Shown piece by piece: positions 1-64,000 of a stretch of DNA of 64,000 nucleotides. How positions within the stretch are numbered: the stretch's first letter is position 1; each line of letters opens with the position of its first letter. The stretch is from positions 1 through 64,000 of IMG/VR virus record IMGVR_UViG_2933348407_000001, one strand, 5' to 3'. Made by a program: the position numbers and the translations under genes. Source of the stretch: a virus. Its lineage: Duplodnaviria; Caudoviricetes. A model generated the notes under the pieces. That model was not told where the DNA came from, ran no database searches, and worked only from the letters and a program-made list of their open reading frames with translations.

Positions 1-1161
1 GTGAACACTGCCCGCCTGACCCCCGGCATCGCGTTCAAGGACGCCGAGGACGCTGTGTGCGCCGCTGCTGGCGCGATGATCCCGCTGATCTCCGCCACGC
101 TGCGCGCCCAGTTCCCGACCGGTGCGTTCCTGGTCATCGCCCGCAAGGACGGCGATGACGGCCAGTACCTGGCACTGGACTCCGTCCGGGACGACAAGGG
201 CGTTGCGCTGTGCCGGTTCCCCAGCAACCTGGACCGCGCCCGAAAGCTCCCGCCCGTCCCGCTGGAGCTGGCGGTCCTGTGGGGGACGAACCAGCCGCAG
301 CGGCCGAAGGTGATCCTCGAACTCCTCCAGAGGATCGAGGACACCGCCCCGCACGCGTTCATTGACTACCTGCCCGCGGAGTTGCGGACGGCCGCCGAGC
401 AGAAGGCCGAGGACAAGGGCGGGAACTCGCTGCTGGGTATCCCCCTGGTCGACGCTGACCTGCGGTCGCTGCGCGTGCACCGCCCTGGCGAGGACCCGCT
501 CCCCGACGAGCGCTTGCAGGAGATCCGTGCGACGGCCGTGGCGCCGGACGTGCGCGATCTGCTGGGGGAGCTGGACCGCGTCCGCGCGCTGCTGAGCACC
601 ACTCTGGAGGCGAACGGCACGCTCCTCGACAACTGGGCCCGGCTGGAGGGCGTAGCCCCGCACCCGTTCCTCGGTGTGTTCTGCCGGACGTGCCGCTCCG
701 AGGTGCAGGTGGGCACGGAGGGGTGCCCCCGGCACTCGCCCACGGTGATCAGTCGCGCCCTGTACGCGATGCACGCGGAGAACCGGTCGCTCCTCGACGC
801 GGAGGAGGCGGGCAACCGGGCGGTCGCGATGCTGGACACGGCGCTGCCGCTGCTCGCCGCGGTGCTGAACCCGGTGGACCACAGGGAGGGTTGCCGTCCG
901 CACGACTGCCGGTGTGCGTGCGACCGGCGGCAGAACTGCCAGGACTGCCACCGGTGCGTGTGCTGGCGGTCGGAGTGCTGCGCGGAGAAGGCGATTCGGT
1001 GGCACGCCGAGGACCGGTGGGCGCGGCTGGTCGCCGAGGCCGGCCTCGAGCCCGCGGGGTCCGGCTCCGACGCGGAGGGCCCGAAGTGCGCGGTGTGCCT
1101 GACCCCGATCGCCGAGCACGAGGGACGGCACTGCGAGCGCCCGGCCACCCGGAACTGCTGA
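1..1161 (+). CDS. Hypothetical protein with Cys/His-rich C-terminus (may extend upstream of window)
   Basis: 386-aa ORF with high GC3; many CxxC/CxC motifs (CRTC, CRCAC, CQDCHRCVC, CAVC); followed by a GC hairpin. Confidence 0.7.
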   Translation: MNTARLTPGIAFKDAEDAVCAAAGAMIPLISATLRAQFPTGAFLVIARKDGDDGQYLALDSVRDDKGVALCRFPSNLDRARKLPPVPLELAVLWGTNQPQRPKVILELLQRIEDTAPHAFIDYLPAELRTAAEQKAEDKGGNSLLGIPLVDADLRSLRVHRPGEDPLPDERLQEIRATAVAPDVRDLLGELDRVRALLSTTLEANGTLLDNWARLEGVAPHPFLGVFCRTCRSEVQVGTEGCPRHSPTVISRALYAMHAENRSLLDAEEAGNRAVAMLDTALPLLAAVLNPVDHREGCRPHDCRCACDRRQNCQDCHRCVCWRSECCAEKAIRWHAEDRWARLVAEAGLEPAGSGSDAEGPKCAVCLTPIAEHEGRHCERPATRNC

Positions 1162-1165
1162 GCGC

Positions 1166-1203
1166 TGCGCCCGGTTCCCTCCGGCCACAGGGGGCCGGGC
1201 GCA
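1166..1203 (+). terminator. GC-rich hairpin, probable terminator
   Basis: tgcgcccggttccct ... agggggccgggcgca just after the stop codon. Confidence 0.5.
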
Positions 1204-1256
1204 CCCCGCCTTAATGGTGCAGCCGTGAGACTCGCGCGGGCATTTTCCCTGCCACC

Positions 1257-1285
1257 CTGTCACGCGAGTCTTATTGCTGTACTAT
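1257..1285 (+). promoter_or_regulatory. Housekeeping-sigma-like promoter
   Basis: CTGTCA-N17-TACTAT; same architecture as CTGACA-N17-TATCAT at 13422-13450, both with GCTG before the -10. Confidence 0.5.
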
Positions 1286-1292
1286 CAGGCGT

Positions 1293-1342
1293 GTTGGTGG
1301 AGAGCAGCCGCCGACAGTCCCGAACGAAGGAACGCCGCAATG
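1293..1342 (+). repeat. Conserved hairpin+RBS leader, copy 1
   Basis: GTTGGTGG-agagcag-CCGCCGAC then AGTCCCGAACGAAGGAAC..ATG; other copies at 25146, 26013, 31075. Confidence 0.8.
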
Positions 1343-2671
1343 AGGACCCTCCCGGCCAAGGTGCAGACCGCCGTCCACGTCGCCACGCTCGCCCGCAAGG
1401 CCGGTCTGCCCATCCCCGCCAAGGTCCTCCCGGTCCTCGAAGAGGCCGCCGCCCCCTGGCCCGCCGAGTGGCTCCTCGCCCCGCTCCCCGGCGACCCGAT
1501 CCGCGTCGTCGAGCTGTTCGCGGGCCCCGGCGGCTGGTCCGAGGGCATCTCCGCCGTCCTCGGCGTGGCCGTCGACTCCTGCGGCGTCGACATCTCCCCG
1601 GACGCCTGCGCCACCGCCCGCGCCGCCGGACACCGCCGCATCTGCGCCGACATCACCACCCTCGACCCCGAGCACATCGCGCTGCGCCACACCGCCGCCG
1701 TCATCATCAGCCCGCCGTGCCCCACCTTCTCCCCGGGCGGCAAGCTCTCCGGCCGGGAGCTGGGCAACATCCAGATCCTCGGCGACGCCATCGCCTACGT
1801 CGGCGAGACCGCCGGGTTCATCCCCATGGACTGGCACCACAGCGACTACGACGACGGCGAGTGCGAGTGCGACCCGGACGCCCCCGACGGCAAGGGATGC
1901 CACGGCGACGGCTTCGCCCCCCGCGCCGGCACCACCTGGGACGAGGTCCGCGAGATGGCTGCGGGCGTCAGTGACCCGCGCATCGCCCTCATGCTCGAGG
2001 TCGCCATCTGGCCGATCGCCCTGCAAGCCGCCGGTGCGCCAATCCGCTGGATGGCCATGGAGCAGTCCAGCAACCTGCCCGAGGAGATCATCAGCGACCT
2101 GACCATCGAGTTCCAGTGCGCCGAGTGGTTCTACACCAGCCACGAGATCAAGGAGGCCGCCGACTACGGCCTGCCGTCCCGCCGCAAGCGCGTCTACATG
2201 ATCGCCTCCCGCTCCTACTCCCCCACCGTCACCCGCTGCATCCGCCCGCTGCCCGCCACCACCATGGCGCAGGCCCTCGGCTGGCAGCCGGGGGAGCGCG
2301 TCAACACCCGCGGCAACCGCCCCACCGACCCGAAGACCGGCCGCGCCAAGGGCGGCAACGCGTTCTCCGCCGACGGCCCGTCCTGGTGCCTCACCGGCAA
2401 GTCCCGCACCTGGAAGCGCGAGAGCGACGGCTACCGCCTCACCGCGGCCGAGGCCGGGCTGCTCGTCGGATTCCGCCGCTCCTACCCGTGGCAGGGAAGC
2501 CGCTCCAGCGCCTTCCAGCAGGCCGCCGACGTCGTCTCCCCCGTCATGGCCGCGATCGTCCTCAGCGGCGTCCTGGGCGGCCTCGCCGAGGCCCTGGTGC
2601 GCGACTACCTCGCCCAGCTCTACGAGATGGACGACATGCTCAGCCCAGACGACTATGACCTAGTCAGCTAG
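1340..2671 (+). CDS. DNA (cytosine-5) methyltransferase
   Basis: Motif I VELFAGPGG, catalytic SPPCPTFS, motif VIII YGLPSRRKRVY, motif IX/X-like LTAAEAGLLVGF...QQAADVV; ATG 1340 after GAAGGA. Confidence 0.9.
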   Translation: MRTLPAKVQTAVHVATLARKAGLPIPAKVLPVLEEAAAPWPAEWLLAPLPGDPIRVVELFAGPGGWSEGISAVLGVAVDSCGVDISPDACATARAAGHRRICADITTLDPEHIALRHTAAVIISPPCPTFSPGGKLSGRELGNIQILGDAIAYVGETAGFIPMDWHHSDYDDGECECDPDAPDGKGCHGDGFAPRAGTTWDEVREMAAGVSDPRIALMLEVAIWPIALQAAGAPIRWMAMEQSSNLPEEIISDLTIEFQCAEWFYTSHEIKEAADYGLPSRRKRVYMIASRSYSPTVTRCIRPLPATTMAQALGWQPGERVNTRGNRPTDPKTGRAKGGNAFSADGPSWCLTGKSRTWKRESDGYRLTAAEAGLLVGFRRSYPWQGSRSSAFQQAADVVSPVMAAIVLSGVLGGLAEALVRDYLAQLYEMDDMLSPDDYDLVS

Positions 2672-3124
2672 GCCCCAGAACGCCCGGCCCCCTCCAGCGG
2701 AGGCTGGGCGTTGTAGTTCTGCACGTACAAACAGCAGTGCGGGGGTTTGACCCGCCAGGACTACTCCAGGAGGAGCCGCACCGCCTGGTCCAAATCTTCG
2801 GCATACGGAGAGTCGAGGAGCACCTGGCACACCGTTTGCCGGAGCCTCACATAGTTCTTCGACTCTTCCAAGTCGAGTTCGGCCACACGCTCGGCCTCCA
2901 GTGTGGGTTGCCGGGGTGAGCACAGGGATCGGCAGCTCCCACACGGGCTTGTCGATGCCCCGCTCGTCTTTGCCGTACGACACTCCATGGTGCGCAGCGC
3001 CGTGCGTGGTCACACCCTTGTCGGCCGGAATTCCCTCGGGCAAGCCGATTTCGCAGCACGCGACGCGAGGCGCACTCACGCGGCATGTATGGCAGCTGGG
3101 AATACCCCGGAGCTCAGATTGCCA

Positions 3125-4672
3125 TTATGCGATCTCGCGTGAAGAGCTCCGATAAAGAGTAAGGTAATCTTGGTGAAATCCACTGCCGTCGCCTGGGTCA
3201 CTGAAGAAGCTGGCGGACCATGATTCCGCACCAGGCGTCCAGCTGACGATATTGTAAGAGAGCGGCTTTCCCCCTATTCCGAGTGATGTACCGCACCCAA
3301 CAGCCGTTATTTCCATGGGGGGCACGCGTCCTGGCCTGACGATTTCGGCGCGATGTCTGGCTACGTGTTTGTGTCCATGCAGAATGAGTGATGTACGGCG
3401 AGCTGCGCACCACGATAGGAACCGATCCGAATCCTCCATCTGAATGTATCGCTCGTTTCCTACGAAGAGCCGCTTGCGACCCCTTTGAACGGGTAGCTCC
3501 TCCGGTGCATACGGGAATGGATGATGATGGAGGACTGCGATTCGTTCGTAATTGTTGAGCTCTTCCCTTCGGCCCAGTTGAATCTGAAGTTCTGTGGCAA
3601 CTTCCCGTAGTTGCGAGTCTGACATTCCCCCGCGCGCCCAGTTTCCTTTCTCAGAGGAGTTGAAACAGAGGAACGTGCATAGTAGGTCGTCATCGACGAC
3701 TACTCCCGGACCCCACTTCATGTTGGCTAGCTGTCGGTATTCCTCACCTATTCGCCCTAGGTTGTTGCCGAATGCCCGCTGATCGTGGTTGCCTGGGACG
3801 ATGACGGGGTCCTTTGCGTTCCAGTTCCTGAGCGAGGTCAAGAATCGATAGAACGCCGCATAGTCATCCGATCGCGGGTTGTCGAAGAGGTCTCCGGATA
3901 TGACTACCCTGTCGAAGTCATTCTTTCTGTCCAGCAGGCACCTCTCCAAGTATGGTTCCTTTTTCAGGGCATCGCGGCTGCCGAAATGCAGGTCACTGAG
4001 ATGCAAAATGCGACTGCGTCGGCAATCGGGGGTTTGCCGATTGTAGTCGCTCATTATTTGCTCCAGCTTTGCAGGGGTGGAGTCAAGCTGTTCGACAAGC
4101 TGACGGAAGAGGGGTTCTGCATCTCGAACCGGAGCAAACGCTGATTCTCCTGTTTTGAGCCAGAAGAGCACCCCGGGCAAATTTTCAGGGTGGCTGGCGA
4201 TTTGTTGCACTGGGGGGATGGGGTCGAAAAATTCCAAGCTTCCTTGCCCCATTCCGCCGTGCGGCATAAGAATGAGTGCGTTGTGTTCGGTCGTATAGGC
4301 GGCGTGCCGAAAGAAGGCGTTTACTCGGTCGTAACTCTCGTGATCTCGACTCGCTACAAGAGCATACAGTTCAAAGTTCTTGAAAACTCGGCGCAAATCT
4401 GCAAGCGCCTCCTTGATCAGAGGCGGACTCAAGAACTCCTGCCAACTTTCTCCGCGCAGTCTTCGATCGAGGCTCCGGCTTGATTCACCTGCGACGGCTG
4501 ATACCCTATCGACCCAAAAAGGTTTACTTGATATCAGGGAGTACGTGTCATGTTCCAACGCGCCCAGGAATCGAACCAAATCCCCCGCCCTCATCCGAGG
4601 AGGTTCGTCGGATATAGGGCGCGTAAGGTAAGCCGCGATGTTGGCGTCGCGAAGCTCGAATAGCCAGCCCAT
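3125..4672 (-). CDS. Calcineurin-like metallophosphoesterase with uncharacterised N-terminal domain (possible defence gene)
   Basis: HLSDLHFG, ISGDL, PGNHD, LHHHP, LHGHKH motifs; lower GC than flanks. Confidence 0.85.
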   Translation of the reverse strand: MGWLFELRDANIAAYLTRPISDEPPRMRAGDLVRFLGALEHDTYSLISSKPFWVDRVSAVAGESSRSLDRRLRGESWQEFLSPPLIKEALADLRRVFKNFELYALVASRDHESYDRVNAFFRHAAYTTEHNALILMPHGGMGQGSLEFFDPIPPVQQIASHPENLPGVLFWLKTGESAFAPVRDAEPLFRQLVEQLDSTPAKLEQIMSDYNRQTPDCRRSRILHLSDLHFGSRDALKKEPYLERCLLDRKNDFDRVVISGDLFDNPRSDDYAAFYRFLTSLRNWNAKDPVIVPGNHDQRAFGNNLGRIGEEYRQLANMKWGPGVVVDDDLLCTFLCFNSSEKGNWARGGMSDSQLREVATELQIQLGRREELNNYERIAVLHHHPFPYAPEELPVQRGRKRLFVGNERYIQMEDSDRFLSWCAARRTSLILHGHKHVARHRAEIVRPGRVPPMEITAVGCGTSLGIGGKPLSYNIVSWTPGAESWSASFFSDPGDGSGFHQDYLTLYRSSSREIA

Positions 4673-5243
4673 TTGCAGTGCCCCTTGGTTTTAGGTAACA
4701 GCTACAGTCCACGGGTCAATGCGCGGTGTGACCTGACGAATCAAGCTTAGTTCTGCACATGTCGCTTGTCCTGTTGAAGTCGTTCGAGAATCAATATTTG
4801 ATCCGCCGCATCTTGGGGGCGCGCGAAAACAGCGAAACCCCCGCGCTCCGCGAGGGAGCCGACCTTCGTCATCGTCGCGTTTCTTATGTTCCTGGCGGGC
4901 CTGCTGCTCGCTGCGTCCAAGCTCGGTGACGACTCCTCCGGCGACACGGACCCGACGCCGTCCAACTCCCCGTCGGCCCCGGGCCGACCGCGCCCGCCGA
5001 CTGCTCGCCCAGCACCCGTCCACAAGCAGCCCGACGTCCGTGCCAATGCCGGCCTCGACAACCGTCCGGCCGCGGCCGCCGTCGGCGTCACGGGCTCCGC
5101 CATCTATCAGCGACGCCGAGTTCGCCAAGGCCATGGACGCGGCACGGGCCGCCGCTCGTTAGGGGAGATCGAACGGAACGTGATGGCACGCCCGCATCAC
5201 CGGGACAGCGACTGCCACGGGATCCGTACGCGAACGCCTTCGA

Positions 5244-6155
5244 CTACTTCTTCCGAATGCTGCCGCTGGAGATCCAGTGGACCAGGATCGCAGCCGTGTG
5301 TACGGCCGTTTCCGCTGCCTCCTGGGTCACGGGGGCACTGGTGGGTCCCCCCTCGTGACGGTCCCGCTGTCCGTGCCAGAGCAAGCTGACCATCGCGAAG
5401 ACCGCCTCAGTGTCTGCGGGCGCCCCCGTCTTGTCGGCCACGACCATCTCGTACTTGTGCCGTCCCTGGTCCAGATGAGCGCGGACTTTGCCGAGGGTGG
5501 GCTCGGGCGCGTTGGGAAGGAAGAACGGGTTGGCGACGGCCTCAACGGCCTTGATGGCACGGGAGTAGGCGGCACTCGGGTCGGGCTTGATCCCGTACGC
5601 CTCGGTGAACGCAACACGGAGATGATCGGCGGCCGTCTCCGTTCTTGAAGCTCCAGCGTCCACGGCTTTGTCGTAGCTGGCACGGAGCGCCTCGTCCATC
5701 CGGCGTTCAAGCCTGCTGCCGTCTTCGGAGACTGTGAAAGCGGAATCGCCCTCGCGCAGGATGCCTTCCAGTTGGCGAGCGAAGCCAGCGGCCGTTTGGA
5801 GGTGGTGCCAACTTGCCCCCAGTAGCGCTTGCTCTACGCAGCCCAGCGTTGCGTCGATGACCTCCACGCGCAGCATCGGGTTCTTCGGGTCATCGAGAGT
5901 GGCCAGCTCGGCGTACGGGTCGCGGCTCTTGAGGATCTTCGACGGCAGTTTCAGTCGCACCGCTACGGGGGTCGCCATGTCATACGTGCGCAGCACCTCG
6001 TACAGCCATTCACGGATGGGCACGTCAAGGTGGTCCGGCACACCCTCTGCCCACAGGGGCTCCGGCTCGGTCTTCCCCGCCAGACGGTCAGTCAGCCTGC
6101 TGGTCACAGAGCGACTGTAGGCGGCCCGAGATGAGAAGACGACCGACTTGTTCAT
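5244..6155 (-). CDS. Hypothetical protein, possible abortive-infection/HEPN-like
   Basis: 303 aa; C-terminal helical region AYSRAIKAVE...LGKV...RDRH resembles Abi C-terminal domains; family not confirmed. Confidence 0.5.
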   Translation of the reverse strand: MNKSVVFSSRAAYSRSVTSRLTDRLAGKTEPEPLWAEGVPDHLDVPIREWLYEVLRTYDMATPVAVRLKLPSKILKSRDPYAELATLDDPKNPMLRVEVIDATLGCVEQALLGASWHHLQTAAGFARQLEGILREGDSAFTVSEDGSRLERRMDEALRASYDKAVDAGASRTETAADHLRVAFTEAYGIKPDPSAAYSRAIKAVEAVANPFFLPNAPEPTLGKVRAHLDQGRHKYEMVVADKTGAPADTEAVFAMVSLLWHGQRDRHEGGPTSAPVTQEAAETAVHTAAILVHWISSGSIRKK

Positions 6156-6446
6156 GAGACCGAATGGACCGGAGCGTCCATACAGTCTGAGCTCATGGTC
6201 GACCCGGCCACGGCCGGGTCCTGGCTCAGCGCAGCCGAACCACGGTGACTAGCGCGTGCCGTGCGCCTGGTGAGGTACTCCGTCCGCTCCGGACAATCCG
6301 CTCACCGCCGCGCCCCGGCGTCAACAGCCGGGAATCCCGCGAGCGGACGCAAGGGTTCCGCGAGCGGCAGGGTGTGCCCCCTTGCCCGCGTCGTGTCCCG
6401 CGGCCGCCATCCGACGGCCCCGCGACCTGGGCAGATGGGAGGCGAC

Positions 6447-6929
6447 GTGCAGCCACACGTCACACAGGCACTCGATACCTGGTACGGCGCGTGGAAGCTC
6501 CACCAGGAGACGGCTCAGGACGCCTTCACCGCGGCGTTCCCGGCTCTCAACCCAGCCGCCCGGTGCCAGTGCTTTGGTCCCACGCTGCGCTGGGTGACGC
6601 CCGGCGAAGGCGCGGGCAAGGTGTGCCTCGACGACCACGGCCGCGCGACGATCGAGTTCGAGAACGTCCCGAAGACCGCGGTCGGCACGGCCATGACGGA
6701 GTGCTGGGGCGCGGACTGGTTCGACGAGAGGCCGGGAGGGTTCGCCGAGGCGGAGCCCGGCCAGTTCCACTACGAGGACGAGCAGACCTACGCGGAGTAC
6801 GAGTTCGACGTGAACGCCGACGGCACCGTGACGTTCGGGATCTCCTACGTGAAGGTCGACGACATCGTCACGATGCTCGACGCCCTCGAGCGAGCGCTCG
6901 CCGAACACCGCACCGCTCGACTCGGGTGA
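6447..6929 (+). CDS. Hypothetical protein
   Basis: GTG after GGAGG; high GC3; acidic/aromatic globular sequence. Confidence 0.7.
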   Translation: MQPHVTQALDTWYGAWKLHQETAQDAFTAAFPALNPAARCQCFGPTLRWVTPGEGAGKVCLDDHGRATIEFENVPKTAVGTAMTECWGADWFDERPGGFAEAEPGQFHYEDEQTYAEYEFDVNADGTVTFGISYVKVDDIVTMLDALERALAEHRTARLG

Positions 6930-7548
6930 TGTGAGGAGACCCGACCGCGTCCGCCAGAGATCGTTCCCAGAGTGCCGGGAACCGGCGGGGGCGTGGAGGG
7001 CAGCATCTCCACGCCCCCGGCCTTCAAGATCAGCGGAGGTTAACCTCGACCTTGACCTGCAGGCAGGTCCCGGCGGTGATGAGCGGGCCGCCGACGAAGG
7101 GGAAGCCGGTGAAGCACAGGGCGACTCCGGAACCGACGCAAAGTGCGGAGAATCCGAGCTGGCACCAGCCGAACGCCCCCTCGGAGCGCCTCCTGCTCAC
7201 GGAGACGACGGGCTGGTGCTGTGCCGGATCTGCTGGGGTACCGTCGTTGGTAGTCAGGATGGACCACCTCTTTCCTGTAGGCGCAGGCCCAGGGCAGTTC
7301 TGCTTGCCGGCTCTCTGCCCGGGGCCTGCGGGACTTCTACGGCTGGAGGGTTCCAGCTCGTGAGATCCATGGTGCGCGGGCTTGACAGGCCCTCGGGGTA
7401 CACTGACCTACGGATTGATCCGCATGCGTCGAGTCTCAGGTAAATGGAGCTGAAACCAGGAGATGGATAACTGGACTAGTAACCCATCATGCGGATCAAT
7501 CGGTAGCGGATAAACCACCGTAGCAGTTTTTTTGAGGAGGCCGGGGCT

Positions 7549-8613
7549 GTGGCCCTTGAGAGGGACGGCAAGGTCGAGGTCCGCATGGAGCAACTGGCGG
7601 CCTTGATGGGGAACGACCTCCCCGAGGCGGTCCGGAAGGCTCGGGAGATCTACGAGCGGGGCAGGAAGCCGAAGACCGTGCGCGTCCGGCGGTCCTTCGT
7701 GCGGCTGGAGAAGTTCGGCGGGACGGTCGAGAACGAGCGCAAGCCTCTGCCTAGGTCCGAGCGCCCCTTCTCCGCCCAGATGATCACGCCGAAGGGGCTC
7801 AGCCTGAAGCTCTACCTCGTGATGCTGTTCGCGGCGCAGTGCGAGGCAGCAATCGGGAAGGAGTGGCCCCAGCCGTACCCGATCGAGCCGAACACCCAGA
7901 CGACCGACTCGTGGGAGGGGTTGGTAGCGACTGTCGCCAAGTACGCCGGTCCCGGGGTTCAGGCGTCCTCGGTCCGCACGAACAAGCTGAGGCAGATCAC
8001 CCAGGCGATGAAGACGCTGGAGGGGATGGAGCTGCTGAGATCGGCGACCGGGGTCAAGGGTCAGGTCAGCCGCGGCGTCCTGCTCCTGTGCGAGAACGGG
8101 AAGAGCAAGGACACCGGCGCAGCGAGCATCGCGTACACGGTGCCGGCGGATGCCGAGCTCTTCCTGGAGATCCCCGTGGGGTTCTTCACCAACGGCTGGA
8201 TCTACGCGCTCACCAACAGCGAGATCGCCGCCATGTTGATGTGGTTCGACGTCCTGAAGTTCGACGGCATGAAGGTGACGCCGGAGGGCGGGACACCGAT
8301 GATCCTCGGCTTCGTGCTGAGTAACGTGCGCCACGGCTTCTACGGCCTCGGCCGGGACGCGTACGAGACGCACAGGCCGTTGGAGGCCTTCGGGGTGCTT
8401 GAGGTCCACCGCCACTGGAAGCGGTACGACAGCGGCAAGTGGATGGACTTCAAGGAAGAGAGCAGCGACATGGTGTGCCACCGAGTGACGCTCCAGGACG
8501 GCGCCTTCGACAGGGAGGCGGGGGCGGTCGTGCACGAGGTGCTCCGACGGCGTGACGCCACCAACGAGTGGCGGCAGCCCATGAGCGGGTTCCTACAGCC
8601 CGGAAGGCTGTAG
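7549..8613 (+). CDS. Hypothetical protein, possibly winged-helix DNA-binding/replication related
   Basis: 354 aa, GAGGAGG RBS, high GC3; preceded by relatively AT-rich segment 7440-7532; function speculative. Confidence 0.6.
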   Translation: MALERDGKVEVRMEQLAALMGNDLPEAVRKAREIYERGRKPKTVRVRRSFVRLEKFGGTVENERKPLPRSERPFSAQMITPKGLSLKLYLVMLFAAQCEAAIGKEWPQPYPIEPNTQTTDSWEGLVATVAKYAGPGVQASSVRTNKLRQITQAMKTLEGMELLRSATGVKGQVSRGVLLLCENGKSKDTGAASIAYTVPADAELFLEIPVGFFTNGWIYALTNSEIAAMLMWFDVLKFDGMKVTPEGGTPMILGFVLSNVRHGFYGLGRDAYETHRPLEAFGVLEVHRHWKRYDSGKWMDFKEESSDMVCHRVTLQDGAFDREAGAVVHEVLRRRDATNEWRQPMSGFLQPGRL

Positions 8614-8648
8614 AAACCCGCCGCGGCAGAGTGTCACGCGCGCCTGAT

Positions 8649-8679
8649 CGCGACGTAAGCCTCCTCGGCCCCCCATGGT
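8649..8679 (+). promoter_or_regulatory. Element-specific promoter motif, copy 1
   Basis: CGCGAC-gtaagcctcctcggccccc(19)-CATGGT. Confidence 0.65.
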
Positions 8680-8756
8680 CCTTCCTCGCTCCAGCCGTCC
8701 TCCCGCGGCCGCCGTTCCTGGCCGGTCCGACGAGCCGGGGCAGGACGGACGGACCT

Positions 8757-10238
8757 GTGGCGGCAACGAACCTCGCCCCCGCCGGGCAGGAAGCCCTGAT
8801 ACCTGTGGAGGAGCTGACGGGCCCCGAGCCGGTCGTCCACTGCGCGGACGCCCTCGACCACCTTCGGGCCCTCCCCGACGCCTCGGTGGACGCGATCGTG
8901 ACCGATCCGCCGTACGAGCTGGGCTTCCTTGGGAAGGCGTGGGACGCCTCCGGCATCGCCTACAGCGTGGGCATGTGGGCGGAGTGCCTGCGCGTCCTCA
9001 AGCCGGGCGGGCACCTGGCCGCGTTCGGCGCGACCCGCACCTACCACCGCATGGCCGTGGCCGTCGAGGACGCCGGATTCGAGATCCGTGACTCCCTGCA
9101 CTGGCTGTACGGCACCGGCTTCCCCAAGGGACAGGACGTCGGGAAGCTGATCGACCGGCGCCGCGACGACCACCCCGCCCGCCGCCGCTTCACCGCCGAG
9201 TTCGCCGCGCTCCGCGACTCCGTCGGCTGGACGAACCCGCAGATCGACGCCCTGTTCGGCTTCAACGGCATGGCACAGCACTGGACGACACAGAGCAAGA
9301 CCGCCGCCGTCCCGACCGTCGAGCAGTGGGAGCAGTTGAAGGCGGAGATGGGGTTCGAGGCCCCGATCAGCGTCGAGGACCTGGTGCACGAGCTGAACGG
9401 GCGGAAGAACGCGCCCGGGGAGGCGTGGGAGGACCGGGAGGTCATCGGCAAGGGGCACCGAGCCCGGGGCGGTTCCGGGGTGTTCCCGCAGCTCCAGTCC
9501 GACACGTTCGACGTGACCGCACCGGCGACCGTCGAGGCCGCCCGCTGGGACGGCTGGAACACCGCCCTCAAGCCCGGCCATGAGCCGATCGTCCTGGCGC
9601 GGAAGCCGCTCGAGGGCACGGTCGCCTCCAACGTCCTGGCGCACGGCACCGGCGCGATGAATACCGCGGCGTGCAAGACCCCGCCCGGCGACGCCGAGGG
9701 GCGTTGGCCGACCAACGTGCTGCTGTCGCACGCGTGGGCCGTCGACGATGTGGGATGGATCGTTGACGGTTGCGCGGACGGCTGCGCGGAGGGGTGCCCG
9801 GTCGCCGAGCTGGACGGCCAGTCGGGGCGGCTCACCTCCGGGGCGAACCCGCGGCGCCGAGGGTCGGACAAGTTCCGCGACGTGTACGGCGACTTCAAGG
9901 GCCAGACCGCGTGCAAGCCGGTCCGGGGCGCGGACTCCGGCGGCGCCTCCCGCTTCTACCCGGTGTTCCGCTACCAGGCCAAGGCCCCCACCAGTGAGCG
10001 GCCGCGCCTCCCGGACGGCACCGTGCACCCCACGGTGAAGCCGGTCGCGCTCATGCGCTGGTTGGTCCGGCTGCTCACCGCGCCCGGCGGGATCGTCCTG
10101 GACCCGTTCGCCGGTACCGGCACGACACTCGAGGCCGCCCGCCTGGAGGGCTTCGACTCCATGGGCGTGGAGGCCAAGGCCGAGTACGCCGAGCTGTGCC
10201 GCCTCCGGCTGCGCCGCGAGACCGTGAGGAGCAACTGA
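8757..10238 (+). CDS. DNA methyltransferase, N4-C/N6-A beta class, with HTH-like insertion
   Basis: IVTDPPY near N-terminus; HPTVKP and LDPFAGTGTT at C-terminus; insert FAALRDSVGWTNPQIDALFG..AQHW. Confidence 0.9.
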   Translation: MAATNLAPAGQEALIPVEELTGPEPVVHCADALDHLRALPDASVDAIVTDPPYELGFLGKAWDASGIAYSVGMWAECLRVLKPGGHLAAFGATRTYHRMAVAVEDAGFEIRDSLHWLYGTGFPKGQDVGKLIDRRRDDHPARRRFTAEFAALRDSVGWTNPQIDALFGFNGMAQHWTTQSKTAAVPTVEQWEQLKAEMGFEAPISVEDLVHELNGRKNAPGEAWEDREVIGKGHRARGGSGVFPQLQSDTFDVTAPATVEAARWDGWNTALKPGHEPIVLARKPLEGTVASNVLAHGTGAMNTAACKTPPGDAEGRWPTNVLLSHAWAVDDVGWIVDGCADGCAEGCPVAELDGQSGRLTSGANPRRRGSDKFRDVYGDFKGQTACKPVRGADSGGASRFYPVFRYQAKAPTSERPRLPDGTVHPTVKPVALMRWLVRLLTAPGGIVLDPFAGTGTTLEAARLEGFDSMGVEAKAEYAELCRLRLRRETVRSN

Positions 10239-10278
10239 TGCGCATGACCGGCTTCGACTCCATGCGCCTGCCCGGGGC

Positions 10279-10659
10279 GTGTACCTCGTCTTCCAGCGGT
10301 TCGCGGACGAGGGCGCCACCTCTCGCACCTGGTCCCTGAGCAGGCTGGGGGAGCCGAAGCTGTCACTCAGCAGCCTCGTGCAGACCCGAGAGGAGTTCTA
10401 CGGGCCCCGGGGCAAGCGGCCGCCGGGGCTGTGGAAGCGAGTGCTGCGCGCGGCCGTCAAGAGCAACGGGCGTACGGGGTCGTACTACTGCCCGGACATC
10501 CCGCCATCCCGGCTCGGGATCTTGCTGGCCGTGCCCCGCTACGTCCTCCACCTGCGATGGGAGACGCGCCGCTTTCGCCAGACGGCGACCGAGCACCTGG
10601 GACGGCCGTGCCTGGCGTACACGGTCGCGGGCTGGCGCCGGGCCAAGGACGCGACGTAA
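10279..10659 (+). CDS. Hypothetical protein
   Basis: 126-aa ORF co-oriented between MTase and HNH; start uncertain. Confidence 0.5.
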   Translation: MYLVFQRFADEGATSRTWSLSRLGEPKLSLSSLVQTREEFYGPRGKRPPGLWKRVLRAAVKSNGRTGSYYCPDIPPSRLGILLAVPRYVLHLRWETRRFRQTATEHLGRPCLAYTVAGWRRAKDAT

Positions 10660-10680
10660 GGCGCGGCCGCCGTCCACTCT
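10650..10680 (+). promoter_or_regulatory. Element-specific promoter motif, copy 2
   Basis: CGCGAC-gtaaggcgcggccgccgtc(19)-CACTCT. Confidence 0.65.
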
Positions 10681-10760
10681 CCCCGCCTCGCCCGGGGCGT
10701 GCCCGACCAGGACCGCGACTCAGCGGTCCGGCGCCCGGGGCAGACGAGGAGACCAGTGCT

Positions 10761-11114
10761 GTGGCACGACGACGGACCGGCCCCACCGACGTGGTGAAGG
10801 CCATGGTCTACGACCGCGACGGCGGCGCCTGTGTGCGCTGCGGAGCGCTGGAGAACCTGACCATCCACCACAGGGTGAACCGCGGCATGGGCGGGGCGCG
10901 GGAGCCCTGGATCAACCAGGCGCACAACCTGCTGACCGCCTGCACCGTGTGCAACGGCTGGTTCGAGGACAACCCGCGGGAGTCATACGAGGCCGGGTGG
11001 AAGGTGCGCCGGCCGCAGCTCCCCGGCGAGGTCCTGGTGCGCTACCCGGACGGCAGCCAATACCGGCTCACCCCGGACGGCGTCCGCGCCACGACCGTGG
11101 CGGCCGCCCGATGA
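10761..11114 (+). CDS. HNH endonuclease (phage type)
   Basis: RDGGACVRCG..LTIHHR..GG..NLLTACTVCN; GAGGAG RBS before GTG. Confidence 0.9.
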   Translation: MARRRTGPTDVVKAMVYDRDGGACVRCGALENLTIHHRVNRGMGGAREPWINQAHNLLTACTVCNGWFEDNPRESYEAGWKVRRPQLPGEVLVRYPDGSQYRLTPDGVRATTVAAAR

Positions 11115-11230
11115 AGCGCCGCCGCCGCACCCGTGGCTCCTCGACGTCCCGAACGGACTGGATCGCCGCCGCGGTGGACGGCCTCTTCGACGCCGTGGCC
11201 GAGTTCCTGTGCTCCTGGGGGCGGCGATGA
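11111..11230 (+). CDS. Small hypothetical protein
   Basis: ATGA overlaps at both ends suggest translational coupling. Confidence 0.45.
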   Translation: MKRRRRTRGSSTSRTDWIAAAVDGLFDAVAEFLCSWGRR

Positions 11231-11817
11231 AGCGCCGTCGCCAGTGCTCCGCGATCCCGGCCGCGCTCGTCGGCTCCCAGGGCTGGCGATGCCAGCGCCT
11301 CGTCGACCACGACGGCCCGCACAAGGCCTCGTACTCCGACCGGTCAACCATGCACTACTCGTGGGAGGGCGACGCCACCAGCATCTTCGGGTACCGGACC
11401 CTCCCCGGCACCGTCCGCTTCCGGACGCCGTTCTGGACGCCGCAGCGCCGGTACCGCGCTGGTGAATGGACCATGAGCCTGCTGATCGCCCTGGTGCTGG
11501 GGTGGTGCTGGTCGCTGAGCGCGGCCGCCGTGTTCCTCGTGCCCGAGCTGTTCACGTCCATCCGGCGGGCGCACTTCGTCGACGTCGGCCGGTTCACCGC
11601 CGGCGTGTACCTCGTACGCCGGGACAACTACCCGGCGTTCTTCGCGATCGGCTTCGCCCGGTATGGGCCGGAGGCCAACGCGAAGAGGAGCGGCCTGCAG
11701 GTTGTCGTTGGGCGCCTGTCGCTGATCGTGTGCGCACTGCTGCCGCGAGGCGAGTGGGCCGACTACCAGCACCGTAAGGCCGAGCGCGAGGCACGTCGGA
11801 AGGACGTCACCCATTGA
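11227..11817 (+). CDS. Hypothetical membrane protein
   Basis: ATGA-coupled; hydrophobic segment LLIALVLGWCWSLSAAAVFLV. Confidence 0.6.
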   Translation: MKRRRQCSAIPAALVGSQGWRCQRLVDHDGPHKASYSDRSTMHYSWEGDATSIFGYRTLPGTVRFRTPFWTPQRRYRAGEWTMSLLIALVLGWCWSLSAAAVFLVPELFTSIRRAHFVDVGRFTAGVYLVRRDNYPAFFAIGFARYGPEANAKRSGLQVVVGRLSLIVCALLPRGEWADYQHRKAEREARRKDVTH

Positions 11818-11990
11818 GACAGAGTATGGACGAGAGACGTCGGCCGGGGCTGAGCGTAGTCGTCTGCTGGCGAGCGACTCGAACGGCCCCAGGTCTCGTT
11901 CAGATGCTGTGACTGGGAAGCGAAAAAATCAGTACAGAGCCGGTTACTCGCAAGCTAAGATGCCGACCAAACTAGCCGCAGAAGGTCTCC

Positions 11991-13109
11991 ATGTTCCAGA
12001 AGTTTCGCCGTTCCCGCCACGCCGGAGATGACGACTTCCTCAGGCGAATGATCAGCGACGCCGTGATGGATAAAGTTCGGGATGGTTTCGACCCCGAGCG
12101 TGTCGACGAGCTGGTCTACAAAGCGGTACCTGAATTCATCGACATGATGGCGCCCCAGCTGGCCCTCTCGATGATGCGCAATAAGCGGTCTCTCAGGGCC
12201 AATAATCGAATGGAGCGTGGGTATGACCGGCGGATCCGGAAGCGTTGGGGCAAGGCATTCGACCTCTATGTCATAGTCCATGCTGTATGTATCGAATTGG
12301 GCGAGAAGGTGTCTAATAGGGAGAGGGATGGCCTCACCTCCGCCCAGGTGCACACGCTAGAAGCTCTCACGGGGCTCCATGTCACTGCGTCTCGCATTGC
12401 AGGCGAGGTTCTGGCCCTCCTCTCCCAAGGATACCCCAGGGGAGCCCTGGCGCGTTGTCGCACGCTGCACGAGGCGGCTGTCATTGCTTGCATCATCGCG
12501 GACTCGGCTGCGGATCCAGACCATAGCGACCTGGCTGAACGGTTCCTGGATCATGAAATTGTCACCTTGCGGCGAGACGCTCTTCAGTTCCAGAAGGATC
12601 ACGAGATCCTTGGCGAGGAGCCGCTGGAGCAGGAATATCTCGATGAACTAGAGGCAAGGTACGACGACGTAATTGCGAAGTACGGGCAGAGCTTCGCGCG
12701 TGAGTATGGCTGGGCTAAAAAGTTTTCGCCCGATGACAATTTGCGCGCACTTGAAAAGAAGGCATCCCTTAGTCACGTTAGGCCGCACTATCAGTCGGCC
12801 AGTAGTGAAGTGCATTGCGGTTCCAGGGGGCTTGCCAACAACTTCATCGAAATGCGTGGCGTCACGCTTCGGCATTCAGGAAAGATCAACGTTGGCCTGA
12901 CCGGACCAGCCGACTTGGCGCTTAGTTCGCTACTTCAAGTCACTTTCTCGCATGCAGTACAAGGACATCCTGACGGCCTTAACGTTGAGTCGCTTCTGTG
13001 CATGAAGGCACTGGAAGAAATACGTTCGGCCTGTTTGGAGGAGTTCTTGGCTACGCAAAAATCCATTGACCGTGCAGAAGAAAAGATCCTGAAGCGCATG
13101 CAGCGGTGA
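11991..13109 (+). CDS. DUF5677-like (HEPN-related) protein
   Basis: ALARCRTLHEAAV and YQSASSEVH patterns; low GC and atypical codons indicate acquired cargo. Confidence 0.6.
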   Translation: MFQKFRRSRHAGDDDFLRRMISDAVMDKVRDGFDPERVDELVYKAVPEFIDMMAPQLALSMMRNKRSLRANNRMERGYDRRIRKRWGKAFDLYVIVHAVCIELGEKVSNRERDGLTSAQVHTLEALTGLHVTASRIAGEVLALLSQGYPRGALARCRTLHEAAVIACIIADSAADPDHSDLAERFLDHEIVTLRRDALQFQKDHEILGEEPLEQEYLDELEARYDDVIAKYGQSFAREYGWAKKFSPDDNLRALEKKASLSHVRPHYQSASSEVHCGSRGLANNFIEMRGVTLRHSGKINVGLTGPADLALSSLLQVTFSHAVQGHPDGLNVESLLCMKALEEIRSACLEEFLATQKSIDRAEEKILKRMQR

Positions 13110-13421
13110 GCCGCAAGCGCCGCTAATGCGCGTTGTGGCGAGTCGGGGTTGTTGCTTGGCTCATCCTCACTCAGGGCACCGTTCAGAGGCTGGCCACAAG
13201 ACCCGCGTACGGCGGCCGCGCGGACTGCGGCTCGGGCCGTGGCTCCTCTGGGTCGTCCGTCTCCCCCAGGGCCCGAACCTCGGCCTTGGGCGGATCGCGA
13301 TCACGGACACCCCCCGCGACCCAGCTCCCGGCCAGACCCGGGCGAGAAACGGCCAAGGACGGGTTCTGATCGTCGGCGGCGTCGCGTTCGTAGTGCTTCG
13401 ATGCAGGTCAGTACCTGTGCG

Positions 13422-13450
13422 CTGACACTCCGCTCTCGTGGCTGTATCAT
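13422..13450 (+). promoter_or_regulatory. Housekeeping-sigma-like promoter
   Basis: CTGACA-N17-TATCAT upstream of the 13525 ORF. Confidence 0.5.
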
Positions 13451-13524
13451 TTCCGGCTGTGCGCAGGCGTGGGGTAACCCCAGTCGGCGTGAGGCGCAGC
13501 CCCGCGCCACAGCTTGAGACGGGA

Positions 13525-14175
13525 ATGGCAGCCATGCCCAAGGCCGGGATCACCTACTCTAAGAAGAAGATCGAGAAGACCGACTTCAAGGCCCTCCGCG
13601 ACGCCGCGGAGCGCGCCGTGACGGAGGAGCTGGGCCGGATCACTCGCCCGGACGACCGGATCGAGCGCGCCGCCGAGGTCATCCGCCAAGCGGACGCCGA
13701 GGTCGCACTGCACCTCGATGACCGCGACAAGGCCGTGGCCTCCCTGTGGTTCTACGAGCACGTTCCTGGTCTCGCTGGCGCGATCGGTGTCACGCCGACC
13801 GCCTACCGCGAGGTCCTGAGCAAGGCGTTCTACGGCGGCCCTGAGCGAGTGCGCACCGAGAGCGGCCACTACGAGCTGCGGCCCGTTCCCGACCTCCCGG
13901 GCACTGAGCTGGTCAAGGCGGCCCGGGAAGCGGGCGTGCCGTTCGTTGAGGACGCCGACGAGAAGCTGCCGAAGCTGGCTACCGTCGTCGCCGAGGCGCG
14001 TGCCCGCCGCGGCGCCGCCGTGGTGTTCATGCGGGATGCCGCGCTTGCCCTGTCGGAGGAGCCGTACGGATGGGACGGGCCGAGGATCGCCGAGCACGCC
14101 GGCGTGCAGAAGAAGCTGATCTGGCAGCAGCAGGCAGCCGCACGCGCGGCCCGCGAGCGCGCCGCCAAGCGCTGA
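13525..14175 (+). CDS. Hypothetical protein, possible HTH DNA-binding
   Basis: High GC3; two HTH-like segments (GLAGAIGVTPTAYREVL; PRIAEHAGVQKKLIWQ). Confidence 0.65.
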   Translation: MAAMPKAGITYSKKKIEKTDFKALRDAAERAVTEELGRITRPDDRIERAAEVIRQADAEVALHLDDRDKAVASLWFYEHVPGLAGAIGVTPTAYREVLSKAFYGGPERVRTESGHYELRPVPDLPGTELVKAAREAGVPFVEDADEKLPKLATVVAEARARRGAAVVFMRDAALALSEEPYGWDGPRIAEHAGVQKKLIWQQQAAARAARERAAKR

Positions 14176-14196
14176 CCGATCCGCCGCACACTCCCA

Positions 14197-14233
14197 GGCC
14201 GGCCCCGAGCACCTTCGGGGCCGGTCTCCTTTT
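14197..14233 (+). terminator. Intrinsic terminator
   Basis: ggccggccccga-gcacct-tcggggccggtc followed by tcctttt. Confidence 0.7.
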
Positions 14234-14480
14234 GCCCGCAGGTCAGGCCGGGGCCTGATTATCAGGCGCCGGTCACCGGGGCCTGGAAATCCGGCTTCCG
14301 GTGGGACGGGCACCGGTAGTCCGGTCGCCGGTAGATCAGGCGCCTTTAGTAACAAGATCAAGCACCACAATGAAGTAAGAGTTCCGATGCCTTCGCTTCG
14401 CTCAGGCATCGGCGTGCATCGCCTCCGAAGGACCCTCGAAGCGTCCCCAAGCGCAGCAACAGGGCGGCAAGGGGGAGGGG

Positions 14481-14508
14481 TGTCACAGAATCCGGCCGTT
14501 GGCGTTCC
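14481..14508 (+). promoter_or_regulatory. ECF-type promoter, copy 1
   Basis: TGTCAC-agaatccggccgttgg(16)-CGTTCC, 7 nt before ATG 14516. Confidence 0.55.
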
Positions 14509-14515
14509 CCCAGAC

Positions 14516-15217
14516 ATGACGATGCGATCCATGCCCCCGCGCACGGTGCTCCCGCCGAACCTGACCCGGCACTTCTACGAGACCCGCCGGGCGTTCCTCC
14601 AGAGCGCCGGACAGGACTCCACCCCGTGGTTCCAGCTCTCCCCGCTGGAGCGCGGCGTCGTCGAGTCGGAGATGGAGATCTTCCGGCAGTCGATACGGCG
14701 GGCTGAGGAGGAGCAGGACCTGCTCGCCAGCCTCGACGCCACCCGGGCCGCCGCCGTCGAGGAGCCGGCCGCCGAGGAAACATCGGAACCCGCGGCCGCC
14801 GACGAGGACGCCGAGGAGGAGTGCTGCCTCGGGTGCGCGGCCGTCGCCGCGGTCCTGACCCTCATCGAGGGGGTGAGCCAGAACCCGAAGCCGTCCGCCG
14901 AGACCCCGGTGACGAACCGCTTCCCGTTCAGCGTCGCCGAGGTCACCACCGTCCCCCTCGACACCCGCCCGTGGGGCGTGCCGCTGAGCGAGGAGGAGAA
15001 GGCCCGCGTGAAAGCCGCCGAGGGCAAGCTGCCCGCGTGGCTTATGACCGCGGGCATCGAACTCAACGTCCTCGACGGCACCGCGCCGCGCATCCCCGTC
15101 ACCCTCGACGCCCGCCCGATCAGCGTCGAGCGCCTGCTGATGATGGATCGCTCCCCCTTCGGCGACGTCCGCGCCGAGTTCTGGCGCAAGAAGCCGCCGA
15201 CCGTCAACAAGGCGTAA
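14516..15217 (+). CDS. Hypothetical protein
   Basis: High GC3 from ATG 14516; probably leaderless. Confidence 0.7.
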   Translation: MTMRSMPPRTVLPPNLTRHFYETRRAFLQSAGQDSTPWFQLSPLERGVVESEMEIFRQSIRRAEEEQDLLASLDATRAAAVEEPAAEETSEPAAADEDAEEECCLGCAAVAAVLTLIEGVSQNPKPSAETPVTNRFPFSVAEVTTVPLDTRPWGVPLSEEEKARVKAAEGKLPAWLMTAGIELNVLDGTAPRIPVTLDARPISVERLLMMDRSPFGDVRAEFWRKKPPTVNKA

Positions 15218-15240
15218 CAGAATCCGGCGCGCGACGTACT
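15213..15240 (+). promoter_or_regulatory. ECF-type promoter, copy 2
   Basis: CGTAAC-agaatccggcgcgcga(16)-CGTACT. Confidence 0.55.
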
Positions 15241-15408
15241 ACAGAGTGCGGCTGGCCCCCTGCCCCCGAGATCCCCCCGGGGAAAGCACTCCAGCCAGCA
15301 CCCCCCGGCCGGGGTGACGGCCCTGCTCCACCTCCCCGGTGCAGGGCCTCACCCCGGCAACAGACTTCCGGCAGGCCGCGGCCGCTCAGTGCGGGCCTCG
15401 CCGGACCC

Positions 15409-15526
<118 letters not shown>

Positions 15527-15620
15527 ACCTGCCGGCGGCCGGGGGGGGCCGTGGGGGGGCGCCCCCGCCCCCCCCCGGGCGGGCGGCCCGCGGGTGGGTG
15601 ACGGCCCCGCGCGCCCCCCC

Positions 15621-15651
15621 CGCGACACTAGATCCCCGCGGGCGGCACCTT
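15621..15651 (+). promoter_or_regulatory. Element-specific promoter motif, copy 3
   Basis: CGCGAC-actagatccccgcgggcgg(19)-CACCTT, 6 nt before terminase ATG. Confidence 0.7.
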
Positions 15652-15657
15652 CCCGCC

Positions 15658-17454
15658 ATGTCCCGCACGCAGCTCTCGCCCACCACCCGCCCCCGCGTGG
15701 TCCCACCGGCCCGGGAGCTGCGCAACGGGCGTCAGCCGGGTGTCAAGTCCCGCGACGCGGCCAACGTCGCCGACCTTCTCCTCCGGGCCCCCGTGCCCGC
15801 CAGGCGCCGCGCCTTCAAGCACGACCTCACCGCCCGCGAACGGCCCCACGTCATGCGGGAGGTCGAACGGGCCACCGGCTCGATGTATGGGCTCTGGCAC
15901 GACACCCCCAGCGGCTTCATCGAGGACGTCCTCGGCGAAAGCATCTGGAGCCGTCAGCGCGAGATCGTCGACGCCGTCCCGTTCCACAAGCGCATCGCTG
16001 TACCGGCCGGCTTCGGCGTCGGGAAGACCTGGATCGCCGGACGCCTGGTCGCCTGGGCCGGAGCCGTCAACGCCCCCGGGACCATGATCATCGTCACTAC
16101 CGCGACCCGATTCCGACAGGTACGAAACCAGCTCTGGCCGCACATCAGGAAGACCGTCGCTCGCGCGGGCCTGCCCGGATACTGCGACACCACCCAGTGG
16201 AAAATCCCTGATCAGTGGGGCAATGACGTCATCGTGGCGTACGGCTTCACGGCGCCCGAGAACGACGAAGCGGCGATGCAGGGCATCCACGGCACGCCGA
16301 AGTTGCTCATCGTCGTCGACGAGGCCGGCGGTATCGCCCGCACGATCGGCAACGGCACGAACAACCTCCTCACCGGCGATGCGCGGATGCTGGCCATCGG
16401 CAACCCCGCGATGGATGACCCGCGGAGCTGGTTCGAGACGCTGTGCGAGGAAGGCGAGGACCCCGAGGAACGGGGAACGGTCACGATCCCCATCGCGACG
16501 TTCGCCTCCCCGGCCATCACGAAGGAACGGGTCCCGTACTGCAATGACTGTCCCGACGGCGTCCCCCCACACTCCCTCGCCGTTCACCTCCCCGATCAGG
16601 AGTGGGTGGACCGCACGATCCGCGAGTACGGCGAAGATCATCCGTACGTCATCGCCAAGGTGCACGCCCGCTTCCCGAAGGGCGGTGGCGGCCTCGCGAT
16701 ACCCGTGACCTGGGTCGAGGACGCTCAGAACAACGACGACCCGACCGGGGCCTGCTGGCACCGGCTGTGCGACCTCGGCCTGGAAGGTGAGACCGCCAAG
16801 CACACCGTGCGCGAAGGCGCCTGGGTTCGCCTCGGCGTCGACGTCGCCGCGGACGGCGGCGACGAATTCACGATCTACAGAGCCGTGGGCGATGCGATCG
16901 AGATGCGACACGCCAGCTCTGGCATGGCCAACGACAACCAGGTGAAGGTCGCCGAGAAAATCTTGGAGGAGATCCGCGCGGCGCAGCGCCTCGCGGACGC
17001 CCTGAACTCGCCCCACCCCGTACGCGTGAAGATCGACAAGAACGGCATCGGCCACGGCGCCACCAGCATGCTGGAGGTATGGGCGGAGAACGGCACCCAC
17101 CAGGCGCAGATCGTGGGCGTCATGGTGTCCGAATCACCGTCGCAGGACGACCCGGGCGCCGTCATGCGCCCGTACCGCAAGCGAGACGAGATGTGGCTCG
17201 CCACCCGGGCGCTCCTCCAGCCTGACCCGTCGACCGGCACCGGCCGGCTGCGCCTGCGCGTCGACCGGCAGGCCGGCATCCAACTCTCCACGCCCAAGCT
17301 CGGATCGAACACCGCCGGGTACAGCATCATCGAGTCGAAGAAGACGATGAAGGCCCGGGGAATGAAAAGTCCTGACCGGGCCGAGGCCGCTCTGCTGGCC
17401 GTGTACGAGCCGGAGCCGCTGAACCAGCCGCGCCGTCGCGGCCTCCTCAACTGA
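15658..17454 (+). CDS. terL: Phage terminase large subunit
   Basis: Walker A AGFGVGKT, Walker B LLIVVDEAG, LAIGNP coupling motif, RNase H-like LGVDVAADGGD, IDKNGIG, SPDRAEA. Confidence 0.9.
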   Translation: MSRTQLSPTTRPRVVPPARELRNGRQPGVKSRDAANVADLLLRAPVPARRRAFKHDLTARERPHVMREVERATGSMYGLWHDTPSGFIEDVLGESIWSRQREIVDAVPFHKRIAVPAGFGVGKTWIAGRLVAWAGAVNAPGTMIIVTTATRFRQVRNQLWPHIRKTVARAGLPGYCDTTQWKIPDQWGNDVIVAYGFTAPENDEAAMQGIHGTPKLLIVVDEAGGIARTIGNGTNNLLTGDARMLAIGNPAMDDPRSWFETLCEEGEDPEERGTVTIPIATFASPAITKERVPYCNDCPDGVPPHSLAVHLPDQEWVDRTIREYGEDHPYVIAKVHARFPKGGGGLAIPVTWVEDAQNNDDPTGACWHRLCDLGLEGETAKHTVREGAWVRLGVDVAADGGDEFTIYRAVGDAIEMRHASSGMANDNQVKVAEKILEEIRAAQRLADALNSPHPVRVKIDKNGIGHGATSMLEVWAENGTHQAQIVGVMVSESPSQDDPGAVMRPYRKRDEMWLATRALLQPDPSTGTGRLRLRVDRQAGIQLSTPKLGSNTAGYSIIESKKTMKARGMKSPDRAEAALLAVYEPEPLNQPRRRGLLN

Positions 17455-17616
17455 AGGGGTTCCGGTCTCGGATGTAGCCATGCTGATAGCGGGCCGGGAA
17501 TCTGCGGGTGCCAGAGGATCGATTCAGCCCCTCGGCCTAAGGCTCACCAGTAGGGTTACGGGGATTCCGGTGTTAAGCCACGCAGCGCGCACCTGCGCGC
17601 TACCAAGTGTGATGGG

Positions 17617-20600
17617 GTGCGAAGCGCGTTGAGCGGGACCACGACGACGGTGCACGACGTTCTCAGGGCGATCCGTGACGGCTCCACCGGGAACCGGGAC
17701 CGGGGGACCCGCTTCGAGGAGTTCATGGTCCAGTACCTGAGCACCGATCCGCAGTGGACCGAGCAGTTCAGCCGTGTGTGGATGTGGGCCGACTGGCCGG
17801 GCGCCGAGCACGACAAACGGGACACAGGTATCGACCTGGTCGCGCAGGACCGGGAGACCGGCGGCTTCTGTGCCATCCAGTGCAAGTTCTACGAGCCGCA
17901 GCACACGATCCACAAGGAGGACATCGACTCCTTCTTCACGGCCTCTGGCAAGGGCGCCTTCACCCGCCGGATGATCATCTCCACCACGGACAAGTGGAGC
18001 GTCCACGCCGAGGAGGCGCTGGACGACCAGCAGATCCCCGTCACCCGGCTCGGCCTGTCGGACATCGCGAGCAGCCCCGTGGAGTGGCGCATGCCCACGC
18101 CGGGCCTGCACGTCGAGTTCGAGATGACGCTGCGGGAGAAGAAGAAGCCGCGCCCTCACCAGCGTGAGGCGATCGACGACGTCTTCGCCGGCTTCGCCGA
18201 GCATGAGCGCGGCAAGCTCATCATGGCCTGCGGAACCGGCAAGACCTTCACCAGCTTGAAGATCGCCGAGCGTCTCCAGCACGAGCGGGCGGAGGCAGGC
18301 CAGGGGGAGCACACCACTGTCCTGTTCCTGGTCCCCTCCATCGCGCTTCTTTCGCAGACACTGCGCGAGTGGTCGTACGAGGCTGAGGTGCCGCTGCGCG
18401 CCTTCGCCGTCTGCTCCGACACCAAGGTCGGCAAGCAGAAGGCCCAGGGTGACGACAAGGACATGTCCACCCATGACCTGGCCCTGCCCGCCACCACCGA
18501 CCCGAACCGACTGGTCGCGCAGATGGCGAGCGTGGAGGCGACGCCGGGCCTCACAGTGGTGTTCTCCACCTACCAGTCGATCGCGACCGTCTCGGCGGCC
18601 CAGCAGCAGGGCCTGCCCCGCTTCGATCTGATCCTGTGCGATGAAGCCCACCGCACCACGGGCGTCACCCTCTCCGGTCACGACGAGTCCGCGTTCGTCC
18701 GCGTCCACGACGACTCCTTCCTCGGCGCGGACCGCCGCCTGTACATGACCGCGACCCCGCGCGTGTACAACGACGACACCAAGCAGGACGCCAAGCACGC
18801 CGACGCGGCCGTCGCCTCAATGGACGACGAAGCGACATATGGCCCCGAGTTCCACCGGCTCGGCTTCGGCAAGGCCGTGGAGCAGGGGCTGCTCACCGAC
18901 TACAAGGTCCTCATCCTCACGATCGATGAGGGCGCCGTCGCCAAGACCCTCCAGGAGAGCCTGGCCGGCGCGGACGCCGAGCTGAGCCTCGACGACGCAG
19001 CGAAGATCATCGGCTGCTGGAACGCGATGGCCAAGCGCACCGGCACCTTCGCCGACGGCTCCGGTTTCGGCAAGGACGAGTCCCCGATGAAGCGGGCCGT
19101 CGCCTTCGCCCGCTCCATCGCCGACTCCAAGTCCGTCGCCGCCCGGTTCAACGAGGTCGTCGACGCCTACGACGACGCGGATGACGAGGTGCTGCACTGC
19201 GAGGTCGACCACGTCGACGGCACCTTCAACACCCTCCAGCGCAACCGGCTCCTCGACTGGCTCAAGCAGGACCCGGGCCCGGCCAACGCCCGCATCCTGT
19301 CCAACGCCCGCTGCCTGTCGGAGGGCGTCGACGTGCCAAGCCTGGACGCGGTGCTGTTCCTGCACCCGCGCAACTCCGTGGTGGACGTCGTCCAGTCCGT
19401 CGGCCGCGTCATGCGCACCGCCCCTGGCAAGAACTACGGCTACATCATCCTGCCTGTCGCCGTCCCCGCGGGTATGCCGCCGGAGAAGGCGCTCGCGGAC
19501 AACCAGCGCTTCAAGACTGTCTGGCAGGTCCTCCAGGCCTTGCGCGCCCACGACGACCGCTTCAACGCCACCGTCAACCAGATCGAGCTCAACAAGAAGA
19601 AGCCCGACACCATCGGCATCGGCCACATCGGCGCGGGCGACGAGACGGTCGGCGACCAGGACGGCTCCAGTACCGCCGACAGCGCCCAGGCCGCCAAGGA
19701 GAAGGAAGCTCAGAGCGCCCAGCACATCCAGGACGCCCTGTTCTCCGTGAGCGACTGGCGGGACGCCATCTACGCCCGCATCGTCGACAAGGTCGGCGAG
19801 CGCCACTACTGGGAGGACTGGGCCAAGGACATCGCCCAGATCGCCGACCGCCACGTCACCCGCATCAAGGCCGCCCTGGCGATCCCCGAGAAGCAGGCCG
19901 CCTTCGAAGAGTTCGTCGCCGAGCTGCGCGCGACGATAAATCCTGGTGTCTCCGACTCCGACGCCATCGACATGCTCGCGCAGCACATCATCACCAAGCC
20001 GGTCTTCGACGCGCTGTTCAAGGACTACGCCTTCACCGACCACAACCCGGTCTCCCAGGCGATGCAGCGCATGCTCGACGTCCTCGACGACACCGGCCTG
20101 GACGCCGAGACCAAGACCCTTCAGGACTTCTACCACTCGGTCCGTGTCCGCGCCGAAGGCATCGACAACCACGAAGGCCGGCAGCGCGTCATCGTCGAGC
20201 TGTACGACAAGTTCTTCAAGACCGCCCTGCCCAAGACCGCCGACGCTCTTGGCATCGTCTACACCCCGGTCGAGGTCGTCGACTTCATCCTCCGCTCCAC
20301 CGAACAGGCCCTCACCAAGCACCTCGGCCGCTCGCTGAGCGACGAGGGCGTCCACATCATCGACCCCTTCACCGGCACCGGCACATTCCCCGTTCGCCTC
20401 CTCCAGTCTGGCCTCATCCAGCCCGAGGCCCTCGCCCGCAAGTACGCCCAGGAGCTGCACGCCAACGAGATCGTGCTGCTCGCGTACTACATCGCGGCCA
20501 TCAACATTGAGGCGGCGTACGCGGACCTGACCGGCCGGCAGGACACCTACTCTCCCTTCGAGGGCATCGTCCTGACCGACACCTTCCAGCTCGCCGAGGG

Positions 20601-22518
20601 CGGCGTGGCCAAGCTCGACGGCATGGAGGTACTGGAGGGGAACAGCGAGCGGGCGAGGAAGCAGCGCAAGCAGCCCGTCAAGGTCGTGATCGGCAACCCG
20701 CCCTACTCGATGGGGCAGGAGAGCATGAACGACAACAACCAGAACCTCAAATACGAGGTGCTGGACGGTCGAATCGCTGAAACGTATGTAGCTCGGTCGG
20801 CAGCGGGCAACAGGAGTAGGCTGTACGACTCCTATATTCGCGCCATCCGTTGGGCCTCGGATCGCATCGAGAGTGAAGGCGTCGTGGCGTTCGTCTCCAA
20901 TGGCGGATATATCGACAGTAACGCAGCTGACGGAATGCGTAAATCCCTCATCGGAGAGTTTGATGCAATCTACTGCTACAACTTGCGCGGCAACCAACGC
21001 ACCGCCGGTGAGCAGTCCCGGAAGGAAGGCGGCAAGATCTTCGGCTCGGGTAGTCGGAACACCGTCGCTGTCCTGATCCTCGTCAAGGGCAGCCAGACCG
21101 GGACTACCGGCACGGGGTGCGCGCTCTACTACCGTGATATTGGTGACTACCTCACCCGTGAACAGAAGCTCAGCATCCTCAGCACTCAGAGCCTGGACGC
21201 CGTGGCGTGGGAACAGGTCACCCCGAACGCCGAGGGCGACTGGATCAACCAGCGGGACGAAAGCTACGCGACCTTCCAGGGCATCGGCGACAAAGACAAG
21301 GCCCTCGCCGGTCGGTCCGTTTTCGCGCTCTACTCGAATGGCCTGGACACCTCTCGTGACGCTTGGGTGTACAACTTCTCCGAGGAGAAGGTCCGCACCA
21401 ACATGGAGTCGATGATCGACTTCTACAACGATCAAGTGCAGGGCTTCCGTGACTATTGCGCAACCCATGGGCTGATTGATCCCAGCGCAAAGGACGTGGA
21501 ACAGTGGATTGACACGGATTCAAGGCGAATTAGTTGGAACCGTTCCGATAAGGCAAGGCTCGCGAAGGGGAGGGAGTACGAATTTGACTCCGCATGCCTT
21601 GTTACTTCATGCTATCGCCCCTTTGCTAAGCAGCACGTCTACTTCAACTCGCTGCTCAATAACACGACTTACCAGTTGCCTAAGATTTTCCCAACGGCAG
21701 AGCATGAGAACTACGGTTTCTACAACGTCGGGAGCGGTTCTACCGTGCCCTTCTCCGTCTTGATGTTGGACACCCTCCCGAATTACCACGTCACGGGCGC
21801 AGGCAGCGGGGGTGTGTTCTTCCCTCGCTACACCTACCGCGAGCTTGCTGTCGAGGGCGGCTTCGACTTCGGTGAAGACGAAGGCTACGAGCGCGTTGAC
21901 AACATCACCGACGCCGTCCTCGCGGACTACCGCGACGCCTGCAAGGACCTGTCCATCACGAAGGATGACATCTTCTACTACACCTACGCGCTCCTCCACT
22001 CTCAGGAGTACCGCGACCGCTTCGCCGCCGACCTCAAGAAAACCCTCCCCCGTATCCCCAAGGTGCGCGACTTCCACAGCTTCGCCGAGGCCGGCCGCAA
22101 GCTCGCCGACCTGCACCTCAACTACGAGCAGGCCGAGCCCTACAAGGGCATCGTCGAGACGCCGACCGGCGACATCTCGGCGACCCCGCCGAGCGAGCTG
22201 TACCGCGTCGCCAAGATGAAGATCCCGAAGGTGAAGGGGCAGGCCGACCGGTCCACGATCATCTACAACAACCGGATCAAGCTGACCAACATCCCGGAGG
22301 AGGCGTACCGGTACCAGCTCGGCGCCCGTTCCGCGATCGAGTGGATCATCGACCGCTACCAGGTCAAGGTCGACAAGGCTTCGGAGATCGTCAACGACCC
22401 CAACGACTGGTCCGACGACCCGCGCTACATCATCGACCTGCTCAAGCGAATCGTGACCGTGAGCCTGGAGACCATGAAGATCGTGGATGCACTGCCTGCC
22501 CTGGACATCCTGGAATAG
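17617..22518 (+). CDS. Type ISP restriction-modification enzyme (Mrr-like nuclease, SF2 helicase, N6 MTase, TRD; LlaBIII-like)
   Basis: DTGIDLVA..IQCK; MACGTGKT; DEAHRT; LSEGVDVP; QSVGRVMR; DPFTGTG; VIGNPPY; 1633 aa. Confidence 0.92.
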   Translation: MRSALSGTTTTVHDVLRAIRDGSTGNRDRGTRFEEFMVQYLSTDPQWTEQFSRVWMWADWPGAEHDKRDTGIDLVAQDRETGGFCAIQCKFYEPQHTIHKEDIDSFFTASGKGAFTRRMIISTTDKWSVHAEEALDDQQIPVTRLGLSDIASSPVEWRMPTPGLHVEFEMTLREKKKPRPHQREAIDDVFAGFAEHERGKLIMACGTGKTFTSLKIAERLQHERAEAGQGEHTTVLFLVPSIALLSQTLREWSYEAEVPLRAFAVCSDTKVGKQKAQGDDKDMSTHDLALPATTDPNRLVAQMASVEATPGLTVVFSTYQSIATVSAAQQQGLPRFDLILCDEAHRTTGVTLSGHDESAFVRVHDDSFLGADRRLYMTATPRVYNDDTKQDAKHADAAVASMDDEATYGPEFHRLGFGKAVEQGLLTDYKVLILTIDEGAVAKTLQESLAGADAELSLDDAAKIIGCWNAMAKRTGTFADGSGFGKDESPMKRAVAFARSIADSKSVAARFNEVVDAYDDADDEVLHCEVDHVDGTFNTLQRNRLLDWLKQDPGPANARILSNARCLSEGVDVPSLDAVLFLHPRNSVVDVVQSVGRVMRTAPGKNYGYIILPVAVPAGMPPEKALADNQRFKTVWQVLQALRAHDDRFNATVNQIELNKKKPDTIGIGHIGAGDETVGDQDGSSTADSAQAAKEKEAQSAQHIQDALFSVSDWRDAIYARIVDKVGERHYWEDWAKDIAQIADRHVTRIKAALAIPEKQAAFEEFVAELRATINPGVSDSDAIDMLAQHIITKPVFDALFKDYAFTDHNPVSQAMQRMLDVLDDTGLDAETKTLQDFYHSVRVRAEGIDNHEGRQRVIVELYDKFFKTALPKTADALGIVYTPVEVVDFILRSTEQALTKHLGRSLSDEGVHIIDPFTGTGTFPVRLLQSGLIQPEALARKYAQELHANEIVLLAYYIAAINIEAAYADLTGRQDTYSPFEGIVLTDTFQLAEGGVAKLDGMEVLEGNSERARKQRKQPVKVVIGNPPYSMGQESMNDNNQNLKYEVLDGRIAETYVARSAAGNRSRLYDSYIRAIRWASDRIESEGVVAFVSNGGYIDSNAADGMRKSLIGEFDAIYCYNLRGNQRTAGEQSRKEGGKIFGSGSRNTVAVLILVKGSQTGTTGTGCALYYRDIGDYLTREQKLSILSTQSLDAVAWEQVTPNAEGDWINQRDESYATFQGIGDKDKALAGRSVFALYSNGLDTSRDAWVYNFSEEKVRTNMESMIDFYNDQVQGFRDYCATHGLIDPSAKDVEQWIDTDSRRISWNRSDKARLAKGREYEFDSACLVTSCYRPFAKQHVYFNSLLNNTTYQLPKIFPTAEHENYGFYNVGSGSTVPFSVLMLDTLPNYHVTGAGSGGVFFPRYTYRELAVEGGFDFGEDEGYERVDNITDAVLADYRDACKDLSITKDDIFYYTYALLHSQEYRDRFAADLKKTLPRIPKVRDFHSFAEAGRKLADLHLNYEQAEPYKGIVETPTGDISATPPSELYRVAKMKIPKVKGQADRSTIIYNNRIKLTNIPEEAYRYQLGARSAIEWIIDRYQVKVDKASEIVNDPNDWSDDPRYIIDLLKRIVTVSLETMKIVDALPALDILE

Positions 22519-22603
22519 CAACCACCCTGGCACGGGTACGCGCTCACCGAGGCGTATCCGTGCGGCCCGTCAGCGCTGGGAAGCCGCCCGCTGTTTGTCC
22601 AGA

Positions 22604-23776
22604 TCACCTCTGCGTTTTGGCCTGTGGGTCGTGCATCGGGACCTTCTTGAAGGGGTCCTTGGACGTGTCCTTAGCCGGGCGTACGTACCTTTCCCGGGGG
22701 ATGCGCGAGCCCTTCTTCCAGCGGCCGGCCTCCTCGAGTTCTTCGTCCGTCGCGCCGTTCATGCCAAGGTCGGTGGCTCCGCCGGCGCGAAGGCTGTGCG
22801 AGGACACGGGGCGGCCGTCCGTCTTGAGCCCGGCCTTGTGGAACCACAGTTTCACCCGCTCGTTGACGGTCTGCGGGCGGAGGTAGTCACCGCGCTTGGT
22901 GGCCGTCTTCGCCCGAGTCTCCGACGAGGCGACGGCGCCGTTGCGCTTGACCTCCCGGAAGACGGGCCCGGTGGTGATGCACTGCTCAGCGAGGTAGCCG
23001 ACCCAGCGACGCATCCGGAAGACCAGCCGCAAGTCCTCCCGGTCGTGGAGGTAGATGGTCTGTTCCTCGCCCTTATGCGTCTTGTCCTCGGCGAGCCACA
23101 CCACGACCATGTCGTCGAGGATCGTCAGGTCCTCGAGGTCCAGGTCGACGTCTTCGACGCTGCGCCCGAGGAACCGGTATCCGAAGGCGAGCATCGCCGA
23201 ATCACGCCAGCCGATCGGCCGGTCGTCCGCCTCCGCCTTCTCCATCATCGGCAACAGGTACGGCAGCGTGATCGGGAACGCTTCCTTCCTGCGCAGCGCC
23301 CGTTTGTTCTTCTTCCGGTACTGCGTCAGGAGCAGCAGGAACAGGCTGTTGTCCGGCTTCTTGCCCGGCGGCATGGACGTCCGGATCAGCGACATGTAGT
23401 GCCGGATCGTGGTGACCTTGAGCTTCCTCGACATCAGGTGACGGCCGTACTCGGTGTACGTCGCCGTCGTACACGGCTTCGCCACCCGCCCCTGCTCGGC
23501 ACACCACGCCTCGAACAGGCCCATGGCGGTGCGGCGTTGCGGCGATCCTTCCTCTTCGGCCTCCTTTATGGCCTGGGCGGTCTCCTCGCTGACGTACAGG
23601 TCCCGCTCCGTGTAGGTCGTCCCCGGATCATCACTGGTCGGTATGTGCTCGCCGGGCAGCAGCACCGTGTGCTGATCGACGAGCGGGCGGCCGGCGGGCT
23701 CGTCGACGGGCACCAGCTCCCCGTCCTCGACGAGTTCGGCGTCGACGATCTCCTCGTCCGCGGCGTCGACGCTCAC
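22604..23776 (-). CDS. Tyrosine recombinase, Cre-like
   Basis: RDSAML..GRSVE, KTH, HSLRAG, AGRW, RYV catalytic set with Trp at the second His position; N-terminal core-binding-like region. Confidence 0.88.
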   Translation of the reverse strand: MSVDAADEEIVDAELVEDGELVPVDEPAGRPLVDQHTVLLPGEHIPTSDDPGTTYTERDLYVSEETAQAIKEAEEEGSPQRRTAMGLFEAWCAEQGRVAKPCTTATYTEYGRHLMSRKLKVTTIRHYMSLIRTSMPPGKKPDNSLFLLLLTQYRKKNKRALRRKEAFPITLPYLLPMMEKAEADDRPIGWRDSAMLAFGYRFLGRSVEDVDLDLEDLTILDDMVVVWLAEDKTHKGEEQTIYLHDREDLRLVFRMRRWVGYLAEQCITTGPVFREVKRNGAVASSETRAKTATKRGDYLRPQTVNERVKLWFHKAGLKTDGRPVSSHSLRAGGATDLGMNGATDEELEEAGRWKKGSRIPRERYVRPAKDTSKDPFKKVPMHDPQAKTQR

Positions 23777-23937
23777 AGCGTGTGCCAGGGACTAAAGCCG
23801 TGGGGGACCGGGCTCATGCCTGAACGCCCGGGTCGACGGAGAATCGCCCCTCGGGGACTTTGTTCGACCGTGCTCTGTAGGAAGTCCAAGCCGTTGATGA
23901 CCGGCGGGAAGTCCACCGCCGCGGTGTTTGGCTTCAT
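23773..23937 (-). pseudogene. Truncated paralogue of the adjacent HEPN-like gene
   Basis: MKPNTAAVDFPPVINGLDFLQSTVEQ matches LDFTPVRNGMDFLLSAFEH of 23934-25040, then diverges. Confidence 0.55.
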
Positions 23938-25040
23938 CGGGCAGTCTTTTCCGTCTCGAACGCGAGTGGGCCCCCAGCGTCGGGCCGCCGTCGCGGCCGT
24001 GGGGTCTCGGCGCTCGTGGGCTGTTCAATTGACTCCCCAGCGCAATGGGGACACCGCAGCGTGTCCTGTCCCGGAGGGACGAGGCAGTCACAATCCGGCC
24101 CGCAAGTGACCCACCCCGTGTAGTCCTTGCCGCAGCCGAAGCAGATGTCTACGTTGGCCCTCCTGTTCTCGAACACGACAGCGCCGAAGACGACCGTGCA
24201 GGCGTTGCAGTCAGGGCAGGCCCTGATCGGGTGGGGGGCGTCGGCGTCGTAGAAGGAAGAGGTGTACGACTCCGCGTACCAGGCCGCGAACGCCGAGGGC
24301 GAGAGGGCCACCAGGCAGAACCGGCAGCGGAGCTCTTGCTCTCTGGAGCCGAGAACGAGTGTCCACTGCTGGCACTCGGCGCACTGCACCGTACGCCCGG
24401 CAAGAGGCTTCAACTCCGTCTCGAGACGCTGAGACCGCTCCCTGACGAGGGCCTTGACGTTCCGCAACTCGCCGCCGAGCTCCTCCATTTTGTTCTCAAC
24501 GTAGGCCAATTCCGACGTGAGGACCGGCTGCAGGTGATCGATGATGAAGGTGATCAGAAAGTCCAGTACGAGCGCTGCCTGAGACTCGACCGCGAAGGCA
24601 CTCCCGGTGTGGCCGAGATGGGTCAGGGCGTTGCGCGTGGCCGCCAACGCCCTGACGGCCTGCGCCTGATCCTTGCTGATGTCCAAGGACACGATGTTGT
24701 TCAGCCGGTCGATCGCGGCCTGGACCCCGCAGCTTGTGAAGCTTCCCAAATCGTAGTCGGACTTCTTGGCTTTGCCCGGGTCGTTGAAGACGAGGCTCCA
24801 GTGTTCCCGGATGAGTCGGGCTTTCAGGAGCACCTCGACGGCGGCCTGAAGGTGCAGCACGGCGTACTTGAGGTCACGCGCGTCCGGCTCCCCGCCGTTC
24901 TGGCTCAGGTGCTCGAAGGCGCTGAGGAGGAAGTCCATCCCGTTGCGGACAGGAGTGAAGTCCAGGTCATCGCGATGATGGGCAGCCTCCCCCCTCCGAC
25001 CCTCGGTGTGCTGCTGTCTCCCGTTCGGCACACCGGACAC
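23934..25040 (-). CDS. HEPN-like domain plus C-terminal zinc-ribbon repeats
   Basis: AVLHLQAAVEVLLK, RNALTH (Rx4H); several CxxC pairs. Confidence 0.7.
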   Translation of the reverse strand: MSGVPNGRQQHTEGRRGEAAHHRDDLDFTPVRNGMDFLLSAFEHLSQNGGEPDARDLKYAVLHLQAAVEVLLKARLIREHWSLVFNDPGKAKKSDYDLGSFTSCGVQAAIDRLNNIVSLDISKDQAQAVRALAATRNALTHLGHTGSAFAVESQAALVLDFLITFIIDHLQPVLTSELAYVENKMEELGGELRNVKALVRERSQRLETELKPLAGRTVQCAECQQWTLVLGSREQELRCRFCLVALSPSAFAAWYAESYTSSFYDADAPHPIRACPDCNACTVVFGAVVFENRRANVDICFGCGKDYTGWVTCGPDCDCLVPPGQDTLRCPHCAGESIEQPTSAETPRPRRRPDAGGPLAFETEKTAR

Positions 25041-25080
25041 GCGGGACCCCCTAAGTGCAGTTCTTTAAAGTCCCGCCAAG

Positions 25081-25123
25081 GTTACCGACAACAATCACAG
25101 TTGTTGTCGGCTACTGATCAGTA
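25081..25123. repeat. Inverted repeat (lox/operator-like) plus 12-bp palindrome
   Basis: CCGACAACAA-tcacag-TTGTTGTCGG; TACTGATCAGTA at 25112-25123. Confidence 0.65.
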
Positions 25124-25145
25124 ACCCCGTATCGTGTTTCCCGAA

Positions 25146-25192
25146 GGGCGGAGAGCACCGCCCCGAGTCCCGAACGAAGGAGCACCGCCATG
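25146..25192 (+). repeat. Conserved hairpin+RBS leader, copy 2
   Basis: GGGCGG-agagca-CCGCCC cgAGTCCCGAACGAAGGAGC..ATG. Confidence 0.8.
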
Positions 25193-25381
25193 GCGGGCTG
25201 GATCAGCACGGGCCAGCAGAAGCGCGACCACGAGGGCCTGCGGAACGTCTGCGCGGCCGACGGACACCCGGGCACCGCCGAGGACCCGCTGGTGAAGACG
25301 ACGGACGGATGGCGCGTCCACCTCTCCGACACCACCAACCCGAACAGCGGCTTCTACGGCCAGCAGCAGACGGAGGGGTGA
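25190..25381 (+). CDS. Small hypothetical protein
   Basis: 63 aa, AAGGAG RBS, high GC3. Confidence 0.7.
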   Translation: MAGWISTGQQKRDHEGLRNVCAADGHPGTAEDPLVKTTDGWRVHLSDTTNPNSGFYGQQQTEG

Positions 25382-25385
25382 ACTC

Positions 25386-25655
25386 ATGCTCTCCATTGCG
25401 AAGTTGAAGCTCCTCGCGTACGCCTTCGCCCTCCTGGCCCTCGCGTACCCCGCCCTCGTCCCGCCCGTCCTCGGCACGCTCGGAGTCGTGGTCGCCGCGG
25501 TGATCGACACCCTCGGATGGGTCCTGACGCACCTGTCGCTCGCCCTCACGATCGCGGCTGGCCTGCTCCTGGTCCGCGTCTTCCCCGGCGTTCCGCGGTG
25601 GTTGGGCCGCGCGTTAGTCGCTTCGGTCGCTTCCGTGGCCCCCGTCAAGGCGTGA
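25386..25655 (+). CDS. Small membrane protein
   Basis: Almost entirely hydrophobic 89 aa; GGAGGGG RBS. Confidence 0.7.
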   Translation: MLSIAKLKLLAYAFALLALAYPALVPPVLGTLGVVVAAVIDTLGWVLTHLSLALTIAAGLLLVRVFPGVPRWLGRALVASVASVAPVKA

Positions 25656-25732
25656 CAACCCGCCCGTTCGAGTTGTTCGATTCTTCGCTCAGAACGATTC
25701 TCCGCTCAGCCCTCCCGAGGAGCACATCCCGC

Positions 25733-25963
25733 ATGTCCGTCTCAGAAACGCCAGAGCCATCAGCCGAAGAGCTCGTGAAGGGACTGTTCGAGGAGACCGG
25801 ACTTCGCCAGTCCCTCGTTCCCACCTACACCGCCGCGGTGCTCGCCCTGCGCGACCGCGAGAAAGCCGCGGAACTCCGCGCAGCCGGTTTCGGCGCCGCC
25901 GCTGATCTCATCGAGCCGGACTCTGCCGTCATTGCCGAGGCGTTCGGCCCCGAGGACCAGTAG
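25733..25963 (+). CDS. Small hypothetical protein
   Basis: GAGGAG RBS; helical acidic sequence. Confidence 0.6.
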   Translation: MSVSETPEPSAEELVKGLFEETGLRQSLVPTYTAAVLALRDREKAAELRAAGFGAAADLIEPDSAVIAEAFGPEDQ

Positions 25964-26012
25964 CCCCAACTCTCGTGCACCGCAAGACCGTTCGGCGCCC
26001 GGCATGGCGCTA

Positions 26013-26058
26013 TCCGGCGGAGAGCACCGCCGGAGTCCCGAAGGAAGGAACCGCGATG
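26013..26058 (+). repeat. Conserved hairpin+RBS leader, copy 3
   Basis: TCCGGCGG-agagca-CCGCCGGA GTCCCGAAGGAAGGAAC..ATG. Confidence 0.8.
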
Positions 26059-26967
26059 TACCGTCGCCACGTCGTCACCATCCTGCTCCCCCCGCCCGAG
26101 CCGGAGCCGGAGTACGAGCTGTACCAAGAGCTGAGGCACGACGCCGAGTTGCGGAGCCGCCCCCCGCTGGGACCGGACGACCTTCGGCGCATGACGGAGG
26201 TGTCCGCGCGCCGCGGCCGCGACTGGTGCACGGCCGTACTGGGACGGGGCTTCCCTGGGATCGACCGCGTCTCCAGCGTCGACGGCTGGATGCTGGTCGC
26301 CGCCGACGAGCTGAACCTCGACCCGCCGCTCCCCCGCCGGATCGTCGAGGAGCGGGAAGCCGTAGAGCAACGGCGCAAGACCGAAGCAACCCTGGCCGCA
26401 GTGAAGTTGGAGACGGAGAAGCGCCAGTGGGGCCTGCTGGTCGGCAGTGCGCCCGTCACTCTGACGGTGCACGAGAACACGCGGCACACGGGCCCGAATG
26501 GCTCCACCCGGCACGCCGTGCCCCCGGTCGATGTCGTCTCCGGGAAGGCGCGGAAGCATCCCGCAGGCAGGGGGCTGTGCGAGACGCCCGGCCGCGCTGA
26601 CCCGCTTCACCTGGGCGATGCGGTCGACCTCCCGCCCAACTGCGTGCGCTGCCTGGACTACGCGGCCAAGATCCGCGCCGCGGACGCTCCAGCCCCGCCG
26701 ACGGATGCCGAGGTGGCGCTGCTGCGGCTCATCTCCTCCGGCGTGGTCTTCACCTTCAGCGTCCGCGCAACCATCACGATCCGGGACACCAGCCAGCGCA
26801 GCCGCGCGGCCTGGGGACACCTGGGCCGGAAGGTCGACGTCGCCGTGCGGAAGCTGGAGAAGAAGGGCTGGGTGCTCCAGGCCCCGGAGTACAGCGCGAC
26901 GCAAAAGGGGGTCCGCGGCCACTGTTGGCGGCTGACCGAAGCCGGCACCGCTGCCCTGGAAGGCTGA
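26056..26967 (+). CDS. Hypothetical protein with C-terminal winged-helix-like segment
   Basis: High GC3; H..LC..CVRC; VDVAVRKLEKKGWV..WRLTEAGTAAL. Confidence 0.7.
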   Translation: MYRRHVVTILLPPPEPEPEYELYQELRHDAELRSRPPLGPDDLRRMTEVSARRGRDWCTAVLGRGFPGIDRVSSVDGWMLVAADELNLDPPLPRRIVEEREAVEQRRKTEATLAAVKLETEKRQWGLLVGSAPVTLTVHENTRHTGPNGSTRHAVPPVDVVSGKARKHPAGRGLCETPGRADPLHLGDAVDLPPNCVRCLDYAAKIRAADAPAPPTDAEVALLRLISSGVVFTFSVRATITIRDTSQRSRAAWGHLGRKVDVAVRKLEKKGWVLQAPEYSATQKGVRGHCWRLTEAGTAALEG

Positions 26968-26970
26968 CCA

Positions 26971-27237
26971 ATGACCCGTACCATCCGCCTCGCCGCCGTC
27001 TCCGCTGTCGCAGCCCTGCTCCTGGCCGCCTGCGGTGAACTGCCGCAAGGGCCCGCCGGCCGGGTCATCGACAAGGACACGGACTACCAGCCCGCCACGA
27101 AGACGAGCGACTACTTCCTGACCGTCCGCACGCCCGAGGGGGAGGAGGACGAGTTCGAGGTGAGCAGCGACGACTACGACCGGTGTTACCGCGGTTCGGC
27201 TTACCCCGGCTGCATAAAGCGGACGGACCGCGGCTGA
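26971..27237 (+). CDS. Small lipoprotein
   Basis: Signal peptide with lipobox LLAAC. Confidence 0.75.
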   Translation: MTRTIRLAAVSAVAALLLAACGELPQGPAGRVIDKDTDYQPATKTSDYFLTVRTPEGEEDEFEVSSDDYDRCYRGSAYPGCIKRTDRG

Positions 27238-27830
27238 TGGTCGCCAGGATGACCGCGGCGCAGTACCGCGAACTGATGGCCTCCCGCGGCCGCCGGGGTG
27301 GCCAGTCCACGCCGGCGGCCGCCGCGGTGCCGAAGAAGACCCGGAAGAAGCCAGCCCCGCACCCGGGCCTCCCATCTGTCCCGGAGCCGCCCGCGCTCGA
27401 GCCCTTGCTCGCCGGGCTCTCCGGCATCGGCTACGTGAAGACGATGCTGATGCCGTACGTGGAGGAGATGCTGACCAGCAATCAGCGCCTCCACCACATG
27501 GCCGAGTACAAGATCAAGAAGCAGCTTCGCGCTGACGCGGCCCAGATGATCCGGCGGGAGAACCTGCCTCACCTGCAGCGCGCGGCCATCTTCTACGTGC
27601 TGCACCCGCGCCCCATCAACCGGAAGCGGGACCCGGGCAACTGGGCGCCGACTGCGAAGGCGTACCTGGACGGCCTCGTGACGCCGAACCCGCACCAGCC
27701 GAAGGAGCACCACCTGCTCCCGGACGACGACCACGAGCATCTGCTGGGCCCCAATCCCGTCATGGGGCCCCGGTCACCAGCGGATTCGCCCGAATGTCCC
27801 TCGTCATCGTCGAACTGTGTGGGCCCGTGA
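27237..27830 (+). CDS. RusA-like resolvase homologue, C-terminus possibly frameshifted
   Basis: NQRLH..RKRDPGN..KAYLDGL..LPDDD pattern; alternative frame after ~27765 gives RMSLVIVEL. Confidence 0.6.
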   Translation: MVARMTAAQYRELMASRGRRGGQSTPAAAAVPKKTRKKPAPHPGLPSVPEPPALEPLLAGLSGIGYVKTMLMPYVEEMLTSNQRLHHMAEYKIKKQLRADAAQMIRRENLPHLQRAAIFYVLHPRPINRKRDPGNWAPTAKAYLDGLVTPNPHQPKEHHLLPDDDHEHLLGPNPVMGPRSPADSPECPSSSSNCVGP

Positions 27831-27849
27831 CCAGCGAAAACGGCGAAAC

Positions 27850-27878
27850 CGTAACGGGAACCGGTACTTCGACGTACA
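27850..27878 (+). promoter_or_regulatory. ECF-type promoter, copy 3
   Basis: CGTAAC-gggaaccggtacttcga(17)-CGTACA. Confidence 0.5.
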
Positions 27879-27927
27879 GGAACTGAGGGCTGGCCCGCCC
27901 TCGCCCTAACCCAGGAGATGCCCCTCC

Positions 27928-28569
27928 ATGAGCACCAGACACCCCGTGTCCCTCCAGATCTACGACCGCAACGGCGTGCCCGAGCACCCGCCGGTCTGGG
28001 ACCGGGCGCGCTCCGTCAACACGGTCATCGCCGCGTTCGCCCGCGGCGGCACCCTCCTCGACCGCGACGGCGTCGACGAGCGCCTCGCCGAGATCGCCGA
28101 CAAGGCCGCGTGCTCGCTCCTCCGCGACCGCTGGAAAGACGACTTCCCGATCGCCGCGTACGGCGAACTGCTCTGCACCATCGCCGCCCTGCGCGGTCTC
28201 CTCGGCTACTCCCCCACGCCCACGGCCGTTGAGGTCTTCGACTGGGCCCGCCAGCAGAAGCAGAAGGCCGCCGAGGCGATCGACGGCCCCGTGCAGGACT
28301 TCGTCATCCAGTTCCTCAACGGGCCCTACTCCGGAGTGATCCTGACGTTCCCGGGCGAGACGCAGGGGCCAGGCGGAAGGCCGGGCCTATCCCTCACCGT
28401 CCCGATCGCCTGGGGGGACGACAGCGAACCCGGCCGCGGTGAAGCCCGGTACGCACGGACCGACGAGCCCACCAGCGAAGGGCTGTGGCTCTACCGGCTC
28501 GCCGAGGACGTTCCCGACGGCGCTCGCCCGCACATCACCGTCCCGGACCCGAAGGATGGCCGCGCGTGA
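27928..28569 (+). CDS. Hypothetical protein
   Basis: AGGAG RBS, high GC3, first gene of a coupled array. Confidence 0.7.
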   Translation: MSTRHPVSLQIYDRNGVPEHPPVWDRARSVNTVIAAFARGGTLLDRDGVDERLAEIADKAACSLLRDRWKDDFPIAAYGELLCTIAALRGLLGYSPTPTAVEVFDWARQQKQKAAEAIDGPVQDFVIQFLNGPYSGVILTFPGETQGPGGRPGLSLTVPIAWGDDSEPGRGEARYARTDEPTSEGLWLYRLAEDVPDGARPHITVPDPKDGRA

Positions 28570-28807
28570 TACCCCTGCTTACCGCCGTCATCCCGTCCCC
28601 GGCCGCCGACGCCGCCCACGACGCCGCGCACGCGACCGCCGCCCGCTTCCGGCAGGGCGCCTACTCCGTGCCGTGCCCGGAGTGCCACGTCCCGGCCGGT
28701 GTGCTGTGCCTCGCCCGACGCATCGTCCACACCGCCCGCCGGAACGCGTACCGGCAGAACCCGAGACCATCGGCCTCGTGCCCCTCCTCGTGGCGCGTGT
28801 CCGATGA
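28566..28807 (+). CDS. Small zinc-finger protein, probable frameshift near 28760
   Basis: VPCPECHVPAGVLC..HTARR; GTGA overlap at start; alternative frame ends at the ATGA overlap 28804-28807. Confidence 0.45.
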
Positions 28808-29064
28808 GCGAAACCACCGCGGCCGAAGCCGCCCGAAGGGCCGCCACTTGGGCGCACTGCGCCGAGGACGCGAACAAGTACGCGCACGAGCATGAGCAGC
28901 AGGCGAGGGAGCACGCGGTCCAGCGGGACAGTGGCCAGGCCGCCGCCTACACGTCGCGGGCCGAGGAGTGGGTGCGGCTCCGCGGCACGGCTGTGGACAT
29001 GGCGAACATGTGGGCCAACGTTGTGGGTGCCCTGCAACTCGCTGAGCTGGGTGAGCACTCGTGA
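28804..29064 (+). CDS. Hypothetical helical protein
   Basis: Coupled overlaps at both ends. Confidence 0.6.
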   Translation: MSETTAAEAARRAATWAHCAEDANKYAHEHEQQAREHAVQRDSGQAAAYTSRAEEWVRLRGTAVDMANMWANVVGALQLAELGEHS

Positions 29065-29726
29065 CGGCCCTCGCGGTCGAGGTCCCGGCCGCCCGGCCTG
29101 AGTGGGACGGCCGCCTGGTCGTGCGCGCCGCGGGCCGCCCGCTCCTGCACATCGGCGCCGAGGGCGTCACCGCGCCGCCGGTGCCGATGTTCACCGTGGC
29201 GCTGGAGTGCGCCCCGGACGCCGAACAAGCCCCCGGAGTACGGCCGTGGGACGGACCGGTCACCGAAGCGAGTATCTGCCCAGCCTGCCTGCGCTCCCTA
29301 CGCGGTGAACCGGAGCCCGAGGCGCCCCGCCTCGTCCGCGCCAGCGTCGCCGAGGCACTGCCCCGGCCTGTTCCCGAACCAGCCCGCGACGGCCGCCACC
29401 TCCACGCTGTTCCCGACCTCCCGGTGTACGCCGAGGCGCCTCTTCCCGCCGAGCACGGCGGCCGCCCGATCACCTGGTCCCGTTGGACGACCGCGCCCGT
29501 CATCACCCACCACGATTCCTCGTGCGAGTGGTGCGGGGACCCGGGCCCCGGCGAGATGGCCGGCGGCCGCCAGGGCAATCCGATGTCGCGGACCGACCCC
29601 TTGCGCCGCTACGTCGCCTACCGCTGCACCGCATGCCAGGAGATGACCGCGTACGAGCAGGTCGGCAGCGAGCTCAACACCATCGCACACCACAAGTCGC
29701 GCGCCCCGAAGGACTGCAACCGATGA
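29061..29726 (+). CDS. Hypothetical zinc-binding protein
   Basis: CPAC, CEWC, CTAC; GTGA overlap. Confidence 0.65.
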   Translation: MTALAVEVPAARPEWDGRLVVRAAGRPLLHIGAEGVTAPPVPMFTVALECAPDAEQAPGVRPWDGPVTEASICPACLRSLRGEPEPEAPRLVRASVAEALPRPVPEPARDGRHLHAVPDLPVYAEAPLPAEHGGRPITWSRWTTAPVITHHDSSCEWCGDPGPGEMAGGRQGNPMSRTDPLRRYVAYRCTACQEMTAYEQVGSELNTIAHHKSRAPKDCNR

Positions 29727-29986
29727 GCACCACCCTCACCCCCGTTCGCGACACCAGCGCCCTCGAGCAGCGCGTCGCCCTGATCGCATGCGGTCAGCGT
29801 CCCGGTAAGACGCAGGCGTGCGCCACCCACCGGGGCAAGGGCGCCGCCCTGCTGAACATCGCCTCCACGGGCGCCGCGGACGCCCTCGCAGCGGCGATCT
29901 GCGGAACCGGGAAGGGGCCCGCCTGCCACGACTGCAAGGACAAGGCCGCGGAGATCATCAGCACCTACAACGAGGAGATCCGGTGA
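29723..29986 (+). CDS. Small Cys-containing hypothetical protein
   Basis: ATGA overlap; internal duplication IACG..ACATH / ICG..ACHDC. Confidence 0.6.
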   Translation: MSTTLTPVRDTSALEQRVALIACGQRPGKTQACATHRGKGAALLNIASTGAADALAAAICGTGKGPACHDCKDKAAEIISTYNEEIR

Positions 29987-30441
29987 CAACGGCCGTCGCG
30001 CTCCAGGATGCAGAGATCTTCGACGCGGACGGCACGCTCGTCGACGTCGCACCCATCCGACACCTGATCAAGGGCCCTGGCGGATTCACCGCCTTCCACC
30101 GGGCCAGCATCAACTGCCAACCGCACCAGTACGTCGTCGACGCCGCTCGCGAAGCCCACGCCAGAGGTCGGGCCGTACTCATCGTGACCGGCCGCGATCG
30201 ACGCTGGGAACGCCTGACGGCCATGTGGCTCGCCCTGCATGGTGTGCCGTCGGACGGGCTGTGGATGCGCGGCCGCGGCGACTACCGCCCGGACTACGTC
30301 ATCAAGCGGGAGCTGCTGCGCTCCATCCGCCGGAAGTACAACGTGGTCCGAGCCTGGGACGACAACCCGAACGTCATCCGTCTGTGGCAAGAGGAGAACA
30401 TCCCCGTCGAGGTGGTCCCCGGTTGGGTGGACGAGCAGTGA
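29983..30441 (+). CDS. HAD-family phosphatase (polynucleotide kinase 3'-phosphatase-like)
   Basis: FDADGTL, VTGR, MR..DYRPD..IK, WDD motifs. Confidence 0.85.
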   Translation: MTTAVALQDAEIFDADGTLVDVAPIRHLIKGPGGFTAFHRASINCQPHQYVVDAAREAHARGRAVLIVTGRDRRWERLTAMWLALHGVPSDGLWMRGRGDYRPDYVIKRELLRSIRRKYNVVRAWDDNPNVIRLWQEENIPVEVVPGWVDEQ

Positions 30442-30683
30442 GCCGGCCAGGGAACCACGAGATCACCGCCGCTGATCTGGCGAGGGGGGAGCTGTCCTAC
30501 GCGCTCCCCCTTGAAGGCTGGAGCGGCATGACGCTGCACTGCCAGGTCGACGCCATCGGCCCGTCCGAGCTGCACCCCGACCTGGTGAAGCTCGAGGTGT
30601 CGTTCCCGCCGGTCGCACGAGACCTGACGGTCCGACGGCTCGTCGACGACCAAGACCCCGTCTCTCCATCTCGCCGAGATTGA
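30438..30683 (+). CDS. Small hypothetical protein
   Basis: GTGA overlap, high GC3. Confidence 0.55.
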   Translation: MSRPGNHEITAADLARGELSYALPLEGWSGMTLHCQVDAIGPSELHPDLVKLEVSFPPVARDLTVRRLVDDQDPVSPSRRD

Positions 30684-30720
30684 CGAATCTCGGCGAGATC
30701 TTTCAATCTCCCCGAAAGAT
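30668..30720. repeat. Nested perfect inverted repeats
   Basis: ATCTCGCCGAGATT-gacg-AATCTCGGCGAGAT; then GATCTTTC..GAAAGATC. Confidence 0.7.
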
Positions 30721-30737
30721 CGGCACAATGAGGGCTG

Positions 30738-31019
30738 TTGCTGATCACGATGGGAGTACCGATGCCGGCCGAGACCGACTCGCCACGAGTCCTACGGCTC
30801 ACGTTCGAGTTCCACGTCCCGCGCGGCCTGCGGGTCAACATCCGGAACGACCGCCGTTTCACCGCCGTTGAGGCCCTGGTCGCCGCGGTGCAGAGCCTCG
30901 CTGGGCAGGTCTTCCCATGGGCCAGCAAGATGACGGTCCGGCACGAGTGGTCCTACGCCTGGTGGGACGAGACCCTGGAACGCGAGTTGCCGACCACGGA
31001 CAAGAACACACCGAAGTAG
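30738..31019 (+). CDS. Small hypothetical protein
   Basis: High GC3; start may be 30750 or 30762. Confidence 0.6.
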   Translation: MLITMGVPMPAETDSPRVLRLTFEFHVPRGLRVNIRNDRRFTAVEALVAAVQSLAGQVFPWASKMTVRHEWSYAWWDETLERELPTTDKNTPK

Positions 31020-31074
31020 CCGCAGCCGCGCGGCAGATCCAGAACCGAACACCTGGCGTCATGGCCAGACCCCA

Positions 31075-31121
31075 CCGGCGGAGAGCACCGCCGGAGTCCC
31101 GAACGAAGGAACACCGCGATG
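31075..31121 (+). repeat. Conserved hairpin+RBS leader, copy 4
   Basis: CCGGCGG-agagca-CCGCCGG AGTCCCGAACGAAGGAAC..ATG, opening a 20-codon ORF (31119-31181). Confidence 0.8.
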
Positions 31122-31187
31122 CCCTCGCGCAGTCCAGCCGCAGCCTCCCGCCGTCCGTCCGCCCTCACCCTGTCGAGGTGAGGTGAC

Positions 31188-33194
31188 GTGTTCCGACCTG
31201 CAGATGAGCAGTATCACGTCACCTCGCCCGTCGAGAAGATCCCTTCGGGGAGCCGTGTCCGCCAGGCCCTGGGCACCGTGTGCCGGCTGTGCGGCCGCCT
31301 CCGCTATGAGCTGATCCCTGCCGCGGCCACCACCGGCATGACGTGCCTGGGCTGGCTGCACCACGCCGTCGGTGTCGGCCTGGAGGGCTGGGGCGGGTAC
31401 GGCCTGGGCCTCACGGCCGCCGGCGCCCTGACGTACGGCGGGCTCAAGTTCAAGAACGCGCCCGCCGCATCCCTCGGCGTCGCCTCCACCGGCGCCCTCG
31501 TAAACACCGCGGTCGGCGCGATAACCGGCCCGTCCGTCCCGTCGCTCATCGCGGGCGGCGTCGTCACGATCGCCTCGTACGGCGTCTACGTCCCGTGGCT
31601 TATCAAGACCCGCCACGAGCGGATCGCCTTGCAGATCAAGGCCGCCAAGACCGCCCCTCTGCCCGACGGAATGGGCGTCAACGTCACCCAGCCCGGCGTA
31701 ACCGGCGACAGCGTCGAGGAGACTGCCCTGCGGCGTGCCCTGGTCGCCCTCGGCGTCCCCGCTCAGGACGTCTCCCGCATCGTGTTCACCGACACCGGAT
31801 GGCACGCCGCGGTGACGCTGCCGCCCGGCAAGAACACCTCCGCCGAGGCCGTCATCGCCAAGCAGACCCAGCTCGAGGCGAACCTCGACCTCCCCGGGAA
31901 GCTCCGCCTGGCCGTCGGCGCCCAAGCCAACCAGCTCATCGTCCGCATGCAGACGCACGACCCGCTCGCCGAGACGATCGTGTGGCCGGGTCCATCCATC
32001 AACTCGGTGGAGATGGCGCTGCCCATCGGGCTGTACCCCGACGGAGGGGGCATCTTCGTCGACCTGGTGGCCGGGCACGTCCTCATCGCGGGCGGCACGG
32101 ACATGGGCAAGTCCGGCGTCATCAACTGCGTGATCGGCAACCTCGTTGCGTGCGAGGACGCCGAGATCCTGGGCATCGACATGAAGCCCGGCGCGCTCGA
32201 ACTCGGCCCGTGGCGCCGCAACATGCTCGCCCTGGCCGACGACGCCGACGGCGCCCGCCAGGTCCTCACCATGGTCAAGGCGGAGATGATCCGCCGCGGC
32301 AAGTACCTGTCCACCCTCCGGGGCCCGAACGGCGAACCGGTCCGGAAATGGACGAGCGAGCACGGCCCGTACTGGATTCTGGTCGTCGACGAGCTTGCCG
32401 AGCTTCTGCGCCAGGCCCCGGACGTGGCCTCGGAGCTGGTCACGATCAACCAGGTGGCCCGCGCCATGGGTATCCGCGTGATCGCGGCCACGCAGTCCCC
32501 CAGCGAGCAGGCGTTCGGCGGCAAGGGCACGGACGCCCGGCAGCAGTACAGCACCCGCATCGGTCTGCCCGTGTTCGAGACCGAGCCCATCAACATGATC
32601 TTCGGCCGGGGCGCGTACGGCCGCGGGTGGCGCCTCGACTGGCTCGACCTGCCCGGCAAGGTCATGGTCTCGTCGCGGCGGTACGAGAAGCCCCGTGAGG
32701 GCCGCTGCTACTACGTGACGGACGGCGACATCGTCGTCGTCTCCACGGAGCACGCCCGGTACGAGGACGAGGAGCCCGCCGAGCCCGCGCGGCCGCACCC
32801 GCAGCATGAGCCGGACCCCGACCCTGAGCCGCCGGGCCCCCCGCCCGGCGGTGGCGGTGGGGGCCCGCGCGGCGGCCGGCCTCACCTCCGGCCCGTGCCG
32901 ACCTTCCCGGACGGCTCCCGCATCCCCGACAACCGCATTGCGCTGTGGGAGGCCCTGCAGAAGGCAGGCCCCGACGGTGTGACGAAGCCCGAACTCGTCG
33001 CTGACGGAATCGTCGGGCACGGCTCCAGTGCCACCCAGCCGCTCACGCGGTGGACCAAGCAGGGGTGGCTGGACGACTCCGGCAAGCGCGGCCAGGCCAA
33101 GGTCTGGCGCTTGGTCGCCGCAGCCCACACCCCCCGCCCCGAAGCGACGAGCAGCACCGATGAGGAGAACTCCGCATGTCCCGCAAGCCTGTAG
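31188..33194 (+). CDS. traB: Conjugative DNA translocase, FtsK/SpoIIIE family (Streptomyces TraB-like)
   Basis: N-terminal TM segments, Walker A GGTDMGKS, Walker B LVVDELAE, AATQSP, Pro/Gly linker, C-terminal wHTH-like domain. Confidence 0.85.
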   Translation: MFRPADEQYHVTSPVEKIPSGSRVRQALGTVCRLCGRLRYELIPAAATTGMTCLGWLHHAVGVGLEGWGGYGLGLTAAGALTYGGLKFKNAPAASLGVASTGALVNTAVGAITGPSVPSLIAGGVVTIASYGVYVPWLIKTRHERIALQIKAAKTAPLPDGMGVNVTQPGVTGDSVEETALRRALVALGVPAQDVSRIVFTDTGWHAAVTLPPGKNTSAEAVIAKQTQLEANLDLPGKLRLAVGAQANQLIVRMQTHDPLAETIVWPGPSINSVEMALPIGLYPDGGGIFVDLVAGHVLIAGGTDMGKSGVINCVIGNLVACEDAEILGIDMKPGALELGPWRRNMLALADDADGARQVLTMVKAEMIRRGKYLSTLRGPNGEPVRKWTSEHGPYWILVVDELAELLRQAPDVASELVTINQVARAMGIRVIAATQSPSEQAFGGKGTDARQQYSTRIGLPVFETEPINMIFGRGAYGRGWRLDWLDLPGKVMVSSRRYEKPREGRCYYVTDGDIVVVSTEHARYEDEEPAEPARPHPQHEPDPDPEPPGPPPGGGGGGPRGGRPHLRPVPTFPDGSRIPDNRIALWEALQKAGPDGVTKPELVADGIVGHGSSATQPLTRWTKQGWLDDSGKRGQAKVWRLVAAAHTPRPEATSSTDEENSACPASL

Positions 33195-33502
33195 TACCGA
33201 CCAACGTCTACCCGGGCATCATGGCGTCCCACATGCCCGTCGAGCAGTACCAGGCGGCGCACGGCTGCACCTGCGGGCACTCGCACGGCCACGGTCAGGC
33301 GCCTGTCCAGCAGATCATCATCAAGCAGTCCGACCCGTGGGTCCGGTACATGGCGATCGGCTTCGCCGGGGCCAGCATCGGCCTCCTGGTCCTCGCCAGC
33401 GTAGTGGCGACGCTGATCGCCGCCGGCCTGTGCGCCCTGTGCATCGCGGTCGCCACCTGGGCAATAAGGGCCCTGCTCAGCGGCCGCAAGGACTCCAAGT
33501 AG
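33176..33502 (+). CDS. Spread (Spd)-like membrane protein
   Basis: Directly after traB; long hydrophobic C-terminal half. Confidence 0.6.
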   Translation: MSRKPVVPTNVYPGIMASHMPVEQYQAAHGCTCGHSHGHGQAPVQQIIIKQSDPWVRYMAIGFAGASIGLLVLASVVATLIAAGLCALCIAVATWAIRALLSGRKDSK

Positions 33503-33527
33503 CCGTAGCGCGCGCCTGCTTCGGGGA

Positions 33528-33557
33528 AGGGCCCTGGCCGACCGGCCGGGGCCTTTG
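33528..33557 (+). terminator. Hairpin terminator
   Basis: aagggccctggccg-a-ccggccggggccttt. Confidence 0.55.
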
Positions 33558-33596
33558 GCGTGTGCGTGTCGGAGGGCCGTGCGATGATCCTCCGTC

Positions 33597-34052
33597 ATGG
33601 GGAGATACACATGGGGGAAGAGGGTCGCCGGGCTGTTCCTGGCCGCGACCATGGCGGCCGTGAGCGGTTGCAGCAGCTCGGACGACGAGAGCGACGCGAA
33701 GCCGACCGCGAAGGCGAAGACGGTGAGCGTGGAGGCCGCGTCTACCAGGTTCCAGGATGCGGTGACGAAGTTCGACACGGACGGCGGGTGCCTGGAGCAG
33801 GAGCCCGGTACGTGCTGGAAGCAGATGACCGCCCTGATGGAGCCCGCGCGCGACCTGCGGAAAGCGATGAACACGGAGAAGTCCGTGGGCGCCGACTTCT
33901 GGACGGACGCGTACGCCCTGATCGAAACCATGGAGGACGGCATCGCCGTGGGTGAGGACCAGGGCGCCACGGCGTACGGCACGAACCGGCCGAAGGTGCT
34001 TGGGTCCGCGCACGACTTGTCCGACTGGCTCGACGAGAACCCGATCAAGTAG
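33597..34052 (+). CDS. Lipoprotein
   Basis: Signal peptide with lipobox VSGC. Confidence 0.75.
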   Translation: MGRYTWGKRVAGLFLAATMAAVSGCSSSDDESDAKPTAKAKTVSVEAASTRFQDAVTKFDTDGGCLEQEPGTCWKQMTALMEPARDLRKAMNTEKSVGADFWTDAYALIETMEDGIAVGEDQGATAYGTNRPKVLGSAHDLSDWLDENPIK

Positions 34053-34104
34053 CAGAAACTAAGCGGCATCCGCGCGCGGCCGGGGCCCGCCGGATGCCGC
34101 CGGC

Positions 34105-34599
34105 CTACTCGCCCTTCGGCTTCCCCGCGGCCAGCCGGGGGGCGAGCCGGGCGCACCGCGCGGCGTACGCGGACAGGTGCTTGGCCTCGAACTCCGCGGC
34201 GTTCCAGTCCTCGTCGAGGACGTCGCCGCCCGGCCAGATGTAGGCCCACCCGGTCGCACCGGTGGACAGGGTCACTTCACGAAGGTCGTACTGCTCGTCC
34301 TCGAACGCGTCGAGGATGCGCCACTCCTCATTGCTCAGGTCGGTCAGGACCACCCCGGACGCGGAGCCACCGAGAGCGCGCACGACGAGCCCGGGATAGA
34401 GGCGGTCCACGAGCGCAGCCGCGCGGTACCCGGGAGCAGCCGCCGGGGCCTGCTCGGGTACCCGCCCCAACAGGGCCTTGAGGACGGCGGCGAACTGAAG
34501 CGTGCCGTAGCAGAACAGCACGTCGGGGTGTTGCGCGAGTCGGTCCCGGCGACCAGAGGTCTCCGAGACCGGGGCGGGGCTGGTTATCGTCTGGATCAT
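34105..34599 (-). CDS. Gamma-glutamylcyclotransferase (AIG2-like)
   Basis: LFCYGTLQ, YPGL, LDAFE..Y, AYIW. Confidence 0.85.
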   Translation of the reverse strand: MIQTITSPAPVSETSGRRDRLAQHPDVLFCYGTLQFAAVLKALLGRVPEQAPAAAPGYRAAALVDRLYPGLVVRALGGSASGVVLTDLSNEEWRILDAFEDEQYDLREVTLSTGATGWAYIWPGGDVLDEDWNAAEFEAKHLSAYAARCARLAPRLAAGKPKGE

Positions 34600-34612
34600 T
34601 GGCGTTCCGGTT

Positions 34613-35185
34613 TCAGGGAGAGGGCAGGTACATCGCGTCGTAGACGGGCGATTCTGGGGCGTGCTTGATCTGTCCCATAATCGTGTACCCCCACCGCAGG
34701 TATGCATCGTGGGCAGGCTGGTTATCGACGATGCACGTCAGTGCCGTGACGGTCTCCGCGCGGCCAGCAATGACCGTGTCGTGGATCTGGCGGCCGAGCC
34801 CCTTGTTCTGGAACTCGGGCAGCACCATCAGTTCCCGGAGCCAGAAGATTCCGCCGGCGTCGGCCAGGACGACGAGGTCGTTCGGCCGCCTGTTGCCAAG
34901 TGACGTCCACCAGGGCTTGTCTGCGGGCAAGGTCGCGCCGTGCACGTACCCGATGATTCGGCCGTCCTGCCAGGCAGTCACGGTCTCGAACCCCGGGCTG
35001 TCGAACGCCATCTCCAGTCGCTCCCGGAAGGAGTCGGCAGAGAAGAATGGGTCTCCGATGTACGGCGGGACGTCGTACACGTGGGCGTAGACGTCGACCA
35101 GCTCGGAGGTTATGCCCATCGCCGACTTAGCATCGTGCCGCTGGAACTGCGGTGCCACTGTGTGCACTCTCCTTTTCTCGCTCAC
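34613..35185 (-). CDS. GNAT acetyltransferase
   Basis: ELMVLPEFQNKGLGR acetyl-CoA motif; NQPA..AYLRWGY. Confidence 0.88.
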   Translation of the reverse strand: MSEKRRVHTVAPQFQRHDAKSAMGITSELVDVYAHVYDVPPYIGDPFFSADSFRERLEMAFDSPGFETVTAWQDGRIIGYVHGATLPADKPWWTSLGNRRPNDLVVLADAGGIFWLRELMVLPEFQNKGLGRQIHDTVIAGRAETVTALTCIVDNQPAHDAYLRWGYTIMGQIKHAPESPVYDAMYLPSP

Positions 35186-36525
35186 GCGACGTGAGCCCGG
35201 ATCTGTTCAAGCAAGTCCCCCACCCCGCGGGCGCGCTGATGGGGGAGCATCCCGTTATGGACGATCTTCAACTGCGCGGCGGTCCGAGTCGAGGACATGC
35301 CGCTCTCGACTAGCCGTAGGGCTTCGGTGGCAGCCGCAAGGCCGTGATCGACGTCACCGTTCTCCACGGCCGCGACCGAGAGCCGACCGAGGCACATCCC
35401 GCGGTTCCGGGAATGGGCGGCATCCTGCATCGCCTCAGACCGGGCCAGTAGCGCCTGCGCGCGGGCCGTTTGGCCAAGGTCGAGGCGGCACATGCCTTCA
35501 AGGCAGGTCAGCTCCGCGAGGTTGAGGAACAGGGCCCAGTCCGGATCTCGCTCGTCGCCACCGCGCTCCCACTCCTTCCAGGCCCGCTTGATGGCAGCCT
35601 CGCAGTTGAAAGTGTCACCGAGGCGGGCGTAACCCTGTGCCTCTCGGATCGCGAGGAGAGCTATGACGCGGGTGGGCGCATCCCACAGTTCCGCATGCCG
35701 CTGTCCGAGCTTGGCGAAGCGCACGGCCTCACGGCCCTTGTTCAGGTCGACGGCCTGTCGGGACATGTTGCTCAACGTGCGGCTGGCCAGCTTGTCGTCG
35801 CTGGTGTAGTTGGCCGCGTTCAGGGCCTCGGAGAAGTATTGGCGGGCCTTGTCCTGGAGGCCGGCGTCGTAGCAGAACCATCCGAGCGATGTCGTGAGCT
35901 TGCCCGCCAAAGCATGGAGCTGCTGGCCCAGGGCGTCATCGTAGATACCTCGGTCGATCATGTGGTGAGTCCAGAGCAGGTGCGCCCGGGTCGGCCGCCA
36001 CAGCCTGTTGGCGCCGAACTGCTGGTCGATCGCGTAGTTGTCATCCGCAGCGGCCGAAAGGAATGACACTTCTTCCGGGACGATCCGCCACTCGCCGGAC
36101 CGGTCAGTGCCGGTAGTGGTCTCGGCCAGCCACGGCGGCGGCGCCTCGTCGGTGAGAGGGGCCGGGCCGGTGGCAACCAACAAGGGGCCGACTGCGGGCT
36201 CTTGGGTGATCAGGGGCACTGGGGTGAGCACGATGGGGCCACCATCGCTCTTGGCCCCCCGTGGCCGCAGACCTAGCTCCTCGACGGGGCGCTTCCAGTA
36301 GGCGGCCAGCACCGCGCGGGCGTCGGGGTGCGGCCACGGAGGAGGCTCCTTGCTCTCCCACTTCGAGAGCTGGCGGACGGTGAAGGTGGGGAGCTTGCCT
36401 ATCCGCCGCTCGGCGAAGAGGCGCTTGGCAAGGGTGGTGAGGTGGTCGACCATCTCCTCTTGCGTCAGGTTCGCGTGCTCGCGTAACCGCTTGAGTTCAC
36501 GCATCTCCACCGCCCCCATCGCCAT
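35182..36525 (-). CDS. XRE-HTH plus TPR-like transcriptional regulator
   Basis: LKRLREHANLTQEE..LSKWE N-terminus; LGWFCYDAG and helical repeats typical of Streptomyces regulators. Confidence 0.8.
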   Translation of the reverse strand: MAMGAVEMRELKRLREHANLTQEEMVDHLTTLAKRLFAERRIGKLPTFTVRQLSKWESKEPPPWPHPDARAVLAAYWKRPVEELGLRPRGAKSDGGPIVLTPVPLITQEPAVGPLLVATGPAPLTDEAPPPWLAETTTGTDRSGEWRIVPEEVSFLSAAADDNYAIDQQFGANRLWRPTRAHLLWTHHMIDRGIYDDALGQQLHALAGKLTTSLGWFCYDAGLQDKARQYFSEALNAANYTSDDKLASRTLSNMSRQAVDLNKGREAVRFAKLGQRHAELWDAPTRVIALLAIREAQGYARLGDTFNCEAAIKRAWKEWERGGDERDPDWALFLNLAELTCLEGMCRLDLGQTARAQALLARSEAMQDAAHSRNRGMCLGRLSVAAVENGDVDHGLAAATEALRLVESGMSSTRTAAQLKIVHNGMLPHQRARGVGDLLEQIRAHVA

Positions 36526-36598
36526 CTGGTCCGCCTCACGGTAGCGACTCCCGTGGCGGTGCGTGAGGGTTCGTCAACTGAACGCCCTGGTCAGGAGG

Positions 36599-36632
36599 AA
36601 AGGGCGGGCGAAAGGGCGGGCAAAGGGCGGGT
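36599..36632. promoter_or_regulatory. Direct repeats in divergent intergenic region, possible operator
   Basis: AAAGGGCGGG(C/T) three times at 11-12 bp spacing. Confidence 0.5.
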
Positions 36633-36741
36633 AGGAGGCGGGCAGAGTTCCGGCGAAAAGACCTGTTCACCGCCTGGCGTCTTCGCTGCACTGGGTCACG
36701 CCGCACACACCGCGTGTGCCGTCGTGATGCCGGGAGGGCTC

Positions 36742-37341
36742 ATGAAGACCCGCGAGATCGCCGAGCACGAGGCCGTGTCCGCGTGGCTCTCCGCGGCGAC
36801 GGCACACCCGGAGACGGCCACCGCCCGCTGGCACCAGAACCCCCACCTACCGCGGCGCCTCGGGTGCGGCGTGACCTTCGACATCGTGCTGTCTGATCGA
36901 TCCCTGGTCGAGGCGGCGTATCAGCTTCTCGACCAGTACGAGCAGCCGCTCGGGCCCGCCGTGCTGTTCTCCAACCTTCGCTCCGCAGCCGTGCTGGTCC
37001 CGCGCGGCACAGCGGCGGGCTGGTACGGCCTGATGGCAGCCTCACAGTGGCCCGAACGGCTCCCCCGGCCGGCATGCCTTGGCGAGGGGCACGCGATTCT
37101 CGTGCCCGCGCTCGTCCCTCGGCCGACGGCAGGGCTCGTGCGCTGGCTGGTCCCTCCCGACGGCGAACAGTCCGTCGGCGGGACGCCGCTGCTCACCAGC
37201 CCCGTTCCGCTCGCACGATGCCTCTCCGAGGCGGGCGCCCTCCTCGCGCCCGTGGAGCGGACTCCCCTCAGCAGGGCCGTGTCGGCAGTCAGGTCGGTCC
37301 TGCCGTCGCCGTCAGTCCTGCCATCCCCCAAGAGGACGTGA
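36742..37341 (+). CDS. Hypothetical protein (degenerate prim-pol-like)
   Basis: WL..A..P, GVTFDIV, GPAV, LVP, WLVPPDG..LT pattern common in Streptomyces. Confidence 0.55.
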   Translation: MKTREIAEHEAVSAWLSAATAHPETATARWHQNPHLPRRLGCGVTFDIVLSDRSLVEAAYQLLDQYEQPLGPAVLFSNLRSAAVLVPRGTAAGWYGLMAASQWPERLPRPACLGEGHAILVPALVPRPTAGLVRWLVPPDGEQSVGGTPLLTSPVPLARCLSEAGALLAPVERTPLSRAVSAVRSVLPSPSVLPSPKRT

Positions 37342-37817
37342 TGACGACGACAGCCGTACCACCGTCCCGCGCGGTCCCCCTCCGCGACACGGACCTGATG
37401 GACCAGTGGATCGACGTCGCGCCCCACCGCGGTAACGGCCCGCTCCGCAAGGCAGACGCCCACCGCGTACGCGTCCTACGCAGGATCGCCGCCGCCCAAG
37501 TCCGCTACTACGGCCTGGAAGACCTGATCGACGAGGTGATGCTCCTCGTCTCCGAGTTGGTGACCAACGCGGTACTGCACAGCGGAACCGACAGGGTTGG
37601 CCTGGTGATGGCCGTACGAGACGGCTTCCTGCACATCGACGTCATCGACGGCGTGCCTGGTCACGCGACGCCCAGACAGGTGAGCGCCAACGCCGAGTCG
37701 GGGCGCGGCCTCGCCCTGGTCGAAGCCGTGGTCACAGAGTGCGGCGGGACCTGGGGGACGAGCGACGCCGGCGCGAAGACCTGGTGCCGCCTCGCCTTGC
37801 CGGAGGAGTCGCAGTGA
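37341..37817 (+). CDS. HATPase_c-like ATP-binding protein (anti-sigma-like)
   Basis: VSELVTNAVLH, VID, ESGRGLALV, WG..KTWC. Confidence 0.85.
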   Translation: MTTTAVPPSRAVPLRDTDLMDQWIDVAPHRGNGPLRKADAHRVRVLRRIAAAQVRYYGLEDLIDEVMLLVSELVTNAVLHSGTDRVGLVMAVRDGFLHIDVIDGVPGHATPRQVSANAESGRGLALVEAVVTECGGTWGTSDAGAKTWCRLALPEESQ

Positions 37818-38245
37818 CGGCTATCCCCGCTCTGGCCCCCGGTTGGGCTCATCCCGTACGTGCGGCCGTGCCGCCCTTCACCGAGGCCGGACTGAAAAGG
37901 GTCCTGGAGAAGGTGCAGCGGTGGGCCCCGTACGTCGACGGCTCCTTACTCGACGACGTTGCGGCCGTCCTGGACGACTACACGCCCCCCGAGGACGAGG
38001 TCGAGGAGCACGCGCAGCGGCTCCGCGGCCACCTGATGCGACTCGTCAATCTCGCCCTCACCTCCCAGATGGACCAGAAGGACCAGCGAATAGCCGACCT
38101 CGTCGAGCGGGGCCGCACCATCCGATCCGAGGAAGTACCCAGCGACCACCGCCGGGCCGTCGGACACGTCCGACAGATGGCGTGGACGCTCAACGAACTC
38201 CTCGAACTGCTGGTGAAGAACCAGTGCCTTACGGAGGAGCCGTGA
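37814..38245 (+). CDS. Helical hypothetical protein (DUF6415-like)
   Basis: LRGHLMRLV..GHVRQMA..ELL pattern; coupled gene. Confidence 0.55.
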   Translation: MTAIPALAPGWAHPVRAAVPPFTEAGLKRVLEKVQRWAPYVDGSLLDDVAAVLDDYTPPEDEVEEHAQRLRGHLMRLVNLALTSQMDQKDQRIADLVERGRTIRSEEVPSDHRRAVGHVRQMAWTLNELLELLVKNQCLTEEP

Positions 38246-38952
38246 CCTTCCCGTCCCTCAGACTCGCGTACAACCCGCGGGCCATAGACCCTCGGGCCCC
38301 GCGCCTGTCCCTAGTTCCCTACATCACCCAGAGGGCCGGGGAAGACGCAGCGCCAGAAAACCTCTTCATCATCCGGCACTCGTCCGGCCCGCGGCTGTAC
38401 TACCGAGACGAGGACCCCAGGGATCGAGACCCGCGAGGCGCCCTGTGGGCCCGGTGCGGCTGGAACCCCGTCGACGCGCAAGGCAGAATCACCGGCGAAC
38501 CGCAATGGAAGCTGATGCACCCCCACCGGCAAATGGTGTGCATGCAGACGATGCTCTGTCAGATCTGCTCGCTCCCCGCCCGGACGCCGCTCGGCTTCAT
38601 CTTCCTCGCCGGCCCCAGGGACCACGACCCAACCCAGGCGAGCATCCTCACGAATCAGCCGCCCGTGTGCCGCAAGCACGCCCGTGCAGCCGCGAAGCTC
38701 TGTCCTCACCTGGAGGACAACCCGATGGTGTTCCTGGCCAGGAGCGCGCCCTTATACGGCGTGCACGGCACCCTGTACGGCCTCGACGACGGAGGCGTGA
38801 AGGTCGTCGCCCAGCCGGACGCGCCGTTGCCGTACGGCCACGCGAACATCGGGACGTTTCTCGCCTCGCAGTTGGTTCGCCGCCTCCAGTCGTTCCGCAC
38901 CGTCGGCCTCGACGAGCTGCTCGAGGACCTGGCGGCGCCCGCCGCCGCATAG
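38242..38952 (+). CDS. Hypothetical zinc-binding protein
   Basis: VPYIT..W..HPHRQ..CM..LCQIC..PPVC..H..CPHL. Confidence 0.65.
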   Translation: MTFPSLRLAYNPRAIDPRAPRLSLVPYITQRAGEDAAPENLFIIRHSSGPRLYYRDEDPRDRDPRGALWARCGWNPVDAQGRITGEPQWKLMHPHRQMVCMQTMLCQICSLPARTPLGFIFLAGPRDHDPTQASILTNQPPVCRKHARAAAKLCPHLEDNPMVFLARSAPLYGVHGTLYGLDDGGVKVVAQPDAPLPYGHANIGTFLASQLVRRLQSFRTVGLDELLEDLAAPAAA

Positions 38953-39002
38953 ACCCCTGCCTGGTGACCACACGACCGGCTCTGTGGCCATCAGGCAGGC
39001 AG

Positions 39003-39084
39003 CAAGCTCCGCCCGTAGACAACGGCATTCGGCGCGGGCGGAGGAACGGCGCTGGGGCCCACATCCCCCATAGGCCCCAGCGCC
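39003..39084 (+). repeat. Structured intergenic element, copy 1
   Basis: Two hairpins, homologous to 41058-41138. Confidence 0.7.
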
Positions 39085-39143
39085 AGCCGGACGTTCAGAA
39101 CGGCATCCGAAGACACCTCAAGCCCCCGAAGGGGAGGAACCTG

Positions 39144-40088
39144 TTGAACTCGACCGATGAGTTTCGCGTCGTTTCGTGGAACGTCGAGCACAACGGCATC
39201 AGCAACAGCGGTGATGATGCCAAATGGCACCTGGCCATGGACGTCCTCGTCGAACTCCAGCCCCACGTACTCCTCCGCCAGGAGATCACCCGCGGGGACA
39301 TGTTCGGCGGGCGAGCGATATGGGCGGAGGCTGCTCGTCTCGGCGGCAACGGCCCGGCGCACACGGCGTTCCTCGCTACTGCCACCCCGGAGTCAGCCAA
39401 TCCGACCGGTGTCTACACCGACCCGTCTCTGTGTACGCCCGTCCAATACTTCGAGCACGTCACCAGCATGTGGCATCCGATCTGCAACCCGGTCGTACGG
39501 CTCAAGGGCGCGCCGTCGACGCTGAGCCTGGCCTCATTCCACCTGTGTTCCTTCGACCCAGCCCAACGGGCGAGCGAAGCGAAGCGGCTTGCCATGTTGG
39601 GGCAACCGGGCATGGCGGCGATTATCGGCGGCGACTGCAACTCCTATCCACACCGATCCGACGACGAGACGGCCGCGTTACCCGAATGGGACAAGATCAC
39701 TGACCGGTCTCACTTTGAGGCCCGCACGATCGAGCGGGGCGGCGAACGCGTCTCCGACACCCGGCCGGACGAGATCCTCGCTGGCGAGCACGATGGACGA
39801 CCGCCGGTCTTCAAAGAACTGGGGCACCACGCCGCGACGGTGCTCGGCCAGCCGGATGCGCTCGACCCCACGGCATCGCTGTGGCGCATGGACCAAGGCC
39901 CTATGCGGCGGATCGACCGCATCTATGCGACCCCGCAGGTAGCCGAGGCCCTGACCAGGCTGGAGGTCATCGTCACCGACGACGTTCGCGAGGTATCCGA
40001 CCACGCTCCTCTTGTCGCCACCTTCAGCCTCGCCAAGCTGCGCCGCGCCCTGTCTGGGGCCCCTGGTGAGAAGGAGGTCGCAGCATGA
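39144..40088 (+). CDS. Endonuclease/exonuclease/phosphatase (EEP) family protein
   Basis: SWNV, LRQE, GGDCN, RIDRIY, SDHAP; GGGAGG RBS. Confidence 0.88.
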   Translation: MNSTDEFRVVSWNVEHNGISNSGDDAKWHLAMDVLVELQPHVLLRQEITRGDMFGGRAIWAEAARLGGNGPAHTAFLATATPESANPTGVYTDPSLCTPVQYFEHVTSMWHPICNPVVRLKGAPSTLSLASFHLCSFDPAQRASEAKRLAMLGQPGMAAIIGGDCNSYPHRSDDETAALPEWDKITDRSHFEARTIERGGERVSDTRPDEILAGEHDGRPPVFKELGHHAATVLGQPDALDPTASLWRMDQGPMRRIDRIYATPQVAEALTRLEVIVTDDVREVSDHAPLVATFSLAKLRRALSGAPGEKEVAA

Positions 40089-41008
40089 GCACCCGAATCA
40101 CCGTGCTGTCCTGGAACTTTGAGAACAACGGTGGTGGTGACTCCGCCAAGCGCCTTCAGGCGCACGAGAGGCTGGTGTCCCTCAGCCCACACCTGGTGCT
40201 TCGTCAGGAGATGTGGCGCGCGGACACCGACGGCAACGCGATCTTGTACGAGCTGGAGGGCGTTCTCGGTATGCGCGGCTGGCTCGGCCCAGAATCGTGC
40301 ACCGCGATCTTCGCCGATCCGCGCTTCTTCCACCCGGTGCGTGAGTGGCCCAAGCCCGGCCCCATGTGGGTGCTGCCGCCCACAGCGCTGACCATGCGCT
40401 ACCTGCCCGCTGGCACCGAAGCCACACCGCTCGCCCTGGCCTCGTACCACCTCAACTACGCATCGAGCACCAACCGTGCTGCCGAGGCGGAATGGCTGTC
40501 GACGTGGGCCGACAAGAAGTGGACCAACCCACAGGGTGAGACCGTACGGATGCCGTGTCTTGTCGCCGGCGACAACAACAGCTATCCAGTCCCCGGCATC
40601 GAGGGCGACCCGGCGCTGCCGGTGCTGAACGAGATCAAAGACCGGCCGCACCGCCTACACCGCTCGTTCATGGGCCCGGACGGTACCCGGGTAATGGATA
40701 CCCGCCCGGATGAGGCGCTGCGCACCGCCGGCCTGGAGGACGTGGCCCGCCACTGGTCTGCCAAGCACGGAGACAAGGCCGCAGTCTCCCGAACGGTCAA
40801 CGCCTGTGAGACGCACGGGCCGGACTCCCGCATCGACCGCCTTTACGCCACCCCCGACTTGTTGGACGCGGTGACTGGTGTGGATGTGATCGAGGTCCCC
40901 GAGGAGGTTTCGGACCACCACATCGTTCGGGTCACGCTCGACGGCGACCGCCTTTCGGACATCCTCAACCAGCAGCCGAACACGCTCGAGTCGCTGGTCG
41001 CCCCCTGA
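40085..41008 (+). CDS. EEP family protein (tandem paralogue)
   Basis: SWNF, LRQE, AGDNN, RIDRLY, SDHH. Confidence 0.88.
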   Translation: MSTRITVLSWNFENNGGGDSAKRLQAHERLVSLSPHLVLRQEMWRADTDGNAILYELEGVLGMRGWLGPESCTAIFADPRFFHPVREWPKPGPMWVLPPTALTMRYLPAGTEATPLALASYHLNYASSTNRAAEAEWLSTWADKKWTNPQGETVRMPCLVAGDNNSYPVPGIEGDPALPVLNEIKDRPHRLHRSFMGPDGTRVMDTRPDEALRTAGLEDVARHWSAKHGDKAAVSRTVNACETHGPDSRIDRLYATPDLLDAVTGVDVIEVPEEVSDHHIVRVTLDGDRLSDILNQQPNTLESLVAP

Positions 41009-41057
41009 GACTGCCGCTCGGTGGGACGGATGCCCGCCCTGGCCACCCGGCGGGTAA

Positions 41058-41138
41058 CAAGCTCCGCCCGTGCGACAAGCGGCATTCGGTACGGGCGGAG
41101 ACGCGGCGCTGGGGCTATACCCCATGGGCCCCAGCGCC
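41058..41138 (+). repeat. Structured intergenic element, copy 2
   Basis: Same two hairpins and loop motif as 39003-39084. Confidence 0.7.
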
Positions 41139-41292
41139 GGACCAATTCGCCGCAATCCGACAGTTGATCGCTGCTCCCGAGGCCCCACGGCCCCACGAGA
41201 CCCACCCGCTGTCGGACCGCCTTCGGCGCCCGGGCGGCAGTACCAGCACCAGAGCGACACCCCGAGGACCCCAAGAGAGAAGGAAGCTCCGC

Positions 41293-42195
41293 GTGTTCAT
41301 CGACATCCCGAGCGAACTCGAAGCCGACCTGATCGACCTTCCTCTCCCGAAATGGGAACTGGACGGTTCGTTCCTGGCGCAGTCCACCATGGAGCGGTAC
41401 CGGACCGACCTGACGGCCACCCCGCGGTTCGAGGAGACCGCCACGACGCTGCGCCACGCGCTGAGCGGGGAGGGCGGCGGATACGCCGTGCTGCGCCTGG
41501 GGAACCTCGCCAAGGCGCTGGGGACCGACGACAACAGGTTCCTGCGGCTGGCGACGGCGTTCGCCGCCGAGGTGGCCATCCCCTTCTCGCCCTTCCCGCG
41601 GTGGCCCCTGTGGAAGGACATCGGGGTCAAGGTCGACAAGGACCCCGGCAAGTCCAGCGGTATCGGTTACAACGCGTTCCACATGGACCTGGTGAACGGG
41701 ACCCTGCCCCCGGACTACACCACGCTCCTGTGCGTTCGCCCCGACCCGCTCGGCGGTGGCCTCAGCATCCTCTCCGACGCCCACGCAGCGGCGGCGCGGC
41801 TGTCGGAGGCCAGCCGTGCCCTGCTGGCCGAGTCCGCCTACCACTACGGGACTTTCTTCGACCTGTTCGGCGTGGGCGAGGAGTACAAGCCCTTCCCGAT
41901 CCTGGACGGCTCCGAGCCAGGCGAGGGGTTCGTCCGGTTCACCGCCAAGATGCTGGAGCGGTCCCAGCTCGGCCAAGCCCACGCCGACGCCGCCCGGGAA
42001 CTCGCTGAGGAGCTTGTCCGGGGCCAGGTCTCCTTCATGCTCCAGCCCGGGGACTACCTCATCGTGAACCAGCGCCGCTTCCTGCACGGCCGGGAGGCGC
42101 TCCACAGCGGTCAGGAGACCGTCCCGGTCGCCGACCGGCGGCTGCTCCTCCAGTTGTTCCTGCGCGCGGGGGCCGGCGACGGCTCGGCCGCATAG
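41293..42195 (+). CDS. Fe(II)/2-oxoglutarate dioxygenase, TauD/clavaminate synthase-like
   Basis: FHMD, PDYTTLLCVR..GG.S, LQPGD.LIVNQ..LHGR, RLL. Confidence 0.85.
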   Translation: MFIDIPSELEADLIDLPLPKWELDGSFLAQSTMERYRTDLTATPRFEETATTLRHALSGEGGGYAVLRLGNLAKALGTDDNRFLRLATAFAAEVAIPFSPFPRWPLWKDIGVKVDKDPGKSSGIGYNAFHMDLVNGTLPPDYTTLLCVRPDPLGGGLSILSDAHAAAARLSEASRALLAESAYHYGTFFDLFGVGEEYKPFPILDGSEPGEGFVRFTAKMLERSQLGQAHADAARELAEELVRGQVSFMLQPGDYLIVNQRRFLHGREALHSGQETVPVADRRLLLQLFLRAGAGDGSAA

Positions 42196-42334
42196 CCGGC
42201 CGACGGCACCGGTGACCCACCGAGTCTCGCCGCCGGGTCCAGCCCCCGAGCACGCGGCACGGCCACGGGGCGGGGCCCGGTCGGGCACCCCCGGAAACCG
42301 TCGCGCACCGGGCTCCCCAGGCCCGTGCACGGAT

Positions 42335-43108
42335 TTAGATGCGCGAGTTGCTCAGCGACTGCCATACAGCGCCGGCCAGCGCCCGCGTCGCCCGCGGGAC
42401 CGACAGGCGCTCGTGCCGGCGGTACAGGGCCCAGTTGTATTGCACGAGCGACAGCTTGTTGGAGGACAGCGATCCCGCCTGGTGGGCCCTGTACACCGCA
42501 AGGGGCTCAGCCAGGCCCCGGGCGTCGGCACCGTCCCGCATGATCGACAGCCACAGGGCGTAGTCCTGGCGCTTGCGCATCTCCGGCATCAGCCTCGTGC
42601 CCAGGACATTGCGGTCGTACATGGCGGTGAGAGCACCGATGTGGTCTCGGACCAGCATCGCGCGGTAGTCCACGTGCTCCCGCGCACGGACCACCCGCCC
42701 GTTCGGGACCCAGTCGGTGCTCTCGCCGTCGTAGTCGGCATCCATCTTGAAGTACGAGGTGAACGTCAGCGGCGCATCACCTTCCGCGGCGAAGGCGAGC
42801 TGCTTCTCGGTCTTCTCCGGAAGCCACATGTCGTCGGAGTCGAGAAAGGCGATGTAGTCCCCGCGGGCCCGCGCAATCGCCAGGTTGCGGGCCCGGCCCG
42901 CACCGCCCCGTTCGGGTGCCGACTCCGGCAGAACGCGCTCGTCCTGCTCGGCGAACTCGCGGAGCAGGTCCATGGAGCCATCGGAGGACTGGTCGTCGGT
43001 GACCAGCAGCTCCAGGTCGCTGTGGGTCTGCGTGAGCACCGATCGGACGGCTGCGCCGAGGGTGGCTGCCGAGTTGTACACGGGCATCACGACGGACACC
43101 AAGGGCAC
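42335..43108 (-). CDS. Family 2 glycosyltransferase (TuaG-like)
   Basis: VSVVMPVYN, DDQSSD, ARNLA, FLDSDD.W, QDYALW. Confidence 0.9.
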   Translation of the reverse strand: MPLVSVVMPVYNSAATLGAAVRSVLTQTHSDLELLVTDDQSSDGSMDLLREFAEQDERVLPESAPERGGAGRARNLAIARARGDYIAFLDSDDMWLPEKTEKQLAFAAEGDAPLTFTSYFKMDADYDGESTDWVPNGRVVRAREHVDYRAMLVRDHIGALTAMYDRNVLGTRLMPEMRKRQDYALWLSIMRDGADARGLAEPLAVYRAHQAGSLSSNKLSLVQYNWALYRRHERLSVPRATRALAGAVWQSLSNSRI

Positions 43109-43174
43109 AGCGCTTCTCCTTACCAGATCAGGAACGACGGTCCATTCAAGCACCGCATCCGAGTAGGAGCTGCC

Positions 43175-44425
43175 ATGCAGGTTGTTGTCGCTGGTCAGGG
43201 CTACGTAGGGCTTCCCCTGGCCGTACGCGCGGCCGAGGTGGGACACCGTGTCGTCGGCTACGACGTGGATACGGACCGTGTCCAGCAGCTCGCCGCTGGC
43301 CAGTCCTACGTGCGGGATGTGGACCCCTCGCGGCTGCGCGCAGTGCTGGACTCCGGGGCCTACTCCGCGACCGCCGACGGTGCCGCGCTGGCCGGCTTCG
43401 ACATCGCGGTGATCACCGTGCCGACCCCGCTGCGGGACGGCGTGCCCGACCTGACCTACATCGAGTCCTGCGCCCGGACACTGGGTGAGCTCCTGTGCCC
43501 TGGCGCGACGGTGGTCCTGGAGTCCACGAGCTATCCCGGCACCACCGAGGAGCTGCTGCTGCCGATCTTGGAAGAGACCTCGGGCCTCAAGGGCGGGGCG
43601 GACTTCCTGGCCGGCTTCAGCCCCGAGCGGATCGGAAACAAGCGGTGGTCATTCGACGGGACGCCGAAGCTGGTGTCCGGAATCGACGCCAAATCGCTCG
43701 ACGTGATCAAGGGCTTCTACGACGGCATCTTCGACACCACGGTGCCGGTGTCAGGGCCGAAGGTCGCCGAGCTGGCCAAGCTGCTGGAGAACACCTTCCG
43801 GTTCGTCAACATCTCCATGATCAACGAGATGGCGATGCTGGCCGATGCCCTCGGCGTGAACATCTGGGAGGCGATCGACGCCGCCGCGACCAAGCCATTC
43901 GGATTCACGAAGTTCACCCCGGGGCCGGGGGTCGGCGGGCACTGTCTGCCCGTCGACCCGATGTTCCTGTCGTGGAAGGCGCAGCAGGAGCTTGGCATCC
44001 CGTTCCGGTTCGCGGAACTCGCCGCCGACGTGAACCGGCACATGCCCGACTACGTCGTCCGGCGCCTCGTGGAAGCACTCAACAAGCGGGGCATGCCGGT
44101 CAGCGGATCTCGGATTCTGCTGCTCGGCCTGACCTACAAGTTCAACGCCACCGACCTTCGCAATTCCCCGTCGGCACGTGTCGCCGAACTTCTCATCGGC
44201 CTCGGCGCCGATGTCTGCGGCGCCGAACCCAACATCCCGGACGGCGACGACACCGGGCTGAACGTGGCCCGGGTCCATGCCACCCCGGAAGAGGTGGCCG
44301 CCGCTGATGCGGTGGTTCTTCTCATGGATCATCCGCGATTCGACCTCGCGATGATCGAGGAGCACGCGCCGTACGTGCTCGACTGCCGAAACCGTCTGTC
44401 CGGAGCGAACGTCGAGACCCTGTAG
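43175..44425 (+). CDS. Nucleotide-sugar (UDP-HexNAc) 6-dehydrogenase
   Basis: GQGYVG, VPTP, ESTSYPGTT, SPER, KLLENTFR, GVGGHC, DLRNSP. Confidence 0.92.
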   Translation: MQVVVAGQGYVGLPLAVRAAEVGHRVVGYDVDTDRVQQLAAGQSYVRDVDPSRLRAVLDSGAYSATADGAALAGFDIAVITVPTPLRDGVPDLTYIESCARTLGELLCPGATVVLESTSYPGTTEELLLPILEETSGLKGGADFLAGFSPERIGNKRWSFDGTPKLVSGIDAKSLDVIKGFYDGIFDTTVPVSGPKVAELAKLLENTFRFVNISMINEMAMLADALGVNIWEAIDAAATKPFGFTKFTPGPGVGGHCLPVDPMFLSWKAQQELGIPFRFAELAADVNRHMPDYVVRRLVEALNKRGMPVSGSRILLLGLTYKFNATDLRNSPSARVAELLIGLGADVCGAEPNIPDGDDTGLNVARVHATPEEVAAADAVVLLMDHPRFDLAMIEEHAPYVLDCRNRLSGANVETL

Positions 44426-44473
44426 CTCCCGAACTCCCCTGGCCTGCTGCTGACTTCAACCCCCGGAGTTCCC

Positions 44474-45859
44474 TTGCGTGAAGAATGGGAGCACGTGCAC
44501 ACGGACTACGCCCGGCCCGCGCAGCGCCCCGCTCCTGCCTCGTTGGCCGAGAGCGAGGGCGACTGGCGCCGCTACCTGGAAGGTGACACCCCGAACGGTT
44601 GGCTGATCCAGCACAGCGCGATGGCGGAAGCACTCGCCAGCGGCCGACCCATGTACCTGCTGCACACCACCAAGGACATCGCCGCGATCCGCACCAGCGG
44701 TGAGCTGCACGTCTCCACCGGGTGCCTGGTCGGGGCCCTGTATTGCTCCCCTCTGGTACGTCAGCGTGAAGGAATGCGTCCGCACAATCTCGGCGCCTAC
44801 CTGATGCAGACGAAGCCCGACACCACGCCCATGATCTTCGAGGTCATCCCGGACGCTCCGGTCCCAACCAAGGGTGTGGATTATCTGCATCTCGGTGCCA
44901 TCCACCTGCGTACCTACCTGCGCTACCGGAGCTTTCTCACCCGGGCCGAGAACGACCGGCTCGACCATGCCGTGCTGGCCGGACTGGGCGCCGCGGCCGG
45001 ATTTCTCGACATGGCCCTGCGCAACGCAGTCGGCCGCGCCACGGCGGCCCCCGAGTTCATCGACCAGTTGGCCGCTGCTGTGCCCGCCGTACCGTTTCTC
45101 GGCTACCTGTACTTCGAGGTCTTGTCCGAGTACCTGATGCTCCACTCCAGGACTCCGGAGACCAAGGGCTACGCCCAGGTCGGAGAGCTGAACAACTGGC
45201 TGTACAAGCGACTCGCGTTCGCCGCCGTGGATGGCATGCACCAGTTGTTCGACCTGGCTCGCTTCCATCCGCGCCACCAGCAGCTCGTCCAGCTCATCGC
45301 CGGCGTGGAACAGGCACTCGCTCCGGGAGCCGCCGACTACGTACGGCGGCGGCTGTCCCACCTGTTCGCCCGGATCGCGCTGCACCCGTCCCAGGACGCG
45401 GCCACGGTGACCTTCCGGGGCATTGATCTCAGCGCGCTCCGGTACGTCGCGCCGGGACTGATCGGGCAGATGATCTTTCGCGAGATCCGGTACATGCCGC
45501 GCTATCGGCAGCTCTACCACTGCTTCGAGAAGGCCAAGGCGCTGGAGGCTTGGGACTACTGGAACCACGAGGGCATCCCCACGCCGTTCAACGGCATCCT
45601 CCCCAAGGGCGAGATCGGGATACACCCCGTCTACCCTCGGTCGGCCGTCAGGGGGTGGACGGCAAAGCAGGACAGCAGAGGCTTCCTGCATCCAGCCGAG
45701 GAGATCACCGCGGTCCTCACGCCGCACCTGGCGTCGTGGTGGGCGCCCCCTCGCAGCCACGGACGGATGATCACCACTGATCCGCAGGTCACAGTGGACT
45801 GTAGTGCCCCGTCCTCGGTTCCCGCCCACCGATCATCCATTGAGGGGATCTCCGCGTGA
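44474..45859 (+). CDS. Hypothetical protein, possible ADP-ribosyltransferase-like fold
   Basis: 461-aa ORF; YLLHTT..IRTSGELHVSTGCLVGALYCSP; fold call speculative. Confidence 0.6.
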   Translation: MREEWEHVHTDYARPAQRPAPASLAESEGDWRRYLEGDTPNGWLIQHSAMAEALASGRPMYLLHTTKDIAAIRTSGELHVSTGCLVGALYCSPLVRQREGMRPHNLGAYLMQTKPDTTPMIFEVIPDAPVPTKGVDYLHLGAIHLRTYLRYRSFLTRAENDRLDHAVLAGLGAAAGFLDMALRNAVGRATAAPEFIDQLAAAVPAVPFLGYLYFEVLSEYLMLHSRTPETKGYAQVGELNNWLYKRLAFAAVDGMHQLFDLARFHPRHQQLVQLIAGVEQALAPGAADYVRRRLSHLFARIALHPSQDAATVTFRGIDLSALRYVAPGLIGQMIFREIRYMPRYRQLYHCFEKAKALEAWDYWNHEGIPTPFNGILPKGEIGIHPVYPRSAVRGWTAKQDSRGFLHPAEEITAVLTPHLASWWAPPRSHGRMITTDPQVTVDCSAPSSVPAHRSSIEGISA

Positions 45860-47037
45860 CCACGAAACCCTTGACGATCCTCACCGGCATCAACCGCACG
45901 TCCGAGCCTTCGTCCGGCAGCATGATCCTCGTCAGCGACCTCTACCGCGCTATGCCCGACACGCATACGACCTTCCTCGGCCGGACACCGGTCCATCAGG
46001 GTTGGAAGACCGCGTTCGATCAGCTGATCCCCCTCTCCACGACGAAACGACCCCAGGGCCCCGGCTTCGACACCTACGTGGACGAGCTGACTCAAGAGGT
46101 AGGGACGCTCATCGGGCAGATCCAACCGACCGCCATCCACGCCCAGAACGTCGGGTTCGCCCTCAGCCTCGCGTTCAGTCGCACCGCCGGCACCATCCCG
46201 ATCATCTCCATCGCTCACGGCCCCGAAGTGATGGCGGCCGAGCGCAACACGGCGGAACACGAGGCCGTGCTCGAAGTCGTCGGCGCCAGCGCCGCGATCG
46301 TCACCCCGACCTCCGTCCTCGCCGACCGCATCGACCACCTCACCGGGCGCCGGTTCACCGACCGCATCGCCATCATCCCGTGGGGCATCCGTCTGGCCGA
46401 TGCCCATGTACGCGATCAGCCTTCCGCAGGGACCGGACCCCTGTCTCTGGTACAAGCCGGTCGCCTGGACGACAACAAATCCACAATCACCGCCATCGAA
46501 TCCCTCGCATTCACCGATCAGCCGCACCAATTGACCGTGATCGGCAACGGACCCCTACGGGAGCATCTGGAACAGCGGGCTATCGACCTCGGCCTGCGGG
46601 ATCGGGTCCACTTTCATCCGTTCCTGCCCCGCGCCGAACTGTGGCGCCGCCTGCCGAACTTCGACGCCTGGGTCTTCACAACCACGGGTCTGGAGGCTTT
46701 CGGGCTCGTCCTCATTGAGGCTCAAGCCCACGGACTCCCGGTTGTCTACTCCGATCTTCCCGGAGTGAGGGAAATCCTCGGAGGCACTGGCATCGCCTAC
46801 ACTCCGGGCGACCCGCGCTCGCTGGCTGTGGCCCTAGACGAGATGGGCCGGGACTCCCACCAGCGCCGGGCCCTGAACAAGGCGGCTCTCGATAACGCGC
46901 GCCGATACGACATCACTACCACCGGCCGCCAACTTCGCGAACTGACGCTCCGCATTACCTCCCTACGGGGCACATCGGTGGGGCCCGTGCACCAAGGGCC
47001 CCACCGATGTTGGGGTGTAACAGAACGCGGTCGTTGA
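45856..47037 (+). CDS. Family 4 (GT-B) glycosyltransferase
   Basis: AGRLDDNK, IGNGP, EAFGLVLIEAQAHGLPVV; last ~25 codons run through a terminator-like hairpin. Confidence 0.88.
   Translation: MTTKPLTILTGINRTSEPSSGSMILVSDLYRAMPDTHTTFLGRTPVHQGWKTAFDQLIPLSTTKRPQGPGFDTYVDELTQEVGTLIGQIQPTAIHAQNVGFALSLAFSRTAGTIPIISIAHGPEVMAAERNTAEHEAVLEVVGASAAIVTPTSVLADRIDHLTGRRFTDRIAIIPWGIRLADAHVRDQPSAGTGPLSLVQAGRLDDNKSTITAIESLAFTDQPHQLTVIGNGPLREHLEQRAIDLGLRDRVHFHPFLPRAELWRRLPNFDAWVFTTTGLEAFGLVLIEAQAHGLPVVYSDLPGVREILGGTGIAYTPGDPRSLAVALDEMGRDSHQRRALNKAALDNARRYDITTTGRQLRELTLRITSLRGTSVGPVHQGPHRCWGVTERGR
46972..47010. terminator. 15-bp perfect inverted repeat
   Basis: ACATCGGTGGGGCCC-N9-GGGCCCCACCGATGT. Confidence 0.65.
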
Positions 47038-47043
47038 CGTTCC
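47016..47043 (+). promoter_or_regulatory. ECF-type promoter, copy 4
   Basis: TGTAAC-agaacgcggtcgttga(16)-CGTTCC. Confidence 0.55.
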
Positions 47044-47096
47044 TGCTGTGAAGGGGATTGCGCTTTACGTCAACCCCGCATTGATCCGGAGGAACG

Positions 47097-47606
47097 GTGA
47101 CGACCGCTATAGCTGCCCTTTCGTCCACGCCCGGCAGGTCGCACCTGCAGGAGTCTCTGTTCTCCTGGCTCGCCCCGGAGAGCACTCCGCCCCTGCCCGA
47201 GACCAAAGCCCTGGTGGAGTCCGACCCCGAAGGCCCGCCCGAGCCCCCCGCCGAGGAGGAGAAGGCCGACCTCTCCCACGTCTGGGTTGTGGCCGCGGAG
47301 ATCGAGGTCATCCCGAAGATTGCGAAGGTGGCCGACTACCGCGGCAGCTTCAAGGCGACCGAGGGCCAGCGCATCGACGCGCTCGAGGTCTACTGCAAGG
47401 GATGCCGGCGCCCGTACGACGAGGTCACCGGCCAGGACTGCTCAGCGAAGATCGACAACCGGCACTTGATCGGCGGAGACCAGAGCACCCGGGCTAAGCG
47501 GAAGATTCCCGTCCCGCCCCGGAACGCCCGGGTCGTGCCCGGCGGCCGTATCCAGCGCCGCGGTATCGAGGCTTACGTGGGAGGGGTGTCGCGGCCCCCG
47601 CGCTGA
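47097..47606 (+). CDS. Hypothetical protein with H/CxxC/C motif
   Basis: GGAGGA RBS; HVW..YCKGCRRPY..C..HL. Confidence 0.7.
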   Translation: MTTAIAALSSTPGRSHLQESLFSWLAPESTPPLPETKALVESDPEGPPEPPAEEEKADLSHVWVVAAEIEVIPKIAKVADYRGSFKATEGQRIDALEVYCKGCRRPYDEVTGQDCSAKIDNRHLIGGDQSTRAKRKIPVPPRNARVVPGGRIQRRGIEAYVGGVSRPPR

Positions 47607-47609
47607 CCA

Positions 47610-47640
47610 CGCGACACTAACTCCGCCCGCTGTCCACTGT
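47610..47640 (+). promoter_or_regulatory. Element-specific promoter motif, copy 4
   Basis: CGCGAC-actaactccgcccgctgtc(19)-CACTGT, 7 nt before GTG 47648. Confidence 0.7.
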
Positions 47641-47647
47641 GCGCGGC

Positions 47648-48001
47648 GTGACTACTCAGCGAACCTCCTGGGCGCTCGCGCGTGAAGCCGCCGGCCTGTT
47701 CCTCACCGCGTTCGGCCTGCTCGGCGTCCTCGTGGCGTTGGGCGCACTCCACTGGGCCGCCGGACTTTCCGCCGCGATGGCCGGTCTCCTCGCCACGGGC
47801 CTGTTCATGCGCCCGAAGCCGACCGCAGCGCGCTGGGCGCACCTTGCCCGTGCCGCCGTCTGCATCCTCGGCTACGGCGGTCTCACCGGCTGCGCGTTCG
47901 CCCTCTGCACCCCCCTGGGCTGGATCGGCGTCGCCCTGGCGGTCGTGCTCCTCGGCCTGTGGCTCACCACCCGTGAGCACGAGGACGAGGGGGCCGCCTG
48001 A
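47648..48001 (+). CDS. Small multi-pass membrane protein preceding portal
   Basis: Four hydrophobic segments; TGATG overlap with portal. Confidence 0.75.
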   Translation: MTTQRTSWALAREAAGLFLTAFGLLGVLVALGALHWAAGLSAAMAGLLATGLFMRPKPTAARWAHLARAAVCILGYGGLTGCAFALCTPLGWIGVALAVVLLGLWLTTREHEDEGAA

Positions 48002-50463
48002 TGCCCCGCCAGTTCCTCCCGACGCTCCGGGGACTCCTCGTACCGCGCTTGGCTGCTCCCCCGCCCACACCGACCGCTGAGACCAAGGACCTGCTCGCGG
48101 GCAACGCCTACGTGTCGATGACGTACGCCGGCGTCACCAACGTGTGGGGCACGCCCGGCCGCGCGGACGGCTGGGACATGGAACGCGTCATCGTCGAGGG
48201 CTACGAGCGCTCCATCTGGACCTTCAAGTCCATCGAGGCGATCAGTAAGCACGCCAGCACCCTCCCGATCCAGATCGGCCGGGGCGGGGACGAACGGCGC
48301 TTCGAGGAGACCCTCGACGACCACCCGCTGCTGAAGCTGCTCAACAAGAAGGCCAATCCGCTCGAGACCGGCGATGTCTTCAAGAAGCGGCTGAGCGCAC
48401 AGCTCCTTCTGTCGAAGAAGGGCGTCTTCATCGAGAAGACCTACAGCCGCGGCGGCAACCTCGTACGCCTCGACCTGCTTCCGCCGGACCGCGTCCAGAT
48501 CATCCCGGACGACCGTAACGCCGACTACGTGAAGCACTTTGAGTTCACGGACTACAGCGGCCACGTCCGGGAGCTGCTGCCCAAGCACGTCATATGGATT
48601 CGCGACCCCCACCCTCTCGACCCTTTCTGTGGCGTCACCCCGCTCGAAGCGGCGGGCCTGTCCATCGACTTGGACGTCAAGGCCCGCACCTACAACATCA
48701 GTTTTATTGACAATGACGGCAGACCGGGCGGAATTGTCGGTATCGACCTGGAAGGAGTCGACCAGCGCGAAGTCGACCGCATCCAGAAGCGATTGGCGCC
48801 CGGCGCGCACAGCGCCGGCCAGCTCACCCTCGTTGGCACCGGGCCCGGCGGCGTCACCTACGTCGACACCTCCGCCCGCCCTCGCGAGATGGCCTACGAG
48901 ACGCTGTCCGGCACCTCTAAGGGCGAGATCCTGGCCGCGTTCGGTGTCCCCGAAAGCATCGTCGGCAACGCCTCTGAGCGGACCTACGCGAATGCTGACC
49001 GCGAGGAATACAACTTCTGGGACCACACGGAGCTGCCCCACCTCAACCTGATCGCCTCCGGGTTCGACCCGGACCTCGATGACGAGTGGATCGTCCGCTT
49101 CGACACTTCCAGTGTTCAGGCACTGGAGTTTCCCCGCCGCCAGGCCCGCGAGGAAGCCCGCAAGGAGTGGGAAGCCGGCCTCATCACGATCGACGAGTAC
49201 CGGGAGATCGCGGGGCGACCGGCATTCAACGTCCCACAGTCCCGGGCCCTTTGGATCTCTCCGCAGAAGGCCCCCGTACCCGCCAACGACCAGGACGCCG
49301 CCGCACTGGGCCTCGGCCCCGACCCGGCCGCGGGCGGAACACCCGGAGCGGTGCCCACCGGCGCCCCGCTCCCGCCGGGCACCGCTCCGGACACCGCGGC
49401 CGCCGACGTCGCCGCCGCCCGCGCTCTGGACGCTGGCCCGAGCGCCGCCGCGGATGTCGCCGCCGCACGAGCGCAGGGCACGCCCCTCGCCCTGCCCGCC
49501 GGTTCGACGGCTACCGACGCCGTCGCAGCGGCCCGCGCCGCCACTACCGACAGCGGCCCCGGCGACGCGGCCGCCGACGTCGACCGCGCCCGCAGCGCCC
49601 AGAACGCTGCACTCCCCGGCGACGCCGCCGAGGACGTCGACGCCGCACGCGCCACGGTCGAGACCAAGGCCCTGCCCGAGGACGACGGATACGAGGTCAC
49701 TGACGACGACTTCGACGCTCTGTCCATGGCCGTGGCCGCGGCCGTCACCGCGCTCCTCGCACGCCAGGAAGGCGTCATACTCGCCCGGCTACGCGCTCCG
49801 AAAATCCGCAAGTACACGCGGTACTGGGAGCCCGAGAACGACGACGACGTCCGGCACGTCGACGCCGACCTCGACCAGGACCGTGTTGTCAGCGCCGCCC
49901 GCTGGGCCGAGGAGACCAGCCAGACGCTGACCCCGATCCTCCAGCAGGCGGCCATCGCCACGGCACGCAAGGTCGGCCAGGCACTCACCGGCACCGACGA
50001 AGTCCCGCCGGCCGCGGCAGCGGCCGCCATCGTTACCGCGGCGTACGCCAGCGAGGCCATGACCACGTTCCTCCGTGAACTGGCCACCGCCCTGTTCGAC
50101 GCACAGCACGGAGTACCGACGATCAGCGACCTCGAGAACGCTGTCGCCTTCTTCTACCGCTCCGCGGCCCCCAGCCTGGTGGCACGACTAGCCGAAGCCT
50201 GCGCCGTGGCAACCATCAACGGCGCCGCAGACGCGGCCGCGGAGCACGCCGGCCCCGACGTCGTCCGGACCTGGATCACCCGCGGAGACACCCGCGTACG
50301 GCCCGCCCACAAGGCACTCCACGGCACGACGCTGCCCGTCGGCACCCCGTACACCGTCGACGGTGCCACCCTCCGCTACCCCGGCGACCCCTTCGCCCCC
50401 ATCGCCCTCACGATCAACTGCCGCTGCCGCCTGCACTACGCCACCGACAAGGAGCCCCAGTGA
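48001..50463 (+). CDS. Phage portal protein fused to MuF/gp7-like head morphogenesis domain
   Basis: HPLLKLL..NP, GVTPLEAA, ILAAFGVP, TYANA, GLITIDEYRE (HK97-type portal); C-terminal TWITRGDTRVRPAH..LRYPGDP..INCRC. Confidence 0.88.
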   Translation: MPRQFLPTLRGLLVPRLAAPPPTPTAETKDLLAGNAYVSMTYAGVTNVWGTPGRADGWDMERVIVEGYERSIWTFKSIEAISKHASTLPIQIGRGGDERRFEETLDDHPLLKLLNKKANPLETGDVFKKRLSAQLLLSKKGVFIEKTYSRGGNLVRLDLLPPDRVQIIPDDRNADYVKHFEFTDYSGHVRELLPKHVIWIRDPHPLDPFCGVTPLEAAGLSIDLDVKARTYNISFIDNDGRPGGIVGIDLEGVDQREVDRIQKRLAPGAHSAGQLTLVGTGPGGVTYVDTSARPREMAYETLSGTSKGEILAAFGVPESIVGNASERTYANADREEYNFWDHTELPHLNLIASGFDPDLDDEWIVRFDTSSVQALEFPRRQAREEARKEWEAGLITIDEYREIAGRPAFNVPQSRALWISPQKAPVPANDQDAAALGLGPDPAAGGTPGAVPTGAPLPPGTAPDTAAADVAAARALDAGPSAAADVAAARAQGTPLALPAGSTATDAVAAARAATTDSGPGDAAADVDRARSAQNAALPGDAAEDVDAARATVETKALPEDDGYEVTDDDFDALSMAVAAAVTALLARQEGVILARLRAPKIRKYTRYWEPENDDDVRHVDADLDQDRVVSAARWAEETSQTLTPILQQAAIATARKVGQALTGTDEVPPAAAAAAIVTAAYASEAMTTFLRELATALFDAQHGVPTISDLENAVAFFYRSAAPSLVARLAEACAVATINGAADAAAEHAGPDVVRTWITRGDTRVRPAHKALHGTTLPVGTPYTVDGATLRYPGDPFAPIALTINCRCRLHYATDKEPQ

Positions 50464-50705
50464 GACGCACAGCCAGCTTCATCCGACGGAACCTCAGCGC
50501 GTTTCTCTGGGGCGGCTGGGCGCTGTTCTTCGCGGTCTACGAGACGATCGCGCTGCTCACCAAGAAGGACGACGACACGCTGAGCGAGAACACGCGCAAG
50601 CTGTTCCGCATACGGAGCTCGAAGGCAGGACGCGCCGCGTTCACGGTCATCTTGGGCGGAGGCGCAGCGTGGTTCCTGCTGCACATCCTCACCGAGACGA
50701 TGTAA
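50460..50705 (+). CDS. Small two-TM membrane protein
   Basis: GTGA overlap; two hydrophobic helices. Confidence 0.7.
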   Translation: MRRTASFIRRNLSAFLWGGWALFFAVYETIALLTKKDDDTLSENTRKLFRIRSSKAGRAAFTVILGGGAAWFLLHILTETM

Positions 50706-50774
50706 GCGCGGGCCCGAGGGCGGCTTGCACAATTGTGCAAGAACGATCTTGGGCGCGGAGGGCCGCCCGCAGCG

Positions 50775-50805
50775 CGCGACGCTAACCACCCGCACTGTGC
50801 ATGGT
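50775..50805 (+). promoter_or_regulatory. Element-specific promoter motif, copy 5
   Basis: CGCGAC-gctaaccacccgcactgtg(19)-CATGGT, 7 nt before ATG 50813. Confidence 0.7.
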
Positions 50806-50812
50806 CCGCGCC

Positions 50813-53800
50813 ATGCTGAATCGCCCCACTGCACAGGCTGAGTCGCAGGACCTGAGTCGCGACCTCGAGGTCAAGGTCACGCGCCGGCCGTGGAACCCTG
50901 CCCTGCACCCCCGGGACAGCAAGGGCCGCTTCATCGAGACCGGCGGCGTGGTGAGGACCTGGGGCGGCAAGCTCGCCCGCGTCATCCGCGCGCTCCCCCA
51001 CGACCGCATCCTCGTCCAGGACCAGACCGGCCCGAACGAGTTCAACGGCCGCAGGCACACCACCAGCGCCAAGTGGGTCAGCATGGTCGCGCGCCCCGAC
51101 GGCAGCGCGCCCACCGACGACGAAGAGAAGGTCGCCGAAGAGGACGAGCGGCGCACCCAGGACCCGCGCCGCGGCAACGGCGTAGCCCGCGACGACGACG
51201 GCGACCCGGATACCCCGAACGAGCCTCACGACCAGGACGACAAGGGCCGCCCGATCGGCGACGACGACGGCGACGGCCCGGACAACGATGACGACCAGGA
51301 CGAGCCCGAGGACGGCGCCCATCCGGTCAACGTCGATGCCCTCCCGAACCGGCAGCACGCGGCCGGGGCCCGGCATAAGGACACCGCCGCCGTCCGTCGT
51401 CACTTCACGCAGCTCGCCGAGCAGCCCGGCACGAGCCCCGACATGGCCACGTTCCTGCTCTCGGTGGCCCACGACGACGACCTGCAGACCGCCCCGTCCG
51501 GCCGCCTCGCGATCCTCCGCGACGAGAGGAACGGCCGCTTCTACCTCACGGCAACCGGCACCGGACAGCGCGTCGATGCCGCCGGCGACTTCGACACCGC
51601 TCAGGACGCCGAACGATTCGCCGAACACCTCGACAAGACCGCCGTCAACGGTCAGCTCACCAAGTTCCAGCAGCCGTTCGACTTCTCCGACCCGCAACTG
51701 GACCGGGAGGCCCGCGACTGGCGCACCACCAGGGGAGAGAACATCCAGGGCGCCATCCAGCGGGCCCGAACAGAGTTCGCCGGCACCCCGGCGCCCACGG
51801 CTACGCCGAAGACCTCCGCGGACAACCGGACCGACGGCAGCGGCCAGCGCTTCAGCACTCTCCAGGCCGCTCGCGCCCACTGGCAGCAGCGCCTCGGCCA
51901 GATCAACGACCTTGGCCCGGACAGCCTTCGAGAGCAGCGAGCCGCGCGACACCTCGAAGGACTGATCAGCAACGACCGGATCAAGCTCGTCGGCCGCGGC
52001 CAGTTCGTCGTCGGCCAGGACCAGAACGGCGAGTGGTACCTGGTCGCAACTGGCAACGGCCTGCCCCTCCGCCGTCGGTGGACCTCCCAGCGCGGCGCAC
52101 AGGCATTCGCCGAGTCCTTCGCCGAGAACCCGCCCATGGGAGACGACGGCAAGCCGCTGGACCTGTCGGACCCCAACGTCCGCATCGCAACCTGGCGTTC
52201 CGAGGACAACCGGTCGATCAGTGAGGTCATCGACGCGGCCGCCGAGAAGTTCCAGCGCGAGAACGCCGCAGGGGAACCACCAGCCGTCACCCCGGCGCCG
52301 GCCGCCGTTCCAGAGACGCCCGCCGCTCCGCAGGCGCCGGAGACCCCGGAGGAGCCGCAGGCGCCCGCGCTGCCGGGCAACGCCGAGCCCGTCGAGGGCG
52401 TCGACGGCTACCACTACGTCAACGATGGCGGATCAATCACCCTGTACGGCCCGGACGGACAGGTCGCCGCGACGAGCGAGCGCGGCTACCCGCCGCAGGC
52501 CAAGATCGACGGCGTCACCGTGCCCGTCCCGCAGTACCCGAAGCAGGGCGCCGCGGTGATGGCCCGCCTGCACCGCGCTGCGAAGAACCCGGACCAGCGT
52601 GACCGGATCACTGCGGCGTGGGTCATGAAGCCCGGCAAGGACGGCAAGCCCGCCAAGCGGGTCATGGTCTTCCGGGGCACCATCAAGGGCGACGATCGGG
52701 ACTACGACGCCGTGGGCTCCACCCGCGCCATCAAGTGGGCCCCATCCCTGCGCGCCTACTCGACCCAGTCGAACATGACCGAGGCCACGCGCGATGAGCG
52801 GATCTCGGAGGTCCTGTCCAACCTCGCCCGTCAGGGCCGCAACGTCCACGTCACCGACGAGACCGCTGCCGGCGCCCCGGGCGCCCCGGCCAACGCCGTC
52901 GACGAAACCGAGGCCCTGCGCAAGGCCATCGCCAACGCGGATGACGCCCGCCTGTCGCAGATGAAGTACGAGCGGTGGGGAACGATCAACCGCACCCGCT
53001 CCGAAGCCAACCGCCGACGCCTCAACTCCGAAGTCGAGATGATCGACGACGAGTTGAAGCGCCGGCGCAAGGAGCGGGACGAGGCCGCCGCCCGAGACGC
53101 CACGTCGCTCAGCGACGACGACATCGCCAACCGCATCCGCGAGTCGCAGGAGGAACGCGGAACCTACGGCGTTCGCAAGGGCCAGGAGGCCAACGACGTT
53201 GAGCGGGCCATTTACAGCGAGCGCCGCCGCCGCTCGCAGGCCCTCGTCGACGACGACACCGACCTGACCACGGCCGCCGAGGACGACCTGGCCAAGGCCC
53301 GCGAGACCGTCGCCGAACGCGTCCGCATGCACCAGGCCGCCGGCGACGACCCCGAGGCCGAGCGCACCATGCGCCAGGCCCTGCAGAACCGGCACGACGT
53401 CATCGTCGGCGAGCAGCAACGCCGCCACGCCCAGCAGATCGCCGACCGACCGCCGGTCGTCGACCTCACCGACGAGGAACTGTCGCAGGAGTACAACGAC
53501 TTGCTCCGGCGCGACTTCCGGAAGGCCCCGCCGGAGGCCCAGCAGGTCCTCGAGGGCCGCATGGAGGACGTCAAGCGGGAGCGCCGCGACCGGGAAAAGC
53601 GGGCCATCACCGACCGCGATGCCCCCGAGAACCTGAGCGATGAGGACCTGAAGGAGGAGTACACCGAGCTTCGCCGTACCCGCTCCTCGTACACCGGGAC
53701 CGACGACGTCAAGGCGGCCCGCAAGGAACGTATGGCCGCGCTGGAGGCCGAGCAGAACCGCCGCGACACCACGCCGGAGACTGAGCAGCTCCTCGCCCGC

Positions 53801-56800
53801 GTCGACAACCCCGACGCCAACGGCATGATCAGCATCGACGGCCGCAGCGGGTACGGCTACGTCGACTACCGGGATCAGACGCACGGGTACGCGGGCCGTC
53901 AGCTCGGATGGACCTGGGGCAAGCAGAGACACAGCCACGGAGACACGGCGTACCCGTCTCGTGCCGCGGCCCTGGCCGCGATGGTTCAGGCGTACGACAA
54001 CGACCCCGACACCCGCGGTGAGCGGACCTGGGGCACCAAGCGCCGCGTATTCGTGCCGAAGATGTTCGTCGAGCTGTACCAGAACGAGCGTCTTCGCGAC
54101 CGGCTCGCCGACGCCAGCGAGGAGCGGCAGTTCCTCTACAGCCTGTTCCGGGACCGGTACGGCTGGGACGACGGCGTGAACCCCCTGGTGCCCAGTAACA
54201 AAAAGGGCCACAACATAAAGGGCCGGAACCTGTGGGTGCCCGAAGGCCTCCTCGCCGAGCTGAACCGGGTGACGGAGGAGCTGTCACGGGACATGTCCGT
54301 GCGGGCCACGGACCGGGACGCGGACAGTTCCGACCGACAGAAGGCCAAGACCCGGCTCGCTTCCATCAACGTGGCTCTGCACGGCATTGAGGCGCAGCGC
54401 GAGTCAGTCCGCAAGAATGGCGGGGACGACGACCGGAAGGTCATCTCCCGCGAGGAGATCGAGGCACAGCAGGCCGCGCTCCGTGCAGCGCTGGGAGGCG
54501 ACGATGACGAACATGTTCAGTCCGATGGTCCGGGATCACTGGAGGACGTACCTGCCCAAGGAGTGGGCGGCGATGACCGATCCGGAGGCGTTCGTCGAGA
54601 CGAAGGCCAGGGAGATCGAGACTCAGATTCTGAAGGCCGAGGAGGCTCTGGAGCAGACAGTTCCGGAGCCGACGGAGTACGAGGAGCAGGTCGGCCGGCA
54701 CAAGCAGATCAGGGCGGACGCAACAGCGATGGTCCTGGCGGAGCTTCTGCCGGAGCCGGAGCCCGGGGCGGAGAAGGCGCCGGAGCAGACGCCAATGGAG
54801 AAGCACCTGCAGGAGATCAGGGACCTGATGTACGACGCGTAGCGCGGTTCCGGCCGGACCCGGCCAACGCGCCCAAGGGCGCCCGCGCGCGTGCGACGGC
54901 CAACGTCGAGGCCATTCGCGTCCTCAAGAAGCTGGAGGCAGAGAACCGGCCGGCCACCGACGAGGAGCGCCGTATCCTCGCCCGCTGGTCCGGCTGGGGA
55001 TCGGTGCCGATCCTCTTCGCCAACGAGCCGAACGAGAAGGAGCCCCGCTACCAGCAGGGCGGTACCCGGTACGGCAAGTTCGCCAAGGACCACGAGCGGT
55101 GGTCCGAGTACAGCGACGTCCGCAGCGAGCTGCAGCGCGTGCTCACGCCGGTGGAGTTCCGGCAGGCATCCCGCGGCGTGCTGTCCATGCACTACACGCC
55201 GCAGCCCATCGCCGAGGCGATGTGGGAGGGCCTTCGGGCGTTCGGCTTTGACCGCGGTGACGTCCTCGAAGCCGGTTCCGGCGCGGGCACGTTCTTCGGC
55301 GTCGCTCCGAACGGTGCCCGTCTGACCGGTGTCGAGCTGGACCCGACCACGGCCCGGATCGCCCAGGCGATCTACCCGCACGCCAATGTCCTGAACGAGT
55401 CCTTCGCGGAGACCGACGTCGGTCCCGGCACCTTTGACGCCGCGATCGGCAACGTCCCCTTCGCCCGGGTCCCGTTCGATGACAAGCGGTACCCGGCGGA
55501 GAGCCTGCACAACGGCTTCGTCACCAAGGAGATCGCCCTCGTCCGGCCCGGCGGCATCACCGCCGTCATCACCTCTCGCCAGACCCTCGACTCCAAGGGC
55601 GACAGGGCCCGCCGCCAGATGGCCAAGTACGGCGACCTGGTCGGCGCCGTCCGCCTGCCCTCCGGCGTCTTCACCGACGCCGGCACCGGGGTCACCACCG
55701 ACGTCCTCGTGTTCCGTCGCCGCGAGGACGGCACCGAGCCGGCTGACCCGTCGTGGCTGGACGCCCCCGAACGGGACATCAACGGCACCGCGCACCACAT
55801 CAACGCCTACTTCGACGAGCACCCCGAGCACATCCTCGGCACGCTGACCACGCAGTCCGGCCCGTACGGGCCCGAGGTGACAGTCAAGGGCGACCCGGCC
55901 AAGGCCGCCGAGCAGCTTCGCGCCGCGCTCGACGACATCGCCGCCAAGGCGAAGGCTGACGGCCGCGGCTACGAGCCGCACCCCGACGGCGACAACCGGC
56001 CTCCGGTGCAGCTCCAGACCGCCCGGGAGAAGCACGCGAACGACTGGACGGGCCGCCTGTACGAGGGCGACGACGGCCAGTTCTACCAGCACGTCAACGG
56101 TGCTGAACCGGTCCTGCTGGAGCCGGCCGACGGCAACACCGCCCAACTTCGTGCCCTCATGCAGCTCCGCGACGTCGCCGCCGAGCTGCGCGAGCTGGAC
56201 CGGAAGAACGACGAGGAGGAGCGCGCCGAGGCCCTGCGCGCCCAACTCCGGGACCTGCACGCCGACTACGTCGCCGAGTACGGGCCCCTGTCCAAGCCGG
56301 GCCAGCACCGCACCAAGGGCGGCCGCCCCACGGCATGGGGCTACTTCCGGGCCGACCCGGACGCCGCGGCCGTCCTCGCCCTGGAACGGTGGGACGCCAG
56401 CAAGGGCGAGCCCGCCCTCTCCCGCGTCTTTACCGAGCGCGCCGCCGCTCGCCGACAGCCGCTCTCCTCGACCAACGACCCGAAGGCGGCCCTGGCCGCG
56501 GTCGTTGCTGCCAAGGGTGAAGTGGACCTCGGCGAGATTGCCCGGCTCCTCGACGTCACCCCGCAGGAGGCGGTGAAGCGCCTCGGCAACGAGGTCTTCA
56601 CCGACCCGGAGACCGGCGGCCTCGAACTGGCCGGCGCCTACCTGTCCGGCGCCGTCCGCGACAAGCTCGATGCCGCCCGCAAGGCCGCCGAGCGCGACCC
56701 GGGGTACGCGGTCAACGTAGCCGCGCTGGAGGCCGTTCAGCCGCCGGACCGCACCATCGGCCAGTTCACCCCGGAGATGGGCGCCCACTGGACGCCCCCG

Positions 56801-59800
56801 GAGCTTCTGCAGGGCTTCCTGCGCGAGTACCTGGGCGACCGCACACTCCGCGTCGCGCACGACGACCGGTACGGCTGGGTTCTCAACACCGGCCGCGTGC
56901 CCGAGGCCAACAACGTCATGTACGGCGTCCCGGCCGTCGAGCCCGACCCGGACAAGGGCATCAAGGGCAACAAGGGCAAGAACGCCGTTGAGATCGCCCG
57001 CGCGATCCTCGGCTTCGGCTCGCTGACCGTCTACGAGGACGACAAGCGCAAGGAAGTCGACGAGGCTACGTCACGTCTGATCCGGCAGAAGGCCGATCAG
57101 ATGCGGGCCGAGTTCGCCAAGTACGCCACGGCGAACGCCGAGCGGCTGAGCGTCCTCACCGACTCGTACAACCGCATCATGAACGGGCACATCGTCCGTT
57201 CGTACGAGGGCATGTCGCCCACGCTCGAGGGCTTCACCCCCGACCGCAACCCGCACGCCTGGCAGCTCGCCGGCGCGGCCCGGATGCAGTTCGAGCGGGG
57301 CGTGATCCTCGCCCACGAGGTGGGCCTCGGCAAGACGTCGACGCTCGTCATGGGCACCCAGGCTCTCAAGGCGTCCGGGCAGATCGAAAAGCCCATGGCC
57401 GTGGTGCCCAACCACGTCTCCAAGCAGTTCTACGACGAGGCCCGACTTCTCTACCCGAACGCCGACATCCACCTGATCACTTCGGCGGACCTGGCCGGCG
57501 ACCGGCGAGGCAGCACGCTGGAGTGGCTGCGCGCGAACAAGCCGGACCTGGTCATCTTCACCGAAGAGGCGTTCGGCTCGATCAAGATGAGCCCGGAGGC
57601 TCAGGACGACTACGAGTTCCGGGAGCTGGAGGCGCTGCGCGAGCAGCTTGACCGCCAGTACGAGGACGCCGACAACCCGAACCACCCGTTCATCGTCGCG
57701 AAGATCGAGCAGCGCATCGCGACGGTCAGCAAGAACATCAACAAGAACGCCGCCCCGATGCGGCGGCCGGGCGAGACGTACTGGGACGACCTCGGGTTCG
57801 ACTACTTCGTCGTCGACGAGGCCCACAGGTACAAGGGCGTCGGCTTCCGCTCCAAGGAGGGAGGCGGCGACCCCGCGTCCATCCGCGGCGTCGACCTGCA
57901 CCAGAAGACGACCGATCTGCACCGCCGCCGCCAGGGCCGGGCCACGATCACGCTCGCCACCGGTACGCCGCTGTCGAACAGCATCAGCGAGCAGTTCACC
58001 ATGCTGATGTTCGCGGCGCCGTGGGTGCTGGACGCCTACAAGGCGGGCGCTCCGGACCTGTGGGCCAACACCTTCGGCCGCAAGACCCTGCGCATCGAGA
58101 ACGCGCCCGACGGCTCCGGCCTGCGCGTCGTGGAGCGGTTCTCCGAGTTCCACAACAAGCGCGCCATGAAGACCATGTGGGGCCTGGTCGCGGACACCAA
58201 GCGCGGTGACGACGTCGGCATTCCCCGCCCGAAGCTCAAGGGCGGCAAGCCGAATCTGATCATGGTCGACGCGACGCCCGACCAGAAGAAGCGCCTCAAG
58301 GGGCTCGTCGCCCGCGGCCGCGCGATCCACAACGGTGAGGTCGACCGCCACCAGGACAACATGCTCGCGGTGTCCAACGAGGGCACCAGCGTGGCCCTCG
58401 ACCCGCGGCTCATCGACGCCAAGGCCCCGGCCGGCAACAAGCTCAAGGCCGTCGCAGACCGGCACATCGAGCGCTACTTCCAGCACAAGGACCGGATCTA
58501 TCCGGTCACCCGCGACAGCCTCGTCGACCACCCCGTCCCGGGCGCCCTCCAGATGATCTTCCTGAACGAAGGCGTCCCGGGAGGCAAGAACAAGGGCAAC
58601 TTCGACGCCTACGCCGAACTCAAGCGGCTCATGGTCGCGGGCGGCATCCCCGCGCACAAGATCGCCTTCGTCCAGGACGCCAAGAAGTCCGGCAAGCCCG
58701 AGGACATGACGGAGCTGTTCCGGAAGGCCCGCGAAGGAGAAATCGCGGTCCTCATCGGCTCCAGCGCCGTCGCGGGTACGGGCATGAACGCCCAGGACCG
58801 CATGATCTCCCTCTCGCACGTCGACCTCGACTGGGGCGCCGCGCAGATGGAACAGCGCAACGGCCGCATCCTGCGCTACGGCAACCTGAACCCCGAAGTC
58901 GAGATCGACATCTACGCGACCAAGGGCTCCATGGACGGCTGGAAGGCCGGATTCGTCGCCGCCAAGGCTGAGGGCCTGGTCGACATCCAGCGGCCCGAGC
59001 CGGAAGACGGCGACTCCAGCGACGTCGTCCAGGAGATCGACGGCGCCGAGTTCGACTACGAGACGATGGAAGCCGAGATCGGCGGCAACCCCTTCATGAG
59101 CCAGCTCATGAAGGCGAAGCGCCGTCTCAAGGACCTGGAGATCGACCAGCACAACGAGGCCGCCGAGCGTATCCGCCGCGCCGAAGCCCTCGATGCGCTG
59201 CGCCAGGAAGCCCAGGCCACCCGCGACGGCATCCAGCGCCGCGAGCAGGCCCTGCCCCGCATCCAGGAGGCCGACGACCGGTTCCGCATGACCATCGGCG
59301 GCTCCCCGTATGGCGAGCGCTCCGACGCTGGCAAGGCCCTGCACCGGCAGATCACCTCCCGCCTCCTCGAGCACAATCGTGAGGGCCTGAGCGACTGGCA
59401 CGTCCTTGGCCAGTTCCGCGGCCTGGACTTCGGTGTCCGCACCGAGAAGACAGCGGACGGCAAGCTCGTCGCGCACGTCGGCTTCCCCGACCTGCGGCAC
59501 TCGGACTTTGAGCGGACCGTGGAGGACCTGCAGAAGAAGGGCGCCGGGGCGGGCATGATCACCCGCCTCGGCAACGCCCTCGACAAGGCGCCCGCGTTGC
59601 AGGAGTCGGACCAGGCCAAGGTTCCGGAACTGGACGAGCAGATAGCCCTGCTCCAGTCCGCACACGCGGCCGCGGACCTCACCCCGCAGATCGACCACGC
59701 TCGCAAGCGGTCGAACCTGCTCGAGGAGATCGTCGCCCGCGTCACCAACCTGGACGCGAAGCCGGAGATCGACCCCGACGAACTCGACAAGGAGCGGTAC

Positions 59801-62800
59801 AAGAACAAGGACGACCGCGAGAAGATCGCCAAGGGGCGGCGCGAGGAACGCGAGCCGCTGCAGGCCGCCGTCGACGAGGCCGTCGCGAACCTGCACCGCT
59901 GGGACGAAGAGAACCCGGCACCCGAACAGGACGACACGGTCCGCCTCTCCGAAGACGAGGTGCGCGAAGCCCTCGCCCGCCTCACCCCGGAGCCCAGCAC
60001 CCCCCCGAAGCCGGGCGCCCCGGAGACCAACAACCGCAGTTCCGCGGATGCCGACACCGACGTCGACGAGCCGAACCCTGACGAGACGGAGGCACCTGAC
60101 ACCACCGGATCAGGCAGCAGCGACGAGCCGCCGGCCGCCGTACCGGCCGAGGGTGACACCGACGCCCAGAACGACGGCCAGGACCAGGACGACGTCGTTC
60201 GCCTCTCCGAGGAAGAGGTGAACGACACCCTCGCCAGCATCCAGCCGGACGCCGACACGACCGGAGGCGACGAGCCGGACGAGCCGCTGCGGTACGCGTG
60301 GGACAAGCCCGAGGACTTCGTCACCCTGACCATGCCGGCTGCACTCGCCGACTTCCTCAACGTCGACGAGACCGCCGCCATGGAGGACCCCGACACCCGA
60401 AAGGCCCTCAAGGAGGCCAAGCCCGGCCGCCGCGGCACACTCCAGGTGACCGGCCCGATCGAGGTACACCGCGCCCTCCTCCAGTGGGCATGGACGCTCG
60501 AGGGCGGCGAAGGACTGGAGTCCGACCCCAGCGATGTCCGGGCCTACAAGGCGTACGCCAAGCGCATCGACGAGGCCGACGCAGACCTGCAGCGCCGTCG
60601 CGCCGAGCGGGAGGCCGCGGCCTCCGCGGACACCGACGAGAACAACACCCCGGACACGGACAACACGAACGACGGCGGCAGCGACGCGCCGCCGGCCGAC
60701 GCCCCCAGCACGGCTGAGCCGGACGGCGAGGACGACCAGGACCAGAGCACCGACGACGACACGGAGGCCAGTGACACCGTCACCCTGACTCCGGATGAGG
60801 TGTCCGACCAGCTCGACGCTGTACGCCCCGAGGGGTCCAAGGCTCCGTCCTCGATGGACGATGGCGAGATCCGCGACGAGATCGTCGACCTGATGGGCCG
60901 TGAGATGGCGGATGAGCTGTCCGGCGCGGACCGTACCCGCCTGCAGGTCCTGGAGGCGGAGGAGGCCCGCCGTGCCGGCCGGGCCCCGAAGCCGGAGCCC
61001 AAGCCGAAGCGGACGACCGAGGAGCCCGGGGGACTCTTCGACGTCGACCAGCCCACCACCCAGCAGCCGAGCAGCGCCGCCGATGTCGACAACCCTGAGG
61101 ACCAGCCCGACGACCTCTTCGGCACGCCGGACATGATCGCCGACGCCGAGGGCCGCAGCACCGAGGGCCTGCGCCCGGCGCGCATGCGCAACGCCGCCGA
61201 CTTGGAGCAGGGCGACCGGTACACCGACGCAGACGGCCGCACGCACACCGTGTCCGAACCGCCGGTCAAGACGCCTCGTGGCCGGACTCGCATCGTCACC
61301 GACGACGGCGAGGAGCGCTTCTACAACGCCGACGCCCAGGTGCGCCTGCGCTACCCGGACGAGGAGATCCCCGACAACGAGACCGACGAGCGGTCCGCCG
61401 ACGACGATGCGGACAACGTCCCGGCCGTCGACGAACCGGAGACCTCCGAGCCGGACGTCGACGGGACTCCCGCCGACGAGCCGGAGTTCACCCCCGACAG
61501 CTACCGCAGCAGCGCCAAGGACCGCGCCGACCGCATGACCGGCCTCATCGACCAGGCCACCGACGGGGCAGGCGGTGACGAGCTGCCCGAGGTCAGCGAG
61601 GTCCGTGATGCGTTGGGCAGGGCCGAGGACTCCGACGACCCGGACGCCGAGCTGCGTTCCGCCGCCGACCGGCTCGACGACCTCGCAGAGATGTATGAGC
61701 TGGGAGGCCCCGACGGAGAGCGCGCCGCAGACCTGTTCCGGCAGGCCGCCCGCATCGCGAGGGGTGAGGACGAGGACGATCGCCGCGGCGACGACGACCG
61801 CAACGAGGACGACAGCGAAGCCCCCGACGCTACGAACCAGGACTCCGAGGAGGACCAGGACGACGACGAGGAACGCCAGCAGCGTCGGAATGGGGACGCG
61901 GACAGCGACGCCGCCGACCCGGACGGTGCCCCCGACGGAGGCGGCGCTGGCACCCCGGCCGCTCCCACCGACGAGGAGGACGAGGACGGCAGCCCCGACG
62001 ATGTGCCCGACAACTCCGACGACGAGCAGGACGAGCCGGAGGCCGAGGAAGACGACGAGCAGGACGACCGTCGCCGACGTCGCCGTCGGCGTCGCCGCAA
62101 CGGCGGTGGCGGCAGCGGCGGCCCCAGCGGGCCCGGCCTGCCGCACCTGAACCTGCCCGACCTCAACACGCCGGACACCGGAGGCGCCGACGGCAACGGG
62201 GATGGCGGAGACGGCCGCGGTACGCGCGACCGCGGGCGGACCCCTGTACGGCACAGCGACGTCAATTCGCTGCGCCGCGCCTGGAAGAACGGCGATGGGC
62301 TCACTCCTGCCGAGGACACTCCGCAGCGGCGCGAGGCCCTGGCACAGGCGGCCGACCGGGACGGCTTGGCTCTGTCTCCGGGCGGGGGCCTGGTGACGTG
62401 GCCCGAACAGCAGGAAGACGGCACCACCCTGTGGCGCTTCGCCCAGGCACGCAACGGCGCCAACCTGACCGGACTGTCCCTGACCACCGAAGACCCCGAA
62501 GAGGCCCGCGCGCTCGCAGGCCGCTTCGAGGAGATCACCGGTCGCGACGGGCAGCCCTTCGACTGGCAGCAGGCGTGGGGCCCGAGCACCGTCGGGCAGT
62601 GGCGCGACGGGGAGGGCCGCAACCTGCAGCGGGCGCTCCAGGCCGTCCTCGACGACTTCGAGCAGCAGCGGGACGCCTCCGCCCAGCCGGAGCCGACGCC
62701 AGAACGGAGGGCGCTGCCAGACGACCTCACCGGCCTCGACGACGACGAGCTGGTCGACGCGTGGAGCAACGACCTCAGCGACGAGGACCAGAAGCGCCTC

Positions 62801-64000
62801 ATGGCGGAGATGGACCGCCGCGACGGCTACACGGACCAGCGCGTTCGTGACGTGCTGCCGGACACCCCGCCAGCCGACGCCGAAGAGGCCGAGCGCCGCG
62901 CAAAGGCCGTCGACGAGGCCCTCGGCTTCGCAGGCGCCGACGTTCCGCGCGTGCGTCGCACCCGTGAGGACATCATCCGTGCGGAGTTCGCCGACTTCGA
63001 CGAGGCCCGCTACCAGGCCGCCATTGCCGCCACGAACGGCTACTTCTACGCCCGGAAGTACAAGTACGGCAGCGGCATCAACGAACGAGAGCTGTTCTCC
63101 GGCGGTGAACTCGCCAAGTTCGGCCGCTGGGAGGAGTACGCCAGCGAGGAACTGAAGGACTGGTACAAGGCCAACGGCGGCCGCATCACGTACAACCAGT
63201 TCCGGCAGACCTACCGGGACAACGACCGCCGAGACCGGCAGCAGTTCGAGGAGGAGCAGCGCCGCCAGGCGGAAGCCGGGCAGACCACGGAGCCCACCAC
63301 CCCGGAGACGGAGCCGTACGACCCGGTCACGCCGCGCTTCGCGGATGAGGCGGCCCTTCGGGATCACATCCGCAGCGGGCAGCTCGACGAGGTGCCCGAA
63401 GACCAGCGTGGAGACGTGCCCTCAGCCGAGGAACGCGCGCAGATCGCCGATGCCGAAAGCACCCAGCTCTCCGACGGCGGCCGACTGCTCATCTACGGCA
63501 ACGAGGCCGGTCGCACCGGCAGCCGCAGCGGGCAGCGGTTCGACGTGGCCCTTCCGGGCAGCATGCAGCCCCTGTTCCGCAGCGGCTTCCACAGCGCCGA
63601 GAAGGCCCGCCAGTACGCCAGCGTCCTCGAGGGCATCAAGGACGCGGACGGCAACCCGTTCCCGTGGGACGCCCCCGACGTCGCCGAGCGCGCCCGCGCG
63701 TTCCGGACCGCCGACGGCAACCGGCTGTTCGACGAGATCACGGAACGCCTGTACGGCTTCAACGACCTCTACGAGCAGTGGAACAGCGACCGCGGCCAGG
63801 CATTGCACCACCGGACGTGGAGCCAGCAGGAAGCCGACTGGAACACCCGCGAGGAGGAAGCCGGCTACTCGATTCCCGTCGACCTGACGGACATTCGCCC
63901 GGGTGACGAAATCAGCTTCCCCGTGGCCACGAGCCGCGGACAGAACACGCGGCCGCAGGACGAGTACGTGGGAACCGTGCACGCTACGGTGACCGGCGAG
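50813..64000 (+). CDS. Giant polyvalent protein (at least 4,396 aa, 3' partial) with DarB-like N6-adenine MTase + SNF2 helicase core
   Basis: Same frame at start, middle and end with no terminated ORF listed in it; WNPALHPRDSKGRF; ANVEAIRVLKKLEAENRPAT..RWSGWG; LEAGSGAG; GNVPF; HEVGLGKT; DEAH; TGTP; QRNGR; alternative start 50801. Confidence 0.9.
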   Translation, partial: MLNRPTAQAESQDLSRDLEVKVTRRPWNPALHPRDSKGRFIETGGVVRTWGGKLARVIRALPHDRILVQDQTGPNEFNGRRHTTSAKWVSMVARPDGSAPTDDEEKVAEEDERRTQDPRRGNGVARDDDGDPDTPNEPHDQDDKGRPIGDDDGDGPDNDDDQDEPEDGAHPVNVDALPNRQHAAGARHKDTAAVRRHFTQLAEQPGTSPDMATFLLSVAHDDDLQTAPSGRLAILRDERNGRFYLTATGTGQRVDAAGDFDTAQDAERFAEHLDKTAVNGQLTKFQQPFDFSDPQLDREARDWRTTRGENIQGAIQRARTEFAGTPAPTATPKTSADNRTDGSGQRFSTLQAARAHWQQRLGQINDLGPDSLREQRAARHLEGLISNDRIKLVGRGQFVVGQDQNGEWYLVATGNGLPLRRRWTSQRGAQAFAESFAENPPMGDDGKPLDLSDPNVRIATWRSEDNRSISEVIDAAAEKFQRENAAGEPPAVTPAPAAVPETPAAPQAPETPEEPQAPALPGNAEPVEGVDGYHYVNDGGSITLYGPDGQVAATSERGYPPQAKIDGVTVPVPQYPKQGAAVMARLHRAAKNPDQRDRITAAWVMKPGKDGKPAKRVMVFRGTIKGDDRDYDAVGSTRAIKWAPSLRAYSTQSNMTEATRDERISEVLSNLARQGRNVHVTDETAAGAPGAPANAVDETEALRKAIANADDARLSQMKYERWGTINRTRSEANRRRLNSEVEMIDDELKRRRKERDEAAARDATSLSDDDIANRIRESQEERGTYGVRKGQEANDVERAIYSERRRRSQALVDDDTDLTTAAEDDLAKARETVAERVRMHQAAGDDPEAERTMRQALQNRHDVIVGEQQRRHAQQIADRPPVVDLTDEELSQEYNDLLRRDFRKAPPEAQQVLEGRMEDVKRERRDREKRAITDRDAPENLSDEDLKEEYTELRRTRSSYTGTDDVKAARKERMAALEAEQNRRDTTPETEQLLARVDNPDANGMISIDGRSGYGYVDYRDQTHGYAGRQLGWTWGKQRHSHGDTAYPSRAAALAAMVQAYDNDPDTRGERTWGTKRRVFVPKMFVELYQNERLRDRLADASEERQFLYSLFRDRYGWDDGVNPLVPSNKKGHNIKGRNLWVPEGLLAELNRVTEELSRDMSVRATDRDADSSDRQKAKTRLASINVALHGIEAQRESVRKNGGDDDRKVISREEIEAQQAALRAALGGDDDEHVQSDGPGSLEDVPAQGVGGDDRSGGVRRDEGQGDRDSDSEGRGGSGADSSGADGVRGAGRPAQADQGGRNSDGPGGASAGAGARGGEGAGADANGEAPAGDQGPDVRRVARFRPDPANAPKGARARATANVEAIRVLKKLEAENRPATDEERRILARWSGWGSVPILFANEPNEKEPRYQQGGTRYGKFAKDHERWSEYSDVRSELQRVLTPVEFRQASRGVLSMHYTPQPIAEAMWEGLRAFGFDRGDVLEAGSGAGTFFGVAPNGARLTGVELDPTTARIAQAIYPHANVLNESFAETDVGPGTFDAAIGNVPFARVPFDDKRYPAESLHNGFVTKEIALVRPGGITAVITSRQTLDSKGDRARRQMAKYGDLVGAVRLPSGVFTDAGTGVTTDVLVFRRREDGTEPADPSWLDAPERDINGTAHHINAYFDEHPEHILGTLTTQSGPYGPEVTVKGDPAKAAEQLRAALDDIAAKAKADGRGYEPHPDGDNRPPVQLQTAREKHANDWTGRLYEGDDGQFYQHVNGAEPVLLEPADGNTAQLRALMQLRDVAAELRELDRKNDEEERAEALRAQLRDLHADYVAEYGPLSKPGQHRTKGGRPTAWGYFRADPDAAAVLALERWDASKGEPALSRVFTERAAARRQPLSSTNDPKAALAAVVAAKGEVDLGEIARLLDVTPQEAVKRLGNEVFTDPETGGLELAGAYLSGAVRDKLDAARKAAERDPGYAVNVAALEAVQPPDRTIGQFTPEMGAHWTPPELLQGFLREYLGDRTLRVAHDDRYGWVLNTGRVPEANNVMYGVPAVEPDPDKGIKGNKGKNAVEIARAILGFGSLTVYEDDKRKEVDEATSRLIRQKADQMRAEFAKYATANAERLSVLTDSYNRIMNGHIVRSYEGMSPTLEGFTPDRNPHAWQLAGAARMQFERGVILAHEVGLGKTSTLVMGTQALKASGQIEKPMAVVPNHVSKQFYDEARLLYPNADIHLITSADLAGDRRGSTLEWLRANKPDLVIFTEEAFGSIKMSPEAQDDYEFRELEALREQLDRQYEDADNPNHPFIVAKIEQRIATVSKNINKNAAPMRRPGETYWDDLGFDYFVVDEAHRYKGVGFRSKEGGGDPASIRGVDLHQKTTDLHRRRQGRATITLATGTPLSNSISEQFTMLMFAAPWVLDAYKAGAPDLWANTFGRKTLRIENAPDGSGLRVVERFSEFHNKRAMKTMWGLVADTKRGDDVGIPRPKLKGGKPNLIMVDATPDQKKRLKGLVARGRAIHNGEVDRHQDNMLAVSNEGTSVALDPRLIDAKAPAGNKLKAVADRHIERYFQHKDRIYPVTRDSLVDHPVPGALQMIFLNEGVPGGKNKGNFDAYAELKRLMVAGGIPAHKIAFVQDAKKSGKPEDMTELFRKAREGEIAVLIGSSAVAGTGMNAQDRMISLSHVDLDWGAAQMEQRNGRILRYGNLNPEVEIDIYATKGSMDGWKAGFVAAKAEGLVDIQRPEPEDGDSSDVVQEIDGAEFDYETMEAEIGGNPFMSQLMKAKRRLKDLEIDQHNEAAERIRRAEALDALRQEAQATRDGIQRREQALPRIQEADDRFRMTIGGSPYGERSDAGKALHRQITSRLLEHNREGLSDWHVLGQFRGLDFGVRTEKTADGKLVAHVGFPDLRHSDFERTVEDLQKKGAGAGMITRLGNALDKAPALQESDQAKVPELDEQIALLQSAHAAADLTPQIDHARKRSNLLEEIVARVTNLDAKPEIDPDELDKERYKNKDDREKIAKGRREEREPLQAAVDEAVANLHRWDEENPAPEQDDTVRLSEDEVREALARLTPEPSTPPKPGAPETNNRSSADADTDVDEPNPDETEAPDTTGSGSSDEPPAAVPAEGDTDAQNDGQDQDDVVRLSEEEVNDTLASIQPDADTTGGDEPDEPLRYAWDKPEDFVTLTMPAALADFLNVDETAAMEDPDTRKALKEAKPGRRGTLQVTGPIEVHRALLQWAWTLEGGEGLESDPSDVRAYKAYAKRIDEADADLQRRRAEREAAASADTDENNTPDTDNTNDGGSDAPPADAPSTAEPDGEDDQDQSTDDDTEASDTVTLTPDEVSDQLDAVRPEGSKAPSSMDDGEIRDEIVDLMGREMADELSGADRTRLQVLEAEEARRAGRAPKPEPKPKRTTEEPGGLFDVDQPTTQQPSSAADVDNPEDQPDDLFGTPDMIADAEGRSTEGLRPARMRNAADLEQGDRYTDADGRTHTVSEPPVKTPRGRTRIVTDDGEERFYNADAQVRLRYPDEEIPDNETDERSADDDADNVPAVDEPETSEPDVDGTPADEPEFTPDSYRSSAKDRADRMTGLIDQATDGAGGDELPEVSEVRDALGRAEDSDDPDAELRSAADRLDDLAEMYELGGPDGERAADLFRQAARIARGEDEDDRRGDDDRNEDDSEAPDATNQDSEEDQDDDEERQQRRNGDADSDAADPDGAPDGGGAGTPAAPTDEEDEDGSPDDVPDNSDDEQDEPEAEEDDEQDDRRRRRRRRRRNGGGGSGGPSGPGLPHLNLPDLNTPDTGGADGNGDGGDGRGTRDRGRTPVRHSDVNSLRRAWKNGDGLTPAEDTPQRREALAQAADRDGLALSPGGGLVTWPEQQEDGTTLWRFAQARNGANLTGLSLTTEDPEEARALAGRFEEITGRDGQPFDWQQAWGPSTVGQWRDGEGRNLQRALQAVLDDFEQQRDASAQPEPTPERRALPDDLTGLDDDELVDAWSNDLSDEDQKRLMAEMDRRDGYTDQRVRDVLPDTPPADAEEAERRAKAVDEALGFAGADVPRVRRTREDIIRAEFADFDEARYQAAIAATNGYFYARKYKYGSGINERELFSGGELAKFGRWEEYASEELKDWYKANGGRITYNQFRQTYRDNDRRDRQQFEEEQRRQAEAGQTTEPTTPETEPYDPVTPRFADEAALRDHIRSGQLDEVPEDQRGDVPSAEERAQIADAESTQLSDGGRLLIYGNEAGRTGSRSGQRFDVALPGSMQPLFRSGFHSAEKARQYASVLEGIKDADGNPFPWDAPDVAERARAFRTADGNRLFDEITERLYGFNDLYEQWNSDRGQALHHRTWSQQEADWNTREEEAGYSIPVDLTDIRPGDEISFPVATSRGQNTRPQDEYVGTVHATVTGE
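54504..54842 (+). CDS. Nested TnpV-like protein (112 aa) in a different frame inside the giant ORF
   Basis: GGAGG RBS + ATG; GC3 bias switches to this frame; HWRTYLPKEWAAMTDPEAF..EYEEQVGRHKQIRADATAMVLAELL. Confidence 0.75.
   Translation: MTNMFSPMVRDHWRTYLPKEWAAMTDPEAFVETKAREIETQILKAEEALEQTVPEPTEYEEQVGRHKQIRADATAMVLAELLPEPEPGAEKAPEQTPMEKHLQEIRDLMYDA

What the first reader, a model, noticed from the sequence alone, without database searches (positions are those of the whole stretch)
54504..54842. Complete second gene overprinted inside the giant protein, directly before its methylase domain
Seen: a 112-codon same-strand ORF in another frame has its own GGAGG RBS. Over exactly this interval the G/C third-position bias moves to the nested frame, while the giant frame stays open as a G/D/A/R-rich linker with A/T-ending codons (GGA, GAT, CGA). 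Its TAG falls where the DarB-like methylase begins (ARFRPDP..ANVEAIR). Recalled from knowledge: the sequence resembles TnpV-like small proteins that often precede methylase-helicase genes on conjugative elements. Inference: a TnpV + methylase/helicase gene pair was fused into a virion-targeted polyprotein by reading through the partner gene, which was kept as a dual-coding chaperone, inhibitor or internal translation coupler. Standard annotation would miss it.
Basis: partly seen in the sequence, partly recalled or inferred. Interest (0 to 1): 0.88.

Follow-up and report, generated by a model that had tools for sequence, protein, structure and literature searches.

The report
TnpV-like gene nested inside giant gene
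A small, conserved gene sits wholly inside a giant anti-restriction (DNA methylase-helicase) gene in a shifted reading frame, and sequence comparison across many actinobacterial plasmids and phages indicates that both frames are kept readable, which annotation pipelines miss.

Summary
ORF 54504-54842 (+, 112 aa, GGGAGG 5 nt upstream, ATG, TAG) lies in the +1 frame of a giant ORF (50801->64000, 3' open). Over exactly this interval third-position G+C moves to the nested frame.

I examined 94 related loci from Streptomyces and at least 10 other actinomycete genera.
- In 91, the methylase-helicase frame stays open across the whole small ORF.
- 20 representatives at <=60% identity have 0 stops where 42.6 are expected.
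- Nested-frame dN/dS is 0.47-0.58. Giant-frame dN/dS is about 1.
- Four-fold codons of the nested gene end in G 68-83% of the time, against 31-43% in the flanks. This makes the giant frame a Gly/Ala/Asp-rich stretch that AlphaFold2 predicts at low confidence, consistent with a disordered linker.
- In three loci the downstream gene has its own ATG overlapping the small gene's stop. These act as a natural control: 4-9 stops in that frame and much weaker G bias.

The small protein is a distant TnpV-like protein, below the Pfam threshold.

Both frames are very probably translated, but there is no expression evidence and the small protein's function is unknown. I found no description in print.

The parts
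50801..64000 (+). Giant ORF, open at the 3' end of the window (more than 4400 codons). It has an N-terminal region of about 1234 aa with no confident family, then the overprinted linker, then the DarB-like methylase-helicase module and further sequence.
   Evidence: The only clear codon-position frame switch inside it is at 54401-54910.
54493..54498 (+). Shine-Dalgarno-like GGGAGG, 5 nt upstream of the nested ATG. In the giant frame it is read as part of L-G-G-D.
   Evidence: An SD-like 5-mer precedes the nested start in 61 of 72 loci, against 8.8% of control positions inside the same ORFs.
54504..54842 (+). Nested gene in the +1 frame of the giant ORF. It encodes a 112-aa acidic (pI 4.6), all-helical, TnpV-like protein (P0001).
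54503..54838 (+). Giant-frame reading of the same DNA: a 112-residue Gly/Asp/Ala/Arg-rich low-complexity linker, predicted disordered.
   Evidence: In an AlphaFold2 model of a 412-aa giant-frame segment, pLDDT is 28-33 over the ten-residue blocks covering residues 101-210 and below 50 from residue 89 to 214, with flanking blocks of 67-92.
54840..54842 (+). Nested stop codon TAG, lying within giant-frame codons GTA-GCG (Val-Ala), two codons before the RFRP motif.
   Evidence: Among the 72 loci the stop is TAG in 66, TAA in 4 and TGA in 2.
54839..59998 (+). DarB-like methylase plus SF2/SNF2 helicase module, starting VARFRPDP..ANVEAIRVLK. It has no start codon of its own at the junction: the next giant-frame ATG/GTG/TTG after the TAG is GTG 55004.
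   Evidence: phrog_10089 'DarB-like antirestriction' E 7.6e-268, matching profile positions 1580-3270 of 4647. Weak Pfam MTase, SNF2, ResIII and Helicase_C hits. Start-codon scan.
48001..50463 (+). Context: upstream gene for a phage portal protein with a C-terminal MuF-like domain.
   Evidence: Phage_portal E 1.3e-41 and Phage_Mu_F E 3e-5. The homologous plasmid gene is annotated 'phage portal protein'.

Best explanation
The interval 54504-54842 is a genuine dual-coding region. (Inferred) One mRNA is read in two frames.

(a) Ribosomes that start at the giant ORF (50801) read straight through the interval. They produce a roughly 112-residue, Gly/Ala/Asp-rich, disordered linker. This linker joins the N-terminal part of the giant protein to the DarB-like methylase-helicase module, which has no start codon of its own at the junction.

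(b) Ribosomes that start at the internal GGGAGG-ATG (54493-54506) read the +1 frame. They produce a separate 112-aa acidic helical TnpV-like protein and stop at the TAG just before the methylase module.

The TnpV-like frame carries the amino-acid constraint. The giant frame is constrained only to stay open and to keep a flexible, non-hydrophobic composition, which it achieves through G-ending synonymous codons of the nested gene.

The arrangement is old and widespread on actinomycete plasmids, conjugative elements and phage-like elements. It is not peculiar to this giant fusion.

Shown: the anatomy, the conservation and the selection signatures. Inferred: that both products are actually made. 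Also inferred is the role of the small protein. My preferred guess is a dedicated partner of the methylase-helicase, supplied from the same transcript in a ratio fixed by the two initiation sites.
For: 1. Composition. The frame switch is at exactly these coordinates and is the only clear one in the giant ORF.

2. The nested frame is a real protein.
- It is intact in all 94 loci examined.
- In the 72 loci the start is ATG in 71, and an SD-like 5-mer precedes it in 61, against an 8.8% background.
- dN/dS is 0.47-0.58 in three Streptomyces clades.
- Conserved residues are R10, H12, W13, P18, A22, P27, G64 and A73.
- A profile finds 791 cluster representatives at E<=1e-3, mostly proteins of 88-270 aa.
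- The AlphaFold2 model has pLDDT 84 and five helices.

3. The giant frame is translated across the interval.
- It is open over the whole nested ORF in 72 of 72 loci found by searching with the nested protein only, in 16 of 16 new loci found by searching with the methylase module only, and in 3 of 6 further plasmid loci.
- 20 representatives at <=60% identity have 42.6 expected stops and 0 observed, with summed log10 P = -19.8.
- T at nested third positions before AA/AG/GA occurs 0 of 724 times, against 128 of 1864 elsewhere (Fisher p = 2.5e-19).
- In the window the methylase module has no start codon near the junction.
- 5 of the 14 short-form loci have no ATG/GTG/TTG in the helicase frame anywhere inside the overlap. 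The helicase frame upstream of the nested ATG encodes a conserved peptide, MA(R/G)RR..GQLSF(D/E)xLW.

4. There is selection on what the giant frame encodes.
- Four-fold codons of the nested gene are 68-83% G-ending, against 31-43% in the flanks, in all four locus groups (p<=4e-74). The window alone gives p = 3.5e-8.
- Relative to a synonymous null, this enriches G, A and D and depletes R, P, H and L in the linker. The hydrophobic fraction is at or below the null mean in all 67 loci tested.
- The AlphaFold2 model gives pLDDT 28-33 over the linker and 67-92 in flanking blocks.

5. Natural control. In L101, L102 and L105 the downstream gene has its own ATG overlapping the small gene's stop. There the -1 frame carries 4, 9 and 6 stops. 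G/(G+C) at four-fold sites is 0.45-0.56. T occurs in risk contexts 4 of 36, 9 of 34 and 6 of 38 times.

6. Sequencing error is excluded. The same layout is seen in many independent complete plasmid and genome assemblies.
Against: - There is no direct evidence of translation or transcription for either frame.
- The loci are related by descent and some may be the same element filed in two collections. For that reason the statistics were restricted to 20 representatives, but their independence is assumed, not shown.
- For the window alone, an open giant frame has P = 0.28 by chance.
- The G-ending codon bias could in principle have a cause at the RNA level rather than in the linker protein.
- Nested-frame dS (0.17-0.24) is lower than in the flanks (0.27-0.51), but the upstream flank aligns poorly.
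- P0001 itself has no Pfam, NCBIfam or PHROG match and no fold match in the PDB (best E 6.7). Its function is therefore a guess.
- The three control loci are close relatives of one another and amount to about one lineage.
Confidence: 0.8

Rival explanations
1. Only the giant frame is expressed. On this view the TnpV-like frame is a relic of a gene that was swallowed when the pair fused. It survives as an open frame only because the DNA is constrained as a linker.
For: The giant frame is clearly needed to reach the methylase module. P0001 has no direct family hit.
Against: - Purifying selection acts on the nested amino-acid sequence (dN/dS 0.47-0.58), while the giant frame evolves at about 1.
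- ATG is kept in 71 of 72 loci, an SD-like 5-mer in 61 of 72, and a stop at a fixed place in 72 of 72, down to about 30% identity.
- An unconstrained relic would accumulate stops and lose its start over such divergence.
Confidence: 0.07
2. The giant frame is not translated across the interval. On this view there are really two or three genes, and the methylase-helicase is made by reinitiation or a programmed frameshift at the nested TAG, or from a non-canonical start. The long ORF would be an artefact of high G+C.
For: High-GC genomes have many long spurious ORFs. For the window alone P(open) = 0.28. The TAG stop is unusually conserved, 66 of 72, which could hint at a recoding site. A coupled two-gene version exists.
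Against: - The upstream part has no stop codon in its frame.
- Zero stops are seen against 42.6 expected in 20 lineages. The G-ending codon bias extends over the whole nested ORF, not just its end.
- Conserved peptides lie in that frame on both sides of the overlap.
- There is no slippery heptamer and no homopolymer run of 5 or more in 54400-54900, and no Rfam match.
- TAG is the only stop codon that ends in G, so its dominance fits the same G preference.
- The loci that really are two genes look different.
Confidence: 0.08
3. An assembly or sequencing indel pair has put an in-frame TnpV-like domain of the giant protein out of frame.
For: None beyond the general possibility.
Against: The same +1 offset, internal ATG and terminal stop occur in all 94 loci from independent assemblies, including complete plasmids. 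The nested frame has its own stop before the methylase module.
Confidence: 0.01

Closest known systems
Rz/Rz1 spanin genes of phage lambda (recalled knowledge, not from a call)
   Same: A small gene lies wholly embedded in the +1 frame of a larger same-strand gene on a mobile element. Both are translated from one mRNA and, in that case, work together.
   Different: Here the embedded frame belongs to the older, widely distributed family (TnpV-like), and the enclosing frame over the overlap is a low-complexity linker rather than a folded domain. The enclosing gene is a protein of more than 4400 aa. Any functional link between the two products is unproven.
comS inside srfAB of Bacillus subtilis (recalled knowledge, not from a call)
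   Same: A small ORF with its own ribosome-binding site lies out of frame inside a giant multidomain gene.
   Different: As I recall it, comS is 46 aa, taxonomically narrow, and overlaps a structured enzyme domain. Here the nested gene is 88-185 aa and is conserved across at least 11 actinomycete genera. The overlapped part of the giant protein is predicted disordered.
TnpV, Pfam PF14198 (small proteins of unknown function on transposons and plasmids)
   Same: - Size and all-helical character.
- Location on mobile elements.
- Sub-threshold but register-consistent matches of relatives to the TnpV profile, protein residues 2-84 against profile positions 23-111.
- PGAP names actinobacterial relatives 'TnpV protein'.
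- The nearest ESM Atlas clusters are named TnpV, scores 0.91-0.93.
   Different: P0001 gives no PF14198 hit even at E<=10. Relatives score 15-25 bits against a gathering score of 27. It is therefore a distant relative, not a member by the curated threshold.
DarB of phage P1 and the MTase-helicase dyad of 'polyvalent proteins' (Iyer et al. 2017, PMC5512222; passages read through a term search)
   Same: A DNA adenine methylase is fused to an SF2/SNF2 helicase, preceded by a conserved N-terminal region (called LPD36 in the paper), and embedded in giant multidomain proteins of phages and conjugative elements. Here the match is to phrog_10089 at E 7.6e-268, and the gene lies next to a portal-MuF gene.
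   Different: That paper has no occurrence of 'TnpV', 'overlap' or 'frameshift'. The Streptomyces viridifaciens plasmid that it cites for a 12,242-aa giant protein carries, in record CP090840.1, a giant CDS of about 12,450 aa in which the same nested ORF is found. I did not check that this CDS is the protein the paper names.
Coupled two-gene version of the same pair (Streptomyces linear plasmids, loci L101, L102, L105)
   Same: The same TnpV-like gene sits directly upstream of the same kind of giant helicase gene, in the same relative frame.
   Different: The giant gene has its own ATG overlapping the small gene's stop (TGATG/TAATG). The -1 frame across the small gene is closed by 4-9 stops. 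Codon choice is near normal.

Membership tests
TnpV (Pfam PF14198) | Match to the Pfam profile at or above the gathering score (27 bits) | tested here: not met
   P0001 has no PF14198 hit at E<=10. 22 of 66 profile-search relatives hit it at E<=0.01, best 1.1e-5. Of 10 relatives examined, 6 hit it, at 14.8-24.9 bits, all below 27.
TnpV (Pfam PF14198) | Small (about 110 aa) helical protein encoded on mobile elements | tested here: met
   112 aa with five predicted helices and pLDDT 84. Homologues lie on plasmids and phage-like contigs.
DarB-like methylase-helicase / polyvalent-protein MTase-helicase dyad | Profile match over the methylase plus SF2 helicase module | tested here: met
   phrog_10089 E 7.6e-268 over residues 11-1695 of the module. 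Pfam Eco57I/Methyltransf_25 and SNF2/ResIII/Helicase_C hits are weak, with only ResIII reaching its cut-off. NCBIfam gives DrmD-like helicase hits.
DarB-like methylase-helicase / polyvalent-protein MTase-helicase dyad | Delivered with the DNA (packaged in the head or transferred), with anti-restriction activity | not testable with these tools
   Only context is available: the gene lies two genes downstream of a portal-MuF gene. In plasmids the pair follows parA/parB or an ArdC-like gene.
Same-strand nested (overprinted) gene pair | One ORF lies entirely inside another on the same strand in a different frame, with its own start signals | tested here: met
Same-strand nested (overprinted) gene pair | Both frames are kept open in homologues more often than chance allows | tested here: met
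   91 of 94 loci. 20 representatives have 0 stops against 42.6 expected, log10 P = -19.8. The 3 exceptions have a separate ATG for the downstream gene.
Same-strand nested (overprinted) gene pair | Selection is detectable on each frame within the overlap | tested here: met
   Nested-frame dN/dS is 0.47-0.58 and giant-frame dN/dS is 0.96-1.32. The giant frame shows stop avoidance and a G-ending codon bias that shapes linker composition. Diversity is flat across the three codon positions in the overlap.
Same-strand nested (overprinted) gene pair | Both products are detected experimentally | not testable with these tools
   No run on record as RNA holds the stretch. No proteomics tool is available.

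The most novel reading that the evidence does not exclude
The nested TnpV-like protein is an obligatory, cis-encoded partner of the methylase-helicase effector. It could be a chaperone or adaptor for loading the effector into capsids or the conjugation channel. It could instead be an inhibitor that keeps the effector silent in the donor.

On this reading the nesting itself is the regulatory device. Ribosomes traversing the giant frame pass over the internal Shine-Dalgarno sequence and ATG. The output of the small protein would then be set by, and perhaps inversely coupled to, translation of the giant protein.

If so, one of the commonest modules of mobile-element 'polyvalent proteins' in Actinomycetota would be a two-protein system hidden in one ORF. 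TnpV, an orphan family, would gain its first functional context.
Probability: 0.25. Interest if true: 0.85.

Novelty: new variant of a known kind. Interest (0 to 1): 0.78.

Why it matters
Long same-strand nested genes with solid evolutionary support are rare in bacteria and their mobile elements, and annotation pipelines forbid them by design.

This case is conserved across many actinomycete genera. It has an internal natural control. It shows a clear division of labour: the older frame carries the sequence constraint, and the overprinting frame is tuned through synonymous sites to be a flexible linker.

Practical consequences:
- Public annotation is wrong in one of two ways. Either the small gene is missing, or the helicase start is misplaced so that the helicase loses its conserved N-terminus.
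- The uncharacterised TnpV-like family becomes tied to DarB-like anti-restriction modules.
- The case offers a tractable system, in non-pathogenic Streptomyces or Arthrobacter plasmids, for testing how two frames of one mRNA are balanced.

Tried and rejected
- Direct family searches of P0001 (Pfam at E<=10, NCBIfam, PHROGs) gave nothing meaningful.
- tblastn of P0001 against the phage collection gave no match. blastn of the region found only a 99-nt methylase match in a Sinorhizobium phage.
- Foldseek of the nested-protein model against the PDB gave a best E of 6.7, so there is no fold assignment.
- Rfam at E<=1 over 53800-55400 gave 0 matches.
- The sigma-70 promoter and intrinsic-terminator scan of 53900-55100 gave 0 sites. 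This scan is weak for Streptomyces.
- There is no slippery heptamer or homopolymer run in 54400-54900, so I dropped programmed frameshifting as the main model.
- Sequencing-run search: no RNA holder listed. I did not lay reads, because only contigs were on offer and the best holder may be the source sample.
- I at first took the S. hirsutus copy (L002) for a stand-alone gene. It is a remnant of a giant gene: the giant-frame flanks are retained and an IS5 lies next to it. It is not independent evidence for a solo gene.
- I looked for solo TnpV-like genes as a negative control among six further plasmid hits. All six are next to or inside giant helicase genes, and three of them gave the coupled-gene control instead.
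- I did not resolve whether the coupled or the overprinted state is ancestral. I built no rooted tree, and the aligned protein is short.
- I did not test whether low-GC (Firmicutes) TnpV genes are nested. The top profile hits whose composition I inspected (66 proteins) looked actinobacterial.
- Literature searches were: TnpV+helicase+overlapping (2 papers), DarB+Streptomyces+methyltransferase+helicase (22), TnpV+Arthrobacter+plasmid (1), TnpV (38), overprinting/bacteriophage/embedded/antirestriction (93) and 'polyvalent protein'+'overlapping gene' (1). I saw listings and abstract starts only, and at most 25 papers were listed per search. None of those listed describes this arrangement.
- For PMC5512222 I read the passages returned by a term search. 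Supplementary files were not consulted, and subscription journals are not covered.
Full report
**1. The observation**

The window is 68% G+C.
- A giant ORF runs from ATG 50801 to beyond the window end, more than 4400 codons.
- Inside it, offset by +1, lies ORF 54504-54842. It has an ATG, 112 codons and a TAG, with GGGAGG at 54493-54498, 5 nt upstream.
- In sliding 180-nt windows, third-position G+C of the giant frame is 0.85-0.97 on both sides. It falls to 0.37-0.43 over 54480-54839.
- Over that interval the nested frame takes the classical high-GC coding signature: pos1 0.55-0.75, pos2 0.37-0.43, pos3 0.85-0.92.
- A scan of the whole giant ORF in the window finds no other clear frame switch.
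- Across the interval the giant frame reads a 112-residue stretch of G31 D17 A15 R11 S10 E6, pI 4.2.
- The nested TAG lies inside giant-frame codons GTA-GCG, two codons before RFRPDP..ANVEAIRVLK. That motif is the start of a module matching phrog_10089 'DarB-like antirestriction' at E 7.6e-268.

Every descriptive element of the finding is therefore correct.

**2. Context**

The upstream gene (48001-50463) is a phage portal protein with a C-terminal MuF-like domain. A short ORF follows, and then the giant gene. The same order is annotated on two Streptomyces plasmids. The window also carries a Type ISP restriction enzyme and an FtsK/SpoIIIE protein. The record is classed as viral.

**3. The nested frame encodes a real protein family**

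- tblastn and pattern searches with the nested protein alone gave 71 loci besides the window.
- In these 72 loci the nested ORF is intact. The start is ATG in 71 and GTG in 1. The stop is TAG in 66, TAA in 4 and TGA in 2.
- An SD-like 5-mer precedes the start in 61 of 72, against 8.8% of control positions in the same ORFs.
- Alignments keep R10, H12, W13, P18, A22, P27, G64 and A73 down to about 28% identity.
- Nei-Gojobori estimates in three Streptomyces clades give nested-frame dN/dS of 0.47-0.58. The same DNA read in the giant frame gives 0.96-1.32. The flanks of the giant gene give 0.17-0.46.
- A profile of 13 nested proteins finds 791 cluster representatives at E<=1e-3, of which 250 are at <=1e-10. 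Most are 88-270 aa with the domain at the N-terminus.
- AlphaFold2 gives a confident five-helix model, pLDDT 84. It has no PDB fold match.

*TnpV link.* P0001 has no Pfam hit even at E<=10. However:
- 22 of 66 profile relatives match PF14198 at E<=0.01.
- All PF14198 hits inspected (6 of 10 relatives) are sub-threshold, at 14.8-24.9 bits against a gathering score of 27. Four of them align in one register, residues 2-84 against profile positions 23-111.
- PGAP names Micrococcales relatives 'TnpV protein'.
- The nearest ESM Atlas clusters are named TnpV, at 0.91-0.93.

The family is therefore a distant TnpV relative, not a member by the curated cut-off.

**4. The giant frame is kept readable across the nested gene**

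None of the 72 loci was selected on the state of the giant ORF. In 72 of 72 the frame at -1 relative to the nested ORF (the helicase frame) is open over the entire nested ORF.

I resampled synonymous codons of each nested protein from the codon usage of its own flanks.
- Each locus has P(open) of 0.002-0.48.
- For 20 representatives at <=60% identity the expected number of stops is 42.6 and the observed number is 0. Summed log10 P is -19.8.
- T at nested third positions before AA/AG/GA, the only way to make a stop in that frame, occurs 0 of 724 times. Elsewhere it occurs 128 of 1864 times (Fisher p = 2.5e-19).

I then searched from the other direction, with the methylase module only.
- 29 of 29 viral loci have a TnpV-like HMM hit in the +1 frame immediately upstream, and none in the other two frames.
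- In all 16 loci that were new, the helicase frame is open across the nested ORF.

In the window:
- The only giant-frame start-like codon inside the overlap is GTG 54563.
- The next one after the TAG is GTG 55004, 53 codons into the conserved methylase N-terminus.
- The module therefore cannot be made except by reading through.

**5. The giant frame is shaped, not merely open**

- Diversity is flat across the three codon positions in the overlap (0.08-0.14). In the flanks the giant third position is 0.16-0.27.
- Four-fold degenerate codons of the nested gene end in G 68-83% of the time in all four locus groups, against 31-43% in the flanks (p<=4e-74). In the window alone the counts are 31 G to 10 C against 690:1412 (p = 3.5e-8).
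- A nested third base is a giant-frame first base. G gives Gly, Ala, Asp, Glu or Val. C would give Arg, Pro, His, Gln or Leu.
- Against the synonymous null conditioned on no stops, the linker is enriched in G (0.296 against 0.199), A and D. It is depleted in R (0.098 against 0.189), P, H and L. Its hydrophobic fraction is at or below the null mean in all 67 loci tested.
- TAG is the only stop ending in G, which may explain its dominance.
- An AlphaFold2 model of a 412-aa giant-frame segment has pLDDT 28-33 over the ten-residue blocks covering residues 101-210, and below 50 from residue 89 to 214. The overlap is residues 101-212. Flanking blocks reach 67-92.

**6. A natural control**

Six further plasmid hits were examined.
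- Three (L103, L104, L106) show the nested layout, with G/(G+C) of 0.72-0.75 at four-fold sites.
- L104 lies on the S. viridifaciens plasmid cited in PMC5512222 for a 12,242-aa protein, inside a CDS of about 12,450 aa. I did not check that the two are the same protein.
- In the other three (L101, L102, L105) the giant gene has its own ATG overlapping the small gene's stop (TGATG or TAATG).
  - The -1 frame across the small gene carries 4, 9 and 6 stops.
  - T occurs in risk contexts 4 of 36, 9 of 34 and 6 of 38 times.
  - G/(G+C) is 0.45-0.56, against 0.39-0.43 downstream.

The signatures of section 4 and section 5 are therefore tied to read-through. They are not properties of the TnpV-like gene as such. 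These three loci are close relatives and count as about one lineage.

Overall tally: the helicase frame is open across the small gene in 91 of 94 loci. Some loci may be the same element filed in two collections.

**7. The arrangement is older than the giant fusion**

Fourteen shorter plasmid forms were examined. They come from Rhodococcus, Ruania, Pimelobacter, Paenarthrobacter, Kocuria, Microbacterium, Pseudonocardia, Arthrobacter, Dermacoccus, Micromonospora, Sinomonas, Amycolatopsis and Actinacidiphila.
- In all 14 the nested frame is +1 of the helicase frame.
- In all 14 the helicase frame opens upstream of the nested ATG.
- In about 12 of the 14 it encodes a recognisable N-terminal peptide there: a basic stretch followed by (D/E)GQLSF(D/E)xLW.
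- Five of the 14 have no ATG/GTG/TTG in the helicase frame anywhere inside the overlap.
- PGAP typically starts the helicase downstream of, or in the last part of, the small gene. This cuts off the peptide and, in several records (e.g. L008, L060), the conserved FRP..DLAPSG motif. The original annotation of pTC2 called the long ORF instead.

The window's giant gene inherited an existing dual-coding junction. Which state, coupled or nested, is ancestral remains open.

**8. Mechanism**

*Shown:* two frames, each with its own evolutionary signature, and an internal SD plus ATG.

*Inferred (confidence about 0.8):* one mRNA yields two products.
- The first is the giant protein, with a flexible acidic Gly/Ala/Asp linker between its N-terminal part and the methylase-helicase.
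- The second is a separate 112-aa acidic (pI 4.6) helical TnpV-like protein made from internal initiation.

*Guess:* the small protein is a dedicated partner of the methylase-helicase, and the nesting fixes co-inheritance and relative dosage. Supporting context is that the plasmid pairs sit after parA/parB or an ArdC-like gene.

Nothing tests expression, because no RNA holder was listed.

**9. Rivals**

- Relic nested frame, confidence 0.07. It is contradicted by dN/dS and by the kept start, SD and stop.
- Giant frame not translated, with recoding or reinitiation, confidence 0.08. It is contradicted by whole-length stop avoidance and codon bias, by the flanking conserved peptides, by the absence of slippery sites and Rfam matches, and by the different look of the loci that really are two genes.
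- Assembly error, confidence 0.01. It is excluded by the many independent assemblies.

**10. Novelty**

Nested same-strand genes are a known kind; Rz/Rz1 and comS in srfAB are examples I recall rather than retrieved. Six literature searches and a term search in the polyvalent-protein paper gave no description of this pair.

These searches cover open-access text only. I saw listings, abstract starts and returned passages, not supplements.

I rate it a new variant of a known kind, with interest 0.78. It is a phylum-wide, statistically well-supported dual-coding junction hidden in one of the commonest modules of mobile-element polyvalent proteins. It has a built-in natural control and clear experiments.

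Noticed in passing
L006, L008, L059, L060, L062, L064, L065 (plasmid loci); compare L058: In many actinobacterial plasmids RefSeq/PGAP starts the 'helicase-related protein' downstream of, or in the last part of, the small gene. This cuts off a conserved N-terminal peptide (basic stretch plus GQLSF(D/E)xLW) and, in several records, the conserved FRP..DLAPSG motif. The older pTC2 annotation (CP000476.1) calls the long ORF.
   Followed up: partly
L058-L060, L063-L067, L006-L008 (helicase frame, 40-260 nt upstream of the nested ATG): There is a conserved short N-terminal peptide, MA(R/G)RR..(D/E)GQLSF(D/E)xLW, at the start of the short methylase-helicase proteins. Its function is unknown and it is not seen just upstream of the overlap in the window's giant form.
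   Followed up: partly
L104 (CP090840.1, S. viridifaciens pKVP1): The plasmid cited in PMC5512222 for a 12,242-aa giant protein carries, in this record, a giant CDS of about 12,450 aa with the same nested TnpV-like ORF in its +1 frame. I did not check that this CDS is the protein the paper names.
   Followed up: partly
L002 (NZ_CP109265.1) and L029: These are remnants of the giant gene in which only about 220-300 codons of the giant frame survive around an intact nested ORF. In L002 an IS5 transposase lies next to it and PGAP calls the nested frame as the gene. In L039 the giant frame breaks just after the nested stop. In L046 and L050 it breaks further downstream.
   Followed up: partly
window 48001-50463: A portal protein is fused to a C-terminal MuF-like domain. 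It is followed by a short ORF (50460-50705) and then the giant gene, the same order as on plasmids CP108533.1 and NZ_CP070374.1.
   Followed up: partly
window 17617-22518: A complete Type ISP restriction-modification enzyme (Mrr_cat_2, ResIII/helicase, ISP coupler, Type_ISP_C) is carried on the same element as the DarB-like anti-restriction protein.
   Followed up: no
window 31188-33194; 42212-47037: There is an FtsK/SpoIIIE-family protein, which is the Streptomyces conjugation type. There is also a UDP-glucose dehydrogenase fusion followed, after an ORF with no family hit (44474-45859), by a GT4 glycosyltransferase. The element therefore mixes phage-like, plasmid-like and sugar-modification genes.
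   Followed up: no
window 50801-50980: The giant protein's N-terminus contains the motif ..PALHPRDSKGRFIETGG... I did not identify it with any family.
   Followed up: no
window 61600-62260 and 63341-63490: In these stretches of the giant ORF first-position G+C equals or slightly exceeds third-position G+C, while second-position G+C stays low. They look like Gly/Ala/Asp/Glu-rich coding rather than a second frame switch.
   Followed up: no
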